Of a stretch of 64,000 nt of DNA, positions 1 through 64,000 are shown piece after piece. The notes beneath the pieces are model-generated. The model ran no database searches and was not told where the DNA came from. It saw nothing but the letters and a program-made list of their open reading frames with translations. The translations under genes were made by a program, and so were the position numbers. Each line of letters begins with the position of its first letter. Positions within the stretch are counted from its first letter, which is position 1. The DNA comes from Candidatus Falkowbacteria bacterium (lineage in GTDB: Bacteria > Patescibacteriota > Patescibacteriia > Patescibacteriales > UBA12075), in assembly GCA_003514005.1 (NCBI GenBank), contig DOSJ01000022.1, positions 13,804 through 77,803 on the forward strand. Reading direction: 5' to 3'.

Positions 1-141
1 TCTTGATAAATAAGCATCCGGAGCACAATATGTTTCTGAGTGTTTTTTTCCCAAATTTAAAAGCCAATCTATTCTTTCATTGATAGGCATATTGTATATA
101 TCTGCTTCTCTGGCATCAATATAGCGATTAATATCTTTCAT
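1..141 (-). CDS. hypothetical protein, partial (runs off window start)
   Basis: ATG at 141 on minus strand with open frame to position 1 (MKDINRYIDAREADIYNMPINERIDWLLNLGKKHSETYCAPDAYLS...). No recognised domain. Confidence 0.25.
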   Translation of the reverse strand, partial: MKDINRYIDAREADIYNMPINERIDWLLNLGKKHSETYCAPDAYLSR

Positions 142-161
142 ATATTTTTTAATTAAATAAT

Positions 162-770
162 CTATTTCATCATTTCCCTGACAGCCGGCAAAAGGCAAGC
201 AGTCTGAGCGGCACAATCGTTTGGACGACTGATGGTCGTACGCGCGGTACATAATCGCTCTTCTGTTGTCCATGTTCCGCAGATTTCGAGACAGCTAGCA
301 TAAGCATCGTCCAAATCAGCCAGCGTTACATCATCGCCGTAGCTCGCACAAGTGGCATAGTTGCGGCAAGCCTCGTCGCAACTGCCTGCCGTTTTTTTAT
401 CTACTGCCGCGGGCTCACCCTCCTCTGCCGTTTCCATGCAATAAGGGGCACTACTGAAAAACTGAGCGCATTCATCGGCATCGGTAACACAACCAATAGT
501 CTTCTCATCCCACTCAGCTTCGCACATAAGCTGACAGCTCAGGGGATCCATAATCGATTCGTCCAAACTTTGTCCGGAAACGGTATAATCCTCTATTTCC
601 GTTTTACACAACTCGGGTATTATCCGCTCGCACATAGTACCACATATCTGCGCCTGTGTCGACTCAAAAGCCGGAGCAGACGGCGCGGGTGTCGATATGC
701 CAGGATTCTTTGCGGCACAGCCAGAAAGAGCGGCCGCGCACAAAAACAAAAAGATAATTGATTTTTTCAT
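162..770 (-). CDS. Cys-rich secreted lipoprotein
   Basis: N-terminal signal with lipobox (LSGC). Many Cys in paired patterns. GC-rich relative to neighbours. Confidence 0.5.
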   Translation of the reverse strand: MKKSIIFLFLCAAALSGCAAKNPGISTPAPSAPAFESTQAQICGTMCERIIPELCKTEIEDYTVSGQSLDESIMDPLSCQLMCEAEWDEKTIGCVTDADECAQFFSSAPYCMETAEEGEPAAVDKKTAGSCDEACRNYATCASYGDDVTLADLDDAYASCLEICGTWTTEERLCTARTTISRPNDCAAQTACLLPAVREMMK

Positions 771-819
771 ATTGATTTTAAATTAATTCAACTTTTATTA
801 TTTTGAATTAGTGCAAATC

Positions 820-1278
820 CTAAAATTCAACAATACTATTAACTGCCAAAACCACACCTGCTCCCAAAAGGCATCCGGCCATTTTGCCTACTGCTGATTT
901 TAGCATGGTTCTTTCTTCGGGTATAAATCTTTCTCTTAGTTTTTCGGCCATATGCCCTTCAAATATCCCGGCAATCCCGTCCGTAATCGCATTGCCCACA
1001 ACTCCGCCGATAATCGCACCCGCGACCCCGCCAAAATGTCCGCCAAATATCGCCAAAATCGCCAGGATACCATTATCGATCAATCCGAAAAAAATATCCG
1101 GCAATACTGTTTTTAATTTTACCTTGAATGGAATAAGTGAAGCAAGGCAAAGTCCGGCTAATGCGATCAAAACCAAACCGATCCAATTCGCGTTACTTAC
1201 AAAAAAAATACTGACAGCGGCAATCACAATGCACAATGTCAATACGTTTAACATAGCGATTAAAAATTTTTTGTTCAT
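820..1278 (-). CDS. small glycine-rich integral membrane protein
   Basis: Three predicted TM helices and a GG..GG..G glycine-zipper-like stretch. No known family recognised. Confidence 0.45.
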   Translation of the reverse strand: MNKKFLIAMLNVLTLCIVIAAVSIFFVSNANWIGLVLIALAGLCLASLIPFKVKLKTVLPDIFFGLIDNGILAILAIFGGHFGGVAGAIIGGVVGNAITDGIAGIFEGHMAEKLRERFIPEERTMLKSAVGKMAGCLLGAGVVLAVNSIVEF

Positions 1279-1346
1279 AGGTTGTTTTTATACTTCAATT
1301 AAATTTAATTGTGTAATATATTTTTTTTATCACGCAAAACTGAAAA

Positions 1347-2558
1347 TTATTTAAATAAGCGCCGCAAATTCAGTTTACGATCGTATTCCAATATGCCATA
1401 ACGAAAAGCCTGCGTAGCAATAAAAAGCGAGGCAATACTGCTGACAGCGAGAATGGCCATACCGATCGCAATCTCCCAGGGCAATAAATTGCCAGCGGCA
1501 TTGCGGAGCATAAGCGTAATTGGCGCGCTGAGCGGAAAAAAGCTGAGTACTTTTACGATTAGCTGTGAAGGATCCGTAAAAATCGCTGATGCCGCATAGA
1601 GCGGAATGAACATAAAAAACATGGCAATGCCAAAAAAACTGCTAGCCTCCTTTGCGGTCGGCACTACCGCGCCGATGGTTACAAGCATGCCCGTAAAAAG
1701 CAAAAAAGAAAATATAAACAAACCGGCACCATCCAAAAGGCGGACAGGATCAATTACCAATTCCGCCAAATTGATTTGTGGAAAATTCAATTTGTCCCGA
1801 AAGAATATAAATCCAATCACCACCGGCAAAGACATTACGGAAATTTGCACAACTCCGACCATAACCATCGCCAAAATTTTCCCGATAATCAAACTACCGG
1901 CATCAACCGATGTCAGGATAATTTCTATCACTCGATTTTCCTTTTCTTCTGTCGTACTGGTAAGCATGTGATTGCCGAGCAGTATTATAACAAGATAAAA
2001 AAGCACCAAAAAAGCGCCAGGTACGAAAACCTGTTCAATCCCCTGCGCCTGCGCTCCATCTTTGTAGGCCACGAGTTTGGCCACCGGTTCGGTCTGCAAG
2101 ATAGCCGCAACTTCCGGGGAATTCAATCCGCCGATGATGCTGGATTTTAGAAGCTGACGGGCAAAGCCGGTGTACTTGCTATTCTTGACCAAGCCAACAT
2201 CTCGGCCAAATACTTCGATTGTTTCTGAAGAAGGGTTGCTTGGAAAAAATATGAATGAATCAAGCTCCCCGTCTTTGACCATCCGTATGCCTTCTTCTTT
2301 GTCTTTTAACTGCTGAATCTTGCCGGAATCAAAAATGCTTTTTTCAATAAAACCGGATTCATCCAATACGGCCACGCTAAACTCTTCGGCTTTTGTTTTT
2401 TCCTGATTTTCTGAAGCGGATTTACTGGAAAAATAAATAATCGTAAAGACCAGCGCCACTACGACCGGAACGGCCAAAACGCTTAGCCAAAATGTTTTTT
2501 TCTTGACGGTTCTGACAAATTCAAAAACCATCACAGTTCTCAGATTATGCATAAACAT
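1347..2558 (-). CDS. ABC-2 family transporter permease (NatB-like)
   Basis: N-terminal TM, large extracytoplasmic domain, then a 5-TM ABC-2 core. The track ORF begins at 2621, but an internal Met at 2558/2552 overlaps the stop of the upstream ATPase by a few nt and is the likely true start. Confidence 0.65.
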   Translation of the reverse strand: MFMHNLRTVMVFEFVRTVKKKTFWLSVLAVPVVVALVFTIIYFSSKSASENQEKTKAEEFSVAVLDESGFIEKSIFDSGKIQQLKDKEEGIRMVKDGELDSFIFFPSNPSSETIEVFGRDVGLVKNSKYTGFARQLLKSSIIGGLNSPEVAAILQTEPVAKLVAYKDGAQAQGIEQVFVPGAFLVLFYLVIILLGNHMLTSTTEEKENRVIEIILTSVDAGSLIIGKILAMVMVGVVQISVMSLPVVIGFIFFRDKLNFPQINLAELVIDPVRLLDGAGLFIFSFLLFTGMLVTIGAVVPTAKEASSFFGIAMFFMFIPLYAASAIFTDPSQLIVKVLSFFPLSAPITLMLRNAAGNLLPWEIAIGMAILAVSSIASLFIATQAFRYGILEYDRKLNLRRLFK

Positions 2559-3471
2559 CCTCCTTTCCTTCTTTGCGGTAAATCTGTACAAAAATATCAT
2601 CCAGCTTTGCCTGCTCGACATGAAATCCGCTTACCTTGAGCCCGTCCTGTGCTCCCAGATAAGAAAAAATTTCATCAACGGCTACTCCATCCTTTGGCGC
2701 CAATTCCGCGCTTTGAGACGTATTATTTATAATCGTAAACAAAATATCATTGGGTTTTAACGAACCGGCATACTCCACGATAATACTGTTCTTCCCATAC
2801 TGGCGTTTGATTTCCGGCACGGATCCATACAAGCGGCGTTTGCCATCTTTGAGCAATAGCAGTCGGGTGCAAAGCTTTTCCACTTCCTCCATCTGATGCG
2901 TAACCAAAATTACAGTCGAACCCTTGGCAACTAATTCCTGAATAATATCCATCATCAACCTACGGTTCACAGGGTCAAAGCCTTTGGTTGGCTCATCCAA
3001 AATAAGCAGTTTGGGATCGTTCATAATAGTTACCCCAAGCTGGACTTTTTGCTGTTGTCCGCCCGATAGCTTACCCAAAACCTGCCCCGCGCTATCAATT
3101 AGCTCTACTCTTTCCAGATATTTTTCCGCCCATTCCTTGGCCTCTTTACGACGCAAACCTTTGAGCTGTCCGAAATATACCATTGTATCCAAAACAGTTT
3201 CTTTTTTGTAAAGCCCGCGCTCCTCCGGCAGATACCCCAAAGAACCGGACATTTCCGGCAAAAAGCGTTTGCCGTCAATCAATAGCTCGCCAGCCGTCGG
3301 CTGATAAATATCCAAAAGCGCCCGGATGGTAGTCGTCTTGCCCGACCCATTGGACCCCAAAAGCCCAAAAACCTCGCCTTTTTCCACCTCAAAAGACAAA
3401 TCCTCAATAATGGTTTTTTCCCCAAAGCGCATTTGGAAATTTTTGACTGATACGATTTTTGTATTTTCCAT
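2545..3471 (-). CDS. ABC transporter ATP-binding protein (NatA-like)
   Basis: Walker A GSNGSGKTT, signature LSGGQQQK, Walker B LLILDEPT. Confidence 0.9.
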   Translation of the reverse strand: MENTKIVSVKNFQMRFGEKTIIEDLSFEVEKGEVFGLLGSNGSGKTTTIRALLDIYQPTAGELLIDGKRFLPEMSGSLGYLPEERGLYKKETVLDTMVYFGQLKGLRRKEAKEWAEKYLERVELIDSAGQVLGKLSGGQQQKVQLGVTIMNDPKLLILDEPTKGFDPVNRRLMMDIIQELVAKGSTVILVTHQMEEVEKLCTRLLLLKDGKRRLYGSVPEIKRQYGKNSIIVEYAGSLKPNDILFTIINNTSQSAELAPKDGVAVDEIFSYLGAQDGLKVSGFHVEQAKLDDIFVQIYRKEGKEDVYA

Positions 3472-3600
3472 AATTATATTTTAGCAAAATTTTCTATAAT
3501 AATCCAGTAAAATACGAAAGTAAAAATACTAACTTTTCACTAAACGCAATTTTAGCACTAAAAAAATTACAGCAAATTCGTGCTGTAATTCTTAAATTTA

Positions 3601-3906
3601 CTATTCTTCTTTCACATCGCTCCACATCGATTTCAAGGCGTTTACTAAGGTTTTTTTCGATTCACTATTAATCTCTTTTCTTCTGGCATATTCCTCTACT
3701 ATTTTAGTAACCAATTCATCAAAATCTTCTTTTGTTACGTCATGAAGTTTGTTAAGGTTTTCTTTTAAGCGCCTCGCCATCGGCTCAAGATCTTTTTTTA
3801 ATTTTTTTGCAAGATTTCGCCCTTCTTTGCTAACGCCAAATCCCGCTACAAAAGCGGCAGTTATCAATCCGCCAAGAATAAGGCCTTTTGTAAATTTGTT
3901 ATCCAT
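3601..3906 (-). CDS. YtxH-like small membrane-anchored protein
   Basis: Single N-terminal TM followed by a charged coiled region, typical of YtxH/DUF948-like proteins. Confidence 0.35.
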   Translation of the reverse strand: MDNKFTKGLILGGLITAAFVAGFGVSKEGRNLAKKLKKDLEPMARRLKENLNKLHDVTKEDFDELVTKIVEEYARRKEINSESKKTLVNALKSMWSDVKEE

Positions 3907-4344
3907 ATATATATAATTTAGTTAATAAATAAGCGCGTTTATTTCAATTAAAATTATTAATTTCTATACTATTATCTTACACCTAAATTATTAAGATATT
4001 ATTAAGAATAATTAAAAAAATATATTAATTCGGATTTTTTTGGTTGGAGTTTTTTAAAGAGTGAAAATCACATTGCCTTTTTTAATTTTGTCTAATCTAA
4101 AATCAAATCACCTAATTTTATATCTCAAATATACGCAGTTTTAGCTCAACTTTTATCAAATATTTATCATCTTTGAAAATTAACCTTTCTATTTCCCCTA
4201 ACCGAAACACTTCTGGTTGGTTGTATTTTGTACAGATTATTGCTTTTATTTTATTATAGTGCCTCTGAAAATGTAAAAACCTGAATTGTTAGTTTTCCTT
4301 AGACTACCAGTTCAGTATATCTAGGGCTAATCATTCTACCTTTT

Positions 4345-5319
4345 TCATTTAGACATAGTAATAAAATATTTTTCCGCCCTCTTATTCCACTGTTTATCAT
4401 TAAACACATTTTTATGTGGGTCTCTTATGGTAATAGGCGAATAACCTTTCACACCCAAACTGTTTTTGTCCACGAGGTAAATATAGTATTCATCCCGCTT
4501 GATTCTAGCGACATCTATCTCGTTTCTTGACCAATAAAAACTCGGCTCTCCCGTATAACATTTTACTTCAATAAATCTATTGGGGATACCGGATTCTGGT
4601 GATTCAAATGAGACGATATCATATCCAGCTGATACGTCATAATCAGATATTTTTTCAATTTCCATATTCTTAGATCCACCCAATCTATCCTTTTCAAATT
4701 CTAATACATAATTTTCTGCTAACTCGCCATTTAGTCTCTTTTCTTCAAGTTGATTATGTAAATTATCAAGGCCGATTTTTCTCCCTTTAATTTCGGGTAA
4801 TACCAATAAGTCAAAAAATCTTCTGTATTTTGCATTTACAATCAATTTATTTATCTTCAAATCAGGGTGTGGAAACAATAATCGAAAATCTATCAAAAGC
4901 TGTTTAAAATTTGAATATTTCAATCGAAAAGCAGAATTTTTTATTTGTATATACCTATATACTATATCATATGAAATATTCTCAGATATAAAAATTTCAT
5001 CAAAAGTTGGGTCATATTTTAGCTCTAAAAATAATCGTTCCAGTATTTTACAACAAATATATTCCTCACTTCTTAAGTACTTGGAAAAAGTTTCATCAAA
5101 ACACAATCCGCCTCCTTGCTCCAATTCAATTATTTTTATATATAGAAGGAATGGCAAACATCCATCAAAAACAACCCTGCCGTTAATTAAGCGGTTTTTA
5201 AAATATCCCTCAACTCCCTCGACATTCCATTTTCCTTTTCGCGATTTAAATTGGTCGAACAATTCCCAAAAGTAGTTAGGAGTACCAAGGTTATCATATT
5301 TACTGAGTTCTTTTAGCAT
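4345..5319 (-). CDS. DUF3883 (NO VEIN C-terminal-like, PD-(D/E)xK-like) domain protein
   Basis: C-terminal segment AENYVLEFEKDRL...GYDIVSF...IEVKCY...SRNE...YYIYLV matches the conserved DUF3883 signature. The D...EVK spacing resembles a PD-(D/E)xK nuclease core. The start overlaps the SNF2 gene stop by 20 nt. Confidence 0.6.
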   Translation of the reverse strand: MLKELSKYDNLGTPNYFWELFDQFKSRKGKWNVEGVEGYFKNRLINGRVVFDGCLPFLLYIKIIELEQGGGLCFDETFSKYLRSEEYICCKILERLFLELKYDPTFDEIFISENISYDIVYRYIQIKNSAFRLKYSNFKQLLIDFRLLFPHPDLKINKLIVNAKYRRFFDLLVLPEIKGRKIGLDNLHNQLEEKRLNGELAENYVLEFEKDRLGGSKNMEIEKISDYDVSAGYDIVSFESPESGIPNRFIEVKCYTGEPSFYWSRNEIDVARIKRDEYYIYLVDKNSLGVKGYSPITIRDPHKNVFNDKQWNKRAEKYFITMSK

Positions 5320-7273
5320 AATCGTCCAATAAGGCCTTGATTAAATCCGTTTCATCAGAATCATCTATACGGGAAAAAAGCGGTATCTCCTCATCAATAA
5401 TCCTTTCCATTCTTTCTACTTTAATGTTAAGTTGCTGGTTTATCACATCATCGACCGAATCCTTCGATAATATGTAATAATAATTCGTTACCTGGCCTTC
5501 GGATAATCCTACCCTATGTATCCTATCTTTCGACTGCAAAAAATTAGAACAGTTGTAATCTCTTTCCATATACACCGCATTATGGCAACCTTTATGCAAA
5601 GAAATCGATTCAGCGACTGCGAAAGGATTTGCAATGACTACTTTAAAATCATTATTAGCCTGATCGTTAAATTTTTTTATGACCGCTTCGCGTTCAATTT
5701 GATCGACTTCCCCAATCAATAATCTGGATTCAATTCCCTTACTCGACAAGAAATCTTTAAACTCTTTTGCGTTTTGAACGAATATCGTCCAAATCAAAAC
5801 CTTTTCATTCCGTTTAATTTTCTCTTTCAATAATTCTAAAATACCGATGAATTTGCTCGGAACCTCTGATTTTATGTAGCTTTTTATTTTAGATAATATT
5901 TGTGAATCATCCTGAAATTCTTCTGGCATTAATTTTCCCGAGACGGTTCTTCCGCTATAATCATCAATTTCAAGAGTATCCTCAATCGGTCTCACAAGTA
6001 ATGAGGGGTTTGTTGAGGCTTGGCGGAGTCTTATTAATTTTGCTTTATTCAAAATATCTTTCACGGTAGCGGAACCATTTTTTTGAAAAGATTTTATATA
6101 TTTCGTTTCGATGAAATCATATATCTCCCTTTGCTGTTTTCCCATCTCGAAGTATATCGTTTTCTCATTTACCGGTGGCAATTTTAAATCAGATTTTTTT
6201 ATCCTGATAAAATATGGGGATATATTTTCAGTAAATCTTTTGACTCTTTCGTTATCAGGAGAACTATTTTTTGTCATATCGACGAGATTTCCATAATGAA
6301 ATTTCAAGATGTCCTTAAATTTAAAAGGATATATGAATTGAAACAGGTTGAATAAATCTTCATATCCATTAGGAACGGGTGTGCCCGTTAATATTACCCT
6401 TGACTTTGCTTCTTTTGCTATATTGATAACACTTTTACCCCAAACGCCTTCAGGATTTTTAATCCGATGGGCTTCATCTACAACCACCATGGTTTTATTT
6501 TTTCTTAGAAAATCAACAATCTCGTTTTGCAATCCATCGACCCCTCCATGGTAGATCAATGTAATCTCGGATGGGAAATACAAATGTTGCTCTTTTTGGC
6601 TCCTGGATACACTGCTATCCCCCGAAAGTCTTTGTGCTTCCGCCTTTTTACCAAAACATTCCTGATATTCATTTTCCCAAGGGGCGAATGAAGACAATGG
6701 GCCAATGACCATAAGTTTGTCTACATGCCTCGGATGATTAATGGGTAAATTTTTTAAATATGCGTAAGCTCCATATACTATCGATGTTTTGCCCGCGCCT
6801 GGCACCGCGAAGTTGCATGCGTTCTGCGCGAAGGCCAAATGGTAAGATGATAATAATTGTAATGGATATAATCTCCTGACTAATTTATTCTTTACAACGG
6901 ATTGAAAGTCATCAAAATCCGAAACGAATTCAGGATTATTTTCAAACTCGTTATTCCTTATTTTTTTTGCTTTTTGCGAAAATTCCTCGAAGTGTTCTTG
7001 CTCCCGATGATAACTATCCATGGCTTTTTGTGTATCGACAGACAAGCTCTCCTTTAAACCGAACTTTACAAACAATTCATTTATTTCTTGCAAAACTTCA
7101 ATCTCTCTGCCTTCTTCGTAGGGCACATGCAAAAGTCCATCTTCCGATTTATAATTCAGACGTTTAAACGAAAACAGGAGCCTTCTATTGGTTAAAATAC
7201 CATCGATTCCGCCCCTGATAATATAGCGCAAATTTTCTGCGTCTAAATGTACTTCGATTCTTTTATCATTCAT
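5300..7273 (-). CDS. SNF2-family ATPase/helicase
   Basis: Motif I VPGAGKTS, motif II VVVDEAHRIKN, motif III LTGTPVPN, motif VI QSKDRIHRVGL, C-terminal HELICc-like region. Confidence 0.85.
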   Translation of the reverse strand: MNDKRIEVHLDAENLRYIIRGGIDGILTNRRLLFSFKRLNYKSEDGLLHVPYEEGREIEVLQEINELFVKFGLKESLSVDTQKAMDSYHREQEHFEEFSQKAKKIRNNEFENNPEFVSDFDDFQSVVKNKLVRRLYPLQLLSSYHLAFAQNACNFAVPGAGKTSIVYGAYAYLKNLPINHPRHVDKLMVIGPLSSFAPWENEYQECFGKKAEAQRLSGDSSVSRSQKEQHLYFPSEITLIYHGGVDGLQNEIVDFLRKNKTMVVVDEAHRIKNPEGVWGKSVINIAKEAKSRVILTGTPVPNGYEDLFNLFQFIYPFKFKDILKFHYGNLVDMTKNSSPDNERVKRFTENISPYFIRIKKSDLKLPPVNEKTIYFEMGKQQREIYDFIETKYIKSFQKNGSATVKDILNKAKLIRLRQASTNPSLLVRPIEDTLEIDDYSGRTVSGKLMPEEFQDDSQILSKIKSYIKSEVPSKFIGILELLKEKIKRNEKVLIWTIFVQNAKEFKDFLSSKGIESRLLIGEVDQIEREAVIKKFNDQANNDFKVVIANPFAVAESISLHKGCHNAVYMERDYNCSNFLQSKDRIHRVGLSEGQVTNYYYILSKDSVDDVINQQLNIKVERMERIIDEEIPLFSRIDDSDETDLIKALLDDYAKRTQ

Positions 7274-7279
7274 AATTTT

Positions 7280-8653
7280 CTACCCTCCAAGACCCTTTTT
7301 TATATCAAACAAAATTTTGTTTATATCTCTTATTTTTTCAAGAATTGCATCGGATTGCTTTGATTCTTTTTTGATATTGAGTCTTTCTAACAAATAAATT
7401 ACATGGTCTAACGTGTTCTCCGGAGATTTGTCTCCGAGCATATTAGTGGTCATATTATTTAAATCCAATACCACTTTCATGACTTCCGGTTCTGCAAACG
7501 CTTTATGCCTTTGATTGATTGACTCAAGTGCATTTTTGGCCGAATTCACCAGTTTTGCCGGCTCATCGGCCGCTTGTCTATTTCTAAGTTGTTGTTGGTG
7601 GACTTCGATATTATCATTTAGTAATCCAATGGCTTCTTTCGCATACTTTTCGTCCCTACCATTCAAATGGGCTTCTAACTTCTCTGAATCATAATCAATT
7701 TTTTCTTCTTTCTCTTTTATGGGTTCAACATTTTCAAAATGAAAATCCTTAAAATTTTTCCATATTTTTTCATCTCCAAAAAAATGATTTTTTTTCCGAC
7801 CATAAGCGATGTTCCTGAATTTTTTACCTTCGTACTTTGCCCGAATGTAATCGAAAGAAATCATTATCAAATCATCAACATCACTCGGTTTATACCCGTC
7901 AAAGGCGTCCGCGCTATCTTTCGATCCGTTAGTAAATTTTTTCAGTAAATTCGTAAGATCAACAAACTGCCCCTCTCTGTCGTCCAATTGCGTATATATA
8001 CCGTTATACTCCAAATAATCTAAATAATCATCCATGATTTCCATTATATCAAGCCAACTCTTTACCGTCGGTTCGGTTTCCCCCATCCAGTCGGCAATCT
8101 TATCGATAGAAACCCCGCGCTGACGCAACCCTTTGACTTTAAGATATTTTTCGGTAGCGTTATAAGATAGCTTCTCATCTTCTCCCATCTGAAAAGATGT
8201 TTCGAGCTTTTCAATTTCAATCGGGTTTTCCTCAAGCGTAACAGGCAACACTACCGCCTTAAAATAATCACACTTTGCCACTCGCAACAACATCGCCCTT
8301 CTATTTCCATCGATTATTATCCCGTCCCTGGTGACAATTCCTATTTTTTGTTGTCCTATTTTTTTCAAACTTTCCAAGGTTTTCTTATTCCTCCCTTCGT
8401 TTGACTCTAAAAGCAACTTTTCTATCAATTTGGTTCCCTCTTCAGTTTCTACATTAATCTCATATTTTTTTCTTTCCAACGATTTCGTCCTACTTAATAT
8501 ACGTCCGTTATATTTATTATAGACCAAGCAATCCAAAGGTATCTTAAACACATCCATTGATTCCAGTTTGTCTTGCCATGGAATCTCTTGATTTCCGAAA
8601 GGTTCTTGCTTTATCACCTCCCCAATTTTTTTTATTCGTGTTTCCTTGTCCAT
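7280..8653 (-). CDS. ParB/Srx-like nuclease domain protein
   Basis: IIDGNRRAMLL resembles the ParB N-terminal GxRRxxA motif. Long C-terminal extension without recognised domain. Sits 6-10 nt from both flanking genes (same operon). Confidence 0.55.
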   Translation of the reverse strand: MDKETRIKKIGEVIKQEPFGNQEIPWQDKLESMDVFKIPLDCLVYNKYNGRILSRTKSLERKKYEINVETEEGTKLIEKLLLESNEGRNKKTLESLKKIGQQKIGIVTRDGIIIDGNRRAMLLRVAKCDYFKAVVLPVTLEENPIEIEKLETSFQMGEDEKLSYNATEKYLKVKGLRQRGVSIDKIADWMGETEPTVKSWLDIMEIMDDYLDYLEYNGIYTQLDDREGQFVDLTNLLKKFTNGSKDSADAFDGYKPSDVDDLIMISFDYIRAKYEGKKFRNIAYGRKKNHFFGDEKIWKNFKDFHFENVEPIKEKEEKIDYDSEKLEAHLNGRDEKYAKEAIGLLNDNIEVHQQQLRNRQAADEPAKLVNSAKNALESINQRHKAFAEPEVMKVVLDLNNMTTNMLGDKSPENTLDHVIYLLERLNIKKESKQSDAILEKIRDINKILFDIKKGLGG

Positions 8654-8663
8654 AATTTTTAAA

Positions 8664-10340
8664 TTAATAAACCAATTTTAACAAACCGTACATCGCCATT
8701 ATCTGAGCGAGTGGAACAGTTTCTTTTGGAAAAAATCCATTGGTTTCAATCTCTTTAAAATATTTATCATGGATTTTTATTTTCTCAGCTAAAACTTTTA
8801 CTATTTCTATCGGATTTCCCTTGTCTTTAAAATACAGATCTTCTTCATAGCTTTTTTGAAGATTCTGGCGCTTACTGATTTCATCTACAAATTTTTTATA
8901 AATACTGAACCTGGGAAAATTTTGTGACAAGATTTTTTCTACGATAGGCAATTCTTTCTTTTTTAAAATTTTTACTTTATGATTATCACCTGTCCCAAAA
9001 AATACACCCACATACCATGTTTTGGCGACATCTTGGTCTTTATTCTCCGGATGATAATTCATCAAGTCAACAGTCATATTTCCCAACTTCAATGGGTGTC
9101 TTCTAAAACGAGCATTTATATTTCGTTTTCGCGGATTATCAAACTTATTTTCTTTAAATGTGTTGAGATTATTTACCTTTTTGTAATTATTTGATAATTT
9201 TGAAAAATCTATCCTGTCATGTTTGATCTCCGATATCTGCATTTTTCTCCTGATTGCCTTTGCAAGAGCACTGCCCATATGCGGACAAACTGCGTTTCCA
9301 ATCTGTTTCCATTTAACCCCTTCCGATCCTACAAACTGATATACATAAGGAAACCCCATTAAACAAGCGATTTCTCTTATAGTTGGTGATCTATATTCAC
9401 CATCACCTTTTCTGTCGTATTCAGATCGATAAATTAATGCTTCTCTTGAGCTGGCGGACTTAGTCGCTAGAATGGTCCTGCTTGGCCTGTCTTCATTTTC
9501 AGGAAAAGACATTCGACCCATAAATGGATGGTTTGTTTTTAAATAATCGGCTTTTTCCCACTCGATTTTATATATACCTGAATCATAAAAGTGATCGGAT
9601 ATTTTTTCAGTCTCCAGGGCTATGCTAGGATAATTAGGGTCTTTCCAAACCTTTTTTTTATTAGTTTCATTCGGTTTAGGCATTTTACTTTTAATTTCTC
9701 GCAATTTAACATATTCCACTTGGGTGATTAACGGTTCTAAAAATTCATTTGTAGCTACCCATTCACCCGCAACAAACCTTTTCCTTCCCTGTGGCGCACC
9801 GAAGTCTCTTGCATTATGTATCGCACCGTTTGTAGTTACGGCTATGTCATCCGGTCTCATTTCATTTTCCAGTGCCCATTCCTTAAGGTTTAGATCCATG
9901 AAGCTGTATTGAATTTTTACGTGCGGCCTTGATTGTGGCACATTTTCCATGTACCATGCTTTCAGTACAGATTTTTTTTCATGCTTTTTTACCGCAACAA
10001 CCCTTAGATAAGTTTCAATCAACCTTATACCGTTTGTCTTGTCCGCTTTTCCTGCCTTGTTTGACATAGAGAATGAAACACAAGACGGACTTCCGACTAA
10101 AACTTCTGCCTTCGGCATCTTATTGATTTCAGAAACATCACCCGACGATTTCCCCCAAAAATCTAAAACGTTTTTCGTTGTGTCGTTTAATCCATGATTT
10201 AAATTGTGTGTGTCAATCGCCGGTTGCCAATAATCAAGCCCCATTATCACGTCAAATCCTTGTTGCCTAAATCCTTCAGAAAAACCACCTGCTCCGCAAA
10301 AAAAATCAATAACTCTCAGTTTGGTTATTTTATTTTTCAT
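8664..10340 (-). CDS. DNA (cytosine-5)-methyltransferase with about 200-aa C-terminal extension
   Basis: Motif I FFCGAGGFS, motif IV GSPSCVSFS (PC-like), motif VI ENV, motif VIII QGRKR, motif IX REIACLMGFP, motif X QIGNAV. An extra about 200 aa lies after motif X. Confidence 0.9.
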   Translation of the reverse strand: MKNKITKLRVIDFFCGAGGFSEGFRQQGFDVIMGLDYWQPAIDTHNLNHGLNDTTKNVLDFWGKSSGDVSEINKMPKAEVLVGSPSCVSFSMSNKAGKADKTNGIRLIETYLRVVAVKKHEKKSVLKAWYMENVPQSRPHVKIQYSFMDLNLKEWALENEMRPDDIAVTTNGAIHNARDFGAPQGRKRFVAGEWVATNEFLEPLITQVEYVKLREIKSKMPKPNETNKKKVWKDPNYPSIALETEKISDHFYDSGIYKIEWEKADYLKTNHPFMGRMSFPENEDRPSRTILATKSASSREALIYRSEYDRKGDGEYRSPTIREIACLMGFPYVYQFVGSEGVKWKQIGNAVCPHMGSALAKAIRRKMQISEIKHDRIDFSKLSNNYKKVNNLNTFKENKFDNPRKRNINARFRRHPLKLGNMTVDLMNYHPENKDQDVAKTWYVGVFFGTGDNHKVKILKKKELPIVEKILSQNFPRFSIYKKFVDEISKRQNLQKSYEEDLYFKDKGNPIEIVKVLAEKIKIHDKYFKEIETNGFFPKETVPLAQIMAMYGLLKLVY

Positions 10341-10582
10341 ATATGTTAAACCACAATTTTTTATTATTTTTTTTTCTCAATTAATTCAAAATTTAACATT
10401 TGCCACCTATTTTCTAAATAATCTTATCTAGTAAAGGGTCGTCCGTGAATACTTGTATTTAAATTAACAAAATTTATAAGATTATAATTATATTATAACA
10501 ATATTCTGGTAATAAATCAATAAAATTATTGTTTTTCTTCCTAAAAATATTAAATATTTTCTTCTTTGTTGTGTGATTATCC

Positions 10583-11350
10583 CTACATAAAAACTGCCCC
10601 AATCAAAGGCGTGATTACATGCAGGCAAATGTCTGCTGAGAAATGACTGATCATGGCTGACTCAAGTCCCCTTTTCCAATACAGATAGCCAAAGATAATG
10701 CCGCCGATGCCGTTTAGGACTACCGCGCGGATAACCACGACCGGGGTGATGGCGGTGATGCCGCTGGTGATTGGCAGATGGCCGAGGCCGAAGATGATTG
10801 AGGAGATGATGATTGCTAGCCAAATACCGATGACTGTCGGTTTGTTGTCAGCGGTTTTTTTGATCTTGAATGTTATCCAGACAAACAAGGTCATTAGAAA
10901 TAAGCGGAGCAAAAGCTCTTCTGCTATGCCACCGTAAAAAGAGGCTAGGAAAGATTTCCAGATCTGTACAGTCATTTCTGTTTTTAGAAAATCGAGCGAC
11001 ATCGAACCAAAAGGCAGACTACATAAAACAATCAGTACGCCGGCCAGCACACCCCAACCGATCGACGGGGCTAAAATGGATTTGAATCTTGCGCTCGGCC
11101 TCTCGCCCTTGAGCAGACCCTCCAAAATCGGCAAACCGAAACCGATCCGTTTGGCCAAAAACAAACCGAAAAAAATCACGATCGAAAACATTACAAGGCT
11201 TTGGATAGTGGTCGCCAGCAAAATTAACGGAGTTATGGCCGGCGTCGGTTTTGGCAAAAGCATTAGCGCGTAGGGCAAGACCATCCAGGTCGTAATAACG
11301 CTGGATAAAAGCAGAATAAAAAATAGTTTCCAATTGATTGCGTGTTTCAT
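10583..11350 (-). CDS. CPBP (CAAX/Abi) family intramembrane metalloprotease
   Basis: EELLLR motif, FGLGH motif and a later H residue in polytopic TM context, typical of CPBP/Abi proteases. Confidence 0.7.
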   Translation of the reverse strand: MKHAINWKLFFILLLSSVITTWMVLPYALMLLPKPTPAITPLILLATTIQSLVMFSIVIFFGLFLAKRIGFGLPILEGLLKGERPSARFKSILAPSIGWGVLAGVLIVLCSLPFGSMSLDFLKTEMTVQIWKSFLASFYGGIAEELLLRLFLMTLFVWITFKIKKTADNKPTVIGIWLAIIISSIIFGLGHLPITSGITAITPVVVIRAVVLNGIGGIIFGYLYWKRGLESAMISHFSADICLHVITPLIGAVFM

Positions 11351-11368
11351 AAGATTAGTACATCTAAT

Positions 11369-12088
11369 TTAAAATAAATTTATAAAATACTTAACCAAAT
11401 ACTGCGTATAGTACAATCCGGTAAGAATAAAAACGCTCGCAATTCCGTACCGCATCACCTTTTCTATTTTCTGCATGATATTAAATAGCTTGCCGACTTT
11501 TCCCAGACTGAATGCCAAGAGAAAAGAAAAGATTATTACCGGCAATCCGGTGCCGAGCGCGAACAAGGGCGGAAGCAATAAACCCTCGCCGGAACCTATG
11601 ACCAAAGGCATAAACATTCCAAAAAACAAAACTCCACTATACGGACAAAAGGCCAATGCAAATAATACGCCAAGCAACATTGACCCGATATAGCCTTTGC
11701 GCGACAGCCAATCTTTTACTTTTTCAAAACTCTGATTTTTAAAATTCAAGTTTAACTTGATAACATCAAACATAATCAATCCGATAACAATCAAAACCGG
11801 TCCCAAAACCTTGTCGCCCCAACCTTGAAAAATACGGGAGATTGAAAACGACGAGATGCCAAAATATATTAAAGTCGCCAACAAAGTGTAGCTAATGCCA
11901 CGCCCCAAAGTATAAAACAGTCCATTCAGTAAAGTATTTTTTACTGTTTTTATTTCCCGAGAAATATAAGCAATCGCCGTGATATTCGTAGCGAGCGGAC
12001 AAGGACTGATCGAAGTCAAAAACCCAAGCAGAAACGCGGTTAGCACCGGGATATTATAATTATCGATTAAAGCATTAATTAACTCCAT
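11369..12088 (-). CDS. CcdA/DsbD-like thiol-disulfide transmembrane electron transporter
   Basis: Six TM helices with an SPCPL motif in TM1 and a second Cys (CPYSG) midway, as in the DsbD/CcdA family. Confidence 0.55.
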   Translation of the reverse strand: MELINALIDNYNIPVLTAFLLGFLTSISPCPLATNITAIAYISREIKTVKNTLLNGLFYTLGRGISYTLLATLIYFGISSFSISRIFQGWGDKVLGPVLIVIGLIMFDVIKLNLNFKNQSFEKVKDWLSRKGYIGSMLLGVLFALAFCPYSGVLFFGMFMPLVIGSGEGLLLPPLFALGTGLPVIIFSFLLAFSLGKVGKLFNIMQKIEKVMRYGIASVFILTGLYYTQYLVKYFINLF

Positions 12089-12090
12089 AA

Positions 12091-12603
12091 TTAAATTCCT
12101 AAATAAGAATTAATTTTGTCTTCCAAGTGTTTCTTGAACTTTGCTTCATCACCAAGCAAGCGCCAAACCAGAGTATCCGGTTCGATCGTTTCCTGCCCGT
12201 CTTTTATCCGATTGATATACAAAGATGAACCAGTGGCCTTGAACTTTTTGGCGATTTCTTTATTCTCCGGCAAATCCACATTTATTTCACGATAATCAAT
12301 CTTGCCATTTTTCAGCTGATCATCATATTTATTTAACATTGTTTCATTAACAAATTGCCCGACAGTCTTGCAGGAATAACAGCGCGCAGTCGAATGAAAA
12401 TAATAAACCTCCAGCTTATCCGCCGTGATTTCAGTGCTCGGTTTTGATGAATCATCCCTATTGCCATTTTGGTTGACGCTAGCCGTTTCAGTGGATTGAG
12501 ATTTTAAAGCTGATTGATTGCCGGTTTCTCTTGCCCCCTTGCCGCACCCGGTAATAACGAGTAGCAATAGAATAAATATTGGTAAGATAAAAAAATTTTT
12601 CAT
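12091..12603 (-). CDS. lipoprotein with CxxC motif (thioredoxin-like?)
   Basis: Lipobox LLVITGCG plus a CYSC motif. Adjacent to the CcdA-like gene, suggesting an extracytoplasmic thiol oxidoreductase partner. Confidence 0.35.
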   Translation of the reverse strand: MKNFFILPIFILLLLVITGCGKGARETGNQSALKSQSTETASVNQNGNRDDSSKPSTEITADKLEVYYFHSTARCYSCKTVGQFVNETMLNKYDDQLKNGKIDYREINVDLPENKEIAKKFKATGSSLYINRIKDGQETIEPDTLVWRLLGDEAKFKKHLEDKINSYLGI

Positions 12604-12715
12604 AAATATTTTTTTTAATTCTTCAACATATTTTGCAACTTAGGCCGAAAATAAATAATTGATTTTTGGCCGATACGAACGGGGGTATTCACAAAATAAG
12701 TTAAAGAAATATTTT

Positions 12716-13726
12716 TTAAAAAGTAAAAATATTAAAAAAGTAACCGATAATCATAATCCCAATCATTGTTACGATAATAAATGCGGATAGCAATTTCCAA
12801 TCCATGGCTTTTTTCAAAATCAAAAGCCCGGGAATAGACAAGGTAACGGTTGCCGTCATAAAAGCCAAGGCTGTACCAAGCTCCACGCCTTTGTTGGTCA
12901 TGGCCTCCACAATCGGAATGACACTTACCGAATTCGCATAAAGCGGCGCTCCTAAAATTGTTGCCAAAGGCACGGTCCACCAACTGCCGTTTGCCAAATA
13001 CGCCTCAACAAAACTCCTAGGCACAAAACCATGTATCAACGCACCCAGTCCAACACCCAAAAGCACATAAGGAAAAATGCTTTTTGAAATACGGATGCCG
13101 TCTTTCCACCAAATCACTAAGCGTTTTTTTAAAGGAACTGTTTGCCCGCCGTTTTCAGCTACCGCCTCTTTTTGCGTTTTGAATTTCAAGAACGCCGGGT
13201 TAACACTCTTTTCAAATTTAAGCCGTCCGATTATCATCCCGGCTAAAGCACTGATTGCTATTCCCAAAATATTGTAAACAATAGTCATCTTGATTCCAAA
13301 GATTGATGGAAATATAAACAGCGACGCTTCATTAACCAAAGGCGAAGCAATCAAGAACGCAAAAGTTACGCCCAAGGGAATACCTGCGCCCACGAATCCG
13401 ACAAATAGTGGAATAGATGAACAAGAACAAAACGGCGTAATCACGCCAAGCATGCCGGCCAAAATATAATCAAAGCCATACCATTTGCGGCCAGAAAGGA
13501 TATCGCGCACTTTTTCCACCGGAAAATAATAGCGGGTAATCGCCATAACATAATTTATGAGTAGCAAAAGCAGACCGATTTTGATCGTGTCATAAACAAA
13601 AAAGTTTATCGCATCACCCCAGTATTTATCACTTATACCAAGCCAATTATAAGTAACTAGGTCAGCGAATATTTGTATCGGTTTAAAAATGTCCATGCTT
13701 GTAAATATACAATAATCAATGAACAA
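12716..13726 (-). CDS. UPF0718/ArsP-like permease
   Basis: Polytopic membrane protein with a TPFCSCSSIP motif characteristic of DUF318/ArsP permeases. Confidence 0.6.
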   Translation of the reverse strand: MFIDYCIFTSMDIFKPIQIFADLVTYNWLGISDKYWGDAINFFVYDTIKIGLLLLLINYVMAITRYYFPVEKVRDILSGRKWYGFDYILAGMLGVITPFCSCSSIPLFVGFVGAGIPLGVTFAFLIASPLVNEASLFIFPSIFGIKMTIVYNILGIAISALAGMIIGRLKFEKSVNPAFLKFKTQKEAVAENGGQTVPLKKRLVIWWKDGIRISKSIFPYVLLGVGLGALIHGFVPRSFVEAYLANGSWWTVPLATILGAPLYANSVSVIPIVEAMTNKGVELGTALAFMTATVTLSIPGLLILKKAMDWKLLSAFIIVTMIGIMIIGYFFNIFTF

Positions 13727-13760
13727 TAATCAATTTGAAATATAAAAAATTGTTTTACTT

Positions 13761-13830
13761 GTCATTCCCGCGTAGGCGGGAATCCAGGGTTTATCTCTCG
13801 AATCTGGATTCCCGCCTACGCGGGAATGAC
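13761..13830. repeat. perfect 25-bp inverted repeat (GTCATTCCCGCGTAGGCGGGAATCC / revcomp) with 20-nt spacer
   Basis: Arms 13761-13785 and 13806-13830 are exact reverse complements. Core is ATTCCC-N8-GGGAAT. Same GTCATT...ATGAC family as 28621-28718 and 34660-34777. Confidence 0.9.
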
Positions 13831-13899
13831 AGAAAATGAGTTTTTCTCAAGTCTCAATTTCAAAATTTCTCAACTTCAAACAAGCTGTTTACTCTAAAT

Positions 13900-14148
13900 T
13901 TAATACTTTGACAATACATCTCTAACATCATCCTCACCATGTCCCCCGCCAGTCAAAACCGGCTTACCATTTATAGCGAGTACCGGGCTAGTCATAACTC
14001 CCATTTCAATCATTTTTGTAACATCGGTAATGTATTCGACCTCTGTATCAATTTTTAATTCTGCGGCAATTTTTTTGGTTGTTTCGTATAGCTGTTTACA
14101 GGTTGGGCAACCTGAACCAAGCACTTGGATGCTTTTTATTTTATTCAT
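13900..14148 (-). CDS. thioredoxin-family protein (redox-active disulfide protein 2 type)
   Basis: 82 aa, GSGCPTCK CxxC near N-terminus, thioredoxin-fold length. Classic neighbour of ArsP-like permeases. Confidence 0.7.
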   Translation of the reverse strand: MNKIKSIQVLGSGCPTCKQLYETTKKIAAELKIDTEVEYITDVTKMIEMGVMTSPVLAINGKPVLTGGGHGEDDVRDVLSKY

Positions 14149-14196
14149 AATTTTTTAAAAATTTATTAATAACGAGTTGTATTTTCCGCAAAACGG

Positions 14197-14934
14197 TTAT
14201 TCAATAAACTTTGCGGCGTACATAAGCAAGACGCCAAGAAGAAAGATTAAGAATGATTTAACTGATCGCTTGAAATCAGGCTCTTTTTTTATTTCAGGCA
14301 TCAGGTCGGAGGCGGCGATATAGATAAACCCGCCCGCGGCAAATGGCAAGAGACCGGGAATAATGCTTTCAACTGATGACGAAACAAAAAAACCGACAAC
14401 TCCTCCCAGAACGACAGCCAAAGCAACGAGGTAATTTATCACAAGCGCCTTGACTCGATCAAAGCCCGCGTGTATCAAAACGCCAAAATCACCGATCTCT
14501 TGCGGTATCTCGTGCAGAGCAATGGCAAAGGTGGTAACAAAACCAAGCCTGATATCAATCATAAACGCGCTGGCAATAACCAAGCCGTCAATAAAATTGT
14601 GTACGGAATCCCCTAATAAATTTATATAACCGAATGTATGGATCGAACAATTTTCCTTGTGGCAATGCCGCCAGTGCAAAAGCTTTTCCATAAAGAAAAA
14701 GAAAATAAATGAACAAAGAACAATCATGTACAATCTTTCACCCTCGATCTTTTCCGCCGCTTCCGGCAACAGATGTAAAAAAGCCCCGCCCAAAAAAGAA
14801 CCGGCAGACAATGAAACTAAAAATATAGATATTCTTTGAAGCGTATCTTTTTTCAGGGCAAGCAAAAAAACCGCCACCCAGACGCAGAGGGTAATAAGGA
14901 ATGTGCTGAGAATAATATAGAGAAAAATACTCAT
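14197..14934 (-). CDS. ZIP family metal transporter (ZupT-like)
   Basis: HNFIDGL and HEIPQEIGDF metal-binding motifs in TM helices. Confidence 0.8.
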   Translation of the reverse strand: MSIFLYIILSTFLITLCVWVAVFLLALKKDTLQRISIFLVSLSAGSFLGGAFLHLLPEAAEKIEGERLYMIVLCSFIFFFFMEKLLHWRHCHKENCSIHTFGYINLLGDSVHNFIDGLVIASAFMIDIRLGFVTTFAIALHEIPQEIGDFGVLIHAGFDRVKALVINYLVALAVVLGGVVGFFVSSSVESIIPGLLPFAAGGFIYIAASDLMPEIKKEPDFKRSVKSFLIFLLGVLLMYAAKFIE

Positions 14935-15016
14935 ATATTTTAAAGTAATATTAATATGATATTATAAATATACAAGGTTTGCAATAGAAAGTATAATAAT
15001 TAATTAAAAATCTTTT

Positions 15017-15520
15017 TCATATCCTCCGACTATCATAAGCCCAATGGAGCAATGCCTGCCTTTGTTTCTTTCGACAATCAAAATCACCACGCACGCAGTT
15101 GTTCCTGACGGCTGACCAATGCCGCCGAAACGCGCGCCATCTTTTTATCTGCCTTTCATCATCCTCGTGCCTTCTGCCCAAAAAATATCGACAATACCAT
15201 TGAAACCAACCGCGCGGATCATCCGGATGAATCCAACCATTCGCCTGCCAAACTGACAGCGGTTGGCTGGCATTAACGCCAAAAAAATTCAGCTTGGGGT
15301 CATGAAATTCCAAACACAGCTTTGCCTTTTTAAACCACGCCGCAGGAAACTCTTGCCGGCAATCCGTCATATATTTCCCGCCAAAAACTCCGAGGCCAAG
15401 CATCTCCTCCGGAGTCAGCTCGGGCTTAAACCCGGAATGAAAATTCTTACCGCTTGCTTCACTTAAATAATAACGGTAATTACTCTGCATCTTGTCGTTG
15501 ACAGTGATTTGTTTTTTCAT
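15017..15520 (-). CDS. hypothetical protein (Trp/Arg-rich), elevated GC
   Basis: Clean 167-aa ORF with locally about 50% GC versus about 35% surroundings. No confident family assignment. Confidence 0.4.
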   Translation of the reverse strand: MKKQITVNDKMQSNYRYYLSEASGKNFHSGFKPELTPEEMLGLGVFGGKYMTDCRQEFPAAWFKKAKLCLEFHDPKLNFFGVNASQPLSVWQANGWIHPDDPRGWFQWYCRYFLGRRHEDDERQIKRWRAFRRHWSAVRNNCVRGDFDCRKKQRQALLHWAYDSRRI

Positions 15521-15578
15521 CTGAGTGGAGATTTTGAATTAAAAAGTTTTTATATCATCTTTTTTATCATTCAAAAAA

Positions 15579-16997
15579 TTATGACTTCTTTCTTTTTATA
15601 AATACTAAAAGTACCACAAACACAATCACACAAACAAATATTACCAAAATAATTTTAACACTTTGTCCGGACTTCCCTGTGGGTTCAGCCGAAGACTCTA
15701 CAGATTTCGGCGATTCCAAGCTTCGCGCTTCTTCGCCCTGCTTTATCCATTGCGCTTTTTCTTCTAAATATTTGGTCTCAGCCGCTACTGCGTCAAATGT
15801 ACTCGTAGCTAGCACAATACCGGCGCTAGACTTATACTCTTCACCAGCTTTTACGATCGTTATCTTGCTCTCGTCTTTTCGCGACTTCATTTCTGCGACG
15901 CCTTCTATCACGCGAACAGTTGTGTCATCACCGCTTACCTCTGCCTCAATAGTCGTGCCTTTTATACCCATCACATCATTCGGATAAGTGGTGTCCGAAT
16001 AAATATCTTGGCCGTCCAAAGCCTTTTGGAAATTGGCTTTTATTTTTCCGCCGATAATCTCGACAGCCGATTTGTCCTTTCTGGATGATGAACGAATCAA
16101 TAGCTGTGTCCCTTCTTCGAGACGGTAATCTTTTATCGGCCAAACGATGTAAGCGCTGCTTTCCTCCCCTGTTCGCACAACATCGCCCACGCAAAGAACC
16201 ATATCATATTTGGCAAATTTCCAATCACCGCTTTCAACCTTTTTTATCTCCACTGTTCCGCTTATCGCGCTGAAACGAGCATAGGAATCGACGCAATCTT
16301 CTTTTATGGATTCCCAGTCGCCAAAAGCATTATCATCCAAAGCCACGGCCTCGAATAGGCCGGCGTTATGATAAAATTGTTTTTTACCGGTCGCCGTATT
16401 TGGCGGAATATTCAAAGTAACGGTTTCACCGCCGTCAACATGTCCCCATAACTTATGTCCTTCCTTACTTTTATACGGCTCTTTCTCGAGAAATTCCCCA
16501 TCCGGACCACCGCTGAATATCATATCAAAAACAACCGAATCAAAATCCGGCTCATGCGTAGCCGGCTCCAGCGTAAAGGTCTGCTGTCCCATAAATCCTT
16601 TTCCCTCTGACATAATAGTCCCATTGCCGCCTACTACGTAAGTGGCTGTCAATTTTGCATCAGCATGATTTTTTTTCCAAAGCCAAAATCCGCTCTCACC
16701 ACCGGACTCTCCGACATTCCAAAAACGCAATGTAAAATTTATGCCCTTTATCGGTATTCTTGTCCAATCACCATTTTTGGTTCTACCATCCCCTCTTTCG
16801 ATAGATAAAAACCCAGGCGTGCCATCAGACAATTTATCCACCTCAACCGGCTCATCAAACAGAAAATATTTCTCAACAACTATTTCCTTGGGCGAAATAC
16901 CCATAGGAATTTCTACTGCTCTAGAAACAAAAGGAAGACTTAGAAACAAGAATAATGAGATTGAAAAAATTTTGTGCATAGGTTTTTTATTTTCCAT
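15579..16997 (-). CDS. secreted, C-terminally membrane-anchored protein
   Basis: N-terminal signal peptide, large soluble region, single C-terminal TM followed by KRKKS. Confidence 0.4.
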   Translation of the reverse strand: MENKKPMHKIFSISLFLFLSLPFVSRAVEIPMGISPKEIVVEKYFLFDEPVEVDKLSDGTPGFLSIERGDGRTKNGDWTRIPIKGINFTLRFWNVGESGGESGFWLWKKNHADAKLTATYVVGGNGTIMSEGKGFMGQQTFTLEPATHEPDFDSVVFDMIFSGGPDGEFLEKEPYKSKEGHKLWGHVDGGETVTLNIPPNTATGKKQFYHNAGLFEAVALDDNAFGDWESIKEDCVDSYARFSAISGTVEIKKVESGDWKFAKYDMVLCVGDVVRTGEESSAYIVWPIKDYRLEEGTQLLIRSSSRKDKSAVEIIGGKIKANFQKALDGQDIYSDTTYPNDVMGIKGTTIEAEVSGDDTTVRVIEGVAEMKSRKDESKITIVKAGEEYKSSAGIVLATSTFDAVAAETKYLEEKAQWIKQGEEARSLESPKSVESSAEPTGKSGQSVKIILVIFVCVIVFVVLLVFIKRKKS

Positions 16998-17051
16998 ATT
17001 ATTTTTTTATTTTGATTGTTCATATTTACGAAATTCAATACATCACATTTT

Positions 17052-17987
17052 CTAATCTTCTTCTTCATAATAATAAGAGTAGTCTATTCCTTTCATAAAC
17101 ATTTCACGATTGTTAATTTTATTAGTCAGAGCTTTTTTAAATAAATTTTTTATTTTTATACTATTTCCGGAGCTATGTTTCATTGCATTTATATAATCTT
17201 TTTTACCTATTTTACTCCAATCCACACATTTTTTAAGACGTTTTTTTAGTATTAAATCAAGCCAAATACGAGTACTTCTTCCATTGCCCTCCATAAAAGG
17301 ATGAGCGACATTCATTTCTACATATTTATCGACAATTTGTACGAAATTATTTTCCGGCATCTGTTCAATTTGTTTGAGCGTGTTTTCCAAATACTGTGCC
17401 ATCGCAAATTGAAAACCATTTTTTGAAATATTTTTCTGTCGGATTTTTCCCGCAAAATTATACAAACCGCCAAATAAATAAGCATGAATTTGTTGCAGGC
17501 CTTTGCTTGTGCCAACTTCAATGCTATCAATAAGAGAACTTTCAAACAAAGCGTAAGCTTTGGTTTTGCTTTTTCCATCGATGCTCTCATCGCTGTATGT
17601 AAACCAGTCAATAAATCGATTAGCTTTAGTCCCTGGGAATGTTTTGCCTAGGGCAATAATCCCGTCATGGTCCAACATATCAGTCAGATATCGTTTCCCA
17701 TCACTTGCCAAAAGTTTCAGTTGGGTAGTAGCACTAACCACCTGATTGTTCTCTTTCTTGAGCTTGGCTTTGAGATATTTCCAATAGTTGCGGGTTTTAG
17801 CGTAATCATTCTGGTTTGTGAGAACGGCGATGATGTCTAATACGCTAAACCACCATTTATTATTTTTTTCATCCCAAACGGCACGAACTTCTCGATCGTT
17901 AAAAAAACGAATTGAAATTTTATGATTCATATTTTTTAATAGTTTAAAAGTAGTATATCTGAATTTCCGACATACCCAATATACCAT
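17052..17987 (-). CDS. Bro-N domain / Fic (Fido) domain fusion protein
   Basis: N-terminal Bro-N-like region ([29 protein letters not shown]). C-terminal Fic motif [12 protein letters not shown] (HPFx[DE]GNGR). Confidence 0.75.
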
Positions 17988-18112
17988 TTTACAAGGCGAA
18001 AAGCAATATCTGTTTGCCTGAAATTAGCTTAAAAAAAGAAATAAATATACTGTATTGATAAAAATAAAAAAATAGAATACAATAACAGTACAAAAAATAA
18101 AGGAGAAGAAAT

Positions 18113-18316
18113 ATGAAAATCGAACATTATATTACACCGAATTTTGTAAAATACAAAAAAATAGAAGAAATTGAAAAATTAAAAAAAGACAGAGAACACA
18201 AAGAGGTCATGCCAGATGAAGACAAAAAGAAAAAAGAAAAAAAAGCTGAGCCTGACGGCAAGCAAGACCCAAAAAAATTAGAAACGCAAGAGCACATTAT
18301 CGATATCACCATATAA
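18113..18316 (+). CDS. small Lys-rich hypothetical protein
   Basis: Strong RBS AAAGGAGAA 7 nt upstream of ATG, and an intrinsic terminator immediately downstream. Confidence 0.4.
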   Translation: MKIEHYITPNFVKYKKIEEIEKLKKDREHKEVMPDEDKKKKEKKAEPDGKQDPKKLETQEHIIDITI

Positions 18317-18317
18317 C

Positions 18318-18356
18318 AAACGGATTCACTGGCATGAATCCGTTTTTCATTTTTTC
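18318..18356 (+). terminator. rho-independent terminator
   Basis: 11-bp perfect stem AAACGGATTCA/TGAATCCGTTT with 6-nt loop, followed by a T-run. Confidence 0.8.
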
Positions 18357-18437
18357 AAAAAAATATTATACAAAATAACTTAAAGATTTCAGTTATTTTT
18401 AATTTACATGAAATACCGACTTTCAGCACATAACTAA

Positions 18438-18629
18438 TCAAGATAAAATGAATAATTCTTCAATCGTAGTATTAAATTCTTTTGCAATACTCAAGGCAAG
18501 CTTTAAAGAAGGGCTGTATTTACCTTGTTCCAAAAATACGATAGTTTCTCTTCTGACTCCGACTTTTACTGCTAGTTCATCCTGAGTAAGCCCTGCATCT
18601 TTTCTAAATTGTTTTATATTATTTTTCAT
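18438..18629 (-). CDS. XRE-family helix-turn-helix transcriptional regulator
   Basis: 63 aa with a [18 protein letters not shown] Cro/C1-type HTH. Confidence 0.85.
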
Positions 18630-19199
18630 TTATTTGCATTCTTTGTTCGGAGCCGGATATGACGGATGCCCATGTTCTATCCATTTGCCATTCTCGCACA
18701 TCCAGGAATCTTCGCCCGAAAATACTCTGAGCATAAAAATTGATAAAAACAGAAAAATTATTATTACGCCAATCAAATACAGGCTCCTGCTATTGGTTAA
18801 TTGCATCTTATTATAGTAATAAAAAATCGCGCTATACACCAGCATTAATATACAAGTCGAAAAAGCCAGAGTTAAAGCGACCGCTTCATAATTTGGGTTA
18901 TAACCCTGAAGTGAATACAATAAAAGCATACTGATGACTGCAATCCAAGAGTAGATTTGGATTGCCATCAAGGCAGACTTTCCGCCATTCAAAATGTCTC
19001 TTTCATCGCTGATAACCTGCTCGACTTTTTTTCTTAAAAAAAGAAGGACTAAAAAACTTGCTACCAGAGTTATAGCGGGGATAAAAAAATTCTGATGAAT
19101 GATGGAAGTTGATACGACGATTGAAATTAGCATCGTCAAAAATAATTTTATTCTTTGATAAGTTTTTGTTGTCATATTTTTGTTAGATTTAGTTAACAT
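18630..19199 (-). CDS. membrane protein co-transcribed with the XRE regulator
   Basis: Four TM helices. Its stop abuts the start of the HTH gene, a DUF2178-like membrane/HTH pair arrangement. Confidence 0.45.
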   Translation of the reverse strand: MLTKSNKNMTTKTYQRIKLFLTMLISIVVSTSIIHQNFFIPAITLVASFLVLLFLRKKVEQVISDERDILNGGKSALMAIQIYSWIAVISMLLLYSLQGYNPNYEAVALTLAFSTCILMLVYSAIFYYYNKMQLTNSRSLYLIGVIIIFLFLSIFMLRVFSGEDSWMCENGKWIEHGHPSYPAPNKECK

Positions 19200-19397
19200 A
19201 TTTTTATGTTATATCAATCTAACATTTTTGTCAAGAAGTTTTATCCACAAACAAAATTTTGAGTACAAAATAATTATTTCAATATTTTTATCATCTGACG
19301 AGCAAATTTTACAAAAAAACGGTAGAACTAGTCTACCAAAGAATACCGACATTATTTTATTACCAGACCTTAATGAAGTTGCTATTAAATTCTATAA

Positions 19398-21011
19398 TTA
19401 TAATTCAAACGTTATTCTGTATCTCGGAATCTGCAACGCATCAAATCCGACAACCACTGCCTTACCATTTTCCTGCAAAAACGTATTTAGCTTTTCGATA
19501 CCTGCTGGTTTTTCATAGACTGGAGCTTCTTCGAAATCGACTGCCTCTAGCTCTTGTCTAACTTCTTCCTTGGACGTCCAATTCCCCATTGTCAGCGGGG
19601 TCGCATCAATCCACTTTTTCATCTTGGCAGTCAATTCTATAATATCCAAAATTGACGATTTATCCGGATAAATAATTGCATAAACACCTAACATAAGATT
19701 ATTATAATCCGCTTCTGTTTTATAGACACGCAAGGAATTAATCTCCTTTTTCCCCGAGATCAATTCAAAGTCTTTCTCAATAAGCACAGATGTCTTTTGG
19801 GTTCCCAGATCAGTTATTAATTTTTCCGACGCGCCCCAAAGTTTTCCTTGCTTTTCACTGGACAATGCCCCAATATCCTTGAAAATTGAAAAAAATCCGC
19901 TGCCATCCAAGGAGGCATGCTCTCCGTTTGGATAATAACTAAAGGCTCCTTCCTCTGGAATATAGCAATTAGCAAAATTAGTCCTAACCAAATTTTCGAT
20001 TAACTCTTTTGCTCTAGCCTTATCCTCCTCTAATGCGTACTGCCACACATATCTTGTCAACATATATGTGCCTTTTCCCATTTTCAGCTCCCACTCATGC
20101 CATTCGTCTAAGTCATCGACATCCGGTGCGGGTTCAGACATGACCTCAAGCGCGGTTTTGAACATTTGGCTCCCATATCGCAAAGAAAAGGACGGATTGA
20201 GATTATTTCCATCTTTATCAACAAACGCTTTAATAATTGAAGCCGTGTTGGTTAAATCTTTTTCCAACAATTTATGACCGTCTCTTGATCTTGGCCCCCA
20301 AAATCCTGTTTCCGAATCTTGATTTTCATAAAACCACTGGAGCAAAGCCTGTTTCCATTCGTCAGAAAATTTATAAAAGCCTTTCTCCTCTATTACTCCT
20401 TCGCCATTGGAATAGCTCAGTATACTTCTGGCAAACACATAGGAGGTTTGTGGAAATTTCGTAGAAATCCAACCGACATAAGCAACATCATCTAGAAACA
20501 CTTTTAATTTTTCTGGCGTATTGATTTCATCAAGATATTTCAAAAGGTATTTCAATTTAAGCGTCTGCCCGCTTTCTTTTGTCAGTGTATCCAAGTGATT
20601 TATAATATTTTCCGTAACCTCATTGTAGGTTGCATACGGATAAATATCATCAATAAAAGCTCCTGTTTTTGGATTTTGCAAATTTAGATAAAATTCAATT
20701 TCTTCATCCTTATTAGCAAACTTAGGCATCTTTATTAACCCTTTTTTGGTTTCAAATTGAGTATGTAATTTATTGAGATGCGCCAAAGCACGATAAAATT
20801 CTCCTTTGTCTAACCAGTATAAAATTCCCATCATTTTAAATTCAAAATCACCCATATAGTATCCGGCTTCCTGTAATTCTTTATTCATACGAAAAAGATC
20901 CTTGACCTGAGATTTGGTATTGAGTACTAAAAAAAATCCCGAGATTGCAAACGCTACCAAAACCAAAATAATTATAATGATTGTTTTTTTATATTTCATA
21001 CGAATAATCAT
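19398..21011 (-). CDS. hypothetical protein with N-terminal TM anchor
   Basis: 537-aa ORF, single N-terminal TM. No domain recognised. Confidence 0.4.
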   Translation of the reverse strand: MIIRMKYKKTIIIIILVLVAFAISGFFLVLNTKSQVKDLFRMNKELQEAGYYMGDFEFKMMGILYWLDKGEFYRALAHLNKLHTQFETKKGLIKMPKFANKDEEIEFYLNLQNPKTGAFIDDIYPYATYNEVTENIINHLDTLTKESGQTLKLKYLLKYLDEINTPEKLKVFLDDVAYVGWISTKFPQTSYVFARSILSYSNGEGVIEEKGFYKFSDEWKQALLQWFYENQDSETGFWGPRSRDGHKLLEKDLTNTASIIKAFVDKDGNNLNPSFSLRYGSQMFKTALEVMSEPAPDVDDLDEWHEWELKMGKGTYMLTRYVWQYALEEDKARAKELIENLVRTNFANCYIPEEGAFSYYPNGEHASLDGSGFFSIFKDIGALSSEKQGKLWGASEKLITDLGTQKTSVLIEKDFELISGKKEINSLRVYKTEADYNNLMLGVYAIIYPDKSSILDIIELTAKMKKWIDATPLTMGNWTSKEEVRQELEAVDFEEAPVYEKPAGIEKLNTFLQENGKAVVVGFDALQIPRYRITFEL

Positions 21012-21097
21012 ATTTTAGCAAAGATATGCTGGCAATACGATATTTATTTATATTTAATTTTAAATTGGATTAAATCAATCACCATCAAAATTCAACA

Positions 21098-21631
21098 CTA
21101 AGACAATTTTTCAACAGCCTTTTTTTGAATATGTACTAGATTTTCAAAAAAAGAAGTAAGAACGGCTAATTGTTCTTCATTGTATTGTTCAAGAATTAAA
21201 TTAAAATTCTTACCAAAATCTTCAACAACAGAACGCAATTCCTGTGGCATTTCTCTACCTGTAAACGGGTTAACACGAGATAATTCTTCCGACAATTTTG
21301 GAGGTCTACTTTTGAGTTTTAATATTATTTTTCTTCGGTCATTCTTGTCCGCAACCCGCACGATAAATCCACCCTTTTCCAGACGATCAATTAAGGCGGT
21401 AATGGCACCAGTGGTCAAATCGGTTAATTTCGCCAAATCACCAGCACTTACCTTGTCATTATCCAATAAATATTCAAGGCAAATGTTTTCATTAGCATTA
21501 AACCCGGAAACTCTGGCGATTTTATGCTTAATCCGATTTTCTAGAATATTTTCCTGTTGTAACAAAAAGAATAAATTATTTATCTTGAAAATTTTTTTAA
21601 TATTATTAGCTTCTTTATTAGGTATTTGCAT
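21098..21631 (-). CDS. MarR-family transcriptional regulator
   Basis: wHTH segment LAKLTDLTTGAITALIDRLEKGGFIVRVADKNDRRK, typical of MarR. Confidence 0.8.
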   Translation of the reverse strand: MQIPNKEANNIKKIFKINNLFFLLQQENILENRIKHKIARVSGFNANENICLEYLLDNDKVSAGDLAKLTDLTTGAITALIDRLEKGGFIVRVADKNDRRKIILKLKSRPPKLSEELSRVNPFTGREMPQELRSVVEDFGKNFNLILEQYNEEQLAVLTSFFENLVHIQKKAVEKLS

Positions 21632-21731
21632 AACTTTAGATTTTACTTTATAATTAAGATACTTACTAAGTAAGATAATTATATAATAAATTAATTTTTT
21701 TACAAGCCTAGTACGTCTAGGTCTAAATAAT

Positions 21732-23624
21732 ATGGCAACTAAGAAAAAATATTTAATAATAATTATCGTGGGCTTGTTTGCAATATTATTTTTTATTATA
21801 ACAACAAAAGGGAGACCAAATCAATACGAAACCGTGAAACCACAAAAAGGAGAGATTACTGCCACTGTTTTAGTTAGTGGTGAAACCGAACTTGCCTCCA
21901 GTATTGATCTTAATTTTAAAAACAGTGGTAAGTTAATCGCGCTTAATACCGAAGTCGGACAAATAGTTGGCACCGGTGAAATATTGGCTGAACAAGACGA
22001 CAGGCAACTTAAAGCTGAGATCGATTCTATGCAGGCTGATATAAATCTGCAAGTAACGAGACTTAATCAAGCCCTAGCTGGTGCATCCAAAGAAAGTATT
22101 AAGGTTTCCGAGGTAAACGTGTCCAAGACTAAAACCGCTTATGAATCGGCAATTAATAAACTAGAAAATACAAAAAAAATTTCCGAGGAAAATATTGCGG
22201 AAGCAGAAAAGAGCTACCAGGACATAATTTCTAATACTGACGCGGATATTACTACCTATGAACAGTCAGTGATAACAAACGAAACATCTCTCGAAAATAC
22301 AAAAAAAACTGTGACTCAGACAATAAGCAATAAGCTGTCATCATCTCTAATTCTAATTAAGGAAAAACTGGATTTAGCCGAAGCTGCAAATGATGCCACC
22401 CAGAAGATATTAGATGATGATGTCATTAAGTATAGCTTGAGTGTTAAAAATTTAAGCTACCTTAATTCAACCGAATTAAACCTAAGAATCGCCGGTGAAA
22501 AATTAGATGATGCCATGAGCAAGTTTACTGCAACCAGCGATTCTTCTCAAAGTGTTGACAACATAATTTCCGCCTATGGCGTAACGATTGCCTCGCTCAA
22601 CGCCAGCTATGTAGCTGCATCTGATTGTCTCCATGCCCTGATATATTCCGTAACCAGCTCTAGTTTTACCCAAAGCGACTTGGATGTCTACAAAGCATCT
22701 ATGAATACCCAGAAAGCAAATTTGACCGCCGGCATTACTGCCCTGCAAAACAGCCAACAAACGCTACAAGATGCCCAATTAAGCCAGTTAACCAGTATTT
22801 CTAACGCCGAAAAAACACTGGATCAGTCTAGAGCTAGTCTAAAAAATGCTAAACAGACTTTACTTGATGCCTTTAATCAATCTAAGCTTAAGGCCAAGCA
22901 AGACATTGGTAATGCGCAAGCGGAGGTTGATTCTAATCTGAGTTCACATGAATCTGCCCTTGCTCAATTAGAACAAGCAAAAGCGCCTTCCAGAAAAGTG
23001 GACATCGATGTTTATCGTAGCCAGATCGCCCAGGCAGAAGCATCCAAAAGACAAAAAGAAACGAACCTGGAAGACATGCTGATCCGAGCTACTGCCACCG
23101 GCACGATTTCCCAAATAACAGGCGAGGTTGGGGAAATAATATCTCCCGAAACCAAAATTATTACTTTATTACCAGTCAGTAAAATGCAAGTAAAGGTTGA
23201 TATTTCGGAAAATAATATAGCTGACATAAAAACAGGACAAACAGTTCGGATGTGGCTTGACGCTTTCGGGGAAGAAAAAATATTTTCCGGTAAAATAACG
23301 CGTACCGACCCTTCTGATTCTGTTGTCAGTGGCGCCGTGTATTACAAAACCGTTGTGGTGTTCGAGGACAATGGTGATGAATTAATAAAGCCAGGAATGT
23401 CGGTTAATGTTTATATCGATACTGCTTCAAAAGCCGATGTCTTAACATTGCCGATTAGTGCGATTAAGAATAAAAATGGAAAAAATATTATTCAGACACT
23501 GGAAAACAATCAATCTGTTGAAAAAGAGGTTACTACGGGATTAAAAGATAAAAACGGCCGCATTGAAATCGTTTCAGGTATTACTGAGTCTGATGACGTA
23601 ATCATCGGCAATAAAGCAAAATAA
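21732..23624 (+). CDS. efflux periplasmic adaptor (membrane fusion protein, HlyD/MacA-like)
   Basis: N-terminal TM, very long coiled-coil, C-terminal beta-barrel/MP domain. First gene of an efflux operon. Confidence 0.7.
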   Translation: MATKKKYLIIIIVGLFAILFFIITTKGRPNQYETVKPQKGEITATVLVSGETELASSIDLNFKNSGKLIALNTEVGQIVGTGEILAEQDDRQLKAEIDSMQADINLQVTRLNQALAGASKESIKVSEVNVSKTKTAYESAINKLENTKKISEENIAEAEKSYQDIISNTDADITTYEQSVITNETSLENTKKTVTQTISNKLSSSLILIKEKLDLAEAANDATQKILDDDVIKYSLSVKNLSYLNSTELNLRIAGEKLDDAMSKFTATSDSSQSVDNIISAYGVTIASLNASYVAASDCLHALIYSVTSSSFTQSDLDVYKASMNTQKANLTAGITALQNSQQTLQDAQLSQLTSISNAEKTLDQSRASLKNAKQTLLDAFNQSKLKAKQDIGNAQAEVDSNLSSHESALAQLEQAKAPSRKVDIDVYRSQIAQAEASKRQKETNLEDMLIRATATGTISQITGEVGEIISPETKIITLLPVSKMQVKVDISENNIADIKTGQTVRMWLDAFGEEKIFSGKITRTDPSDSVVSGAVYYKTVVVFEDNGDELIKPGMSVNVYIDTASKADVLTLPISAIKNKNGKNIIQTLENNQSVEKEVTTGLKDKNGRIEIVSGITESDDVIIGNKAK

Positions 23625-23626
23625 TT

Positions 23627-24856
23627 ATGATTACTGACATAAAAACCGCTTTTTTTATCGCGTACAAATCCATCCTCAAAGGCAACCGGTCGACGATGTT
23701 TTTGCTTATTTTTATTTTATCTCTTTCATTTCTAAACTTGATGTTCATTGCCGGTATAATGAAGGGACTGACTTCCGGTATGACCAAAAGCATCATTGAC
23801 ACGTCTCTTGGGCATATTACTATCTCACCGCAAGTTGAACCAACCAAACGCGATTACATAGACAACCAAGACCAGTTAGTAGCTGACATCAAGACGATAC
23901 CGGGAATCGTCGGGGTTACCAGACACTACAAAACAAGCGGCCAGATCAGTTTTGACAAGGAAAAGAACGGCAAATTCGAAACCGTATCCGCTTCAATTGT
24001 CGGCATAGATCCAAATGACGAAAGAAAAGTCCTAACAACTTATCAAAACATTACTTCCGGTAAATTTTTGGATGGCACAGAAACGGATGAAATTGTTATT
24101 TCTTCCAGCATAGCCGGTGGAGGAGAAATTAGCTCACCAGAAGATAATTTAGGTGGTGCTAAAGTTGGCGATCGAGTGATGATAACATTTGCCGGAGGCT
24201 ATGTACGGCATTACAAGATAAAAGGCATATTCGAAGTTTCCATGGGTGGCGCCTCCCAATCTGTATTTGTCAGCTCCAAAGAAGCTGAATCAATTCTAGG
24301 AGTATATAATAATGCCTCGGAAATTGTCGTCAGAGTGGATGAATCTCGGGATACTATTGAAAACTACTATCAAAGGATAAAGGCGATGGCTCCGAACCTA
24401 AAAATACAGCCGTATAGCGACTTGCTTTCCACGATTGGTACCATGCTTTCAGCATTTGATCTAATCGCTACTATTGTCGGAATTATTAGTATTATCGTTG
24501 CGGCAGTTACGATTTTTGTTTTAATTTATGTTAACGCAGTCAACAAAAGAAGACAGATTGGTATCTTGAAAGCAATCGGTATTAAAGAATCCATTATTGA
24601 AATATCATATATTTTTCAATCGGTCTTTTATGCCATATGTAGCGTCGGTATGGGTAGCATTTTAGTGTTCGGAGTGCTTTCGCCTTTACTCAAAGCACAT
24701 CCTATCGCCTTGCCTTTTGGCGATGCCGCACTGGTCTTTACTAATTCTAAAATAATCACATCAGTCGCCAGTATGCTCATCTCTGGATTAGTAGCAGGAT
24801 ATTTGCCTGCCAGAATAGTGGCTAAACAAAGTATTCTGGATGCTATTTGGGGATAA
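23627..24856 (+). CDS. ABC transporter permease (MacB/FtsX-like)
   Basis: N-terminal TM, large periplasmic domain, then a C-terminal FtsX-type 3-TM bundle. Confidence 0.8.
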   Translation: MITDIKTAFFIAYKSILKGNRSTMFLLIFILSLSFLNLMFIAGIMKGLTSGMTKSIIDTSLGHITISPQVEPTKRDYIDNQDQLVADIKTIPGIVGVTRHYKTSGQISFDKEKNGKFETVSASIVGIDPNDERKVLTTYQNITSGKFLDGTETDEIVISSSIAGGGEISSPEDNLGGAKVGDRVMITFAGGYVRHYKIKGIFEVSMGGASQSVFVSSKEAESILGVYNNASEIVVRVDESRDTIENYYQRIKAMAPNLKIQPYSDLLSTIGTMLSAFDLIATIVGIISIIVAAVTIFVLIYVNAVNKRRQIGILKAIGIKESIIEISYIFQSVFYAICSVGMGSILVFGVLSPLLKAHPIALPFGDAALVFTNSKIITSVASMLISGLVAGYLPARIVAKQSILDAIWG

Positions 24857-25550
24857 TTATATGATAAAAGTAAACAAAGTAAAAAAAACATACGAAGGGA
24901 AAGTCCCAACTTATGCTCTAAAAGAAGTATCATTTGAAATAGCTGAAGGGAAATTTGTGGCCCTAATGGGCAGAAGTGGTTCCGGCAAATCAACTCTTCT
25001 CCATCAACTGGGTCTCATTGATACACCGACTTCTGGAAAAATTTATATCAACAACACAGAAGTTACCGCACTTTCGGATATAAAAAAGACCTTTTTCCGC
25101 TTGAAGCATCTCGGTTACGTTTTTCAGGAATATGCGCTTATAGCCGAATTTACAGCCCTTGAGAATGTCCATCTGCCCGCACGCGCCATAGGAAACAAGA
25201 TAAACGAAGGTAGAGCTAAGGAATTACTAGAGTTGGTCGGACTAGGTAACAGATTAAGCCATTATCCTAGTGAAATGTCGGGCGGAGAACAACAACGTGT
25301 CGCCATTGCCCGTTCTCTTATCAATAGCCCCAAAGTACTTTTTGCCGATGAACCGACGGCTAATCTGGATACTGTTTCTTCTGAAACCGTCTTAAAACTT
25401 TTCCAAAAATTAAACCGTGAACTCAAACAAACAATCATTATGGTCACGCATGAACCCGACGACGTTAAATATGTCGACCAGATAATCTGGTTAAAAGACG
25501 GTGGTCTGGAAAAAATTGAGAATAATAACAAAGTTGAATTATTAAAATAG
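24840..25550 (+). CDS. ABC transporter ATP-binding protein (MacB/LolD-type)
   Basis: Walker A GRSGSGKST, signature LSGGEQQR, Walker B LFADEPT. True start is probably the Met at about 24861. Confidence 0.9.
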   Translation: MLFGDNYMIKVNKVKKTYEGKVPTYALKEVSFEIAEGKFVALMGRSGSGKSTLLHQLGLIDTPTSGKIYINNTEVTALSDIKKTFFRLKHLGYVFQEYALIAEFTALENVHLPARAIGNKINEGRAKELLELVGLGNRLSHYPSEMSGGEQQRVAIARSLINSPKVLFADEPTANLDTVSSETVLKLFQKLNRELKQTIIMVTHEPDDVKYVDQIIWLKDGGLEKIENNNKVELLK

Positions 25551-25613
25551 CACTCACTATTTAATCATTTAAATCAAATTTTCTTTTTTTGTTATTGTTC
25601 AGGTACACTTGTA

Positions 25614-26138
25614 TTACAATTTATTACTTTTATTATATTTATTAGCGAAGGCGAGAATCTCATTCATCAAGCCATCGGATGTCTTATAATTTTTTATATC
25701 CAAGGGATCTATCCAAATATAATCCGTATTTTCATCGCTTAAAACAATCTCGCCGCCAGCATAGTCACAAATAAATGTAATTCCGACTTTAAATTCATTT
25801 TTCTCATTTTCAAATGAATAAACATTAAATGGTTCACGCACCTTGACCGACAAATTAGTTTCTTCTTGTATTTCTCGATGTAAAGCCGATTGCGGATTTT
25901 CTTTTTCTTTCATGCCGCCACCGACCGTCTCCCAATAACCAGGCCAAAAACTATCCTGCTCGCTTCTTTTTACGAGTAAAATTTTACCGTCATTGTTTGT
26001 TATTATGCCCTTGACTGTTATTTTGCAATACATATAATTATCACTGTTATAATAATCAAATTTTAGCAAATTAAATTCGAACTCGCAAACTTTTGTATCA
26101 AAAAAATCACAACTTGCTTTTGTTGTGATTTTTTTCAT
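25614..26138 (-). CDS. NUDIX hydrolase
   Basis: Nudix box GGGMKEKENPQSALHREIQEETNL. Confidence 0.7.
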   Translation of the reverse strand: MKKITTKASCDFFDTKVCEFEFNLLKFDYYNSDNYMYCKITVKGIITNNDGKILLVKRSEQDSFWPGYWETVGGGMKEKENPQSALHREIQEETNLSVKVREPFNVYSFENEKNEFKVGITFICDYAGGEIVLSDENTDYIWIDPLDIKNYKTSDGLMNEILAFANKYNKSNKL

Positions 26139-26211
26139 GCACAGGATGCACGAATCAAGCCCATGCAGGAGTTTTTAAAAACCCCCGTACTACCCTTATG
26201 CTAATCCCGAC
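26139..26211 (-). pseudogene. degenerate tRNA-Trp-derived copy (anticodon loop TTTTAAA, nominal anticodon UUA)
   Basis: About 79% identical to the tRNA-Trp at 27041-27111 on the same strand. Mismatches at acceptor 1:72, T-loop changed to CTTGATT and T-stem unpaired, so likely a pseudogene. Confidence 0.4.
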
Positions 26212-26320
26212 CACCTTCCGACACAGCCAGAGCTTCTTGCCTACCAGCAGACAGGTTATTATACAAATTAAAACGGTAACAAATCTTTCGAAATGCCACC
26301 GTTTGAAATGCAAGTTATTG

Positions 26321-26878
26321 TTATGTCATGCCAAAGATAATTTTTTCATGACCTGGCCAAAGATAATCATCGTTGACATACGTTGTTCTCAACAACACCA
26401 TATGACCCCAGTTTTCTAATCTAAATAAATCCGGACATTGAAAAAGATCTTTGTCTTTTTTCACCAGTATAGATACTTGATCGTGTACCGGCTGATCCTG
26501 ATATTGCAGTCTAAGTTGCGGACCAGCTTCAACTTCAACTGGTAAACCACCAATTTTTCCTATACTTTCGAGGAGCTCGATATGAGTTCCTCTTTGACCG
26601 ATAATTTGCTCTACAGTCATCATGCAAAGATTTTTTAAAACTACCTTATTGTCCTGATTAAATTGTTTAAGTTTTAAAAAATGCTCCATATAGACTGAAT
26701 AACTCCATGTTTTTTGTATTGTTTTATTGGCTTCATCGATGTTAGGACAAAGTAGCGTTAAAAAATCACTCAAAGGGCCTCTACAATCGCATTCGATTTT
26801 TGCTAGGGCGCCCAAGAGATCCCTGCTGTTCGAATTGATTAATTCAATTGTTTTCCATATTTTTAAATTTTTAATCAC
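26321..26878 (-). CDS. hypothetical protein between the two tRNA-Trp-like sequences
   Basis: 185-aa ORF preceded by a strong sigma70-like promoter (CTTGACA-17-TATATA). No recognised domain. Confidence 0.35.
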   Translation of the reverse strand: MIKNLKIWKTIELINSNSRDLLGALAKIECDCRGPLSDFLTLLCPNIDEANKTIQKTWSYSVYMEHFLKLKQFNQDNKVVLKNLCMMTVEQIIGQRGTHIELLESIGKIGGLPVEVEAGPQLRLQYQDQPVHDQVSILVKKDKDLFQCPDLFRLENWGHMVLLRTTYVNDDYLWPGHEKIIFGMT

Positions 26879-26930
26879 GTTTCTTCTCCTTTTTCAAAAT
26901 ATATATTTAAGAGCAAAAAACAAATATTTT

Positions 26931-26968
26931 ATATATACTATATAGCATATAAGCTATATTTTGTCAAG
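26931..26968 (-). promoter_or_regulatory. sigma70-like promoter (extended -35 CTTGACAAAAT, -10 TATATA)
   Basis: Reverse complement reads CTTGACA-17nt-TATATA about 60 nt upstream of the ATG at 26878. Confidence 0.5.
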
Positions 26969-27040
26969 TCTATTGACAAGGTTCGATTTCCTTCCTCCCA
27001 CACCAAAAATCACAGCTAATATTAGCCGTGATTATTCTCG

Positions 27041-27111
27041 CACGGGATGTAGGAATCGAACCCACGCTAGAGGTTTTGGAAACCCCTGTACTACCATTAT
27101 ACTAATCCCGC
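27041..27111 (-). tRNA. trnW: tRNA-Trp (anticodon CCA)
   Basis: Reverse complement folds as a cloverleaf: acceptor GCGGGAT/ATCCCGT, D-arm GTAT-AATGGTA-GTAC, anticodon arm GGGGT-TTCCAAA-ACCTC, T-arm GTGGG-TTCGATT-CCTAC. CCA 3' end not encoded. Confidence 0.8.
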
Positions 27112-27134
27112 CCCGCCCTTCGCGAAGGGCGGGG
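27111..27134. repeat. GC-rich perfect palindrome CCCCGCCCTT-CGCG-AAGGGCGGGG abutting tRNA-Trp 5' end
   Basis: 10-bp stem with 4-nt loop. Only strongly GC-rich element in this AT-rich region. Confidence 0.85.
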
Positions 27135-27188
27135 CTGGCCCCGGTCCGACGCAATAAAGGTTTACCCCGCCCCTCACGAGGAGCTGGG

Positions 27189-27467
27189 TTATTTTATTTT
27201 TAATCTTTTTAATAATCCTACGTATGCTGAACCGAATTGTTTTAGTTTTTTTTCTCTCTCAAGGGCTAAATTATTAGTCTGATAAGATTCGTAATATATT
27301 AATTCTAGTGGTCTTCTATGTTTTGTTGATTCAACTAGTCCTTGTTGATGCTGAGCAAATCGCCTAGACAAGTCAGAACTATATCCAATATAAAACTTTT
27401 TATCTCTTCCACTGTGTAATAAATAAACATAATACATAGGAATACCATCTAATTTCAAATATCCCAT
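27189..27467 (-). CDS. GIY-YIG nuclease family protein
   Basis: YYVYLLHS...KFYIGYSSDLSRRFAQH matches the GIY...YIG motif pair in a 92-aa protein. Confidence 0.7.
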   Translation of the reverse strand: MGYLKLDGIPMYYVYLLHSGRDKKFYIGYSSDLSRRFAQHQQGLVESTKHRRPLELIYYESYQTNNLALEREKKLKQFGSAYVGLLKRLKIK

Positions 27468-27499
27468 TCCTATTCCCTAAGTACCTATGCCCTAATTAC

Positions 27500-27889
27500 C
27501 TACTCGCCTATCTTCTCCAAAATATCCGGTGTCTTTTTCAAAATATATTCAAAACGCTCAATTGATTTTCCACTCACTTCATCAAAGAGCGGTGTACCGT
27601 CGGTATAAAAAGTATCCATCGCATCACCATAGCGATTTAGATTGTTATCAGTCAACCATTTCTCGATTTTTTCTTTTTGCTCAGTTGTCAAATCCTCAGC
27701 TCCAGGTGGTGCAACATTAAAACTATTATTTTTGGATTTTGTTGTTGATTCGGTTTCCTGTGAATTTGTTTCCGTATTCGTGCCATCAAAAAAAATCTCA
27801 CCAACCCTTTGATCAAGCCACTTTAATTTTGTGCAACCGGAAACAGAAATCATTAAAATCAAAGCAAATATAAAACGACCAATTTTCAT
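27500..27889 (-). CDS. small lipoprotein
   Basis: Lipobox ISVSGC after an N-terminal signal peptide. Confidence 0.4.
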   Translation of the reverse strand: MKIGRFIFALILMISVSGCTKLKWLDQRVGEIFFDGTNTETNSQETESTTKSKNNSFNVAPPGAEDLTTEQKEKIEKWLTDNNLNRYGDAMDTFYTDGTPLFDEVSGKSIERFEYILKKTPDILEKIGE

Positions 27890-27936
27890 AGCTTAATATA
27901 ATAAATAATATTAAATCGAAAATCCGAAATCGAAAA

Positions 27937-28092
27937 TTACTTAGTTTCCTTATGAAGAGCGTGCTTGTTGCAAAACTTGCAGAACTTGTTCATCTGAAGT
28001 CTTTCTTTCAATGTTTTCTTATTCTTCCGTGAAAAATAATTAACACGCTTGCATTCTGTGCACTCTAATTTTATCATGTTATCTTGTGACAT
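27937..28092 (-). CDS. rpmG: 50S ribosomal protein L33
   Basis: Translation [51 protein letters not shown] has the L33 Cys-x2-Cys...Cys-x2-Cys zinc ribbon and a HKETK C-terminus. Below the 60-aa cutoff of the supplied track. Confidence 0.75.
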
Positions 28093-28221
28093 ACAAACAG
28101 AATATTATAAAACAGACGGATAGTCTGCTTTATATATAATTAATATTTACTCCCATATAATAATATATTCGAGCAAATAAGTCAAATTATTATGATTAGC
28201 TAATATTAAACAAAAAAATCT

Positions 28222-28611
28222 TTATTTTTTCCATAGCCCATGCAGATTGCAATATGCGCGCGCTTCAAAATTTTCCGCTGTAACACAGAATTTTGCCATT
28301 GCTTCTACACCTGGTTTTAGATATTCGCGGTAAACTTTACCGTCGGCAATGATTTCGATCCATTCAATAAAATGCTCCTCTGTCATCGGATGCGCGACTT
28401 CGCCGATTCTAACAGTGTAGCCGCATTCGTTTTTCTCAATTACCGGCACATGTTTTTCATGCGAAGCATCTTCGGTATTTTCGGATCGCAAAATCATTGG
28501 CTGGCCGCAACAGACAAGTTCACCAGCACCTTCGTGCACCATCTCAACGATGTTGCCGCAGATGTTGCATTTGTAGATTTGATTTAGAATAGTCATATTT
28601 TTATAAGCCAC
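28222..28611 (-). CDS. dfx: desulfoferrodoxin (superoxide reductase)
   Basis: N-terminal desulforedoxin-like CxxC...CC site (CNICGN...VCC). C-terminal neelaredoxin-type domain with HVPVI and EHFIEWIE. Confidence 0.8.
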
Positions 28612-28620
28612 GTTCTTTTT

Positions 28621-28718
28621 GTCATTTCGAAGCGAAGCGAGAAATCTATAATACGAGACTAGCAGGTAGACAAAGTATTATAGATCTCTCCACTCCGCTT
28701 CGCTCCGGTCGAGATGAC
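28621..28718. repeat. GTCATT...GAGATGAC imperfect palindromic intergenic element (family member 2)
   Basis: Left arm TGTCATTTCGAAGCGAAGCGAGAAATCTATAATAC pairs with right arm GTATTATAGATCTCTCC...GCTTCGCTCC...GAGATGACA. Confidence 0.8.
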
Positions 28719-28744
28719 AAAAAAGAGTGTGTGCTAAATCTTAA

Positions 28745-29272
28745 TTAATAATTTTCCACAAACAACTCAAAATGATCCACTGGATGCTGACATGTCGGAC
28801 ACATTGCCGGAGCTTCTTCGCCTTCATGAATATGACCGCAGTTGTTGCATTTCCATCTCTTAATTTCATCACGTTTAAATACTTTGCCTGTCTCAATATT
28901 TTCTAATAGCTTTTTGTAACGAGCTTCATGCGCTTTTTCCACGCCTGCTACCATAAGAAATGAACGAGCTAAATCATCGTGCCCTTCTTCTTTAGCCTCA
29001 TTTGCCATTCGCACATACATATCTGTATATTCAAAATGTTCGCCTTCGGCCGCATGCTTAAGATTTTCCTTGGTATCTCCGATTAACCCAAGCGCTTTTG
29101 CCCATAGCTTGGCATGTTCTTTTTCATTCAATGCAGTTTCCATGAATAGATTTTGAATCTGAATGTATCCGTCTTTCTTGGCTTGTGAAGCAAACCAGTC
29201 ATATTTATTTCGCGCCATAGATTCACCGGCAAGTGCTTCTTCGAGATTTTTTTTGGTTTTGGGACCGAGCAT
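28745..29272 (-). CDS. rbr: rubrerythrin
   Basis: Ferritin-like diiron domain with paired ExxH motifs, plus a C-terminal rubredoxin-like CNNCGH...CPTC domain. Confidence 0.85.
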   Translation of the reverse strand: MLGPKTKKNLEEALAGESMARNKYDWFASQAKKDGYIQIQNLFMETALNEKEHAKLWAKALGLIGDTKENLKHAAEGEHFEYTDMYVRMANEAKEEGHDDLARSFLMVAGVEKAHEARYKKLLENIETGKVFKRDEIKRWKCNNCGHIHEGEEAPAMCPTCQHPVDHFELFVENY

Positions 29273-29282
29273 ATTTTTAGGA

Positions 29283-29440
29283 TGGTAGGACTGTAGGCTT
29301 GTAGGCTAGTAGCCTAAGCAAAAAAAATCGTACCAAAAAATTAATTAAAAAATAAAAAAAATAAAACACATCCAACAAACTACCAGCCCACAATCCTACC
29401 CGCCTACAAGCCTACTAGCCTACAAGCCTACCTGCCTACC
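29283..29440. repeat. long inverted repeat of GTAGGCT heptad-like units flanking an A-rich spacer
   Basis: GTAGGCTTGTAGGCTAGTAGGCT at about 29294-29316 and its reverse complement AGCCTACTAGCCTACAAGCCTAC at about 29411-29433, extended by further imperfect CCTAC/GTAGG units. Confidence 0.8.
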
Positions 29441-29443
29441 AGC

Positions 29444-30298
29444 CTAACTCTGACACCCCCCACAATAACTAGTCCCTCTCTGTGTCACTTTTATCTTCTG
29501 AATAATCGCCCCACACCTCCGACACTCCTCTCCTTTCCGTCCATAAACATTCAACATCTTCACAAACTCACCTTTGTTGCCACTCGCATCCACATAATTA
29601 TTAAAAGTCGTACCGCGATTTTGAATCGCTTTTTGTAATACTTGTTTAATGCTCTTGGCAAGCTTTTTTATTTCTATATCGCTTAAGCTAAAAGCCGGAC
29701 GGACGGGACGAATGCCAGCGAGGAACAACGCTTCATCTGCGTAAATATTGCCGATTCCGGCGATTAAGTTTTGGTTTAAAAGCAAAGTCTTAATACTGGC
29801 AGTTTTTGTGCGGATGAAACTTTTTAAGTATTTAAAATCAATCTCCATAGCTTCCAGTCCGAAGTTACCAGTAATTTTTTCAAGCTCATCAATCTCTACA
29901 ATCTGCAAATAACCAAATGTACGCAAATCATTAAACAACAACTTGCTTTTATCAGCAAAACTTATCACAACACGCGTATGCGGATTGGGCTTACAAGCAA
30001 CTTGATTTTTATCACTATGTCCGCCGGCAATAATATTATCTTTTTTGCAATACACCAACTGCCCGGTCATACGCAGATGAATTAAAAGAAAATGTTTTTT
30101 ATCTGCCAACCAAAAAATAATCAGCTTACCCCGCCGTTCAATCTGGATAATTTTATTATACTGCAAAACAGTTAAAAAGTCATTAAACTTACCTTTAACA
30201 ATTCTTTTCAACAAAACCTCAACCTGAACTATTTTTTTACCAATAATCCTATCACGCAAATCGCGCACTATGGTTTCAACTTCAGGAAGCTCTGGCAT
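29444..30298 (-). CDS. mutM: formamidopyrimidine-DNA glycosylase (Fpg/Nei family)
   Basis: N-terminal MPELPEVE catalytic Pro2/Glu3. C-terminal zinc finger CRRCG...CGGCQ. Confidence 0.85.
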   Translation of the reverse strand: MPELPEVETIVRDLRDRIIGKKIVQVEVLLKRIVKGKFNDFLTVLQYNKIIQIERRGKLIIFWLADKKHFLLIHLRMTGQLVYCKKDNIIAGGHSDKNQVACKPNPHTRVVISFADKSKLLFNDLRTFGYLQIVEIDELEKITGNFGLEAMEIDFKYLKSFIRTKTASIKTLLLNQNLIAGIGNIYADEALFLAGIRPVRPAFSLSDIEIKKLAKSIKQVLQKAIQNRGTTFNNYVDASGNKGEFVKMLNVYGRKGEECRRCGAIIQKIKVTQRGTSYCGGCQS

Positions 30299-30340
30299 AT
30301 ATTAAAAATTCGACACTCGGCATTCGACACTCGGCATTCC

Positions 30341-30667
30341 CTACGCTCCATACTTCTTCAACAAATCCATCAACCCTTCTTTCGACTGTAACCCAACCAT
30401 AGTTTCCTTTACTTCTCCATCTTTAAAAATCATAAGCGTAGGAATGCTCATAATTCCAAAATTCATAGCAGTTTGCTGTGCTTCTTCAGTATTTACTTTT
30501 CCAACAATTGCTTTGTCGCCGATCTCATCTGCCAATGTATCAACAATCGGACCCTGGACTTTACATGGACCGCACCATGGCGCGAAAAAATCGACTAATA
30601 CTGGTTTTTGTTTTGAGGCTTCAAGAACCTCTGTGTTAAAATTTGCGTCTGTAAATTGTTTTGACAT
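30341..30667 (-). CDS. trxA: thioredoxin
   Basis: WCGPC active site, 108 aa. Confidence 0.9.
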   Translation of the reverse strand: MSKQFTDANFNTEVLEASKQKPVLVDFFAPWCGPCKVQGPIVDTLADEIGDKAIVGKVNTEEAQQTAMNFGIMSIPTLMIFKDGEVKETMVGLQSKEGLMDLLKKYGA

Positions 30668-30847
30668 ATGGGTGGATATTTGACAGATTTTTGTTCTGTC
30701 AATTTTTAATTAATATTTATAATTTTATTTATCTATCACCAAGGTACTTAGTTGATTAGTTAATTAGGAATTAAATAAATTAGAAATGGCGATTTTAACA
30801 GGCTCCTCTCCCTATTCCCCAATTAACTAATTACCCAATTAACTAAA

Positions 30848-31093
30848 TCAATTATTTTTCGTAAGTTCCAAAACTAATTTCTTTATCATCTCGCTTTTTT
30901 TGCGTGATCCGCAGGAATCAAGGCAACTGACAAAATTTTCTTCGATATATTTGTTTGTCAGCGAATTAAGCGCCGACTTGACTGCTTTCATCTGAACAAT
31001 AACCGAAAAACAATCTTTTTTTTCTTCGATCATTCGATTGATGCCATTCAACTGGCCGATAATATTATTGATTAACTGTTCTTGTGTCTTCAT
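30848..31093 (-). CDS. CsoR/RcnR-family metal-sensing repressor
   Basis: 81-aa helical protein with Cys/His spacing typical of DUF156 metal-sensing repressors. Confidence 0.55.
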   Translation of the reverse strand: MKTQEQLINNIIGQLNGINRMIEEKKDCFSVIVQMKAVKSALNSLTNKYIEENFVSCLDSCGSRKKSEMIKKLVLELTKNN

Positions 31094-31130
31094 ATTTAAA
31101 TTAATTAAATCTCAAATCCTAAATCATATA

Positions 31131-31928
31131 TCATAAATTATTTTCTCTCGCATCACATTCCTTTTTCGCTTTTCGTTTTAACATACATGCATAATACCAC
31201 CAATGCCATGCAAGATGAAAAAATGAAATAATTGCCATTGCAATTCCAGTTTCAACGTGCAACATTAAGAGATCGAATGGCCAATTGACCATGATTCCAT
31301 AATTTATTCGTATGACTAATAATATTCCAGAAATTCCTGACGCAAGAAAAAATAAAGTTAAGGCAAGGTTCCAAATACGTTGTTGAGTTAAAAATGAAAT
31401 CGTTTTCTTTAATGCCAAGATATATGTTATCAAATAAGCAATTAACAAGACAAATAAAACAGGAAAAAAATTATATTTTGGTGTGATTACTTTTTTTGCT
31501 TCATCTGCTGATAAAATCGGTTCAGTCGCGGGTGGGCTGTCTGCTTTTATATTTGCGGCAATACCGGCTGCCACCGTAGCGCAAAGGGCGTTTTCATCAT
31601 GCAAAACCGCCATTGAGTCACTTGTTTTTACAATTATTTTTAAAAATAACCCGAGCTCGCGCGCGTATTCTTCGGCGCTAATATTATATATTTTTGCAAT
31701 CTCTGATACTGTTCTTTTTTTAAATTCCTCTTCGCTTAATTTTGTTGTTTTCTCTGCTGTTGGCACTTCTATCTCGGATAAATCACAAAGATTATTCTTA
31801 TCTTTATCAACATAAGAACCACAGTTGCCAGGGGCGGCATCATTTACCATCCCGATTGGACAATCGGTTTGTGCCAAGGCCGGATTGATAAAAAACAAAA
31901 GTAAAAACAAAGATGTTAAAATTTTCAT
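31131..31928 (-). CDS. membrane protein with Cys-rich periplasmic N-terminal domain
   Basis: Signal peptide, four Cys in N-terminal region, four C-terminal TM helices with HLAWHWWYY. Confidence 0.35.
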   Translation of the reverse strand: MKILTSLFLLLFFINPALAQTDCPIGMVNDAAPGNCGSYVDKDKNNLCDLSEIEVPTAEKTTKLSEEEFKKRTVSEIAKIYNISAEEYARELGLFLKIIVKTSDSMAVLHDENALCATVAAGIAANIKADSPPATEPILSADEAKKVITPKYNFFPVLFVLLIAYLITYILALKKTISFLTQQRIWNLALTLFFLASGISGILLVIRINYGIMVNWPFDLLMLHVETGIAMAIISFFHLAWHWWYYACMLKRKAKKECDARENNL

Positions 31929-32014
31929 AATTATTTTTTTTATTAACTAAGACAAAGTATATCACACACCCCTAGGGGGTGTCAAGGAATTTTTTATTTA
32001 TAAAACAAAAGGTC

Positions 32015-32662
32015 CTAAAAATTCGATTTTTTTGCTTTAACAAAGCGCATGTCATTTTTTATACTTAATAATACAAATACTCCAATAAAGGAAATAACAC
32101 TTGCCAAACCGAATAGATAATTAAAACCAAGCCGATATGCGATAATTCCGCCCAAGGCTGCACCGATTGCTGAGCTTAAATCAGTTACTGTAAAATATGT
32201 CCCCCATTCAATACCTTCGTGTTCGTGATCAATATGGCGAGTAAACACCGCTGTCCAAGATGGAAAAAGGACTGCGGCTGAAACACCTAGCAAAAACTGT
32301 ACAACATAAAGCTGAAAAATAGAATCAATAAAAATATAAAGCAAAGGTGTTAAAGAAAACCAGAATGTTCCGAGGAATATTGCAATAAAATCATCTTGTT
32401 CACCCTTTATCTTATCTATCATAACTGAGACCGGAATCTGCAATAAACTTTTTGAAAGCATATAGATCGTAGTCGCGATACCAACGACTTCCAAATTGCC
32501 GCCTGGTATTTTATCTGTAATATAGAGCGCAAAAATCGGCGCAATAAAACCGAGACGTGTCATAACAACCAAAATATCAGAAAAAATTAGGATTCTTATG
32601 ACTGGGTTAATTTTTTGGAATATAGATATATTCCAAACTGAATTTACGCTTGGATGTTTCAT
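32015..32662 (-). CDS. MFS transporter, C-terminal 6-TM half only (possibly truncated)
   Basis: Sequence resembles MFS TM7-12. No N-terminal half in the short upstream spacer. Confidence 0.45.
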   Translation of the reverse strand: MKHPSVNSVWNISIFQKINPVIRILIFSDILVVMTRLGFIAPIFALYITDKIPGGNLEVVGIATTIYMLSKSLLQIPVSVMIDKIKGEQDDFIAIFLGTFWFSLTPLLYIFIDSIFQLYVVQFLLGVSAAVLFPSWTAVFTRHIDHEHEGIEWGTYFTVTDLSSAIGAALGGIIAYRLGFNYLFGLASVISFIGVFVLLSIKNDMRFVKAKKSNF

Positions 32663-32823
32663 ATTTTTATTATTAACTTATGCTTATTTTACTATTTTTA
32701 TAGAATTTAATCAAACAAAAAAAATCACAACGGGTGAACGACTTATCCACTTGACAATAAAAAAAATCAGAATATAGTAATACCTACACCCTAGGTATAG
32801 GTTAATAAATTATTTATAATCTT

Positions 32824-33096
32824 ATGGATGACAACAAAACAAAAGCATTAATCAATTTTAAAAAAGCCTCTACTCTTCTTAGTCGTATCATAAAAATGAC
32901 CGAAGACAAAGAATATTGCATCGACATAATGCAACAAAATCTAGCCGTGATCGGACTCTTAAAATCAGCACATCAGATGCTAATGGAAAACCATTTGAAT
33001 ACATGTTTCAAAAACGCAATGGCGAGCAAGAATGAAAAGACGAAGCAGGATATGATTGAGGAGATTTTGAAAGTTACAAAGTTGGCTAATAAATAA
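32824..33096 (+). CDS. CsoR-family copper-sensing repressor
   Basis: 90-aa helical protein with conserved Cys (YCIDIM) and a later H/C pair. Directly upstream of copper export genes. Confidence 0.6.
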   Translation: MDDNKTKALINFKKASTLLSRIIKMTEDKEYCIDIMQQNLAVIGLLKSAHQMLMENHLNTCFKNAMASKNEKTKQDMIEEILKVTKLANK

Positions 33097-33185
33097 TTTA
33101 GGTACTTAGGGCATAGGGCTTAGGAGATGTGTATCGAGCTTCATCTTCAATACTCTAGGTACCTAAGTATCCGAGTACCTAAAAT

Positions 33186-34643
33186 ATGTTAAAAAAGACC
33201 ACTCTAACCATTACCGGCATGCATTGTGTCGGTTGTAAAAATCTTATCGAAAGTGAAGTCAGCTCACTCCCCGGCGTCAAGAGTATTGTCTTTGACCATA
33301 AAAATGATAGCGCTGTAATTGAATATGATGAAGAAAAAACAGATCTTGCAAAAATCATTCCCGAGATTGAAAAACTAAACTATAAAGTGAAACACGAAAC
33401 AAACGAACATAAACACGAAATAAACGAAACTAACAACGCAAAAGAAACGAAAAATAGTTTAAGATATTTAATTTTATTTGTTGCGTTTGTCCTGATTGGT
33501 TATTTTATAATCAATCATTTCGGCGGCTTTGAACTGCTGGGCAAATTAAACGAAGGACATGTCGCCTATTCTCTATTATTCATAATCGGTGTTCTTGCCG
33601 GCTTCCACTGTGTCGGTATGTGCGGCGGACTTGTACTGGCCTACTCTACCGCAAATGCAAATAACGAAAAGAAAAAAAGTCTAATCCCACATCTCGAGTA
33701 TAACACGGGCCGGATAATTTCCTACACGATTATCGGTGGAATCTTGGGCGGAATCGGTTCATTCTTTGGCATCAATCCAATTTTTACCGGAGTTATCTTA
33801 ATACTCGCTAGCATATTTATGGTATTGATGGGTTTGTCATTTTTAACCGATTACAAAATCTTAAAAAAAATAAAACTAAACACGCCAGCGTTTATTGCCA
33901 AATATCTTTATCAAAACAAACAAAACAAAAAACCAAAAGGTCCTTTTATAATAGGCCTCTTAACCGGTTTTATGCCCTGCGGACCTTTGCAGGCAATGCA
34001 ACTTTATGCATTGGCACAAGGCGATATGTTACGCGGAGTATTGTCGATGGCGGTTTACGCGCTAGGCACGACAATTGTTATGTTTGCTTTTGGCGCAGTG
34101 ATAAACACGATCAAAACGCAAAATATTTCCAAACTGCTAAAATTCTCAGGTGCTTTCATAATCATTCTTGGAATAATGATGGCAAATCGCGGTCTGGCAA
34201 ATTTTGGAATAAATTTTATGTCTTCTGCAAAAACAGAATCACAAACGATTACGAATGTTGACAATAAAGATTTTCAAGAAATCAAAATGGACTTGACCTA
34301 TTCCGGTTATGTACCGAATACGCTTTATATCAAAAAAGATATTCCCGTACGCTGGATTATAAATGTCAAACAGATGACAGGTTGTACCGATGCTATCATG
34401 ATCGAGTCATTGGGCATAAAAAAAGACCTGCAATATGGCGAAAATATAATCGAATTCACTCCGCCGGCGAATGTTAAGGAAATAAAATTCTCCTGCTGGA
34501 TGCGGATGGTTTGGGGGAAGTTTGTTGTTGGTGACGAAGGGTCTTCTAAACAGCCGGACGAATATAATGAAGCACGAGTTTCTGGGGATACCGGAACGTA
34601 TAATGCGGTTTGCAGTGCTTCGGGGTGTGGGTGTACAAAATAA
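33186..34643 (+). CDS. HMA-domain / DsbD-TauE-like permease fusion with Cys-rich C-terminal domain
   Basis: N-terminal HMA (ITGMHCVGCKN). Membrane core with GFHCVGMCGGL and MPCGPLQAM motifs. C-terminal about 130-aa soluble domain with Cys/Met/His, ending CSASGCGCTK. Confidence 0.55.
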   Translation: MLKKTTLTITGMHCVGCKNLIESEVSSLPGVKSIVFDHKNDSAVIEYDEEKTDLAKIIPEIEKLNYKVKHETNEHKHEINETNNAKETKNSLRYLILFVAFVLIGYFIINHFGGFELLGKLNEGHVAYSLLFIIGVLAGFHCVGMCGGLVLAYSTANANNEKKKSLIPHLEYNTGRIISYTIIGGILGGIGSFFGINPIFTGVILILASIFMVLMGLSFLTDYKILKKIKLNTPAFIAKYLYQNKQNKKPKGPFIIGLLTGFMPCGPLQAMQLYALAQGDMLRGVLSMAVYALGTTIVMFAFGAVINTIKTQNISKLLKFSGAFIIILGIMMANRGLANFGINFMSSAKTESQTITNVDNKDFQEIKMDLTYSGYVPNTLYIKKDIPVRWIINVKQMTGCTDAIMIESLGIKKDLQYGENIIEFTPPANVKEIKFSCWMRMVWGKFVVGDEGSSKQPDEYNEARVSGDTGTYNAVCSASGCGCTK

Positions 34644-34659
34644 TTCACTAATATATTTT

Positions 34660-34777
34660 GTCATTCCGTAGCGAAGCGAAGGAATCCCTTATACTCTTAT
34701 AACATATCTAAATAATTCAAAAAAGATAATATTATTTAAAACCTTTAAGGGATCTCTCCGCTTCGCTGCGAGATGAC
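34660..34777. repeat. GTCATT...GAGATGAC imperfect palindromic intergenic element (family member 3)
   Basis: Left arm GTCATTCCGTAGCGAAGCGAAGGAATCCCTT, right arm AAGGGATCTCTCCGCTTCGCTGCGAGATGAC. Its 3' end supplies the annotated ATG of copA. Confidence 0.8.
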
Positions 34778-36962
34778 AAAAAATTATATGATATCAACAA
34801 AACTAAACATCGCCGGCATGCACTGCGCATCCTGTGCGAGTAATATAAAAATCGCTTTGGAAAAAGAAAAAGCGGTTAAATCGGCAACTGTAAATTTTGC
34901 TTTGAAAAATGCCGAAGTGGTTTATGATGAAAAAAATCTGACACTAGACCAGATAAAAGATATAATTCAAAAAACCGGTTACACAGTAATTGAAAATAAT
35001 GAAATCGAAAAATCGGAAATTCTAGCCGCAAAAGCTGATGCTGCACTAAAATTAAAAACAATCCTCGCTCTAATACTTTCCGCTCCGCTCATAGTCAGTA
35101 TGTTCTGGATGTACAAAATTCCAGGTTCGTTTCTTGGAGTAATGTCAACTCATTGGCTGCATCACAACTTGGCATTCATTGTCGTATTTATCCTTGGCTG
35201 GCAATTTCACGCTAACGCCTGGCGCGCCTTGATGAATAAACAAAGCGATATGGATACGCTTATTTCAGTTGGCACGCTGTCGGCATATTTTTTCAGCGTG
35301 TACGCAATGTTCACAGGCGGTGATATTTATTTTGAAGGCGCGGCCACAATTACTGCTTTAATTCTACTTGGCCGATACATGGAGCTAAAGACAAAAAATC
35401 GCAGTATGTCTGCTTTAAAAAAACTAATGGAACTTGGCGTAAAGTCTGCAACTATCATAAATGAAAATGGCAAAGAAGAAAAAAGAGATCTAAAAGAAAT
35501 AAATATCGGCGATACGCTTCTGATTCGCCCTGGCGACAAAATTCCTTTGGATGGTATCATAACGAGCGGCTCAACTACCATCGACGAATCTATGCTGACC
35601 GGCGAAGCGATCCCTGTCACAAAAGAAAACGGACAAGAGGTTTTTGCCGCCACTATCAATCTGGATGGCATAATTAAAATCAAAGTAAACAAGAATGGCG
35701 AAGATACTGTTTATTCGCAAATAATTAAATCGGTCGAAGATGCGCAAAAATACAAGGCACCGATCCAAAAACTAGCCGACAAGATTGCCGCAATTTTCGT
35801 ACCAGTCGTTATCGTTATTGCCGCACTTACTTTTATCTTTACTTGGCTAGTCGTTGGCGATGTCGGCGTTGCAGTTTTGCGCGCGATTAGCGTCCTTATA
35901 ATATCTTGTCCTTGCGCGCTTGGCATAGCCACACCGATCGCTATTCTTGTGGGTTCAAGCGTAGGCGCAAAGAACGGAATACTCATTAAAAATGGCGAAA
36001 GTTTTGAAAAAGCGCAAAATATTACGACCGCGGTTTTTGACAAGACTGGCACACTGACCCTAGGTAAACCAGAAATCAAGGAAATTATTTCTACAAACGA
36101 CAGTATATACTCCAATGACAAAATATTAAAACTGGCAAAAAGTCTGGCAAAAAATTCCAGCCATCCCCTTTCACAGGCAATAAATAATTATGAAGCTAAA
36201 ATAGAGCTGGCAGAGATTGATAATTTCCTAGAAATCAGCGGACATGGACTGACTGGTACTTGCAAAACGCATGGCACGCAAATCCTGCTCGGAAACTACA
36301 AATTGCTCAAAGAAAAAAGCGTTAGCCGTGAATGGGCCAAAACGCTGGTTGAAAAATACAAAGAATCGGAATACACAATCCTCTTTGTCGGACACGGCAT
36401 AGAAATTGCCGGCGCCATACTCTTGGCTGACAAGATCAAAGAGAATAGCCGCGCCGCGCTCGATGCCATAAAAAATCTTGGAATAAGATCGGTTATTATT
36501 TCCGGCGACAACAAAAATTCAGTAGCAACAGTCGCAAACAATCTCGGCGTTACAGATTATCTGGCTGAAGTATTACCAAACAAAAAGCAAGCAGAAGTAA
36601 AAAAAATCCAATCCCAAAACGAAAAAGTCCTTTTCGCCGGCGATGGCATTAACGACGCTCCGGCACTTGTCCAAGCCGACCTTGGCATCGCTATGGCAAG
36701 CGGCACCGATATTGCCAAAGAGGCAGGCGATATCGTTATTCTAAAAAACGACCCCGAGAAAATCGTCTTTGCCATCCGCCTCTCCCGTCTAACTTTTTCG
36801 ATCATAAAACAAAACCTCTTCTGGGCATTCTTTTACAATACAATCGCAATCCCCTTCGCCGTCTTTGGCCTTGTCAGTCCAATGGTCGCGGCGCTCGCTA
36901 TGGGATTGTCAGATGTGACAGTGATCGGGAATGCACTCCGGATCTATCGGATTAGAAAATAA
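34773..36962 (+). CDS. copA: copper-translocating P1B-type ATPase
   Basis: N-terminal HMA (GMHCASCA), CPC motif in TM6 (SCPCALG), DKTGTLT phosphorylation site, GDGINDAP hinge. True start may be the Met at 34788. Confidence 0.9.
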   Translation: MTKNYMISTKLNIAGMHCASCASNIKIALEKEKAVKSATVNFALKNAEVVYDEKNLTLDQIKDIIQKTGYTVIENNEIEKSEILAAKADAALKLKTILALILSAPLIVSMFWMYKIPGSFLGVMSTHWLHHNLAFIVVFILGWQFHANAWRALMNKQSDMDTLISVGTLSAYFFSVYAMFTGGDIYFEGAATITALILLGRYMELKTKNRSMSALKKLMELGVKSATIINENGKEEKRDLKEINIGDTLLIRPGDKIPLDGIITSGSTTIDESMLTGEAIPVTKENGQEVFAATINLDGIIKIKVNKNGEDTVYSQIIKSVEDAQKYKAPIQKLADKIAAIFVPVVIVIAALTFIFTWLVVGDVGVAVLRAISVLIISCPCALGIATPIAILVGSSVGAKNGILIKNGESFEKAQNITTAVFDKTGTLTLGKPEIKEIISTNDSIYSNDKILKLAKSLAKNSSHPLSQAINNYEAKIELAEIDNFLEISGHGLTGTCKTHGTQILLGNYKLLKEKSVSREWAKTLVEKYKESEYTILFVGHGIEIAGAILLADKIKENSRAALDAIKNLGIRSVIISGDNKNSVATVANNLGVTDYLAEVLPNKKQAEVKKIQSQNEKVLFAGDGINDAPALVQADLGIAMASGTDIAKEAGDIVILKNDPEKIVFAIRLSRLTFSIIKQNLFWAFFYNTIAIPFAVFGLVSPMVAALAMGLSDVTVIGNALRIYRIRK

Positions 36963-37019
36963 ACAAAAAAACACCCGCAACATTGACGTTTTTCCGTCGT
37001 TGTTGCGGGTATACAGCAT

Positions 37020-37472
37020 TTATATTCTCAACCATCCAATCATTATTCCGTCAATAGTATAAATATAATAACCCCTTGTAAAAATAGTTTTCCCAAAATT
37101 ACGCTTTTCCTTGGGTTCCAAACGAGAAATACTTAAAGTCTCTTCTCCAACATCAAGGCCTGAGAATTTAACAACTCTAATCCGAATAGGAAAGCTATTG
37201 GTGTTTTCTATCCAGGAGTCCTCTTTCATTAAAATATCCGGAACAGTAATCTTCACACCTTCAGACTCCACTATATACGGTTTTAATATATCGCTTTTGA
37301 TTTCAACTTTTGTTTTTTCTTCGATATCGGCTGATATTTTTATTTTTTTCATATCATTCATTAGAAAAAATAAAAATGTTGATATTACAAAAAGAATAAA
37401 TATAAATAAAACAAGTACAATATTTATAATCACAGAACCTTTTTGATTGTTAATATAATTTTTCATCTTCAT
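37020..37472 (-). CDS. pilin-like protein with atypical prepilin N-terminus
   Basis: N-terminus QKGSVIINIVLVLFIF resembles a class III signal peptide with Asn at +5. Confidence 0.3.
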   Translation of the reverse strand: MKMKNYINNQKGSVIINIVLVLFIFILFVISTFLFFLMNDMKKIKISADIEEKTKVEIKSDILKPYIVESEGVKITVPDILMKEDSWIENTNSFPIRIRVVKFSGLDVGEETLSISRLEPKEKRNFGKTIFTRGYYIYTIDGIMIGWLRI

Positions 37473-37490
37473 CTCCTTCTGTTAAAAGAT

Positions 37491-37880
37491 TTAATCATTT
37501 TCCAATTCTTGATAATCACCTATTTCTCGCGCCAAAATAGCAATCCGACTTTCCAGTGCCTTTATCTCGTCCGTTGCTTTTGGCGATTCTTTTTTTAATT
37601 TTGCCAACACAGTTTCAAGTATATATTTTTGATTATCCGCCAATACCATTATCAAATTGTTTAGCTTTTCTATCTGTTCATCAGAGCTTAAAAATTGAGA
37701 TATTGCTTGTTCGCTGTCTTCAACTGCGACCTGAGTGTTGATCTCGGTTTTTACTTTATTGTCTTCTCTTGTAAAATGAATATTCGTAGCGACTACTGCC
37801 AACACTATTGAAAAAATTGCCATAATCATCATAACTTGAATAACTGTAATCCCCTTCTGACATCCAATAAAACTTTTCAT
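37491..37880 (-). CDS. pilin-like protein with atypical prepilin N-terminus
   Basis: CQKGITVIQVMMIMAIFSIV resembles a class III signal (G-I-T-V-I-Q, Gln at +5). Coiled-coil C-terminal region. Confidence 0.3.
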   Translation of the reverse strand: MKSFIGCQKGITVIQVMMIMAIFSIVLAVVATNIHFTREDNKVKTEINTQVAVEDSEQAISQFLSSDEQIEKLNNLIMVLADNQKYILETVLAKLKKESPKATDEIKALESRIAILAREIGDYQELEND

Positions 37881-38051
37881 CTTTTTTCTCCTTGTTTAGT
37901 TAAAATTTTTGTCAAAGACCGATTTAAAAATATTTATAAGAAATTAGCACATTTTTTGTTTGGTGTCAAGGGGGTTTTACTTACATTAAACAAAAAAAGC
38001 CCCATCACAAGAATAATCTCGCAACAGGGCGTTTTATAAATTTAATACAAG

Positions 38052-38747
38052 TTATTTCTCACTCTCCAACCAAGCCTTCAAGAGAAATATTGTTTCTGTT
38101 TGCAATTTTGCTCGCGCCCAATCTTTTTGCGACTCGGAAAGTACCTCACCAAGTCCATCAAGAATGTGGCGATTTTCCATTTTTTCCAAAAGTTTTATAC
38201 ATTTTAACAAAACGTCTTTGAATGGCATCTTGGCGCGACCCTCAACCAATTCTCTATTTATCGGCCAATTATTTTTTGCAAAAAAATATACATCATAAAC
38301 ATCACGGCTTGTTTTACCTATTCTTTCATACATAGCCATCAGTTTGTTGGCAAACATATCCTCCTGGATCATTACCCGCATTGAAATGCCCAGCAAAGTT
38401 TTTATTTCATATCTAGAACCAAAATCGCGGCGATTAACTTCTATTTTTATATTCTGAGATTTTATATCGTATGAAATTACTGTTACAAGATTGAAACGCT
38501 TGATTCTTGAATCAACAACTTCGCCATAGCCCATGGCTATTTTTTGAATTTTTTCAAACACTTCTTGTTCTTTGGTTTCATCCAAAAGATCTAGGTCAAT
38601 ATCGACAGAATTTCTAGTCAAATCATAAAACATCATGGCGGCTGTTCCACCCTTAAAACCCAGATAAGGCGAAAGCGAAGAATCGGAAAATATATCTTTC
38701 AAAATTTGCAATAATATATTCTTGTGTTTCGGATAATCTAAAGTCAT
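38052..38747 (-). CDS. AbiEii/DUF1814-family nucleotidyltransferase toxin
   Basis: GFKGGTAAMMFYDLTRNSVDIDLD nucleotidyltransferase motif. Confidence 0.65.
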   Translation of the reverse strand: MTLDYPKHKNILLQILKDIFSDSSLSPYLGFKGGTAAMMFYDLTRNSVDIDLDLLDETKEQEVFEKIQKIAMGYGEVVDSRIKRFNLVTVISYDIKSQNIKIEVNRRDFGSRYEIKTLLGISMRVMIQEDMFANKLMAMYERIGKTSRDVYDVYFFAKNNWPINRELVEGRAKMPFKDVLLKCIKLLEKMENRHILDGLGEVLSESQKDWARAKLQTETIFLLKAWLESEK

Positions 38748-39358
38748 ATATTTTTATTTTCTAATTTGTTATCTTGATAATGTTTATAATACATTCGAAC
38801 TTTTTTATCCATTCTCTTATTACGATATATCGGCAAAATTTCAAAAACCTTATCCCAATCCAAAACGTCCATGTGATCAAAATGATATTCCTTGCTAATA
38901 TATATCCGATCCAAAAATGCCCGCTCTTTTGTAGCGATTGAAATATCATTAACGTGCTCTATACCGATAGTATTGCTTAATACATAATCTTTTAATCTTA
39001 CGAAGGATATTTTTTGACCATCAACTTCAATTTCTCTAGTAACATAAGAAGCAACAAAAATATTTCCATAGTATTGAAAATTTATTCCAGCCCGAGTCAA
39101 TACGGTTTCAAAACTGACATACGCAGGCGTATATATGCGCGTAGCCAATTCAAAACGATCATAATTTTTGTCTTTTGCATAAATACCACGATGCACTCTG
39201 ATTAATTTCCCGGTTTTTACATAATTATTTAACCGAACTCTAACATTGTTTTCTGCTTGTTCACCCCATAACAAAACAATGTCTTTTGTGGAAAATACAG
39301 TCTTTGATGATTTTAATAAAATGTCGAAATATTGACCTTTTTTAGAAATATTTTTCAT
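38744..39358 (-). CDS. AbiEi-type antitoxin / transcriptional regulator
   Basis: N-terminal wHTH-like region with KTGKLIRVHRGIYA, characteristic of AbiEi. Confidence 0.55.
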   Translation of the reverse strand: MKNISKKGQYFDILLKSSKTVFSTKDIVLLWGEQAENNVRVRLNNYVKTGKLIRVHRGIYAKDKNYDRFELATRIYTPAYVSFETVLTRAGINFQYYGNIFVASYVTREIEVDGQKISFVRLKDYVLSNTIGIEHVNDISIATKERAFLDRIYISKEYHFDHMDVLDWDKVFEILPIYRNKRMDKKVRMYYKHYQDNKLENKNI

Positions 39359-39495
39359 ATATTTACTGGGGGTTAGCTTAAAACTAACTTCCAGTACAAT
39401 TATATGCTATTTTGTTAAAAATTGCAAGGGGATAAAATTAATCAAGCAAAAAAAGCCCCATCGCAAGAATAATCTGGCGACAGGGCGTTTGCATT

Positions 39496-39885
39496 TTATT
39501 GAAGGAACAAATACATGATAATGATATGAAGGGCATTATCAACCTCTTTGTAAACAATGCAGGAAAAAATTAAGTCGATTTGGTGATATTTGTCGGCAGA
39601 ATTAAAGGCTTTAACTATATTTCTTCCCTTAATCATGTCTAACCATTTTTGCCCAAGCGACCAATAATCAATCGGAAAATGACTTAGAAAAATTACACCA
39701 ACAGTATACAAATCAAAGCGCTGTAAAAATAGACACACACTCACGGTATAGATAGCGCAATGAAGAAAACATATAGTTACACCTCTAAATGATTTTTCTG
39801 ATTTAGTAAGCGCCATTAAACGACTTTGTGTTAAATAATCACCTAACCAACTGCCCATCATTATGTTCGCGAATAGACAATCCAT
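39496..39885 (-). CDS. small membrane protein (DUF3307-like?)
   Basis: Three to four TM helices with His/Asp residues at helix ends. Immediately downstream of the NMNAT-kinase gene. Confidence 0.3.
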   Translation of the reverse strand: MDCLFANIMMGSWLGDYLTQSRLMALTKSEKSFRGVTICFLHCAIYTVSVCLFLQRFDLYTVGVIFLSHFPIDYWSLGQKWLDMIKGRNIVKAFNSADKYHQIDLIFSCIVYKEVDNALHIIIMYLFLQ

Positions 39886-39911
39886 TGTGTACCTCCTTTT
39901 ATTGAAAAATA

Positions 39912-40943
39912 CTATTCTAACTCATCGGCGAATCGCTTCGCCACCTCCCTAGTTTTTTCCAAATCACCGCTCGTTACAATTTTTCGAATCATCAAGTTCT
40001 CTGCTTTGGCGATTTTCTTACTCTCGCTCCAACCAGGAATACGACGGATGAACGGCAACATATGTTCAGTGTTTCTACCGTTTACCCGTTTAGCATTTTC
40101 GTTGACACTGTCACAGCCCAGATAAAGCACCTTGCCTCCGACAAAATTGTACATCGGCTTATCCGGTTGCAGGCCGTAGGCAATTTCAACAAATACATGC
40201 GAATTTGCCGGAACGTTGAGAAGTGACTGCTTCAAAAGATTAATCCAAGGAATCCCGATGACTTGCTTCAGTTCCTCTTCGCGTTCCAACGCTACTTTGA
40301 TTAAATCTTCTTCACCAAAATGTGCTTTGAGTAATGGCTTTAATTCTTTATTAAAGCCATCGGTATTAATATGGACAATGTCATCTCTACCCTCTTTGAG
40401 CATATTAAGAAAAGTGCTTTTGCCAGAACCAGGACGACCGACTACGAGAAAAATGTTTTTTAGATTTAGCCGTTTTTCGATCAAGGCAGAAATCACTCCG
40501 GGCGAAACAAATTCTTTCAAACCTTCCAGCTCCAGATTTTGCATCATCGTTCTGACTTTGGTCGCAGATATTCCTTCAAATCCGCAAGTGCTAAAAAAAT
40601 AGATGAATTTATCCACGCCGTATTGTTCTTTATTTAGCTTCATTACTATTTTTTCTTCTTGAAAATCTTCATAACTCCGAAGACCGCGAACCATCACGAT
40701 TTTTTTTCGATTAATGCCAAGCTTGCCCATTTCTTCAAAAGTCGTCAGCGTCACATTTTTCGGCAGATCATAGCTTCGCCACAATTCTTTGCTTTCCTCT
40801 GTTGAAAAGATGTCTTGTTTAAGCGGATTAGTTGAACAAACCACATACACATGCGGCAGACTTTTTGCCGCGCTTTTTACGAGTTCAAAATGTCCTTTTG
40901 TCGGCGGTGAAAAACGTCCCGGATACACATAATAAACTTTCAT
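39912..40943 (-). CDS. NadR-like bifunctional NMN adenylyltransferase / P-loop (ribosylnicotinamide) kinase, no HTH
   Basis: N-terminal cytidylyltransferase motif GRFSPPTKGH (HxGH class). C-terminal Walker A GRPGSGKST. Confidence 0.6.
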   Translation of the reverse strand: MKVYYVYPGRFSPPTKGHFELVKSAAKSLPHVYVVCSTNPLKQDIFSTEESKELWRSYDLPKNVTLTTFEEMGKLGINRKKIVMVRGLRSYEDFQEEKIVMKLNKEQYGVDKFIYFFSTCGFEGISATKVRTMMQNLELEGLKEFVSPGVISALIEKRLNLKNIFLVVGRPGSGKSTFLNMLKEGRDDIVHINTDGFNKELKPLLKAHFGEEDLIKVALEREEELKQVIGIPWINLLKQSLLNVPANSHVFVEIAYGLQPDKPMYNFVGGKVLYLGCDSVNENAKRVNGRNTEHMLPFIRRIPGWSESKKIAKAENLMIRKIVTSGDLEKTREVAKRFADELE

Positions 40944-41081
40944 GGCTTCCTCCTTGTTATTTGGTTGTCAATGATCATATTTGTATTATGGAGGAAAAAA
41001 GATTTTTTGAATTAAAAAAACATGCCACATATTGACATAATTATTATTTTTTGCTATCTTTAAATAAAATAAAAAAATAAA

Positions 41082-41873
41082 TTGTCGAAAAAAATCGACA
41101 ACAATATAAAAAATATGAATAACGAAATCAAAAACAGTTTAAAAAACCTTGGCTTTCGCAATAACGAAATCAAGGTTTATATGGCACTAACCAGTCTGGG
41201 CGAGGCCAATGCGGCAGAGATTGCCAAAAAAGCTGATTTGCCACGGACGACTGCTATTAGTATTTTGGAAAAATTAAAAGAAGATAATTATTTAACCACG
41301 CATAAATATCGCGGCACTACCAGCTATTGGATTGAATCACCACAAACGCTAGTAAACATTTTTGAACACAAAATCGATATCGCAAATTCTCTTGGCGAAC
41401 TCTTGAACAAAGAATATCGCCAAGAAGCGCACTTCCCTTTTGCGGAAACTTATGATACAAAAACAGGCATCCGGCAGTATATTGAAAAATTTTTATGTAA
41501 GCTAAATAAAAATTCCACTATCTACACAATCGATTCTCCCAAAAGCGGAAATTATGCAAAGATTTTTTCTGATAAGATTAGCGAGGTGATTTTAATCAGC
41601 AAGAAAAAAAGAAATATCTCAACAAAATCTTTGATTCCCTTTGGAACTTATGATGATGATATGATCAAAAAAACTCAAGCGCAAAATATTGAAATCCGCG
41701 AACTGCCAAAAGAAATCACATTCAGTGCTTCACTCTGGCTAACAAACGACACACTTACCCATTTCTCTGGTAACCCCCCGTTCTTGGCTGTAGTCCAGCA
41801 CAAACTGATCGTTGCTAGCATGAAAAGTATTTACGATTTTTTCTGGAGCATTTCTAATAGCCCAAAAAAATAA
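41082..41873 (+). CDS. TrmB-like wHTH transcriptional regulator
   Basis: N-terminal wHTH IKVYMALTSLGEANAAEIAKKADLPRTTAISILEKL. Confidence 0.45.
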   Translation: MSKKIDNNIKNMNNEIKNSLKNLGFRNNEIKVYMALTSLGEANAAEIAKKADLPRTTAISILEKLKEDNYLTTHKYRGTTSYWIESPQTLVNIFEHKIDIANSLGELLNKEYRQEAHFPFAETYDTKTGIRQYIEKFLCKLNKNSTIYTIDSPKSGNYAKIFSDKISEVILISKKKRNISTKSLIPFGTYDDDMIKKTQAQNIEIRELPKEITFSASLWLTNDTLTHFSGNPPFLAVVQHKLIVASMKSIYDFFWSISNSPKK

Positions 41874-41874
41874 A

Positions 41875-41910
41875 AAACCCGTTACCTGCTTTCTCGCAAG
41901 TAACGGGTAT
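41875..41910. terminator. bidirectional intrinsic terminator
   Basis: 9-bp stem ACCCGTTAC/GTAACGGGT with A-run on one side and T-run on the other (strong TTTTTTATTTTTTT when read on the minus strand). Sits between convergent genes. Confidence 0.7.
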
Positions 41911-41914
41911 CTCA

Positions 41915-42130
41915 TTAAAAATTTTGTTGTAAAAAAGAATTAAGCTCTTTTTTTTCAACTAGGAACAATGAATTGTATGATGATTTATTGCGCTCAACAA
42001 TTGGCTTTATAATTTCGTGGATAATTTCTCCAGACAAAATTGCAGCTTCTTTTTTGCTGTTTTTTTCAAATTCAAAAATATATACATAGTCATTTGTCGC
42101 CGCAATCCTAAATAATAGACACCATTTCAT
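41915..42130 (-). CDS. small hypothetical protein
   Basis: 71-aa ORF with terminator downstream. No domain recognised. Confidence 0.3.
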   Translation of the reverse strand: MKWCLLFRIAATNDYVYIFEFEKNSKKEAAILSGEIIHEIIKPIVERNKSSYNSLFLVEKKELNSFLQQNF

Positions 42131-42144
42131 TCATATTTTCTCCT

Positions 42145-43062
42145 TCATCTTATTTTATCATTAATTAAAGTAATTTTCGGTTGTGCAGGACTCAACAAGC
42201 TGGCTTTTTTCAAGGCAATCTCATGTCTCCTAAGAATATCTTCCAATAGGTTTTGTGGAGAATCAAATTTTGGATTTTGAAATTTGAGATTGTATTCCTT
42301 GATTTGTTCTTTAGCAAAACTCAAAAGACTATTAGATTCAATAATTTCTTCATAAGAAAAATCCTGCTTTAATGCCTCTTGCACCATCTCAATGATTTCA
42401 TATCTATAGCCCAGATCACCAAAATCTGTTTGACCTAATTCAAGCCCAGCGGTCGGTTCGCGATATGCCAAATCACCAAGACCGACATATGACGCCATTA
42501 TTTTAACCAGTCTTTTTGACAAACCGGCAATCGGGCTAATATGAACAGCCCCATCACCGAATAACGTATAGTAACCGATACCAAAATCTTCATCACTATT
42601 TCCTGTGCCGATGACAAGTTTATTTTCAGTCGCGGCTTTGCCGTGCAATACAACAGCACGAATTTCAGAGGTTAAGTTGCCTTTATGGAATTGATTTTCC
42701 ATCGCTTCCTTATTCGTTGACTTAAACGCATCAACTAATTCGCTAATGTCATGTATTCCGTAACGGATTTTAAGTTTTAAAACAACCCGAATTGCATCAT
42801 GCATATCTTGCTCGTTATTAGTGCTTGATGGCAACATATAAGCTACCAATTCCAGCTTTTGTTTCGGTAAAGTGGCATTATACTTATCAAACGCATGTTT
42901 TGTTATCGCGGCCGTAAGTGTTGAGTCAACACCTCCAGACAACCCGATAACACCACCAGTCTTTCCCAATGAAAGAACTTGACTAACAATAAAATCTCCA
43001 ATTTCATTTAGTACTTCTTGCGGATTAATTTTTGGTAAATAAATTCTTTTATCATTTATCAT
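42145..43062 (-). CDS. nadE: NH3-dependent NAD+ synthetase
   Basis: PP-loop GLSGGVDST and overall NadE length/organisation. Confidence 0.85.
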   Translation of the reverse strand: MINDKRIYLPKINPQEVLNEIGDFIVSQVLSLGKTGGVIGLSGGVDSTLTAAITKHAFDKYNATLPKQKLELVAYMLPSSTNNEQDMHDAIRVVLKLKIRYGIHDISELVDAFKSTNKEAMENQFHKGNLTSEIRAVVLHGKAATENKLVIGTGNSDEDFGIGYYTLFGDGAVHISPIAGLSKRLVKIMASYVGLGDLAYREPTAGLELGQTDFGDLGYRYEIIEMVQEALKQDFSYEEIIESNSLLSFAKEQIKEYNLKFQNPKFDSPQNLLEDILRRHEIALKKASLLSPAQPKITLINDKIR

Positions 43063-43088
43063 GACTTTTCTCCTTTGTTATTTTCGCG

Positions 43089-43982
43089 TTATGCGATTTG
43101 TTTTTTTAATTTCTTCAAAAAGTCTTTTAACTCAGCATCTGAATAATTTTCTAGATGCGAAATTTCGAGTACAATCGGCGTCCGGTGACGGCGAAAATAT
43201 TGCGGATACTTTTTGTAACCGCTGACATTTCCGGGCCGAGGCAACAGATGTTCGTCGTCGCTCCAGTCATTCGGATTAAAAACTCCGCCATTTCCATTAA
43301 AATGAAAATTGAAAATTGGAATGCCCAGTGCCAGATAATTAGCAAAATCAGCTTTGGTGGCCAAGCGTAAATGCCCGGTATCAATCGTCAAGCCAAAAGT
43401 CCGCGTATCACACAGCATTTTTTTAAAATGATTCGGTTGATACCCAAGATTGCCGGCCTTGACTTTTGGATGCGTCATGTTTTCTATGGCAATTTTGGTC
43501 CTGTACCCATACTTGATGCGAATACCATCCAGTTTCATAAAAAAACGCTTTGCTTTTTTCAGCGCATACTTTTCTGAAAATATCTCATTGTTGTTTTCAG
43601 AAAAAACTGGCGGATGCCAAGTTAGTACTGAGCCTAGCCTGTATTTCCGATAAATCCTTTCAAACATAACTAGCCAATCCAAGATTATGTCTTGATGTTC
43701 TTTCACACAAACATTTAGCCCTTTTTCAATGTTAATTGAAACGGTCGTTTCTGTCGGCAGATGAATTTGCACGACTACGCCTTTTAACAAGTTTTTTAAA
43801 TACGTTAAGTTAATACCGTTTGGCACAAAAGAACGGTTTTCATAACTGTACAATGGGAAACCAGATTGTGCCATGCAATGAGGATTTATTTCCATCATAT
43901 TTACGCCAAATTTCATTACTCGATTTATCTCATCAAGATTTTTTACGGAAAATCCAATTAACTGATTATCTTTCCACGCCAT
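43089..43982 (-). CDS. TIM-barrel sugar phosphate isomerase/epimerase-like protein
   Basis: Conserved acidic/His positions (..IENM..., ...IDTGHL...) resembling xylose-isomerase-like TIM barrels. Confidence 0.3.
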   Translation of the reverse strand: MAWKDNQLIGFSVKNLDEINRVMKFGVNMMEINPHCMAQSGFPLYSYENRSFVPNGINLTYLKNLLKGVVVQIHLPTETTVSINIEKGLNVCVKEHQDIILDWLVMFERIYRKYRLGSVLTWHPPVFSENNNEIFSEKYALKKAKRFFMKLDGIRIKYGYRTKIAIENMTHPKVKAGNLGYQPNHFKKMLCDTRTFGLTIDTGHLRLATKADFANYLALGIPIFNFHFNGNGGVFNPNDWSDDEHLLPRPGNVSGYKKYPQYFRRHRTPIVLEISHLENYSDAELKDFLKKLKKQIA

Positions 43983-44126
43983 AACACTACCTCCGTTTTT
44001 AATTGTTTTCTATTATTAATTTTTCAAAGATCATTTCTCCTTGCTGAAATAAACTATACTTATAATTTATTTTAGTAAAGATGGCAGGGAAGGAATTTTT
44101 TTCACTTCCCTGCCGTGTTTTGAATA

Positions 44127-44924
44127 TTATCCCCTAAAACCCTTTTTTGTCTGTAGAGCGAGAAAAAAATTACTGTTTTCCAGTACAACAATCTTTAATT
44201 TTACTGGGTGTTTTTTAACAATAATCATGCCACCGTCGCGAACAACGTCTAGTTTTTGACCATCACCAAATAATAAGGCACTACCGGGCGGACGGCAAGG
44301 TGCTACTTCAATTTTTATGATTGAATTATCAGACACAATCAATGGTCGAGTATTACAAACGGTCGGGCAAATCGTTGTTATTATAAATATTGACTGCACA
44401 TCGGGTTCGCAAATAGGACCTCCAGCGCCTTGATTATAGCCAGTTGAGCCAGTTGGAGTGCTAACAATTACACCATTTGCCTTTAAACTATCATGCACTA
44501 GAATATCATTTTTCCAAATAGTATAATATGGAACACCTTCGGAACCTTCAAAATATACGTCATTGACTAGCGGCCCAAATTCTTTACCGCCATATTTAAG
44601 CATGAGGCCAAGGCGTTCTTCGATTCTAAAATTCCCTTGCAAAAATTCCGATATTGGCTTTTCCCAATCCGTAATATGACCATAGGTTAAAAAACCAACA
44701 TTTCCCGCATTAATCGATAAAACTGGGATACCAAGTTTTGAACACGCCGATGCAGTCCTCATTAAATTAGAATCTCCGCCAAAAGTAATTTCATATTCCG
44801 GCTTGTCTTCCCTTTTAACAATATCATCTCCGTGTTTTTTCAACCAAATCTTAATATCATTAAAAATTTGCAAATTATTTCCTTCTTGTGCCTTATACGG
44901 ATCAATGCTCATTGAAATTCTCAT
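44127..44924 (-). CDS. nadK: NAD+ kinase
   Basis: GGDG-type motif region (FGGDSN), NVGFLT motif, C-terminal STPTGSTGYNQGAGGPI. Confidence 0.8.
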   Translation of the reverse strand: MRISMSIDPYKAQEGNNLQIFNDIKIWLKKHGDDIVKREDKPEYEITFGGDSNLMRTASACSKLGIPVLSINAGNVGFLTYGHITDWEKPISEFLQGNFRIEERLGLMLKYGGKEFGPLVNDVYFEGSEGVPYYTIWKNDILVHDSLKANGVIVSTPTGSTGYNQGAGGPICEPDVQSIFIITTICPTVCNTRPLIVSDNSIIKIEVAPCRPPGSALLFGDGQKLDVVRDGGMIIVKKHPVKLKIVVLENSNFFLALQTKKGFRG

Positions 44925-45060
44925 ATTCTCTCCTTTATTAATTGTTATTCAATTGTTAAAAATTCCCTCCCTTAATAAAAATATCTTACTCTAAAAATAT
45001 TTTTAGTAAAGGCCGGTAAAGAAAGCTGGGTTTAGCTTTCTTTACCGGGGTATTGATAGA

Positions 45061-46644
45061 TTACCTCACCTGTTTCAAGGCTTCTTCTCTGATTTTACTT
45101 CTCTTTTGACGCAAGGCCTTTGTCATGGCAATACCGGTTTTGTTTTCACCAATATCTCTAGTAAAATCAGGTCCAAGCGTTTTTCGCTGTAAACTTGATC
45201 TTTCCACGCCATTTTGAATTGCTAATGACCGCGCTAATGATTCATGTGTATACTCGGGATTGAAAAATGGTTTTCCAGGATTTGTTAATCCGTCGTACAA
45301 TAACACTTTTTGACTTGAATAGTTTGGCGGTGCGCTTTCTCCTTTTTCTCCCAGAATGTAAACGCCGGTATCATTATTTATAAACCATTCAACACGGCCA
45401 GGGACAGATTGTTTCATTGTGTCATCGAGACATATTTTCATTGTCTCAACTGTGTCAATTGGTTCTTTTGGAGTACCGTCATGGAATAAACAAGCTTTAT
45501 TGGCCACTTCAAGCGCTCTCCTTGGTCCAATGAATGCACCACCGGCTCCATGAATTGCACGCTCTTTGGAAAGGCCATACTGCTTACGTTTTTTCTCTGC
45601 CTCCAGCACGTCCAAGGGTTTGTGTCCATCTTCAAAAACAACATTAATCATTTTTCCCTCGTCTTGCAGAACTGTTAAATCATGCATTCCGAGTTTTAAT
45701 GTATCTCCGCTGTCCGGACGTTCCGCAAACGGTGCCGGATAACCTTCTCCTAACAGTTGCTGTAAATCTTTAAACCCATAATCATGCTTGATAATATCAA
45801 GTAGCACAGTGCAGTATGGTCCGAGTTCAGAGCCTAATAAAGCCCGCAATGAATCAATGAATTTTTTCCATTGCTGATAAAAGCAATGTCCCGTGGTGCC
45901 CGCACTCTTGAATGGAGCGCCATTGATAAACGCACCAAGATCATTTGACGTGGAAATAATACCACCACCAATCAACATCGCCAAAAGCATATCGTCACTA
46001 AACTCACAATTCTGCAAAGCACGGAAAGCGACTTCAATAAATCGCCAAGGATCGCCTAGTACTTCGGCAAATTGCGCGGCAATGGTTGCCACATGGGTTA
46101 ATTGCCCAATCTGAATATACATTGGTTCATTTACCCATACCGCCGGTTTTTCACCATATATTTCCGCAATCGGAAATGGTACGCCGGTAAATACAGCCCC
46201 TTCTCCAACACATTCAATCCGTATCGGCAAGTAGCCATCAAAATCATCAACAACATGGTGCCAGTATTCAGCATTAAACTGCCGAGGATGACCATTGTGT
46301 TTACCGGATTGAAAATCAGCGACCAAGTCAACTTCATTATGCGTAATCTGATGACTCAAAAATTCCAACCATTTCCAGAATCCAGCCGCAACCGTAAACC
46401 CACCAAGCTGTTTTCGAACTAACACGTGATGCGCCGCATATTTTTTTCCCGGCAAGCAAGCCATAAAATGCTCATAGTTATCACTTAACACCAATGGAAT
46501 GTTTTTGGCAATCATCTTTCTCAGCCATTGCGGAATTTTCATAAAATCTTCGTATCTACTCGGTAACTTACCGTACCCAAAATGCTTTAGAAGTAAATTG
46601 TTTGCCTCTGACATGTCCTTTCCATAATTTATGTATGAACTCAT
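45061..46644 (-). CDS. nicotinamide/nicotinate phosphoribosyltransferase family protein (NAMPT-like)
   Basis: About 527 aa from the Met at 46644. The longer track ORF to 46803 would overlap the upstream GNAT gene by 143 nt. Type II PRTase-like length and motifs in an NAD-salvage neighbourhood. Confidence 0.5.
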   Translation of the reverse strand: MSSYINYGKDMSEANNLLLKHFGYGKLPSRYEDFMKIPQWLRKMIAKNIPLVLSDNYEHFMACLPGKKYAAHHVLVRKQLGGFTVAAGFWKWLEFLSHQITHNEVDLVADFQSGKHNGHPRQFNAEYWHHVVDDFDGYLPIRIECVGEGAVFTGVPFPIAEIYGEKPAVWVNEPMYIQIGQLTHVATIAAQFAEVLGDPWRFIEVAFRALQNCEFSDDMLLAMLIGGGIISTSNDLGAFINGAPFKSAGTTGHCFYQQWKKFIDSLRALLGSELGPYCTVLLDIIKHDYGFKDLQQLLGEGYPAPFAERPDSGDTLKLGMHDLTVLQDEGKMINVVFEDGHKPLDVLEAEKKRKQYGLSKERAIHGAGGAFIGPRRALEVANKACLFHDGTPKEPIDTVETMKICLDDTMKQSVPGRVEWFINNDTGVYILGEKGESAPPNYSSQKVLLYDGLTNPGKPFFNPEYTHESLARSLAIQNGVERSSLQRKTLGPDFTRDIGENKTGIAMTKALRQKRSKIREEALKQVR

Positions 46645-46660
46645 TTTTATGTTCTCCTTT

Positions 46661-47176
46661 TCAACTTGGTTTAACCGCAGAAAATACCAATAAATCATAA
46701 AATTGTTTTGCCAACTTGTAGCGTCCGCGCAAAATGCCGTCACAGTTAAAATCGGACAGGCTTTTGCATACTTCAACCATATACTCATCACACTCTGGTA
46801 CATTTATATAGACTGTGTTTAACTTTAATTCAGCAAATGCTATTTTTAACAAAACATTTATTGCCGATTTTTCAAAAACCATATTTTGAAAAGCCGGAAA
46901 TATCATAATTCCCAATCTGGCATTTTCCATAATAGTATCAATCTCATGAAGTCCGATTGTTCCAATCGCATCACCAGATGTATACTGGCGTATTATAAAC
47001 AGTTTATCGGTTTCACTTTGACACATTTTTTTCAAATATGCTTGTTCAGATTGTAGACCAAATGGCTCTGAGAAAAAAGCAATATTTGCTCCTACTCCAC
47101 CATTTATGCCATCCAGTATTTCTTCTGCATGACAGGCTTCTGCCCTTGATAAAAAAATCCTCCTTTCATCAGACAT
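46661..47176 (-). CDS. GNAT-like acetyltransferase
   Basis: 171 aa with GNAT-like beta/alpha pattern. Confidence 0.35.
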   Translation of the reverse strand: MSDERRIFLSRAEACHAEEILDGINGGVGANIAFFSEPFGLQSEQAYLKKMCQSETDKLFIIRQYTSGDAIGTIGLHEIDTIMENARLGIMIFPAFQNMVFEKSAINVLLKIAFAELKLNTVYINVPECDEYMVEVCKSLSDFNCDGILRGRYKLAKQFYDLLVFSAVKPS

Positions 47177-47206
47177 TTCAAATCCCCCTTCTATTAAATT
47201 GTTATG

Positions 47207-47319
47207 TAAAGATCATCCGGCTTATTTAGTTTTTTAAATAAGCCGAGAAAGCTTTATCCAAATATCTTTTGGGTAAAATTTTCTATTGGGCAGTAGTGAG
47301 TTTTTTCACTACTGCCCAG
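47207..47319. repeat. about 110-bp direct repeat copy 1 (two hairpins)
   Basis: Near-identical to 48715-48816. Contains hairpins CGGCTTATTT-AGTTTTTT-AAATAAGCCG and GGGCAGTAGTGA-GTTTTTT-CACTACTGCCC. Confidence 0.9.
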
Positions 47320-47335
47320 TTTTTTGTTTATTGCT

Positions 47336-48214
47336 CTACGAGAAAAAATTAAAGGCTTTTTTATAAATTTCCTTATGGTGATCGATACCAAACTTAGGAA
47401 CACCTTTCTCAGTATCCCAGACAAAAATATCATCAGCATCACTACCGGCTTGGAACATCTTCTTTAAAAGCTCTTCTGACAATACCCCTTCGTAAGGAAT
47501 AACGGCAGTAATCGCAGTTGTTTCATTAACCCTTTTTTTATTCAGGTGTTTGATTTTTTCATCTTCACCCGTTACAAATTCGCCAAGGGAGAAAAGTTCA
47601 GTATTGATGATCCTACCCCCAAGCTGAATCACAACTCTTTTGTTCATTAAGTTCGGATTGTCCATATCTTCAGTTGTAACTGGCAATATTTTTATCGCCG
47701 CTTCATCCAGTGATTCATGGAGCAAAGCTTCAAACGGTGTCTGAAATTTATAACCAACAACATCACGATGACCGCCGATAAATGCTGGTTTCCCTTTCCC
47801 AGGATCATCTTTGCGGATAATACCGACAAAAAAAGTTTTCAAATTAATATCCTCAAAAAACGGAACAAAATCAACAGTCAGCACCGGCAATGGATACTCG
47901 ATGTTTCCCATTAATGCTATGTAATAATAATCATAATTATCACCTTCTCGGCTTTTAACAACCGATATTACATCTCCATAAGGTCCGAATAGCCCCCAAT
48001 AATTATAATGCGGAGTTATTAATTTTTCCACATACGCTAATTCCGCCTCAGGCGTTCTGTCATCCGATTTTTTGCAATCAATATAATTCATAAAAAAATC
48101 CTCTGGTCTCACACTTATTCTGTCTTTTGCAAGACTCTTTATCTCTTCATTATTATGAACGTGCGTTACAGAGATAATTTTCCCCATTTTTCCAAACACC
48201 AAATAATGAAACAT
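47336..48214 (-). CDS. hypothetical protein with degenerate Nudix-like segment
   Basis: 292-aa ORF. GGHRDVVGYKFQTPFEALLHESLDEAAI loosely resembles a Nudix box. Confidence 0.3.
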   Translation of the reverse strand: MFHYLVFGKMGKIISVTHVHNNEEIKSLAKDRISVRPEDFFMNYIDCKKSDDRTPEAELAYVEKLITPHYNYWGLFGPYGDVISVVKSREGDNYDYYYIALMGNIEYPLPVLTVDFVPFFEDINLKTFFVGIIRKDDPGKGKPAFIGGHRDVVGYKFQTPFEALLHESLDEAAIKILPVTTEDMDNPNLMNKRVVIQLGGRIINTELFSLGEFVTGEDEKIKHLNKKRVNETTAITAVIPYEGVLSEELLKKMFQAGSDADDIFVWDTEKGVPKFGIDHHKEIYKKAFNFFS

Positions 48215-48223
48215 GCTTCCTCC

Positions 48224-48676
48224 TTATCGTTTTTTAGTTAATCTTGATTTTCTCAAAACATCATTAACAATTCGATTATTATTTTTCCAAACCTTTTTTC
48301 GTATCCGCTTCGTCTGCTTTTTACTCTTGCCAAATATACCAAGCTCATTTTCATCCACTATTTTCGGTAATTCATCAATCCTAAATGTCTTCATGATTGG
48401 AAAGATGTCATCCGCAATGCAATTGAATAAATCCAAATCATTCTCTACGTCTCCAAAAACGATACTGCCTGGTCTGAGAACTGGATTAGCACCTGCCCCT
48501 ATTACCAAAATTCCAGAACAATGTCCGATTGAGCTTGTCATCAACTTTTCTTCTTCGCATTTACTTTTGACGAATTCAACAATCCCGCGTATATCGTCTT
48601 CGGTTAATAAAAAATACTGATCCAAAGCGCAATGTTTGTATCGCTCTAAAATTTCATCAACAATCCGATCGTTCAT
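48224..48676 (-). CDS. hypothetical protein with basic C-terminal tail
   Basis: 150-aa ORF, C-terminal KKQTKRIRKKVWKNNNRIV. Confidence 0.3.
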   Translation of the reverse strand: MNDRIVDEILERYKHCALDQYFLLTEDDIRGIVEFVKSKCEEEKLMTSSIGHCSGILVIGAGANPVLRPGSIVFGDVENDLDLFNCIADDIFPIMKTFRIDELPKIVDENELGIFGKSKKQTKRIRKKVWKNNNRIVNDVLRKSRLTKKR

Positions 48677-48714
48677 ATTCGCTCCTTTGTCATTTAGATA
48701 ATTTATTTTAATTT

Positions 48715-48816
48715 AAAGATCGTCCGGCTTATTTAGTTTTTTAAATAAGCCGAGAAAGCTTTATCCAAATTAGCTTTGGGTAAAATTTTCTTTGGGCAGT
48801 AGTGAGTTTTTTTTCA
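48715..48816. repeat. about 110-bp direct repeat copy 2 (two hairpins)
   Basis: Same two hairpins as copy 1. Together the copies bracket the 47336-48676 two-gene unit. Confidence 0.9.
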
Positions 48817-48994
48817 CTACTGCCCGACTATTACTACATGCAGAGTATTACACATTCTTGGTCCGGTATTCCGGAGCTTAAGACTCTATCAAACTGCAAA
48901 TCAAATGTAGAAGAAAAGTTTTCTGAATCAGTTAAAACAAATCTTTTATCTGAATCAACAATCTTCGGTACTATTTCCTCGACAATCTCAATCT

Positions 48995-50755
48995 TTATGC
49001 CACCATTTTTTTTGTGCATAATCGCTCCTTTGGATCAGTTAAATTTAATGATTCTATTTCTTTTTTCATTTCCTTATACACATGTTTTTTTAATTCAAGA
49101 AAAAATTCCAGTGTGTTGAAATGCGGAATATTACTTCCGATATTCCTGTGGCAACGCAAAGGCAGTACATCATCATCTGCTGTAAACCCTAGTCTTTCGT
49201 CAATTAACCGTGCAGACAAATACACTCTGCGTGCCGCCTGAAAAAGCTCCTCTTCGTTTATTTCGCCATATACTTGCTCATACAAACCGGCAATGGCGCC
49301 GAGGCTGGGCTTGGCAAATTTGCAAAGGCCAATCAGATCATACAAGATAATATTGCTACCGCGTTTGCAATTTTCCGCCCATTCTTCCAGACTGTTTTCC
49401 GCGTCCGGATACCACGCACGATTGTAGGTGTCCATGCTCATGTGTAGGCCGGCAACCGCAAAGGCATAACCGGGATTCACATTCCCTAAATAGCCAGGGA
49501 GTTCCAGGCCTTTTACATGCAGGGCATACGAATGGTCATAACCGCTAACCCGCATAACACCTTCACTCAAAGTGTCCTTTCCCTCTCCGATTTTTTTTGC
49601 CAATGAATAAGCATACGCAAAATCGCCGAAACGATTATCTCTTTCCATGGCAAACGCAATCGCGCCGCCAAGTGAAATCGTGTCCATGCCCATCTCATCG
49701 CCAATTGTTATCAACTGCATAATTTGCCGCAGATCAAATATTCCGATATTCGGCCCGAGCAGAGCGCCCGGCTCATAATCAATCTTGCCCAGGATATTTT
49801 CCTTTTCACAAACCTCTTTCCAGCACTTAATCGTACAACCGGTGCAACCCTTGGTTTTTACTGTTAGGCCGTCTTCTGCCACTTTCTCGGAATAAAGCTT
49901 TTCCACTCTTTCCCTATACAAAGGTGTATTGGATTTTGTGAAGTTATCAAACAACCCAAGACCCAATAATGGCAGCCCCTCTATATTCGAAGCAAAAGTT
50001 CCTTTTTCAGTATATTTTTTTGATTTTGGCGAAGCAACAATCTCTTTGTTAATCGCCTTGGCATCAAGCTTGTGCTTCCCTCCTCCACGCTTGACTACAA
50101 TTCCCAGTAAATTTTTACTGCCCAAAACAGCACCAAATCCACCTCGGCCAAGAAAGCGCATATGACCGCTTTTACCTTTGATATCGTCGCTTGTACTAAT
50201 AGCGACATTGGCAAAACGCACTTTGTTTTCTCCGGCTGTTCCGATAACAGCAAACGCCGCGTTTTGATAAATTTCAGACAGAACCCGAATTTTATCTTTT
50301 GTTGTTTTGCCGATTAATCCTTTTGCCGGTAAAATCCTGACACCATCTTCACCTATCTCCAGAAACATCGGCTCGTTCGCCTTGCCTGTGATAAGCAAGG
50401 AATCAATGCCCGTACTTTTTAAATACGGACCAAAATCACCACTGGCTGCGGAATAATAGATTCCGTTACTGCCACTGCGACTGGTTTTTAAGGGACTGAG
50501 TCCGCTTAAAAAAACGCGACGAGCAGATATCACCGAACTTCCGGTAATAAATCCCAGATCAAACGACAGCATACTTCTTGTGTCATAAGCATCGTCCAAA
50601 TCAGAATGATTAAAAAGTTGCTGACCCACAGCATTTATCCCCCTGGAAACACCACCAAGCCTTTCTTCAACTGACGTGTTTTTCAAATCAACATCTGTTC
50701 TTTTAATATTTCCGGAACACAAGTTGATTGCTATGCGCTGATAACCATCCATCAC
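48995..50755 (-). CDS. aldehyde:ferredoxin oxidoreductase family protein
   Basis: About 590 aa, N-terminal AOR_N-like region, Gly-rich GRGGFGAVLGSKNL motif and C-terminal domain typical of tungsten/molybdopterin AORs. Confidence 0.65.
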   Translation of the reverse strand: MMDGYQRIAINLCSGNIKRTDVDLKNTSVEERLGGVSRGINAVGQQLFNHSDLDDAYDTRSMLSFDLGFITGSSVISARRVFLSGLSPLKTSRSGSNGIYYSAASGDFGPYLKSTGIDSLLITGKANEPMFLEIGEDGVRILPAKGLIGKTTKDKIRVLSEIYQNAAFAVIGTAGENKVRFANVAISTSDDIKGKSGHMRFLGRGGFGAVLGSKNLLGIVVKRGGGKHKLDAKAINKEIVASPKSKKYTEKGTFASNIEGLPLLGLGLFDNFTKSNTPLYRERVEKLYSEKVAEDGLTVKTKGCTGCTIKCWKEVCEKENILGKIDYEPGALLGPNIGIFDLRQIMQLITIGDEMGMDTISLGGAIAFAMERDNRFGDFAYAYSLAKKIGEGKDTLSEGVMRVSGYDHSYALHVKGLELPGYLGNVNPGYAFAVAGLHMSMDTYNRAWYPDAENSLEEWAENCKRGSNIILYDLIGLCKFAKPSLGAIAGLYEQVYGEINEEELFQAARRVYLSARLIDERLGFTADDDVLPLRCHRNIGSNIPHFNTLEFFLELKKHVYKEMKKEIESLNLTDPKERLCTKKMVA

Positions 50756-50939
50756 ATTCTCCTTTATAATTTTGTTTTTCTTATATTATTTAAAGATCCA
50801 GACCTCAAACAAAACCGCTTAAGGCCAAAAATTTTTCTCTAAAGTTATTTAGGGAAAAGTTTTTTAAGAAAATACGAGAAAGGTTTAATAGTTTTTTTAT
50901 TAAACCTTTCTCGTTAATATTTTTTTCGATTTTCAATTA

Positions 50940-51698
50940 CTAATACTTAAAACTAAAAACATCTTCTGAGGTTGTAAATTTTGCTCCGGCTTTTGCCATT
51001 CGTGCCAATGCCTTTATGCCAAACCCCATATCCACGTTACCTTCAAAATCAATATTTACCTCCTCAATTGCATCCGTAACAACATATACATCAAAATCAA
51101 GATTATATTTTTTCTTGATTGCCAGCATCGCAAGTACAGCCGCAAGAACGCAATAGTCGGTCGCAAAACCGTAAACAATCATTATTCTAAGACCCTGTTC
51201 AACAAACATCTTGAAAGCCATTTCAAAATTCGGATTTGTCGCAACATCATATGTTTGTTTTTCAAAAATCAATTGCATTCCAGAGTTAATAAACATCTGT
51301 ATTTCTGCCATCGTATAAATCCGTGTGCCAAGCAAGGGACCTTCTTTTGACTTGATATAAATATCTTTTTGAGGTTCAAGAAAATCAAGCCTCAATTGCC
51401 CTTTGGTTCCATTCATTGCATGATCAATAAACGAGCCGCCTTTATTTCTGATCAATTCAGCATCTTCGTAAAAATGCCGATCAACAGAACCAAATATTGA
51501 CCAACCATTTGCCTGAGCAAACTCATGTATACTACAAATTATCGGAAGAACGGCTTCAGCGCCGTAATATCCCGGCTTTTTTACTTTTTGTCCATAAACA
51601 AAAAGTTCACCATTTCTAAATGAAAAACATCCTTGCACATCTGTTTCGTATGCCCCAATATGAAAAATTGCCATTTTTTTTCCTTTCATTTTTGTCAA
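50940..51698 (-). CDS. isochorismatase-family hydrolase (nicotinamidase-like)
   Basis: Catalytic-region pattern MIVYGFATDYCVLAAVLA with conserved Cys. NAD-salvage neighbourhood. Confidence 0.6.
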   Translation of the reverse strand: MTKMKGKKMAIFHIGAYETDVQGCFSFRNGELFVYGQKVKKPGYYGAEAVLPIICSIHEFAQANGWSIFGSVDRHFYEDAELIRNKGGSFIDHAMNGTKGQLRLDFLEPQKDIYIKSKEGPLLGTRIYTMAEIQMFINSGMQLIFEKQTYDVATNPNFEMAFKMFVEQGLRIMIVYGFATDYCVLAAVLAMLAIKKKYNLDFDVYVVTDAIEEVNIDFEGNVDMGFGIKALARMAKAGAKFTTSEDVFSFKY

Positions 51699-51704
51699 AA
51701 CACG

Positions 51705-52331
51705 TTAACTTTTCCACTCATACCCTTTCCACCCATACAATTTATCCCAAACAATAACGCGAGCCACATCCTCGCATACCATATCACAGAAGCTTTCATC
51801 ACCGGCTTTTATCCGTCTCCGAATTTCCGTACTAGAGCCGAATATTCCTTCTAGTGGCAGGTAGACACTACCAAAAGGTAAATCATCAGGTTCATATTCT
51901 TTGCACGGACGTCCGCCGACTAAAAAATGCAATTGATTGTAGTCGGTTTCTTTTCTCGCCCAATGCTTGTGAATATACGAACTTCCTTTTGCGCCGCCGG
52001 CAATAATTTCTGCTCCGACAAAATGAAGAACTTTGCCCTGTTTAGAATATATATCACCCAAAACATGCGTTGGTCGGAAACAATTTTTTTCCAAATCATA
52101 CACATCAATCTCTATAAGGCCGTCTTCTTCCAGCTGTCCGAACGCGCTGTAAACCATTTCAATGCGTTGGTCTAAAGTGGTTCCTTGACTGGGCTTATCC
52201 TTTCTCGGTCCGCAAGGAACTACAATGATCCGCGCGTTGTTAAAACGATTGCAAATCCGCTCAAGTACTTGAACGTGGTGATTCCCCGGCGGATCGAATG
52301 AACCGCCAACTAAAATTATTCCTTGTAACAT
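51705..52331 (-). CDS. NMN/NaMN adenylyltransferase-like cytidylyltransferase
   Basis: N-terminal GGSFDPPGNHH (GxFxPxHxxH) motif. Confidence 0.6.
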   Translation of the reverse strand: MLQGIILVGGSFDPPGNHHVQVLERICNRFNNARIIVVPCGPRKDKPSQGTTLDQRIEMVYSAFGQLEEDGLIEIDVYDLEKNCFRPTHVLGDIYSKQGKVLHFVGAEIIAGGAKGSSYIHKHWARKETDYNQLHFLVGGRPCKEYEPDDLPFGSVYLPLEGIFGSSTEIRRRIKAGDESFCDMVCEDVARVIVWDKLYGWKGYEWKS

Positions 52332-52357
52332 ATCAAACCTCCCTATTCAATTTAATT

Positions 52358-53422
52358 TCACAGTCCAAGACTGTCGCAAAAATCCGAAGCCGTTTTCTCA
52401 ACTTCTTCCCTGTTCCATAATCCATCCAAAAGATATTTGGGAATTATCTTGGTGCCATTGTATGCGCCGAGCAAAGACCCGACCATCGCGCCGTTCGTAT
52501 CCGTATCGCCACCGGCATTTATCGTCTCAAAAAGCGTTTCAATACTGTATGAATTCCGCAAAAACATAGCATAGGTAAAAGGCAACGAATTATATACATA
52601 GCAAGTTGCGCCGTCGGTTGCAGACAATAACTCATCAACGGTCATTTTCATATAAGCATCATCCTGAAAAAGATTTTTAAAGCGCTCACTAAGCTTATCG
52701 ATCATGCCATCGTTTATTAAATAAGCCTCTCCTTTTTCTGCGGCATTTATAACCATTGCAGTAAAATAATTATTCACAGAGCCAAGGTCTAAATATGTAT
52801 CAAAACAAGTAAGAACAGCTCCGACTTGCGCAAAACCGGAGGCAATACCCATGCGCGTACAATGAGTCATTTGAGCGATTTCTGCAATGCAATCTAAATA
52901 TATATCTTCGCGTTTAGAAACAAATTCTTTATACTCACAATATTCCAGACTTTTAGCCGCATTTTCTATTTCTTCTGCGAATACAGCTCCCACCGGTGCG
53001 ATTTTCATGGAGATGCCGTTACCCGCGCCTGTCGGATTACCCATCTCAGAAATATTACAATTCGGATAAACACCTTTAATCCTTTTTAATGATTCAATCG
53101 TGCTTCCACCCCAACCGGCAGTGCTTCGTTCCATTTCTTTGACATGTTCAAGAAAAACATGTTCGATAGTAAATGATTTTTCGATAATATACGCCCGTGC
53201 GATTGCTAAAGTTAATTGCGTGTCATCCGTCCATTGTCCTTTCACAAAACCTTTGCACCATTTATGGTCCGGACGCGCAGGCAGATAGTCCCGGATATAA
53301 CCGAAAGGTTCTTGAATTTCTTTTTTGGTTAATACTTCAACCGGCATACCTAGGGCATCGCCGATTGCTCCCAGCAAAAACATCGCCATAATCTTGTCGC
53401 GCATAATTTCTTTATGCTCCAT
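52358..53422 (-). CDS. ADP-ribosylglycohydrolase family protein
   Basis: N-terminal GAIGDALGMPVE motif and length typical of DraG/ARH-type enzymes. Confidence 0.8.
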   Translation of the reverse strand: MEHKEIMRDKIMAMFLLGAIGDALGMPVEVLTKKEIQEPFGYIRDYLPARPDHKWCKGFVKGQWTDDTQLTLAIARAYIIEKSFTIEHVFLEHVKEMERSTAGWGGSTIESLKRIKGVYPNCNISEMGNPTGAGNGISMKIAPVGAVFAEEIENAAKSLEYCEYKEFVSKREDIYLDCIAEIAQMTHCTRMGIASGFAQVGAVLTCFDTYLDLGSVNNYFTAMVINAAEKGEAYLINDGMIDKLSERFKNLFQDDAYMKMTVDELLSATDGATCYVYNSLPFTYAMFLRNSYSIETLFETINAGGDTDTNGAMVGSLLGAYNGTKIIPKYLLDGLWNREEVEKTASDFCDSLGL

Positions 53423-53710
53423 TGCCTCCTCCTTTTTAGCTTATTGTTTTTATCAAAGATCAATGCCCGAAAAAACTTTTTCAGACAATAATTAATGATA
53501 AAAATCCTTTTAAATTAGCATAATTCTATTATTTTGTCAAGATTGCAATATTTACTTAGTGTATATATAACACTATATTATACTTATTTTATTTTCTTGT
53601 CAAGAAAAAAGAAACTCATTATTATTTTTACTAATATTAAATATTTTTTGTAAATAAAAACTCTATAACCTTTTTTAGGAGGTTATAGAGTTAATGGGGT
53701 TAATTGGTTT

Positions 53711-55807
53711 TTAATTATCCACCGGTTTACATTCATAAAAAATAATTTCATCATCACCACAAATTTCAATATATTGGTAGATGAAAAAATATTTTTTATT
53801 ATTTAAAAGAACAACTGTGTCCCTGGAGTAATGGTCCAAGACATCTGCCTGATTCCCGGTTTGTCGAAGCTGTATTATTAAACACTCGACTGGGTTTAAA
53901 TAACGAAAGATTCGCGTTCTAGCTAATTCTCTTTTATTCTCCACAAGACAAACTCTGACAACTCCTTTAACAAATTCAACAACCGGCTTAGCGTAAGCGT
54001 TTTGCAATTCAGAAAATGACAGTATTTTAAGAACACCGGACGCGGCATACTTCAAAAAAATTTGGTAATCTGAATGTTTTACGGAACTGCGTAAAATCTC
54101 GCCCCAGCTTAAATCTTCGTAACCCTCCCCCTCTTTTCCAAATACGGTTTTTTGATTAAAAACATCTGACTCAGGAAAAATTTTTCTAATACCCGGATTA
54201 CTGGAAGCGATTCCTATGACATCGGACATTCCCGGCATCATTGCAAAATGCATCTTCATTTCATCTGCTGTACGATAAAAAGGTGTAAGAAAAATACTAA
54301 AATGATTCAATGTAAATCCCTTATCAAAGAGCGACTGTGCTACCATTTTTGCTACCAACCATTTTGGAATCGGATCCCTGTCGGTCAAGGTATAGCTTCG
54401 TTGGATTGATATTGCTACATGATAACCGATATTGATTAATCGAGAAATATACTCGATATGACCACGATGCGGAATGCCCATTCTTGCGGGAAATAGCAAT
54501 GAATTAATTTTTTTCTCGCAAACTATTTTTCTTGTTGATGGTTTTGATTTTGTTAATGAGCTATCCGTTTTTAATGTCTGGATAATTTCATAAATTGTCG
54601 GGCGCTCTTTTGGGTTTTTTGCCAACATTCTCGCTATCAACATAATTCGCTTATCACTATTTGCATTTAATTTTTTTTCCTCAAAAGAAAGAGAAACGAT
54701 CGGCCAAAAATATTTTAGTATTTCACTTTCCCGATTATCAGTTTCCTGAATATTCGGATTTACCATAAACGGGTGTTCACCGGTCAACAGTTCATAGAAA
54801 ATCATACCTAATTGAAAGACGTCAGAAGCATAGCTTGCTCTCAGACATCTGCCTTCTTCCGGTGAACCATAACGCGGACTAGCTAAATATACATCAGCTT
54901 TATTCCCATCAGTTATGCGCGATACGCCAAAATCAATCAATTCAATTTCGTCTTCACCACAAATACAATGCTCGGGCTTTAAATCGTGATACAAAATGCA
55001 GGCTTCGTGCATTTCTTTTATTTTCTCTGCAATTTTCAAAATTTGCGCGCTGGCTTCATCAAACGAAACGCAATCGCCTTTGGTTATTTTCTCAGAAAGT
55101 GGTTGTCCAAACTTGTAGGCTGTTTTTAAAAAAATTATCCCCTGGCCAATATCCACCTTGCCATAATACCCATGCGCGTATCCGCGGTCAGATAACTCTT
55201 CATAAATTTCATCTTCATTGTTAAAGAATTTTCCAAGACGACTCTGCTTATAATCAATCATCTCCTTAAATATTTTTACAATTCCATCTGAATCAAACAC
55301 CAGATAAACAAAACTGGAACGACGAATTTCGTTTACACCACTTTGAATTTTTCTTAAAATCTTAATGCCGTTTTTTTTGCAGTATTCACGAAACAAATTA
55401 TCAATATTCGGCTGTAACAATTTTATTTTTCTCTTTGCCAATATGCTTACTTCCCACATATCATATTCAGAAAAAATCAAATCAGAAACATCTTCTTTTT
55501 CTCCAATTTTCATCAACATTTTAACTGCAGGAATGTTTTTATAAAGCTTAACTAGTCGAAATAATTCAATTAAAGCATTGTAATTTTTTGCTTTTTGAAA
55601 ATATTGAATGGCATATATAGCATTTTCAGCATCAAGATTAAAACATGCCATGTGCGCTTCGGCCAACAGATTAAATGCGATATTTTTTTCTTCTTTGGCA
55701 AATTTAATTCTACGAAATGCGTTACGCAAATTAACAAGCGATAATGCGTTTTCAGAGCTTAAAGCTTTGACAATAATTTTTTCCATTGCCACCTTCTTAT
55801 TAATCAT
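53711..55807 (-). CDS. Ser/Thr protein kinase fused to C-terminal NMNAT-like nucleotidyltransferase domain
   Basis: Kinase catalytic loop YHDLKPEH and DFG (LIDFGVS). C-terminal LLFPARMGIPHRGHIEYI...DPIPKW matches the archaeal-type NMNAT/cytidylyltransferase HxGH signature. Confidence 0.65.
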   Translation of the reverse strand: MINKKVAMEKIIVKALSSENALSLVNLRNAFRRIKFAKEEKNIAFNLLAEAHMACFNLDAENAIYAIQYFQKAKNYNALIELFRLVKLYKNIPAVKMLMKIGEKEDVSDLIFSEYDMWEVSILAKRKIKLLQPNIDNLFREYCKKNGIKILRKIQSGVNEIRRSSFVYLVFDSDGIVKIFKEMIDYKQSRLGKFFNNEDEIYEELSDRGYAHGYYGKVDIGQGIIFLKTAYKFGQPLSEKITKGDCVSFDEASAQILKIAEKIKEMHEACILYHDLKPEHCICGEDEIELIDFGVSRITDGNKADVYLASPRYGSPEEGRCLRASYASDVFQLGMIFYELLTGEHPFMVNPNIQETDNRESEILKYFWPIVSLSFEEKKLNANSDKRIMLIARMLAKNPKERPTIYEIIQTLKTDSSLTKSKPSTRKIVCEKKINSLLFPARMGIPHRGHIEYISRLINIGYHVAISIQRSYTLTDRDPIPKWLVAKMVAQSLFDKGFTLNHFSIFLTPFYRTADEMKMHFAMMPGMSDVIGIASSNPGIRKIFPESDVFNQKTVFGKEGEGYEDLSWGEILRSSVKHSDYQIFLKYAASGVLKILSFSELQNAYAKPVVEFVKGVVRVCLVENKRELARTRIFRYLNPVECLIIQLRQTGNQADVLDHYSRDTVVLLNNKKYFFIYQYIEICGDDEIIFYECKPVDN

Positions 55808-55884
55808 TTACTCACCTCCTCTCATTTAAAAAAAATGGCTCCAACTTAACGTAGGAGCCATTACTAATTTTCAAGAACATACTG

Positions 55885-56943
55885 TCATACGAAGATTTTA
55901 TCCATCATCCGATCTTTTTCTTCTTCAGAAATATCCAAATATTTTGCAAATCGTTTTATAGCTGCACGGGCGTTTATATCTGTATTCTCACCAAAAACCG
56001 GGTCGCTAAGCCATTTTTCATACAGCGAGCTTAAAAATAACTCTACTGCTTGCAGGCCGCGATGTCTGGCAACCAGAAATAAAATAGCATTGGCAACAAT
56101 TCCAAGCCGATGTCTATGTTCTCTGATTCCTGAAAGATCAATAAAATCAAATGCAACCTTATCAGGAGAAAGAAACTGCTTTTGTAATTCACCGACTTTT
56201 GGTAAATCACCGCAACCAACAACTTCAAAGGTTGTAAATGTTTCCATTACCTTTTTCACTGAATCACGCCAATTGCGTTGATTTGGACAACCGTTATCCG
56301 AATCCATTCCCATACCGTGCGCAACAACATCGCTGACAAGGTAAAGATGCTTTTCGGTAACATCTCCAAAATCAATATTACAGACATCCCACAATACACA
56401 TTCAATGGCTTCAGCGGCATCACCACCATCGGCTGGAAAAATATTTTTTACAGTTGAAAAAAGTATTTTATCGCCGGTTTTATCCGGAGAAATAAAATCT
56501 ACAACTTGTGAAATTCTAATTCCATCGCAATGGTCCGAAAAATAATTAAAAGCAAACTGGGATTCGGGATCAATTACATTTAATACCGCTGACAAATAAC
56601 CGGATCCCTCTCTTAAATTCGCGGCAATTGCTTTATTCGAGCCGGAGTTATCAATCAAGATAATATGCACACGCCTTATTCCTTTTGCCGGATGAGTAAA
56701 GCCAAGCTTAACCAGATTTTCATCATAAAGTTCCTCGGTTTTTCTTTCTTCTCTGGCTTTTTTTTCTCCTGTTGTTGCGCGAGCATTCCGAATTCTTTCG
56801 GCATAATCATCATCGGCCTTCTTCCTTGTTCCTTCATCTGAGGAATGCCTTTTTGATGAACTTCTAAAACTACTGCTATAACTTTCATATGTATTTCCCG
56901 ACATCTTCTTGTCTCCTTTTTCTGAAAAAAAATTGAGGGGCAA
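55885..56943 (-). CDS. von Willebrand factor A (TerY-like) domain protein
   Basis: MIDAS DNSGS (DxSxS), Ser-rich low-complexity N-terminus, additional C-terminal helical region. Confidence 0.65.
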   Translation of the reverse strand: MPLNFFSEKGDKKMSGNTYESYSSSFRSSSKRHSSDEGTRKKADDDYAERIRNARATTGEKKAREERKTEELYDENLVKLGFTHPAKGIRRVHIILIDNSGSNKAIAANLREGSGYLSAVLNVIDPESQFAFNYFSDHCDGIRISQVVDFISPDKTGDKILFSTVKNIFPADGGDAAEAIECVLWDVCNIDFGDVTEKHLYLVSDVVAHGMGMDSDNGCPNQRNWRDSVKKVMETFTTFEVVGCGDLPKVGELQKQFLSPDKVAFDFIDLSGIREHRHRLGIVANAILFLVARHRGLQAVELFLSSLYEKWLSDPVFGENTDINARAAIKRFAKYLDISEEEKDRMMDKIFV

Positions 56944-56975
56944 ATTGGTTTTGCCCCTCGAGGTTAAGGTTGATA

Positions 56976-58196
56976 TTAGAACTTTTCGAATTTGTCTTTG
57001 GATCTTACTTTCCCGCTAATGAGCGTATCCCAGGGAATGGATATGCCGAGCTGAAGCATTGCACCAAGGTACGCATATTCGGATTGACCGGAAGAAATAT
57101 TCTGATATTCCATCACGGAAAGAATATATTTTGTCACATTTCTTTCCAGTCTAACATAGTCAGCAGACACGTTTGTTTTCAGCATCTTCAGCATCTGCTC
57201 ACGATTGGCTGCGCCGAGCATACTCGGCAACCTGTCATCGGCAAGAATCTTTTTGATTTCCTGGGCATCATACGCCAGCGCACGGGCAACCGGAATTCCG
57301 GTACCAGCAAAAACGCGATTAATATTGTTAATCACTCCTTCGGCTGCGTCTCTCAAACCGGACGTATCCGGGGGTTGAAGCATACCCGGGGGCATACCAG
57401 AATTTCGACCGGACATCGCCATGGTAAACATCGTTGCCATCATTCCGGGGTTGGATGCACCGGACATCCATTGCTCCTGCCATCCTTTGACCAGGGTATT
57501 GAATGAAGAGATCGATTCCCAAAAACCGGATTCAAGTTTGTTCAGTAATTCGTCTTTCCGCTTTGCACTCATCCTGATCGTTCCTTCAATATCAAGAGCT
57601 TTTAAAATATCAGCATAGGCACGTTTGGAAATAATTTTCTGAATTTCATAATACGCGGGCGGACATGGTTCATCAAGGCCTTCGGCATATTTTTCCATGG
57701 CTTCAATTATTTTATCGGGTAGATCATACAGACCGACACGATTTGCCAAGGCCGCACGTGTTGCGGACATCACTTCGGTTTTTCCGATCTTAAGTTCTCC
57801 ACCCGTTTTTAACAGAACCAAAAAGCTGTCATCATCCGGAATCTGCGGAAGAACATCTGTCGCCACTCCGGTTCCAAAAGTTTCAGTTGGTGCAACAAGT
57901 GCCGAATCATTAATGGCCGGCTTCGGACCACGTAAAAGACTGACATTTTTCTTGAATACTGCACTCGGAATCTTGAGGAGGATGTCCATCTCCGCTTTAA
58001 TTTCTTCATCTGTGGCGGAGGCCGGGTCAGACAAAAGAGCAAGCGCGTCTTCGCTCGGTATGCCAACAACATTTGCAAGCGCGTTTACAATCACTTCTGT
58101 TGTCGCAGCTGTTTTTACAGAAAACTCTGCCATTCTTTTTTCCCATTCAATCTGCCATTCGGGCTTTTCTATTGGTGTTGCTGTTACATCTGCCAT
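56976..58196 (-). CDS. hypothetical protein (Ala/Gly/Met-rich)
   Basis: 406-aa ORF in the same transcription direction inside the kinase/vWA cluster. Confidence 0.3.
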   Translation of the reverse strand: MADVTATPIEKPEWQIEWEKRMAEFSVKTAATTEVIVNALANVVGIPSEDALALLSDPASATDEEIKAEMDILLKIPSAVFKKNVSLLRGPKPAINDSALVAPTETFGTGVATDVLPQIPDDDSFLVLLKTGGELKIGKTEVMSATRAALANRVGLYDLPDKIIEAMEKYAEGLDEPCPPAYYEIQKIISKRAYADILKALDIEGTIRMSAKRKDELLNKLESGFWESISSFNTLVKGWQEQWMSGASNPGMMATMFTMAMSGRNSGMPPGMLQPPDTSGLRDAAEGVINNINRVFAGTGIPVARALAYDAQEIKKILADDRLPSMLGAANREQMLKMLKTNVSADYVRLERNVTKYILSVMEYQNISSGQSEYAYLGAMLQLGISIPWDTLISGKVRSKDKFEKF

Positions 58197-58260
58197 GTTT
58201 TTTCTCCTTTTGTAGGGGTTTTATTTTTCAATGTCCAATTCTCAAAAAAAATCAAGAATC

Positions 58261-58300
58261 AGATTACACTAACTTAATTTTACGATTTTGTCAAGCTACA
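58261..58300 (-). promoter_or_regulatory. putative sigma70-like promoter with extended -35 CTTGACAAAAT
   Basis: Reverse complement reads CTTGACA-17nt-TAGTGT upstream of the 406-aa gene. The same CTTGACAAAAT motif recurs upstream of other minus-strand genes. Confidence 0.35.
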
Positions 58301-59684
58301 TCCAGACCTTGTCTTCATGGGTTGGCCCAAAAGATGCAATGCTGACGGGTATACTTGTTTTTTCTTCAATATAGGCTAAAAAACTTTTTACTTCCTTTTG
58401 TACTTTGCTTATTTTATTTATTTTACCATTTACAGTCCAGCCCTTAAATATTTTCCAGCTTGCTGGTCGGCACTGCTTAAGCAAATTTGCCAATACTTCG
58501 CCCCCCTCCTTTCCGATATGCTTGATTCTTGAAATAAGCACTTTTCCGTTTGTCTTTCTTTCAAAATCAAAATACTTTTCCAGATCATTTCTTTTTTCAC
58601 CGCAATATTCATAGGCAGTAACAATTTTCACCTGATTTAACCCTGATAATCGATCAACGCATGTAATAGCTAATGAATCAATTTTTCCAGATACTTCAAG
58701 CGCATATTTTGTAGTAACAAGATCAAACCAACCGATTCTAAATTTTCCTTGCCATTCATTACTGCTATTGTGCAAATCAGGAATTAAAGACGACAATCTT
58801 TTGTTCTCTGTAACAAACGGGCCATTGCCATGTCTAGTGGCATACGCTCGCAGAATACCTATTATTTTTGCTTGCGACAAACCGATTATTTCTTTTGCGT
58901 TTTGCGGAGTTGTACATGAATAAGTGTTGTATGGTGCAAAACCATATTTTTCATCAAGCAACACTCCCTGCGCTCCTTCAAAAATTACGGGACCTAGCGT
59001 ATCGCGCATAACATCTGCTGTTTTGCGAATATTCAAGCGATGATCAACAAACATTTTTTCATAAGCCGTTGCCAATAACTCAACATAATTTCTGGTGCTT
59101 AACTTATTAAAAATATTTGTAATTTTTTCATCTGCACCGTCAGCGATTAGCGGTTCAGCTTGGTCTATTTTATAGCGCCAAAGATAATCCAGTTTTTTTC
59201 TTAATTCATCGGGATAAAAAATATCCTGCAAAATAATTCCAACACCATTCCGTCCATCACGCACTGCTTCGCCAACACCCAATCCGCAACTGCCATGCCG
59301 ATTTTTTCCACGAGCAATTTCCCGCATCTGATTCATGTGTATTTGAAATGGAGTAATTAGCCGACAATTCGAATCAATGCTCAGCATGGAATATGGATCT
59401 TGAATGCTATTAGTTTCCAATACTTCTGCTTCCACCTCTAGATGCAATAGATTGATCAACATATGCGCGGAAAGGTGTGTATTCGCTCCGGCAAAAATTC
59501 CTGAACCGAATTGAGAACATTTATGATGCCGTCCTCCCGGCTCTACAATATTATGTACTGCTTGATTTGCTCCAGTATAGCGGATAACTGTTTCAGCTTT
59601 ATATTCACGGGCAAGAAAATCAACAATTGATCCCTTGCCCTGATCGCCAAGTCCTAGATCAACTGTAATGATATTCTCTGTCAT
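58296..59684 (-). CDS. adenylosuccinate synthetase (PurA) family paralog
   Basis: N-terminal GDQGKGSIVD (PurA GDEGKGKIVD) and RAYATRHGNGPFVTEN (PurA RAYTTRVGxGPFPTE). The NAGHT region diverges to NQAVHN. Confidence 0.75.
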   Translation of the reverse strand: MTENIITVDLGLGDQGKGSIVDFLAREYKAETVIRYTGANQAVHNIVEPGGRHHKCSQFGSGIFAGANTHLSAHMLINLLHLEVEAEVLETNSIQDPYSMLSIDSNCRLITPFQIHMNQMREIARGKNRHGSCGLGVGEAVRDGRNGVGIILQDIFYPDELRKKLDYLWRYKIDQAEPLIADGADEKITNIFNKLSTRNYVELLATAYEKMFVDHRLNIRKTADVMRDTLGPVIFEGAQGVLLDEKYGFAPYNTYSCTTPQNAKEIIGLSQAKIIGILRAYATRHGNGPFVTENKRLSSLIPDLHNSSNEWQGKFRIGWFDLVTTKYALEVSGKIDSLAITCVDRLSGLNQVKIVTAYEYCGEKRNDLEKYFDFERKTNGKVLISRIKHIGKEGGEVLANLLKQCRPASWKIFKGWTVNGKINKISKVQKEVKSFLAYIEEKTSIPVSIASFGPTHEDKVWM

Positions 59685-59714
59685 TATTCCTCCATTTTAT
59701 TGACTGTTAAACGT

Positions 59715-60626
59715 CTATTCTGTTAGATAGGCTTGGAAAAAATCCATTGCCATTCCAAATGCTTCTTTGTTAGCGCATATTCCATCACTTAGCATAAAAT
59801 TCTTATACCCAAACAATTCCATCAAATACACATCTTCAAGATCTGCCAGGGAAATGGAATCGGAATGCGTTAGTGATTCAAGCAATCTTGAAGCAACAAT
59901 TGCATTCGTGTCAATTTTGATAATTGTTTTTAACGCATCAATAATGTTTTTACTCTTTTGCATTTCAAGAACCAAATCATCTCGAGCCGCTACAATTGAT
60001 ACATCAAATCCATATTCAGCAAAATCAGGACTGCCAATAAAATTAATCCCAGGTAAAGATTCAATTTTAATATGCGCCTTGGCTTTTGGGTCTATATCAT
60101 ATACATCATCGATATCCTGACCGCACTCAACATAAGACAACATGTAATCATGGATTCCTAGTTTACGCGAAGCCTGGATGTACTCTTCATCAAGCCGGGT
60201 TAAATATTTCCCCTTTATTTTCAGATTATTCCCAATAACATTTGCCGCTTGTCCGGCACCTGTCGCATATTGCGGATTTGTTTGAGTAAAAACTTTACTT
60301 CCCTTGATTTCTGCAATGACCAAGGGGTTATTTTCTCCTCGCAACCAAAGCTGTGCCGGTAAATCTACTTCGATTTTACGATTCAGAACAATCGCACCGT
60401 GGAGTGGATTCGACCATCGATTAACGCGCAATTGCCGTCCTTTCAAATCTATATACAGCCTTTTACCATCCATAAGTCTTTGCAGTTGCTCTAGATTTTC
60501 AAAAGGACTGCAGGATGTTTTTCCATGCGACCCGGTATTGAAACGCGCTTCAGCAACCAAAGGATGCTTGGCAACATTATAACAATTTTCATTTACCGGA
60601 GGCGGGATCGTTGCAATAATTTTCAT
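59715..60626 (-). CDS. pyruvate-kinase-like TIM-barrel (PEP/pyruvate-binding) domain protein
   Basis: N-terminal KIIATIPPP resembles PK K(T)KIVCTIGP. IVAARDDLVLEM resembles PK MVARGDLGIE. Only barrel-sized (303 aa). Confidence 0.3.
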   Translation of the reverse strand: MKIIATIPPPVNENCYNVAKHPLVAEARFNTGSHGKTSCSPFENLEQLQRLMDGKRLYIDLKGRQLRVNRWSNPLHGAIVLNRKIEVDLPAQLWLRGENNPLVIAEIKGSKVFTQTNPQYATGAGQAANVIGNNLKIKGKYLTRLDEEYIQASRKLGIHDYMLSYVECGQDIDDVYDIDPKAKAHIKIESLPGINFIGSPDFAEYGFDVSIVAARDDLVLEMQKSKNIIDALKTIIKIDTNAIVASRLLESLTHSDSISLADLEDVYLMELFGYKNFMLSDGICANKEAFGMAMDFFQAYLTE

Positions 60627-60694
60627 GCCAATCTCCTTTTTTTGAAAAAAGGGAGAGGAAATTCTTACCTCCTCTCCCTTCTGAATTTTACCTT

Positions 60695-62176
60695 TTACTT
60701 CTTTTTCTTTTTGGGCAATTTTGCCGCATCCAATTTTACTGCTTTTGACCCGACCAAAGAAAGTCTTTCCAAGGCACCCCTCACTCCTGTGCGTCGAGCA
60801 TCAGACTGTTCACGGCTTTCAAGGTCTTTGTCATATTCATCAATTGTTCGTCGTTCTTCGGTAATTGCAATCGCGCCGAGCATTAGATCGCCAATCGCTT
60901 TAGGTTCTTTTGTAACCAGAATATTTTCTTCGGGCAAAACCGTCCGCCACTGGTCAAGTATCTTGTCGTCATTATAGGCCGCATAAGGATCGGATGGAAT
61001 TTCCACCTGTTTTTTTACCCGCGGATCATAATCAAAGTCAAAGCAAATCACATCACTTTCACGTCCGGTTGTATTTTTCGCTATTGTGCCTTCAAATTGT
61101 TGGTATTCACCATCAATTTCCAGCTCAACTTTAAAAGGAATTTCTCCTCTCTTGGTTTCCGGATCATGGTAGGCAAAATTACGAACAAATACCTGATATC
61201 GGCCTTTCTGCGCTTTGCCTTTTGGCCAACGAGTATTTTCCACAGCTTTCCTGGTTTGGCAACCACCAGCATTGGTATCAACATCCAATTCTCCGCCACA
61301 TCTTGAGCGTTTGCTGCTAAAATATATTTCTTCACCCGCTGGAGTAAACACATGAAGATCTAGGTCGTCACAAGTATCCCACATCAACGATGCCCGCACG
61401 CTAACACCGACAAACATTCCACCTCTTTCTTGCAGACGTTTTCTTATCTCGGCATCAATCCCTTCTTTTCTTTTTTTCGCATCTTTCAGGATGTAGATAA
61501 AGAAAACATGGTACTTTTCCTGAACCTCGGCAAAAATCTTTTCCGAAGGAATATCTTCTTTAACATCAACCCCATAAATCTGCTTGATTTCAGATTTTGT
61601 CACAACAGGATAAAAACCTTCGTCACCAAGAATGAATAAATATCCCTTTTTTCCTCGTGCATTGCAATCAAGATGTGAATAACGCGCATAACCAAACAAT
61701 GCCGTTGCGTATGACTCTACTCCGTTGCCACCACCGCCTTCTTCAATGTTTAATTCCGTCTTTAAATTTCGATCAATTTTGAGGTCTGATTCAAAATCTC
61801 CAATTTGTACAGGAAACCGATCATATTGATAATCACCAACACCGCATATGCTTACTTGTGGATCATCTGCATAATTCCTCATTACTATTTGACCAAACAG
61901 TAATGGTATTTTATCATATGCGTCCAAAACGTCTTCTCCACGTGTTAATGTCAGATCAGACATAATTACAATTGGCGTGATACGATCAGATACTCCTGGC
62001 ACTTCTCGACATTCCCAACCATTGCGCATAGCTTTTTTAGGATCAAGATGTTTACTTATTCGTTTTTCTTTCAAAATCTCTGGCTTAATATCTTTTGAAA
62101 AATTAAAATCACTCCGCGTTGATCTTGAATTTGGAACAACATCCCTATCAAAACCTCTTCCACTTGGTCCGCCCAT
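60695..62176 (-). CDS. vWA-like (DxTxT MIDAS variant) plus TerD-like domain fusion protein
   Basis: Central IVIMSDLTLTRGED MIDAS-like motif. C-terminal LMWDTCDDLDLHVF...EIYFSS...GGELDVDTNAGG parallels the TerD LGWD...DFDLDASAFLL...FIFYNN...GDNRTGEGDGDDE calcium-binding signature. Confidence 0.45.
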   Translation of the reverse strand: MGGPSGRGFDRDVVPNSRSTRSDFNFSKDIKPEILKEKRISKHLDPKKAMRNGWECREVPGVSDRITPIVIMSDLTLTRGEDVLDAYDKIPLLFGQIVMRNYADDPQVSICGVGDYQYDRFPVQIGDFESDLKIDRNLKTELNIEEGGGGNGVESYATALFGYARYSHLDCNARGKKGYLFILGDEGFYPVVTKSEIKQIYGVDVKEDIPSEKIFAEVQEKYHVFFIYILKDAKKRKEGIDAEIRKRLQERGGMFVGVSVRASLMWDTCDDLDLHVFTPAGEEIYFSSKRSRCGGELDVDTNAGGCQTRKAVENTRWPKGKAQKGRYQVFVRNFAYHDPETKRGEIPFKVELEIDGEYQQFEGTIAKNTTGRESDVICFDFDYDPRVKKQVEIPSDPYAAYNDDKILDQWRTVLPEENILVTKEPKAIGDLMLGAIAITEERRTIDEYDKDLESREQSDARRTGVRGALERLSLVGSKAVKLDAAKLPKKKKK

Positions 62177-62178
62177 AA

Positions 62179-62295
62179 TTATTCTCCTTCCTCTTTTTTA
62201 ATTTCCTGGTTTAATTCTTTTGTCACTTCTTCCGTTAATATTTCAATTAATGTTTCAATTACATCTCTTGAATACTCATCTGGTGGTTGGCCCAT
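62179..62295 (-). CDS. small acidic ORF (38 aa) translationally coupled to the vWA-TerD gene
   Basis: MGQPPDEYSRDVIETLIEILTEEVTKELNQEIKKEEGE. Its GGAGAATAATTATG end supplies the RBS and overlapping start of the downstream gene. Confidence 0.25.
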   Translation of the reverse strand: MGQPPDEYSRDVIETLIEILTEEVTKELNQEIKKEEGE

Positions 62296-62334
62296 AACAC
62301 ACTCCTTTGTTTATATAATTTCTTTATATCAGCG

Positions 62335-63516
62335 TTATTTATTATACATAGAAAACTTTAAAAACTTTCTTTTCCCCCAAAGATCTTCGACAAGCTCAAT
62401 TAATTCACCATGAGTTTTCCAGGCATCACTGACTCTTTGCCACTTACTTTCCATAACAAATGCCTTGAGAAAGTTTTGTATTCTTGGGTCAACACTATCC
62501 GGCATTTCATTTGTTTCCGGATTACCACCCAAAATGTAAATCATTAACTTGCCGATTGCAAACAAATCTGATGACGGCAATATTTTATCACCGGTTTTTA
62601 GTTCCGATGGATAAAAATATTCGTCTTTATCGCCAACAAACTCTAACCCCGAATTAACATGCGCATTCAATATCGCTTGATCCCAATTTGTAAAAACCAG
62701 ATTATGATCACGCGGTCGAATTATAACATTTTGCGGATTCAGATTCCGGTGGATAGTATTTCGTGAATGGGCGTAACCAATCCCGCTTAAGGCTCGATTA
62801 AGCATCCAAACCATATGCTTTTCCGGAATGCCGTTTTTCCACTTCTCTGAATCTTTCACTTCTTCAAGACTATAAAAATCCGCATGGTATTCCATAACCA
62901 AGCCCAGCCTTCCGTCCGACATCTTAAATGTCTTATTTTCAGGCGGGTAATGCTTTACTTGGCTTTTCTGTTCCTCGGACAATATTCGCAATACTCTGAT
63001 TTCATTTTCAAGATAACGATTGTTTTCTTTTTTGCTGGCAATTTTCGCAATAACTTTTTTACCATATTTACCATTTATCAGAATGCTTCCCGCGTAAACC
63101 TCAGCTGTTTCTGTATCCAGTAAATATTTTCTCAGTTCGATTTCATCGCCACCAATATTAATACGAAAATCCGAACTTAAATCAGATCCATAATCTCCGG
63201 TTTCGATTCTTTCAATTCCTTCATTAAATAATCGATAAAGCATTTGTATTGCCTCTTCGCTGTATACATCGGAATATTTACCGGAAAAAATACTTGGATC
63301 ACATTTTCTCTTCCATTCTTTTAATACTCGCGACAAAGCCTCCTTTTCTTCGGCGCTTGTTTCGGCAACTCGTTCACCATCATCATCGTCATTGATAAAT
63401 AATTTTTTGCCAAAGACATCTTCTGGAAAAACCGCACTTGCAATAAGTCTATGTATTTCCAGCAGCTTAGGCTCAACATCAATCATTTCCATTTTCTTCT
63501 CCTTTATATTATTCAA
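62335..63516 (-). CDS. protein-kinase-like protein, probable pseudokinase
   Basis: Catalytic loop HRNLNPQN (HRD Asp replaced by Asn), DFG replaced by TNWDQA. VAIK-like VIAKIASK present. Confidence 0.5.
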   Translation of the reverse strand: MNNIKEKKMEMIDVEPKLLEIHRLIASAVFPEDVFGKKLFINDDDDGERVAETSAEEKEALSRVLKEWKRKCDPSIFSGKYSDVYSEEAIQMLYRLFNEGIERIETGDYGSDLSSDFRINIGGDEIELRKYLLDTETAEVYAGSILINGKYGKKVIAKIASKKENNRYLENEIRVLRILSEEQKSQVKHYPPENKTFKMSDGRLGLVMEYHADFYSLEEVKDSEKWKNGIPEKHMVWMLNRALSGIGYAHSRNTIHRNLNPQNVIIRPRDHNLVFTNWDQAILNAHVNSGLEFVGDKDEYFYPSELKTGDKILPSSDLFAIGKLMIYILGGNPETNEMPDSVDPRIQNFLKAFVMESKWQRVSDAWKTHGELIELVEDLWGKRKFLKFSMYNK

Positions 63517-63685
63517 TTGTAAAGATCAATTAAATTTTTACAATCTGTATTTATTTATATAAACACAAAATAATAAAAATTTTCCTATTTTAATTTCAAA
63601 AATTAGCAGAATTTAATACAAATGTCAAGTTTCGACATAATTTCTTTATTTGTGTAAAAACAACACTATCAAAACCCAAAAATTT

Positions 63686-64000
63686 TTACAATATCTCCAC
63701 ATTCACAACCCCTTCATGCTTCGCCGTACAAACGTTTGCCGGACGATGCGCCTGCCCTGTTGTCTTTTTGTCCAATTTTTTTACCAAATCCAGCGCCAAA
63801 ATCTTTTTTTGAAAATTTCTTTTATCAAGCTTTTCACCGCGAATTATTTCATAGGCTGTTTGCAGTTCATTCATGGTAAACTCTTTGCTCAGCAATTGGA
63901 AAACAATATTCGTATATTCAAGTTTGGCTGACAGGCGGCTAACCGCGGTTTTTACGATTTTCTCATGGTCATAGGCCAAAACCGGCAAATCTTTTACATC
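63686..64000 (-). CDS. NrtR-like (Nudix-related) transcriptional regulator, C-terminal part; N-terminus beyond window
   Basis: C-terminal wHTH-like segment FTMNELQTAYEIIRGEKLDKRNFQKKI resembles the NrtR DNA-binding domain. Confidence 0.4.
   Translation of the reverse strand, partial: DVKDLPVLAYDHEKIVKTAVSRLSAKLEYTNIVFQLLSKEFTMNELQTAYEIIRGEKLDKRNFQKKILALDLVKKLDKKTTGQAHRPANVCTAKHEGVVNVEIL

Follow-up and report, generated by a model that had tools for sequence, protein, structure and literature searches.

A conserved core of a pseudokinase (K2), a vWA-DUF2135 protein (P6) and an adenylosuccinate-synthetase (AdSS) paralog, here called the PurA paralog, lies next to NAD-salvage genes in a contig of Candidatus Falkowbacteria, a CPR bacterium. 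The trio is widely conserved and apparently unstudied; no paper describing a pseudokinase/vWA/PurA-paralog module was found in the literature. The reading preferred here, tentatively and with a probability of about 0.35, is that of an NrtR-controlled module of the purine/NAD pool running non-canonical AdSS chemistry, which would extend the NAD-salvage regulon in this CPR bacterium.

Gene organization of the locus

In the window (the whole 64,000-nucleotide stretch that was analysed), seven consecutive ORFs of 303-698 aa occupy positions 53711-63516 of the minus strand. They are regarded as genes rather than chance ORFs because conserved homologues exist for all seven. The main features are as follows:

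50940-53422, minus strand: three NAD-salvage genes adjoining the cluster
50940-51698, minus strand: isochorismatase/PncA-like gene of this group
51705-52331, minus strand: NMNAT/NadD-like gene of this group
52358-53422, minus strand: ADP-ribosylglycohydrolase (ARH) gene of this group
53557-53575, unstranded: perfect palindrome TAGTGT-N7-ACACTA upstream of the ARH-NMNAT-PncA genes
53659-53692, minus strand: terminator-like hairpin 3' of K1
53711-55807, minus strand: K1, Ser/Thr-kinase-like (Pfam Pkinase 3.6e-27)
55885-56943, minus strand: P2, second MIDAS vWA protein with a helical C-terminal part (model pLDDT 90.2; Foldseek vWA matches)
56935-56959, minus strand: terminator-like hairpin between P3 and P2 (10 pairs, 6 GC, then a T-run)
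56976-58196, minus strand: P3, conserved 400-aa protein with no recognisable domain
58296-59684, minus strand: PurA paralog (Pfam Adenylsucc_synt 5e-71)
59715-60626, minus strand: mini pyruvate-kinase-like (mini-PK) TIM barrel (PF00224, 29.4 bits for the single sequence against a cutoff of 30)
60695-62176, minus strand: P6, with N-terminal MGG(G) tail, MIDAS vWA domain, DUF2135/YfaP domain and helical tail
62179-62295, minus strand: 38-aa ORF
62335-63516, minus strand: K2, protein-kinase-like (Pfam Pkinase 1.4e-12)
63650-63668, unstranded: candidate NrtR operator upstream of K2 (TAGTGT-N7-ACACTA, one mismatch)
63686-64000, minus strand: 3' part of an NrtR-type regulator gene (NUDIX and WHD_NrtR), the rest lying beyond the window end

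Eight genes had been counted in the preliminary description. The seven long ORFs lie where it placed them, and the eighth may be the 38-aa ORF, which begins MGQPPDEYSRDV and is a gene call in the JGI copy of the contig (L002). This ORF occurs in this lineage only, and its start is similar to the N-terminal tail of P6. The earlier inventory holds for two kinase-like proteins (K1 and K2), two vWA proteins, the PurA paralog and the PK-like barrel, but not for a TerD domain or an NMNAT domain on the kinase. The reported proximity to NAD-salvage genes and an NrtR-like regulator is confirmed. The 3' end of the regulator gene appears in the ORF list as 63686-63988; the gene at 5325-5999 of L001, with PF00293, PF19368 and PF21906, maps to the window from 63686 onwards. 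Translation of K2 is likely to start at M9 (63492), and that of P2 at M14 (56904), giving 339 aa.

Conservation of the core in bacteria and phages

Synteny was evaluated in 57 loci, each representing a species and encoding a full-length P6 homologue, from Patescibacteria, Myxococcota, Leptospiraceae, Acidobacteriota, Melainabacteria, Bdellovibrionales and Gammaproteobacteria. The order pseudokinase, vWA-DUF2135 protein, mini-PK (where present) and PurA paralog is co-linear in 28 of the 44 testable species loci. K2 lies immediately upstream of P6 in 41/52 loci, and the PurA paralog was found inside the P6 flank in 40/47. The module proteins share 43-47% identity across phyla, with a mean column identity of 54%. 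In one locus (L058), P6 and the PurA paralog are fused into a protein of 956 aa that keeps the MGGG start; as a single MAG example, this could reflect a lost stop codon. The unit of conservation is K2-P6-[PK]-PurA-like, with or without P3. Co-conservation holds for this core, and not for the eight genes as one block. One copy of the module has genes for a Schlafen-like ATPase and SIR2 nearby.

The vWA and PurA-paralog pair is also adjacent in three unrelated phage groups: lytic mycobacteriophages, of which more than 200 have it, Vibrio phages and Rhizobium phages. A phage orthologue of the pseudokinase was confirmed in Mycobacterium Bixzunavirus only (gp253; K2 HMM match 5.8e-60). Phage NAD-reconstitution pathways are an established form of counter-defence, and the module might likewise have originated in phages, repairing pools hit by host immunity, for instance by clearing deaminase-made IMP/ITP/dITP or by supporting NAD reconstitution, with the bacterial copies domesticated or prophage-borne. 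The three phage lineages, the matches to phrog_2971, phrog_1735 and phrog_1211, and the NMNAT/Nudix and PRTase genes some 3 kb upstream of the Rhizobium phage copy agree with such an origin; the last of these also suits the preferred NAD reading. We nevertheless consider it very improbable: searches of IMG/VR with family patterns did not recover the full-length vWA-DUF2135 form, which is chromosomal in many phyla, beside housekeeping genes, and the genes of the window are cellular throughout, with no phage structural genes seen.

Residue signature of the PurA paralog

The PurA paralog was correctly recognised in the preliminary description, and all sources name it "adenylosuccinate synthase". 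It nevertheless falls below the NCBIfam equivalog cutoffs, with 210 bits against 402 for PurA and 41 against 300 for PurZ. Across 45 sequences, D13, K16, H41 and D333 are kept in 45/45 and Q224 in 44/45. Other positions have changed: N38Q and V273H (each 45/45), T128S (43/45), T129C (40/45), T300W (38/45), T301Q (43/45) and R305F (35/45); R303 is deleted in 45/45 and R143 is unconserved. The phage orthologues have the same signature. From the structural literature on E. coli AdSS, we take R303, T300 and T301 to be residues of the aspartate pocket, and N38, T129 and R143 to be contacts of the IMP phosphate. This pattern points to an intact catalytic core with remodelled aspartate and IMP-phosphate pockets. 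General inspection of the flanks revealed no obvious adenylosuccinate lyase, and the product of the paralog need not be an AMP precursor.

CPR genomes are reduced and salvage-dependent, a setting in which the gene could simply be a divergent housekeeping AdSS whose neighbours are functionally unrelated and form no system. The common name and the strong Pfam match would suit this explanation, to which we give little credence. The shortfall from the equivalog cutoff and the conservation of the substitutions across phyla and phages speak against it, as do the synteny with K2 and P6 in most loci and the single fusion. The family is, moreover, present in Leptospiraceae, Myxococcota, Melainabacteria and the 9.5-Mb genome of Ca. 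Uabimicrobium, all of which presumably have full purine pathways.

The vWA-DUF2135 protein and the pseudokinase

Two proteins, P2 and P6, had been described as vWA proteins. The vWA fold is upheld for both by structure prediction only, with MIDAS residues invariant in each family; no Pfam, NCBIfam or PADLOC model was passed by either. In P6, the vWA domain covers approximately residues 55-250 and is followed by a beta-sandwich at approximately residues 255-385. This second domain had been taken as TerD-like, an assignment that was rejected: PF02342 matched 0/25 members of the P6 family at E<=1, and hhalign gave a probability of 0.18% with Klebsiella TerD against 97.2% (E 3.8e-11) with E. coli YfaP, identifying a DUF2135/YfaP domain instead.

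In K2, HRN replaces HRD (family consensus HGN) and NW replaces DFG (NW or DW in the family). The catalytic Asp is present in 0/39 orthologues, while the beta3 Lys is kept in 35/39 and the alphaC Glu in 37/39, in agreement with the earlier view of this protein as a pseudokinase.

The N-terminus of P6 reads MGGG in 89/120 sequences and MG in 116/120; the tail is disordered in the structure model and is also conserved in the vWA-only proteins of phages. Such a tail fits another explanation, in which the AdSS paralog would be a conjugating enzyme or modified-nucleotide synthase that couples the C6 of an activated purine nucleotide to an amine other than aspartate. In its boldest form, this explanation takes the amine from P6 itself: once Met is removed, the invariant N-terminal Gly would expose a free alpha-amino group. 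The product would be an N6-(protein)-AMP adduct or a new N6-substituted adenine/NAD-like nucleotide, which in CPR loci could be elaborated by the PRK-like kinase, mini-PK and NMNAT. Loss of the aspartate-side-chain pocket beside intact catalytic residues, the altered IMP-phosphate contacts, the tight adjacency of the genes, the fusion that retains the MGGG start, and the nearby P-loop PRK-family kinase, PK-like enzyme and NMNAT are all in its favour. It is, however, drawn from sequence only, and we know of no AdSS-family enzyme that acts on a protein amine. P6 homologues that lack a PurA paralog within 10 kb (Nannocystis, for example) retain the MGGG tail too, and the tail may just as well serve the kinase-like protein as a docking or regulatory motif. 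On balance, this explanation seems unlikely.

Candidate NrtR operators and the proposed function

The palindrome upstream of K2 is a candidate NrtR operator, from which we infer control of the operon by NrtR. Three sites with at most one mismatch were found in the window, against 0.06 expected by chance. The perfect palindrome upstream of the ARH-NMNAT-PncA genes abuts the -10 hexamer of a promoter-like site, sharing one base with it; the palindrome upstream of K2 sits upstream of the best promoter-like match, not over it. In 1.26 Mb of loci, AGTGT-N7-ACACT occurs 22 times, always in intergenic regions, and the sites precede NrtR, ARH, PncA, PncB, NadE-NadD, UK-like->K2 and P3->K2. In low-GC loci it was counted 9 times, against a mean of 0.56 over all such palindromes. 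Other CPR loci have equivalent palindromes in front of K2, P3 or UK-like genes, and in two Saccharibacteria loci (L030, L035) the palindrome separates NrtR from the divergently oriented P3-K2-P6-PurA genes. In CPR bacteria the core operon is located inside NAD-salvage/NAD-biosynthesis operons, flanked by NadE-NadD, PncA, PncB, a PRK-family kinase and ARH. Judged by sequence, this common candidate operator strengthens the link with NAD salvage and NrtR. Outside CPR, the neighbours of the triad are unrelated and variable and include no NrtR or NAD genes; thus, the NAD link may be lineage-specific.

In the preferred reading, that of an NrtR-controlled purine/NAD-pool module, the core would be a three-protein unit that converts purine nucleotides. 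On a hypoxanthine- or guanine-type nucleotide, the PurA paralog would phosphorylate the 6-oxo group at the expense of an NTP, probably GTP, and would then pass the activated C6 to an amine other than free L-aspartate. The MIDAS vWA/DUF2135 protein would act in a complex with the paralog, whether as obligate partner, scaffold or regulator, and K2, a kinase fold without the catalytic Asp, would be a nucleotide-binding regulator rather than a phosphotransferase. Where present, mini-PK may regenerate the NTP from PEP; P3 would be a further accessory, and P2 with K1 a second, lineage-specific vWA/kinase pair. The operon and the NAD-salvage genes would be de-repressed together as ADP-ribose, a breakdown product of NAD, accumulates, and the task of the operon would be to restore or adjust the adenine-nucleotide/NAD pool. 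Large lytic phages may carry a reduced version (vWA-only protein and paralog, with or without the pseudokinase) for the same task in the infected cell. Why a metabolic enzyme should need a vWA protein and a pseudokinase lies outside what this explanation accounts for.

Comparison with Ter-associated and defence systems

The cluster resembles TerY-P in its pairing of vWA proteins with Ser/Thr kinases and differs from it in having no PP2C; none was found in the 21-kb locus, as had been noted before. PADLOC gave no match to TerY-P or any other vWA model. With no TerD domain either, a Ter-type defence cluster was rejected, and the suggestion of a new anti-phage system gained no support.

A conflict system of the general vWA and kinase type, comparable to TerY-P or to the ARG-centric NrtR/vWA systems, is quite unlikely. 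The vWA protein would sense a phage or an ADP-ribosylated target, and the PurA paralog would be a nucleotide-depleting or signal-making effector. Neighbourhoods of an NrtR-type regulator, ARG and vWA have been predicted to counter viral ADP-ribosylation (PMC9503650), which would suit this explanation. The kinases match PADLOC kinase models such as PD-T4-6, MkoA and mad6, matches that represent generic Pkinase similarity, and PADLOC matched neither of the vWA proteins, nor the PurA paralog, the PK-like protein or P3. Neighbours that differ between genomes, as in mobile modules, and the Schlafen-like ATPase and SIR2 neighbours would also suit defence. Defence genes are usually fast-evolving, however, and the strong conservation across phyla, the presence of the pair in lytic phages and the placement of the CPR operon within NAD-biosynthesis operons point the other way.

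Accessory and lineage-specific genes

Mini-PK has a reduced B domain and no C-terminal allosteric domain. The single sequence falls just short of the Pfam cutoff, but the family profile matches pyruvate kinases of solved structure at 2.3e-13. In 16 aligned members, the positions corresponding to conserved pyruvate-kinase motifs (VRYN, DLKGRQLR, KIES, AARDDL) are invariant; the earlier assignment as a PK-like barrel is retained. The gene was found in 15/47 loci. P3, which gave no match in Pfam, PHROG, PDB or phage searches, is an accessory to the core operon across several phyla, present in 12 loci and mostly immediately upstream of K2.

K1 has a helical N-terminal region, the kinase motifs YHDLKPEH and DFG, and a 270-aa C-terminal domain. 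An NMNAT-like domain had been proposed for this kinase, and the proposal was not borne out: there was no Pfam match at E<=1 and no PDB sequence match, and hhalign gave 0.4%. Resemblance of K1 to the NMNAT family is limited to the motifs PHRGH and SWGEILR. The P2 family, with 121 members and the invariant residues D85/S87/S89/D162/D192, occurs in Patescibacteria only and K1 is confined to Falkowbacteria-type loci; the P2 and K1 pair is a lineage-restricted add-on to the core.

Gene organization and genomic context

A preliminary description had counted eight consecutive minus-strand genes at 53711-63516. The region holds seven consecutive long open reading frames (ORFs), plus a 38-aa ORF at 62179-62295.

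Genes of the cluster (window coordinates, strand, length and assignment)
53711-55807, minus, 698 aa: K1, kinase-like protein
55885-56943, minus, 352 aa (339 aa from the probable start M14): P2, vWA-fold protein
56976-58196, minus, 406 aa: P3, protein without recognisable domain
58296-59684, minus, 462 aa: PurA-like gene, paralog of adenylosuccinate synthetase (AdSS)
59715-60626, minus, 303 aa: PK-like gene, pyruvate-kinase-like barrel (mini-PK)
60695-62176, minus, 493 aa: P6, vWA-fold protein
62179-62295, minus, 38 aa: micro-ORF, stopping 2 nt ahead of the P6 start codon
62335-63516, minus, 393 aa: K2, kinase-like protein

The micro-ORF begins with MGQPPDEYSRDV, which is similar to the conserved N-terminal tail of P6 (MGGGxYxxDV); it could act as a decoy or regulator peptide, or be left over from a duplication of the P6 5' end. 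A conserved micro-ORF between K2 and P6 was considered and rejected, as the 38-aa ORF is restricted to this lineage.

Domain matches on both sides bear out the earlier observation that the cluster adjoins NAD-salvage genes and an NrtR-like regulator. Directly downstream are genes for an ADP-ribosylglycohydrolase (ARH), an NMNAT/NadD-like protein, a PncA-like isochorismatase, an aldehyde:ferredoxin oxidoreductase, a Nampt-like protein, NAD kinase and an NH3-type NAD synthase. Immediately upstream of K2, a gene that leaves the window end encodes an NrtR-type regulator (PF00293 Nudix, PF19368 and PF21906 WHD_NrtR). The downstream NAD-metabolism genes, from the NAD synthase to the ARH, make up an island of about 11 kb on the minus strand (window 42145-53422), which also contains a xylose-isomerase-like TIM barrel and a 292-aa domainless protein recurrent beside NAD genes in other CPR loci. 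The oxidoreductase, of the tungsten type (48995-50755), is an odd insert in the middle of this island. Elsewhere in the window, cellular genes such as a P-type ATPase, DsbD-like, HlyD and FtsX were found. A phage or prophage origin was rejected, given zero nucleotide matches to phage records, cellular genes throughout and a contig from a Falkowbacteria MAG; the window is bacterial chromosome. Exact protein matches locate the sequence on contig DMOD01000009.1 (assembly GCA_003453605.1), and in public records the proteins are assigned to Candidatus Falkowbacteria, within CPR/Patescibacteria.

Structure of the vWA proteins

The cluster had been described as containing a TerY-like vWA protein and a fusion of vWA with a TerD-like domain. 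For P6, an AlphaFold model from an alignment of 25 sequences (pLDDT 80.7) matched integrin beta I-domains, ArnB and SpaC at about 5e-8 in Foldseek, and the P2 model (pLDDT 90.2) matched SpaC, TFIIH Ssl1/p34, CMG2 and integrin I-domains. In the family alignments, the MIDAS residues of P6 (D74-x-T76-x-S78, the GGGG(T/N)G loop at 147-152 and D185) vary little or not at all, and those of P2 (D85-N-S87-G-S89, G160-x-D162 and D192) are invariant. By these model matches and MIDAS residues, P2 and P6 are vWA proteins at the fold level. These features do not establish kinship with TerY in particular: the vWA models (PF00092, PF13519 and relatives) gave no match at E<=0.01 for P2 or P6 and none at E<=1 in 25 P6 relatives, and neither protein matched any Pfam, NCBIfam or PADLOC model. 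Sequence-profile searches of the PDB with P6, P2 and P3 found nothing. P2 as a sequence paralog of the P6 vWA domain was also rejected (hhalign 0.2%), the two being kin at the fold level alone.

The second domain of P6 is not TerD. The TerD model PF02342, like the vWA models, was not reached by P6, with no match in 25 P6-family members at E<=1, and Klebsiella TerD (a query checked as 100% identical to annotated terD) gave a probability of 0.18% in hhalign against the P6-family profile. E. coli YfaP (DUF2135), on the other hand, was aligned to the beta-sandwich with 97.2% probability (E 3.8e-11, 36% identity over 69 columns). PF09906 appeared below threshold in 8 of 25 family members, with a best value of 0.0069, and one P6 homologue is named "YfaP family protein" at NCBI. 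This DUF2135-type beta-sandwich is a mobile module. It is repeated up to 12 times in giant proteins of 2,400-2,500 aa (P0382, P0414, P0457). Phage hypothetical proteins contain it as well, in Ackermannviridae-like phages of Salmonella, Klebsiella and Escherichia, in phiCbK-like phages of Caulobacter and in phages of Bacillus.

P6 is unusually conserved: sequences from different phyla are 43-47% identical, and column identity averages 54%. Its N-terminus reads MGGG in 89 and MG in 116 of 120 homologues, followed by an aromatic residue and Asp; the model shows this segment as disordered. In the three phage vWA-only proteins compared, the first residues are MGSGAW, MGGATW and MGGGRF. The N-terminus of P2 (window ~56860-56904) has a small-residue/Tyr consensus, MSGxSYxxY, that recalls the MGGGxYxxD of P6; possibly each vWA protein offers its N-terminal tail to the kinase-like protein beside it.

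Kinase-like proteins

The presence of two kinase-like proteins was confirmed, as both K1 (3.6e-27) and K2 match Pkinase of Pfam. K1 retains HD...DFG, and K2 has HRN for HRD and NW for DFG. The proposal that K2 is a probable pseudokinase extends to its family: the catalytic Asp is absent in all 39 orthologues, most of which have H-G-N, and the catalytic-loop Asn is replaced by His in 31 of 39. The orthologues retain the beta3 Lys (35/39), alphaC Glu (37/39) and APE Glu (39/39). These residues mark K2 as a conserved pseudokinase, or else as an atypical enzyme.

An NMNAT-like domain had also been assigned to K1. Three negatives leave this identity of its C-terminal domain unsupported: no Pfam match at E<=1, PF01467 included; no PDB sequence match; and 0.4% in hhalign against the NMNAT family. 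Likeness to that family is limited to the motifs 'PHRGH' and 'SWGEILR'.

The AdSS paralog and the mini-PK

The PurA-like protein passes the family-level Pfam model (240 bits, 5e-71), and its description as a PurA paralog is upheld by its scores below the curated cutoffs of both PurA and PurZ. It falls short of the PurA equivalogs NF002223 (210.1 bits vs 402) and TIGR00184 (194.4 vs 395.55) and of the PurZ model NF038379 (41.1 bits vs 300), the PurZ match being limited to the N-terminal 135 residues. phrog_1211 matches the paralog, and the same PHROG covers generic mycobacteriophage PurA-like proteins.

The active site was compared by aligning 45 paralogs to E. coli PurA. The P-loop G12-D13-x-G-K16-G, H41, Q224, T239, R306 and D333 are invariant or nearly so, with D13, K16, H41, Q224 and D333 (E. 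coli numbering) kept in 44-45 of the 45. Among these, D13, H41 and Q224 presumably serve phosphoryl transfer to O6 of IMP, and D333 is taken here as the guanine-specifying residue. The aspartate loop 'TTGRRRR' has become 'WQG-xFR' (T300W in 38, T301Q in 43 and R305F in 35 of 45), and R303 is deleted in every paralog; T300, T301, R303 and the R305 loop are, we assume from E. coli AdSS, the L-aspartate-binding elements. Changes are also seen at N38, T129 and R143 of the other subunit, which together with T239 we take to be the contacts of the IMP 5'-phosphate: N38 is Gln in 45/45, 'GTT' (T128, T129) has become 'GSC' with T129C in 40/45, and R143 is not conserved. V273 is replaced by His throughout. 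The kept catalytic residues and the changed aspartate and phosphate residues point to a paralog that would retain the activation chemistry and use a different amine donor, perhaps with a different 5' substituent. That the gene is an ordinary purA, as its family-level score might suggest, is improbable next to these substitutions and the curated cutoffs. If the substrate pocket is read correctly, it indicates a reaction other than the textbook one; if the core trio of K2, P6 and the paralog is a functional unit, the name "adenylosuccinate synthase" on the relatives examined hides an enzyme subfamily.

The best-supported reading, with a probability of about 0.35, is a purine-nucleotide-converting unit around this non-canonical AdSS, deployed during NAD breakdown. 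The AdSS would be coupled physically to the vWA/DUF2135 protein P6 and controlled by the pseudokinase, the mini-PK would regenerate NTP, and the whole would act while NAD is being broken down. We know of no precedent in purine metabolism for obligatory-looking MIDAS vWA and dead-kinase partners.

The main rival makes the paralog a new purine-C6 transferase, which would activate IMP, or a dinucleotide containing hypoxanthine, with GTP and couple it to a non-aspartate amine, under pseudokinase control, across phyla and large phages. The altered aspartate loop is consistent with such chemistry, but we regard the reading as rather unlikely. A candidate amine is the invariant N-terminal Gly of the vWA partner, the product then being a protein-N6-adenylate adduct; against this acceptor, P6 homologues retain MGGG even where no PurA paralog is nearby. 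A new N6-modified adenine or NAD-like nucleotide would be the alternative product. The function of the module possibly bears on a new nucleotide or protein modification.

The NTP-regenerating part of the nucleotide-converting unit would fall to the mini-PK. As a single sequence it stays just below PF00224 (29.4 bits vs cutoff 30) and far below TIGR01064 (32 vs 306); a 16-sequence family profile matches solved pyruvate kinases, including E. coli PykF at 2.3e-13, so the PK-like barrel of the preliminary description holds. The motifs VRYN, DLKGRQLR, KIES and AARDDL align with conserved PK motifs, and R28, N30, D60, K187, E189, D216/D217 and S246 (window numbering) are invariant in 16/16 aligned sequences; these are presumably the phosphoenolpyruvate-, metal- and phosphate-site residues of the PK family. 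The protein, at 303 aa, is without the C-terminal domain and most of the lid (B domain).

Conservation of the core trio and its phage copies

A scan of the P6 family, with one genome per species, gave at least 540 relatives, of which 80 loci were kept with 10-kb flanks; neighbours were identified by tblastn and phmmer with all window proteins and then clustered. K2 is directly upstream of P6 in 41 of the 52 loci with room for it (57 of the 80 kept loci have a full-length P6). Among the matches listed, the PurA paralog is within the flank in 40/47 loci, the PK-like gene occurs in 15/47, and the co-linear order K2-P6-[PK]-PurA is found in 28/44. Co-conservation of the cluster therefore stands for this core and not for P2 and K1, which among the matches listed are confined to loci of the Falkowbacteria type; the P2 family numbers about 121, all of its named members being from Patescibacteria. 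P3 is present in 12 loci, ahead of K2 in most, and ARH in a minority of triad loci, again among the matches listed. P3 has no relatives in Pfam, PHROG, PDB or phages.

The triad was found in Patescibacteria, Myxococcota, Leptospiraceae, Acidobacteriota, Melainabacteria, Bdellovibrionales, Gammaproteobacteria and others. It was also seen in Pfam-annotated contigs of a Ca. Uabimicrobium relative and of a 4.7-Mb genome, flanked by unrelated housekeeping genes. As an impression from the match list, hosts (loci L003-L063) look enriched for predatory, epibiotic or large-genome social bacteria, such as Myxococcota, Bdellovibrionales, Melainabacteria/Obscuribacter, the Ca. Uabimicrobium relative and CPR episymbionts, as well as Leptospiraceae. 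In a Bdellovibrionales MAG (L058, 7677-10547), a single 956-aa ORF joins the P6 vWA-DUF2135 protein, a linker of about 35 aa and the PurA paralog; this is either a genuine Rosetta-stone fusion or a stop codon lost in a single MAG. The N-terminal extensions of myxobacterial PurA-like ORFs were rejected as informative fusions, being without domains and probably over-long ORFs in high-GC DNA.

In some lineages a small HExxH M41-like protein joins the triad. It is a stand-alone FtsH-type M41 metalloprotease domain of 171-205 aa with an intact HExxH, directly upstream of the pseudokinase.

Copies of the M41 gene (locus, coordinates, lineage)
L024, 1281-1817: Spirochaetota
L054, 5046-5660: Syntrophaceae
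L089, 6296-6811: another lineage

In the last of these, a distant locus, a divergent SpoIIE/PP2C-TPR gene adjoins the M41 gene.

A vWA-only homologue is directly upstream of a PurA-like gene in three unrelated phage groups. In Mycobacterium Bixzunavirus, QBert gp254 (vWA-only) and gp255 (PurA-like) are preceded by the kinase gp253, which matches the K2 HMM at 5.8e-60. Vibrio phage Va1 carries the same pair, and in Rhizobium phage RHph_TM3_3_6 NMNAT/Nudix and PRTase genes precede the pair by about 3 kb. The phage PurA-like proteins belong to the same paralog family, since they carry GSCG, TRHG and (W/H/F)QG like the bacterial paralogs. At E<=1e-30 the P6 profile matched 1103 clusters (50% identity) in a set of 1.8 billion representatives, and many of these are the short form with vWA only; full-length P6 was not found in IMG/VR, where the search gave only DUF2135-domain relatives. 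The module thus spans CPR symbionts, bacteria that are predatory or have large genomes, and over 200 sequenced mycobacteriophages, a reach by which its function would bear on phage takeover of host nucleotide pools and on NAD homeostasis in minimal cells. The Bixzunavirus gp253-255 copy offers a tractable system with good genetics.

The anti-phage role proposed earlier finds no positive support in this distribution. The triad proteins are strongly conserved, the same vWA and PurA-paralog pair is carried by lytic phages, and the CPR operon is embedded in NAD-biosynthesis operons; on these grounds a defence system is improbable. The converse, that the module is a phage-derived counter-defence, has the phage copies in its favour and is similarly improbable, the full-length vWA-DUF2135 form being chromosomal in many phyla, beside housekeeping genes.

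Related Met/Gly-rich proteins are encoded just upstream of the vWA and PurA-like pair in two unrelated phages, at L085 5222-5935 (Vibrio phage Va1, unannotated) and L086 4738-5568 (Rhizobium phage EVB96_016). P3 likewise contains a Met-rich segment of low complexity, but no kinship with these proteins is seen in hhalign.

Candidate NrtR regulation

A perfect TAGTGT-N7-ACACTA palindrome is located upstream of the NrtR gene, just beyond the window, and further copies are found inside it; the chance expectation in the window is 0.06. The candidate operator sequence is TAGTGTTATATATACACTA, as distinct from the variant upstream of K2.

Operator-like palindromes (window coordinates)
53557-53575: perfect, overlapping by one base the -10 hexamer of a promoter-like site ahead of ARH
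63650-63668: one mismatch, upstream of K2
51852-51870: TAGTGGCAGGTAGACACTA, one mismatch, inside the NMNAT coding sequence

Either chance or an internal regulatory role accounts for the copy in the NMNAT coding sequence. The core AGTGT-N7-ACACT occurs at 22 sites, all intergenic, in 14 fetched loci. These sites are upstream of NrtR, ARH, PncA, PncB and a NadE-NadD fusion, and also upstream of a PRK-family kinase followed by K2, of P3 followed by K2, or of K2 itself. In low-GC loci the core was counted 9 times against a mean of 0.56, and it is the sole non-homopolymeric half-site among the most frequent such palindromes. In two Saccharibacteria loci (L030, L035), NrtR is divergent from P3-K2-P6-PurA, with the palindrome between them.

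From these sites we infer that the CPR K2-P6-PurA operon probably belongs to the NrtR regulon. Genes under NrtR are de-repressed by ADP-ribose, and de-repression of the operon by ADP-ribose would follow from such membership. The candidate operator is also a concrete regulatory prediction for uncultured organisms. Terminator-like hairpins after P3 (56935-56959) and K1 (53659-53692) fit K2-P6-PK-PurA-P3 and P2-K1 as putative separate units.

Comparison with known systems

The Ter/TerY-P frame of the preliminary description fails its defining tests. The cluster resembles TerY-P in the placement of a cytoplasmic MIDAS vWA gene beside a eukaryotic-type kinase-fold gene, which is seen twice in the window (P6/K2 and P2/K1). 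Unlike Ter systems, however, the cluster has no PP2C, TerD, TerZ, TerC or similar gene, PADLOC gives generic kinase similarity alone, and the core kinase partner K2 is without the catalytic Asp family-wide. The absence of a PP2C phosphatase had been recognised already, and gene calls across the 21-kb locus L001 include no member of the PP2C/SpoIIE family. To our knowledge, no Ter system has an AdSS paralog as an integral member.

PurZ clusters carry DatZ, MazZ and DpoZ. The paralog shares with PurA and PurZ the common fold and P-loop and the conserved Asp13, His41, Gln224 and Asp333, and phages carry it, as they do the PurA paralog PurZ. It differs from PurA in having WQG-xFR for TTGRRR, His for V273 and GSC for GTT and in the loss of R143, from PurZ in its vWA and pseudokinase partners, and from both in its scores (210 vs 402 bits and 41 vs 300).

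Archaeal ArnB is controlled by adjacent protein kinases (ArnC/ArnD). It was the second-best Foldseek match of P6 (8s05_B; 5.3e-8), over 451 columns and most of P6, with a global TM-score of 0.20-0.25. Both are cytoplasmic vWA proteins with a beta-sandwich, and the 8s05 entry calls the complex an ortholog of the Sec23/24 core motif. P6, in contrast, has no FHA partner, and its DUF2135-type sandwich, MGGG tail and AdSS paralog are without Arn counterparts.

As in described NrtR regulons, the NrtR gene adjoins PncA, PncB, NadD, NadE, Nampt-like and NAD kinase genes and shares an upstream palindrome; the predicted regulon here differs in that it would include the pseudokinase-vWA-AdSS-paralog operon. 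We know of no such operon among described NrtR targets.

The nearest published idea is that of the ARG-centric neighbourhoods of Iyer, Burroughs and Aravind, in which an NrtR-type regulator (Nudix-wHTH) is encoded along with an ADP-ribosylglycohydrolase and a vWA protein and regulation by ADP-ribose is predicted (PMC9503650). These NrtR/WYL-regulated systems are predicted to reverse viral ADP-ribosylation (PMC9503650, section 3.8). The window likewise has an NrtR-type regulator, ARH and vWA together, but none of the rhodanese-type or other phosphatase, REase or ARPP was seen here; adenylosuccinate synthetase, pyruvate kinase and YfaP are absent from PMC9503650. No functional description of this gene combination was found in the literature covered, which leaves out most subscription journals, so that this absence is not proof.

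Other features of the window

Riboswitches and other RNAs were looked for, and the sole RNA found is a tRNA-Trp at 27040-27111. On the minus strand at 5300-10340, a DNA helicase (phrog_62), a 457-aa protein without matches and a 558-aa DNA methyltransferase are consecutive and may form a restriction-modification or other DNA-targeting system. On the plus strand at 33186-36962, an HMA-DsbD_2-cupredoxin fusion is followed by a heavy-metal P-type ATPase, and the two look like a copper/metal homeostasis pair.
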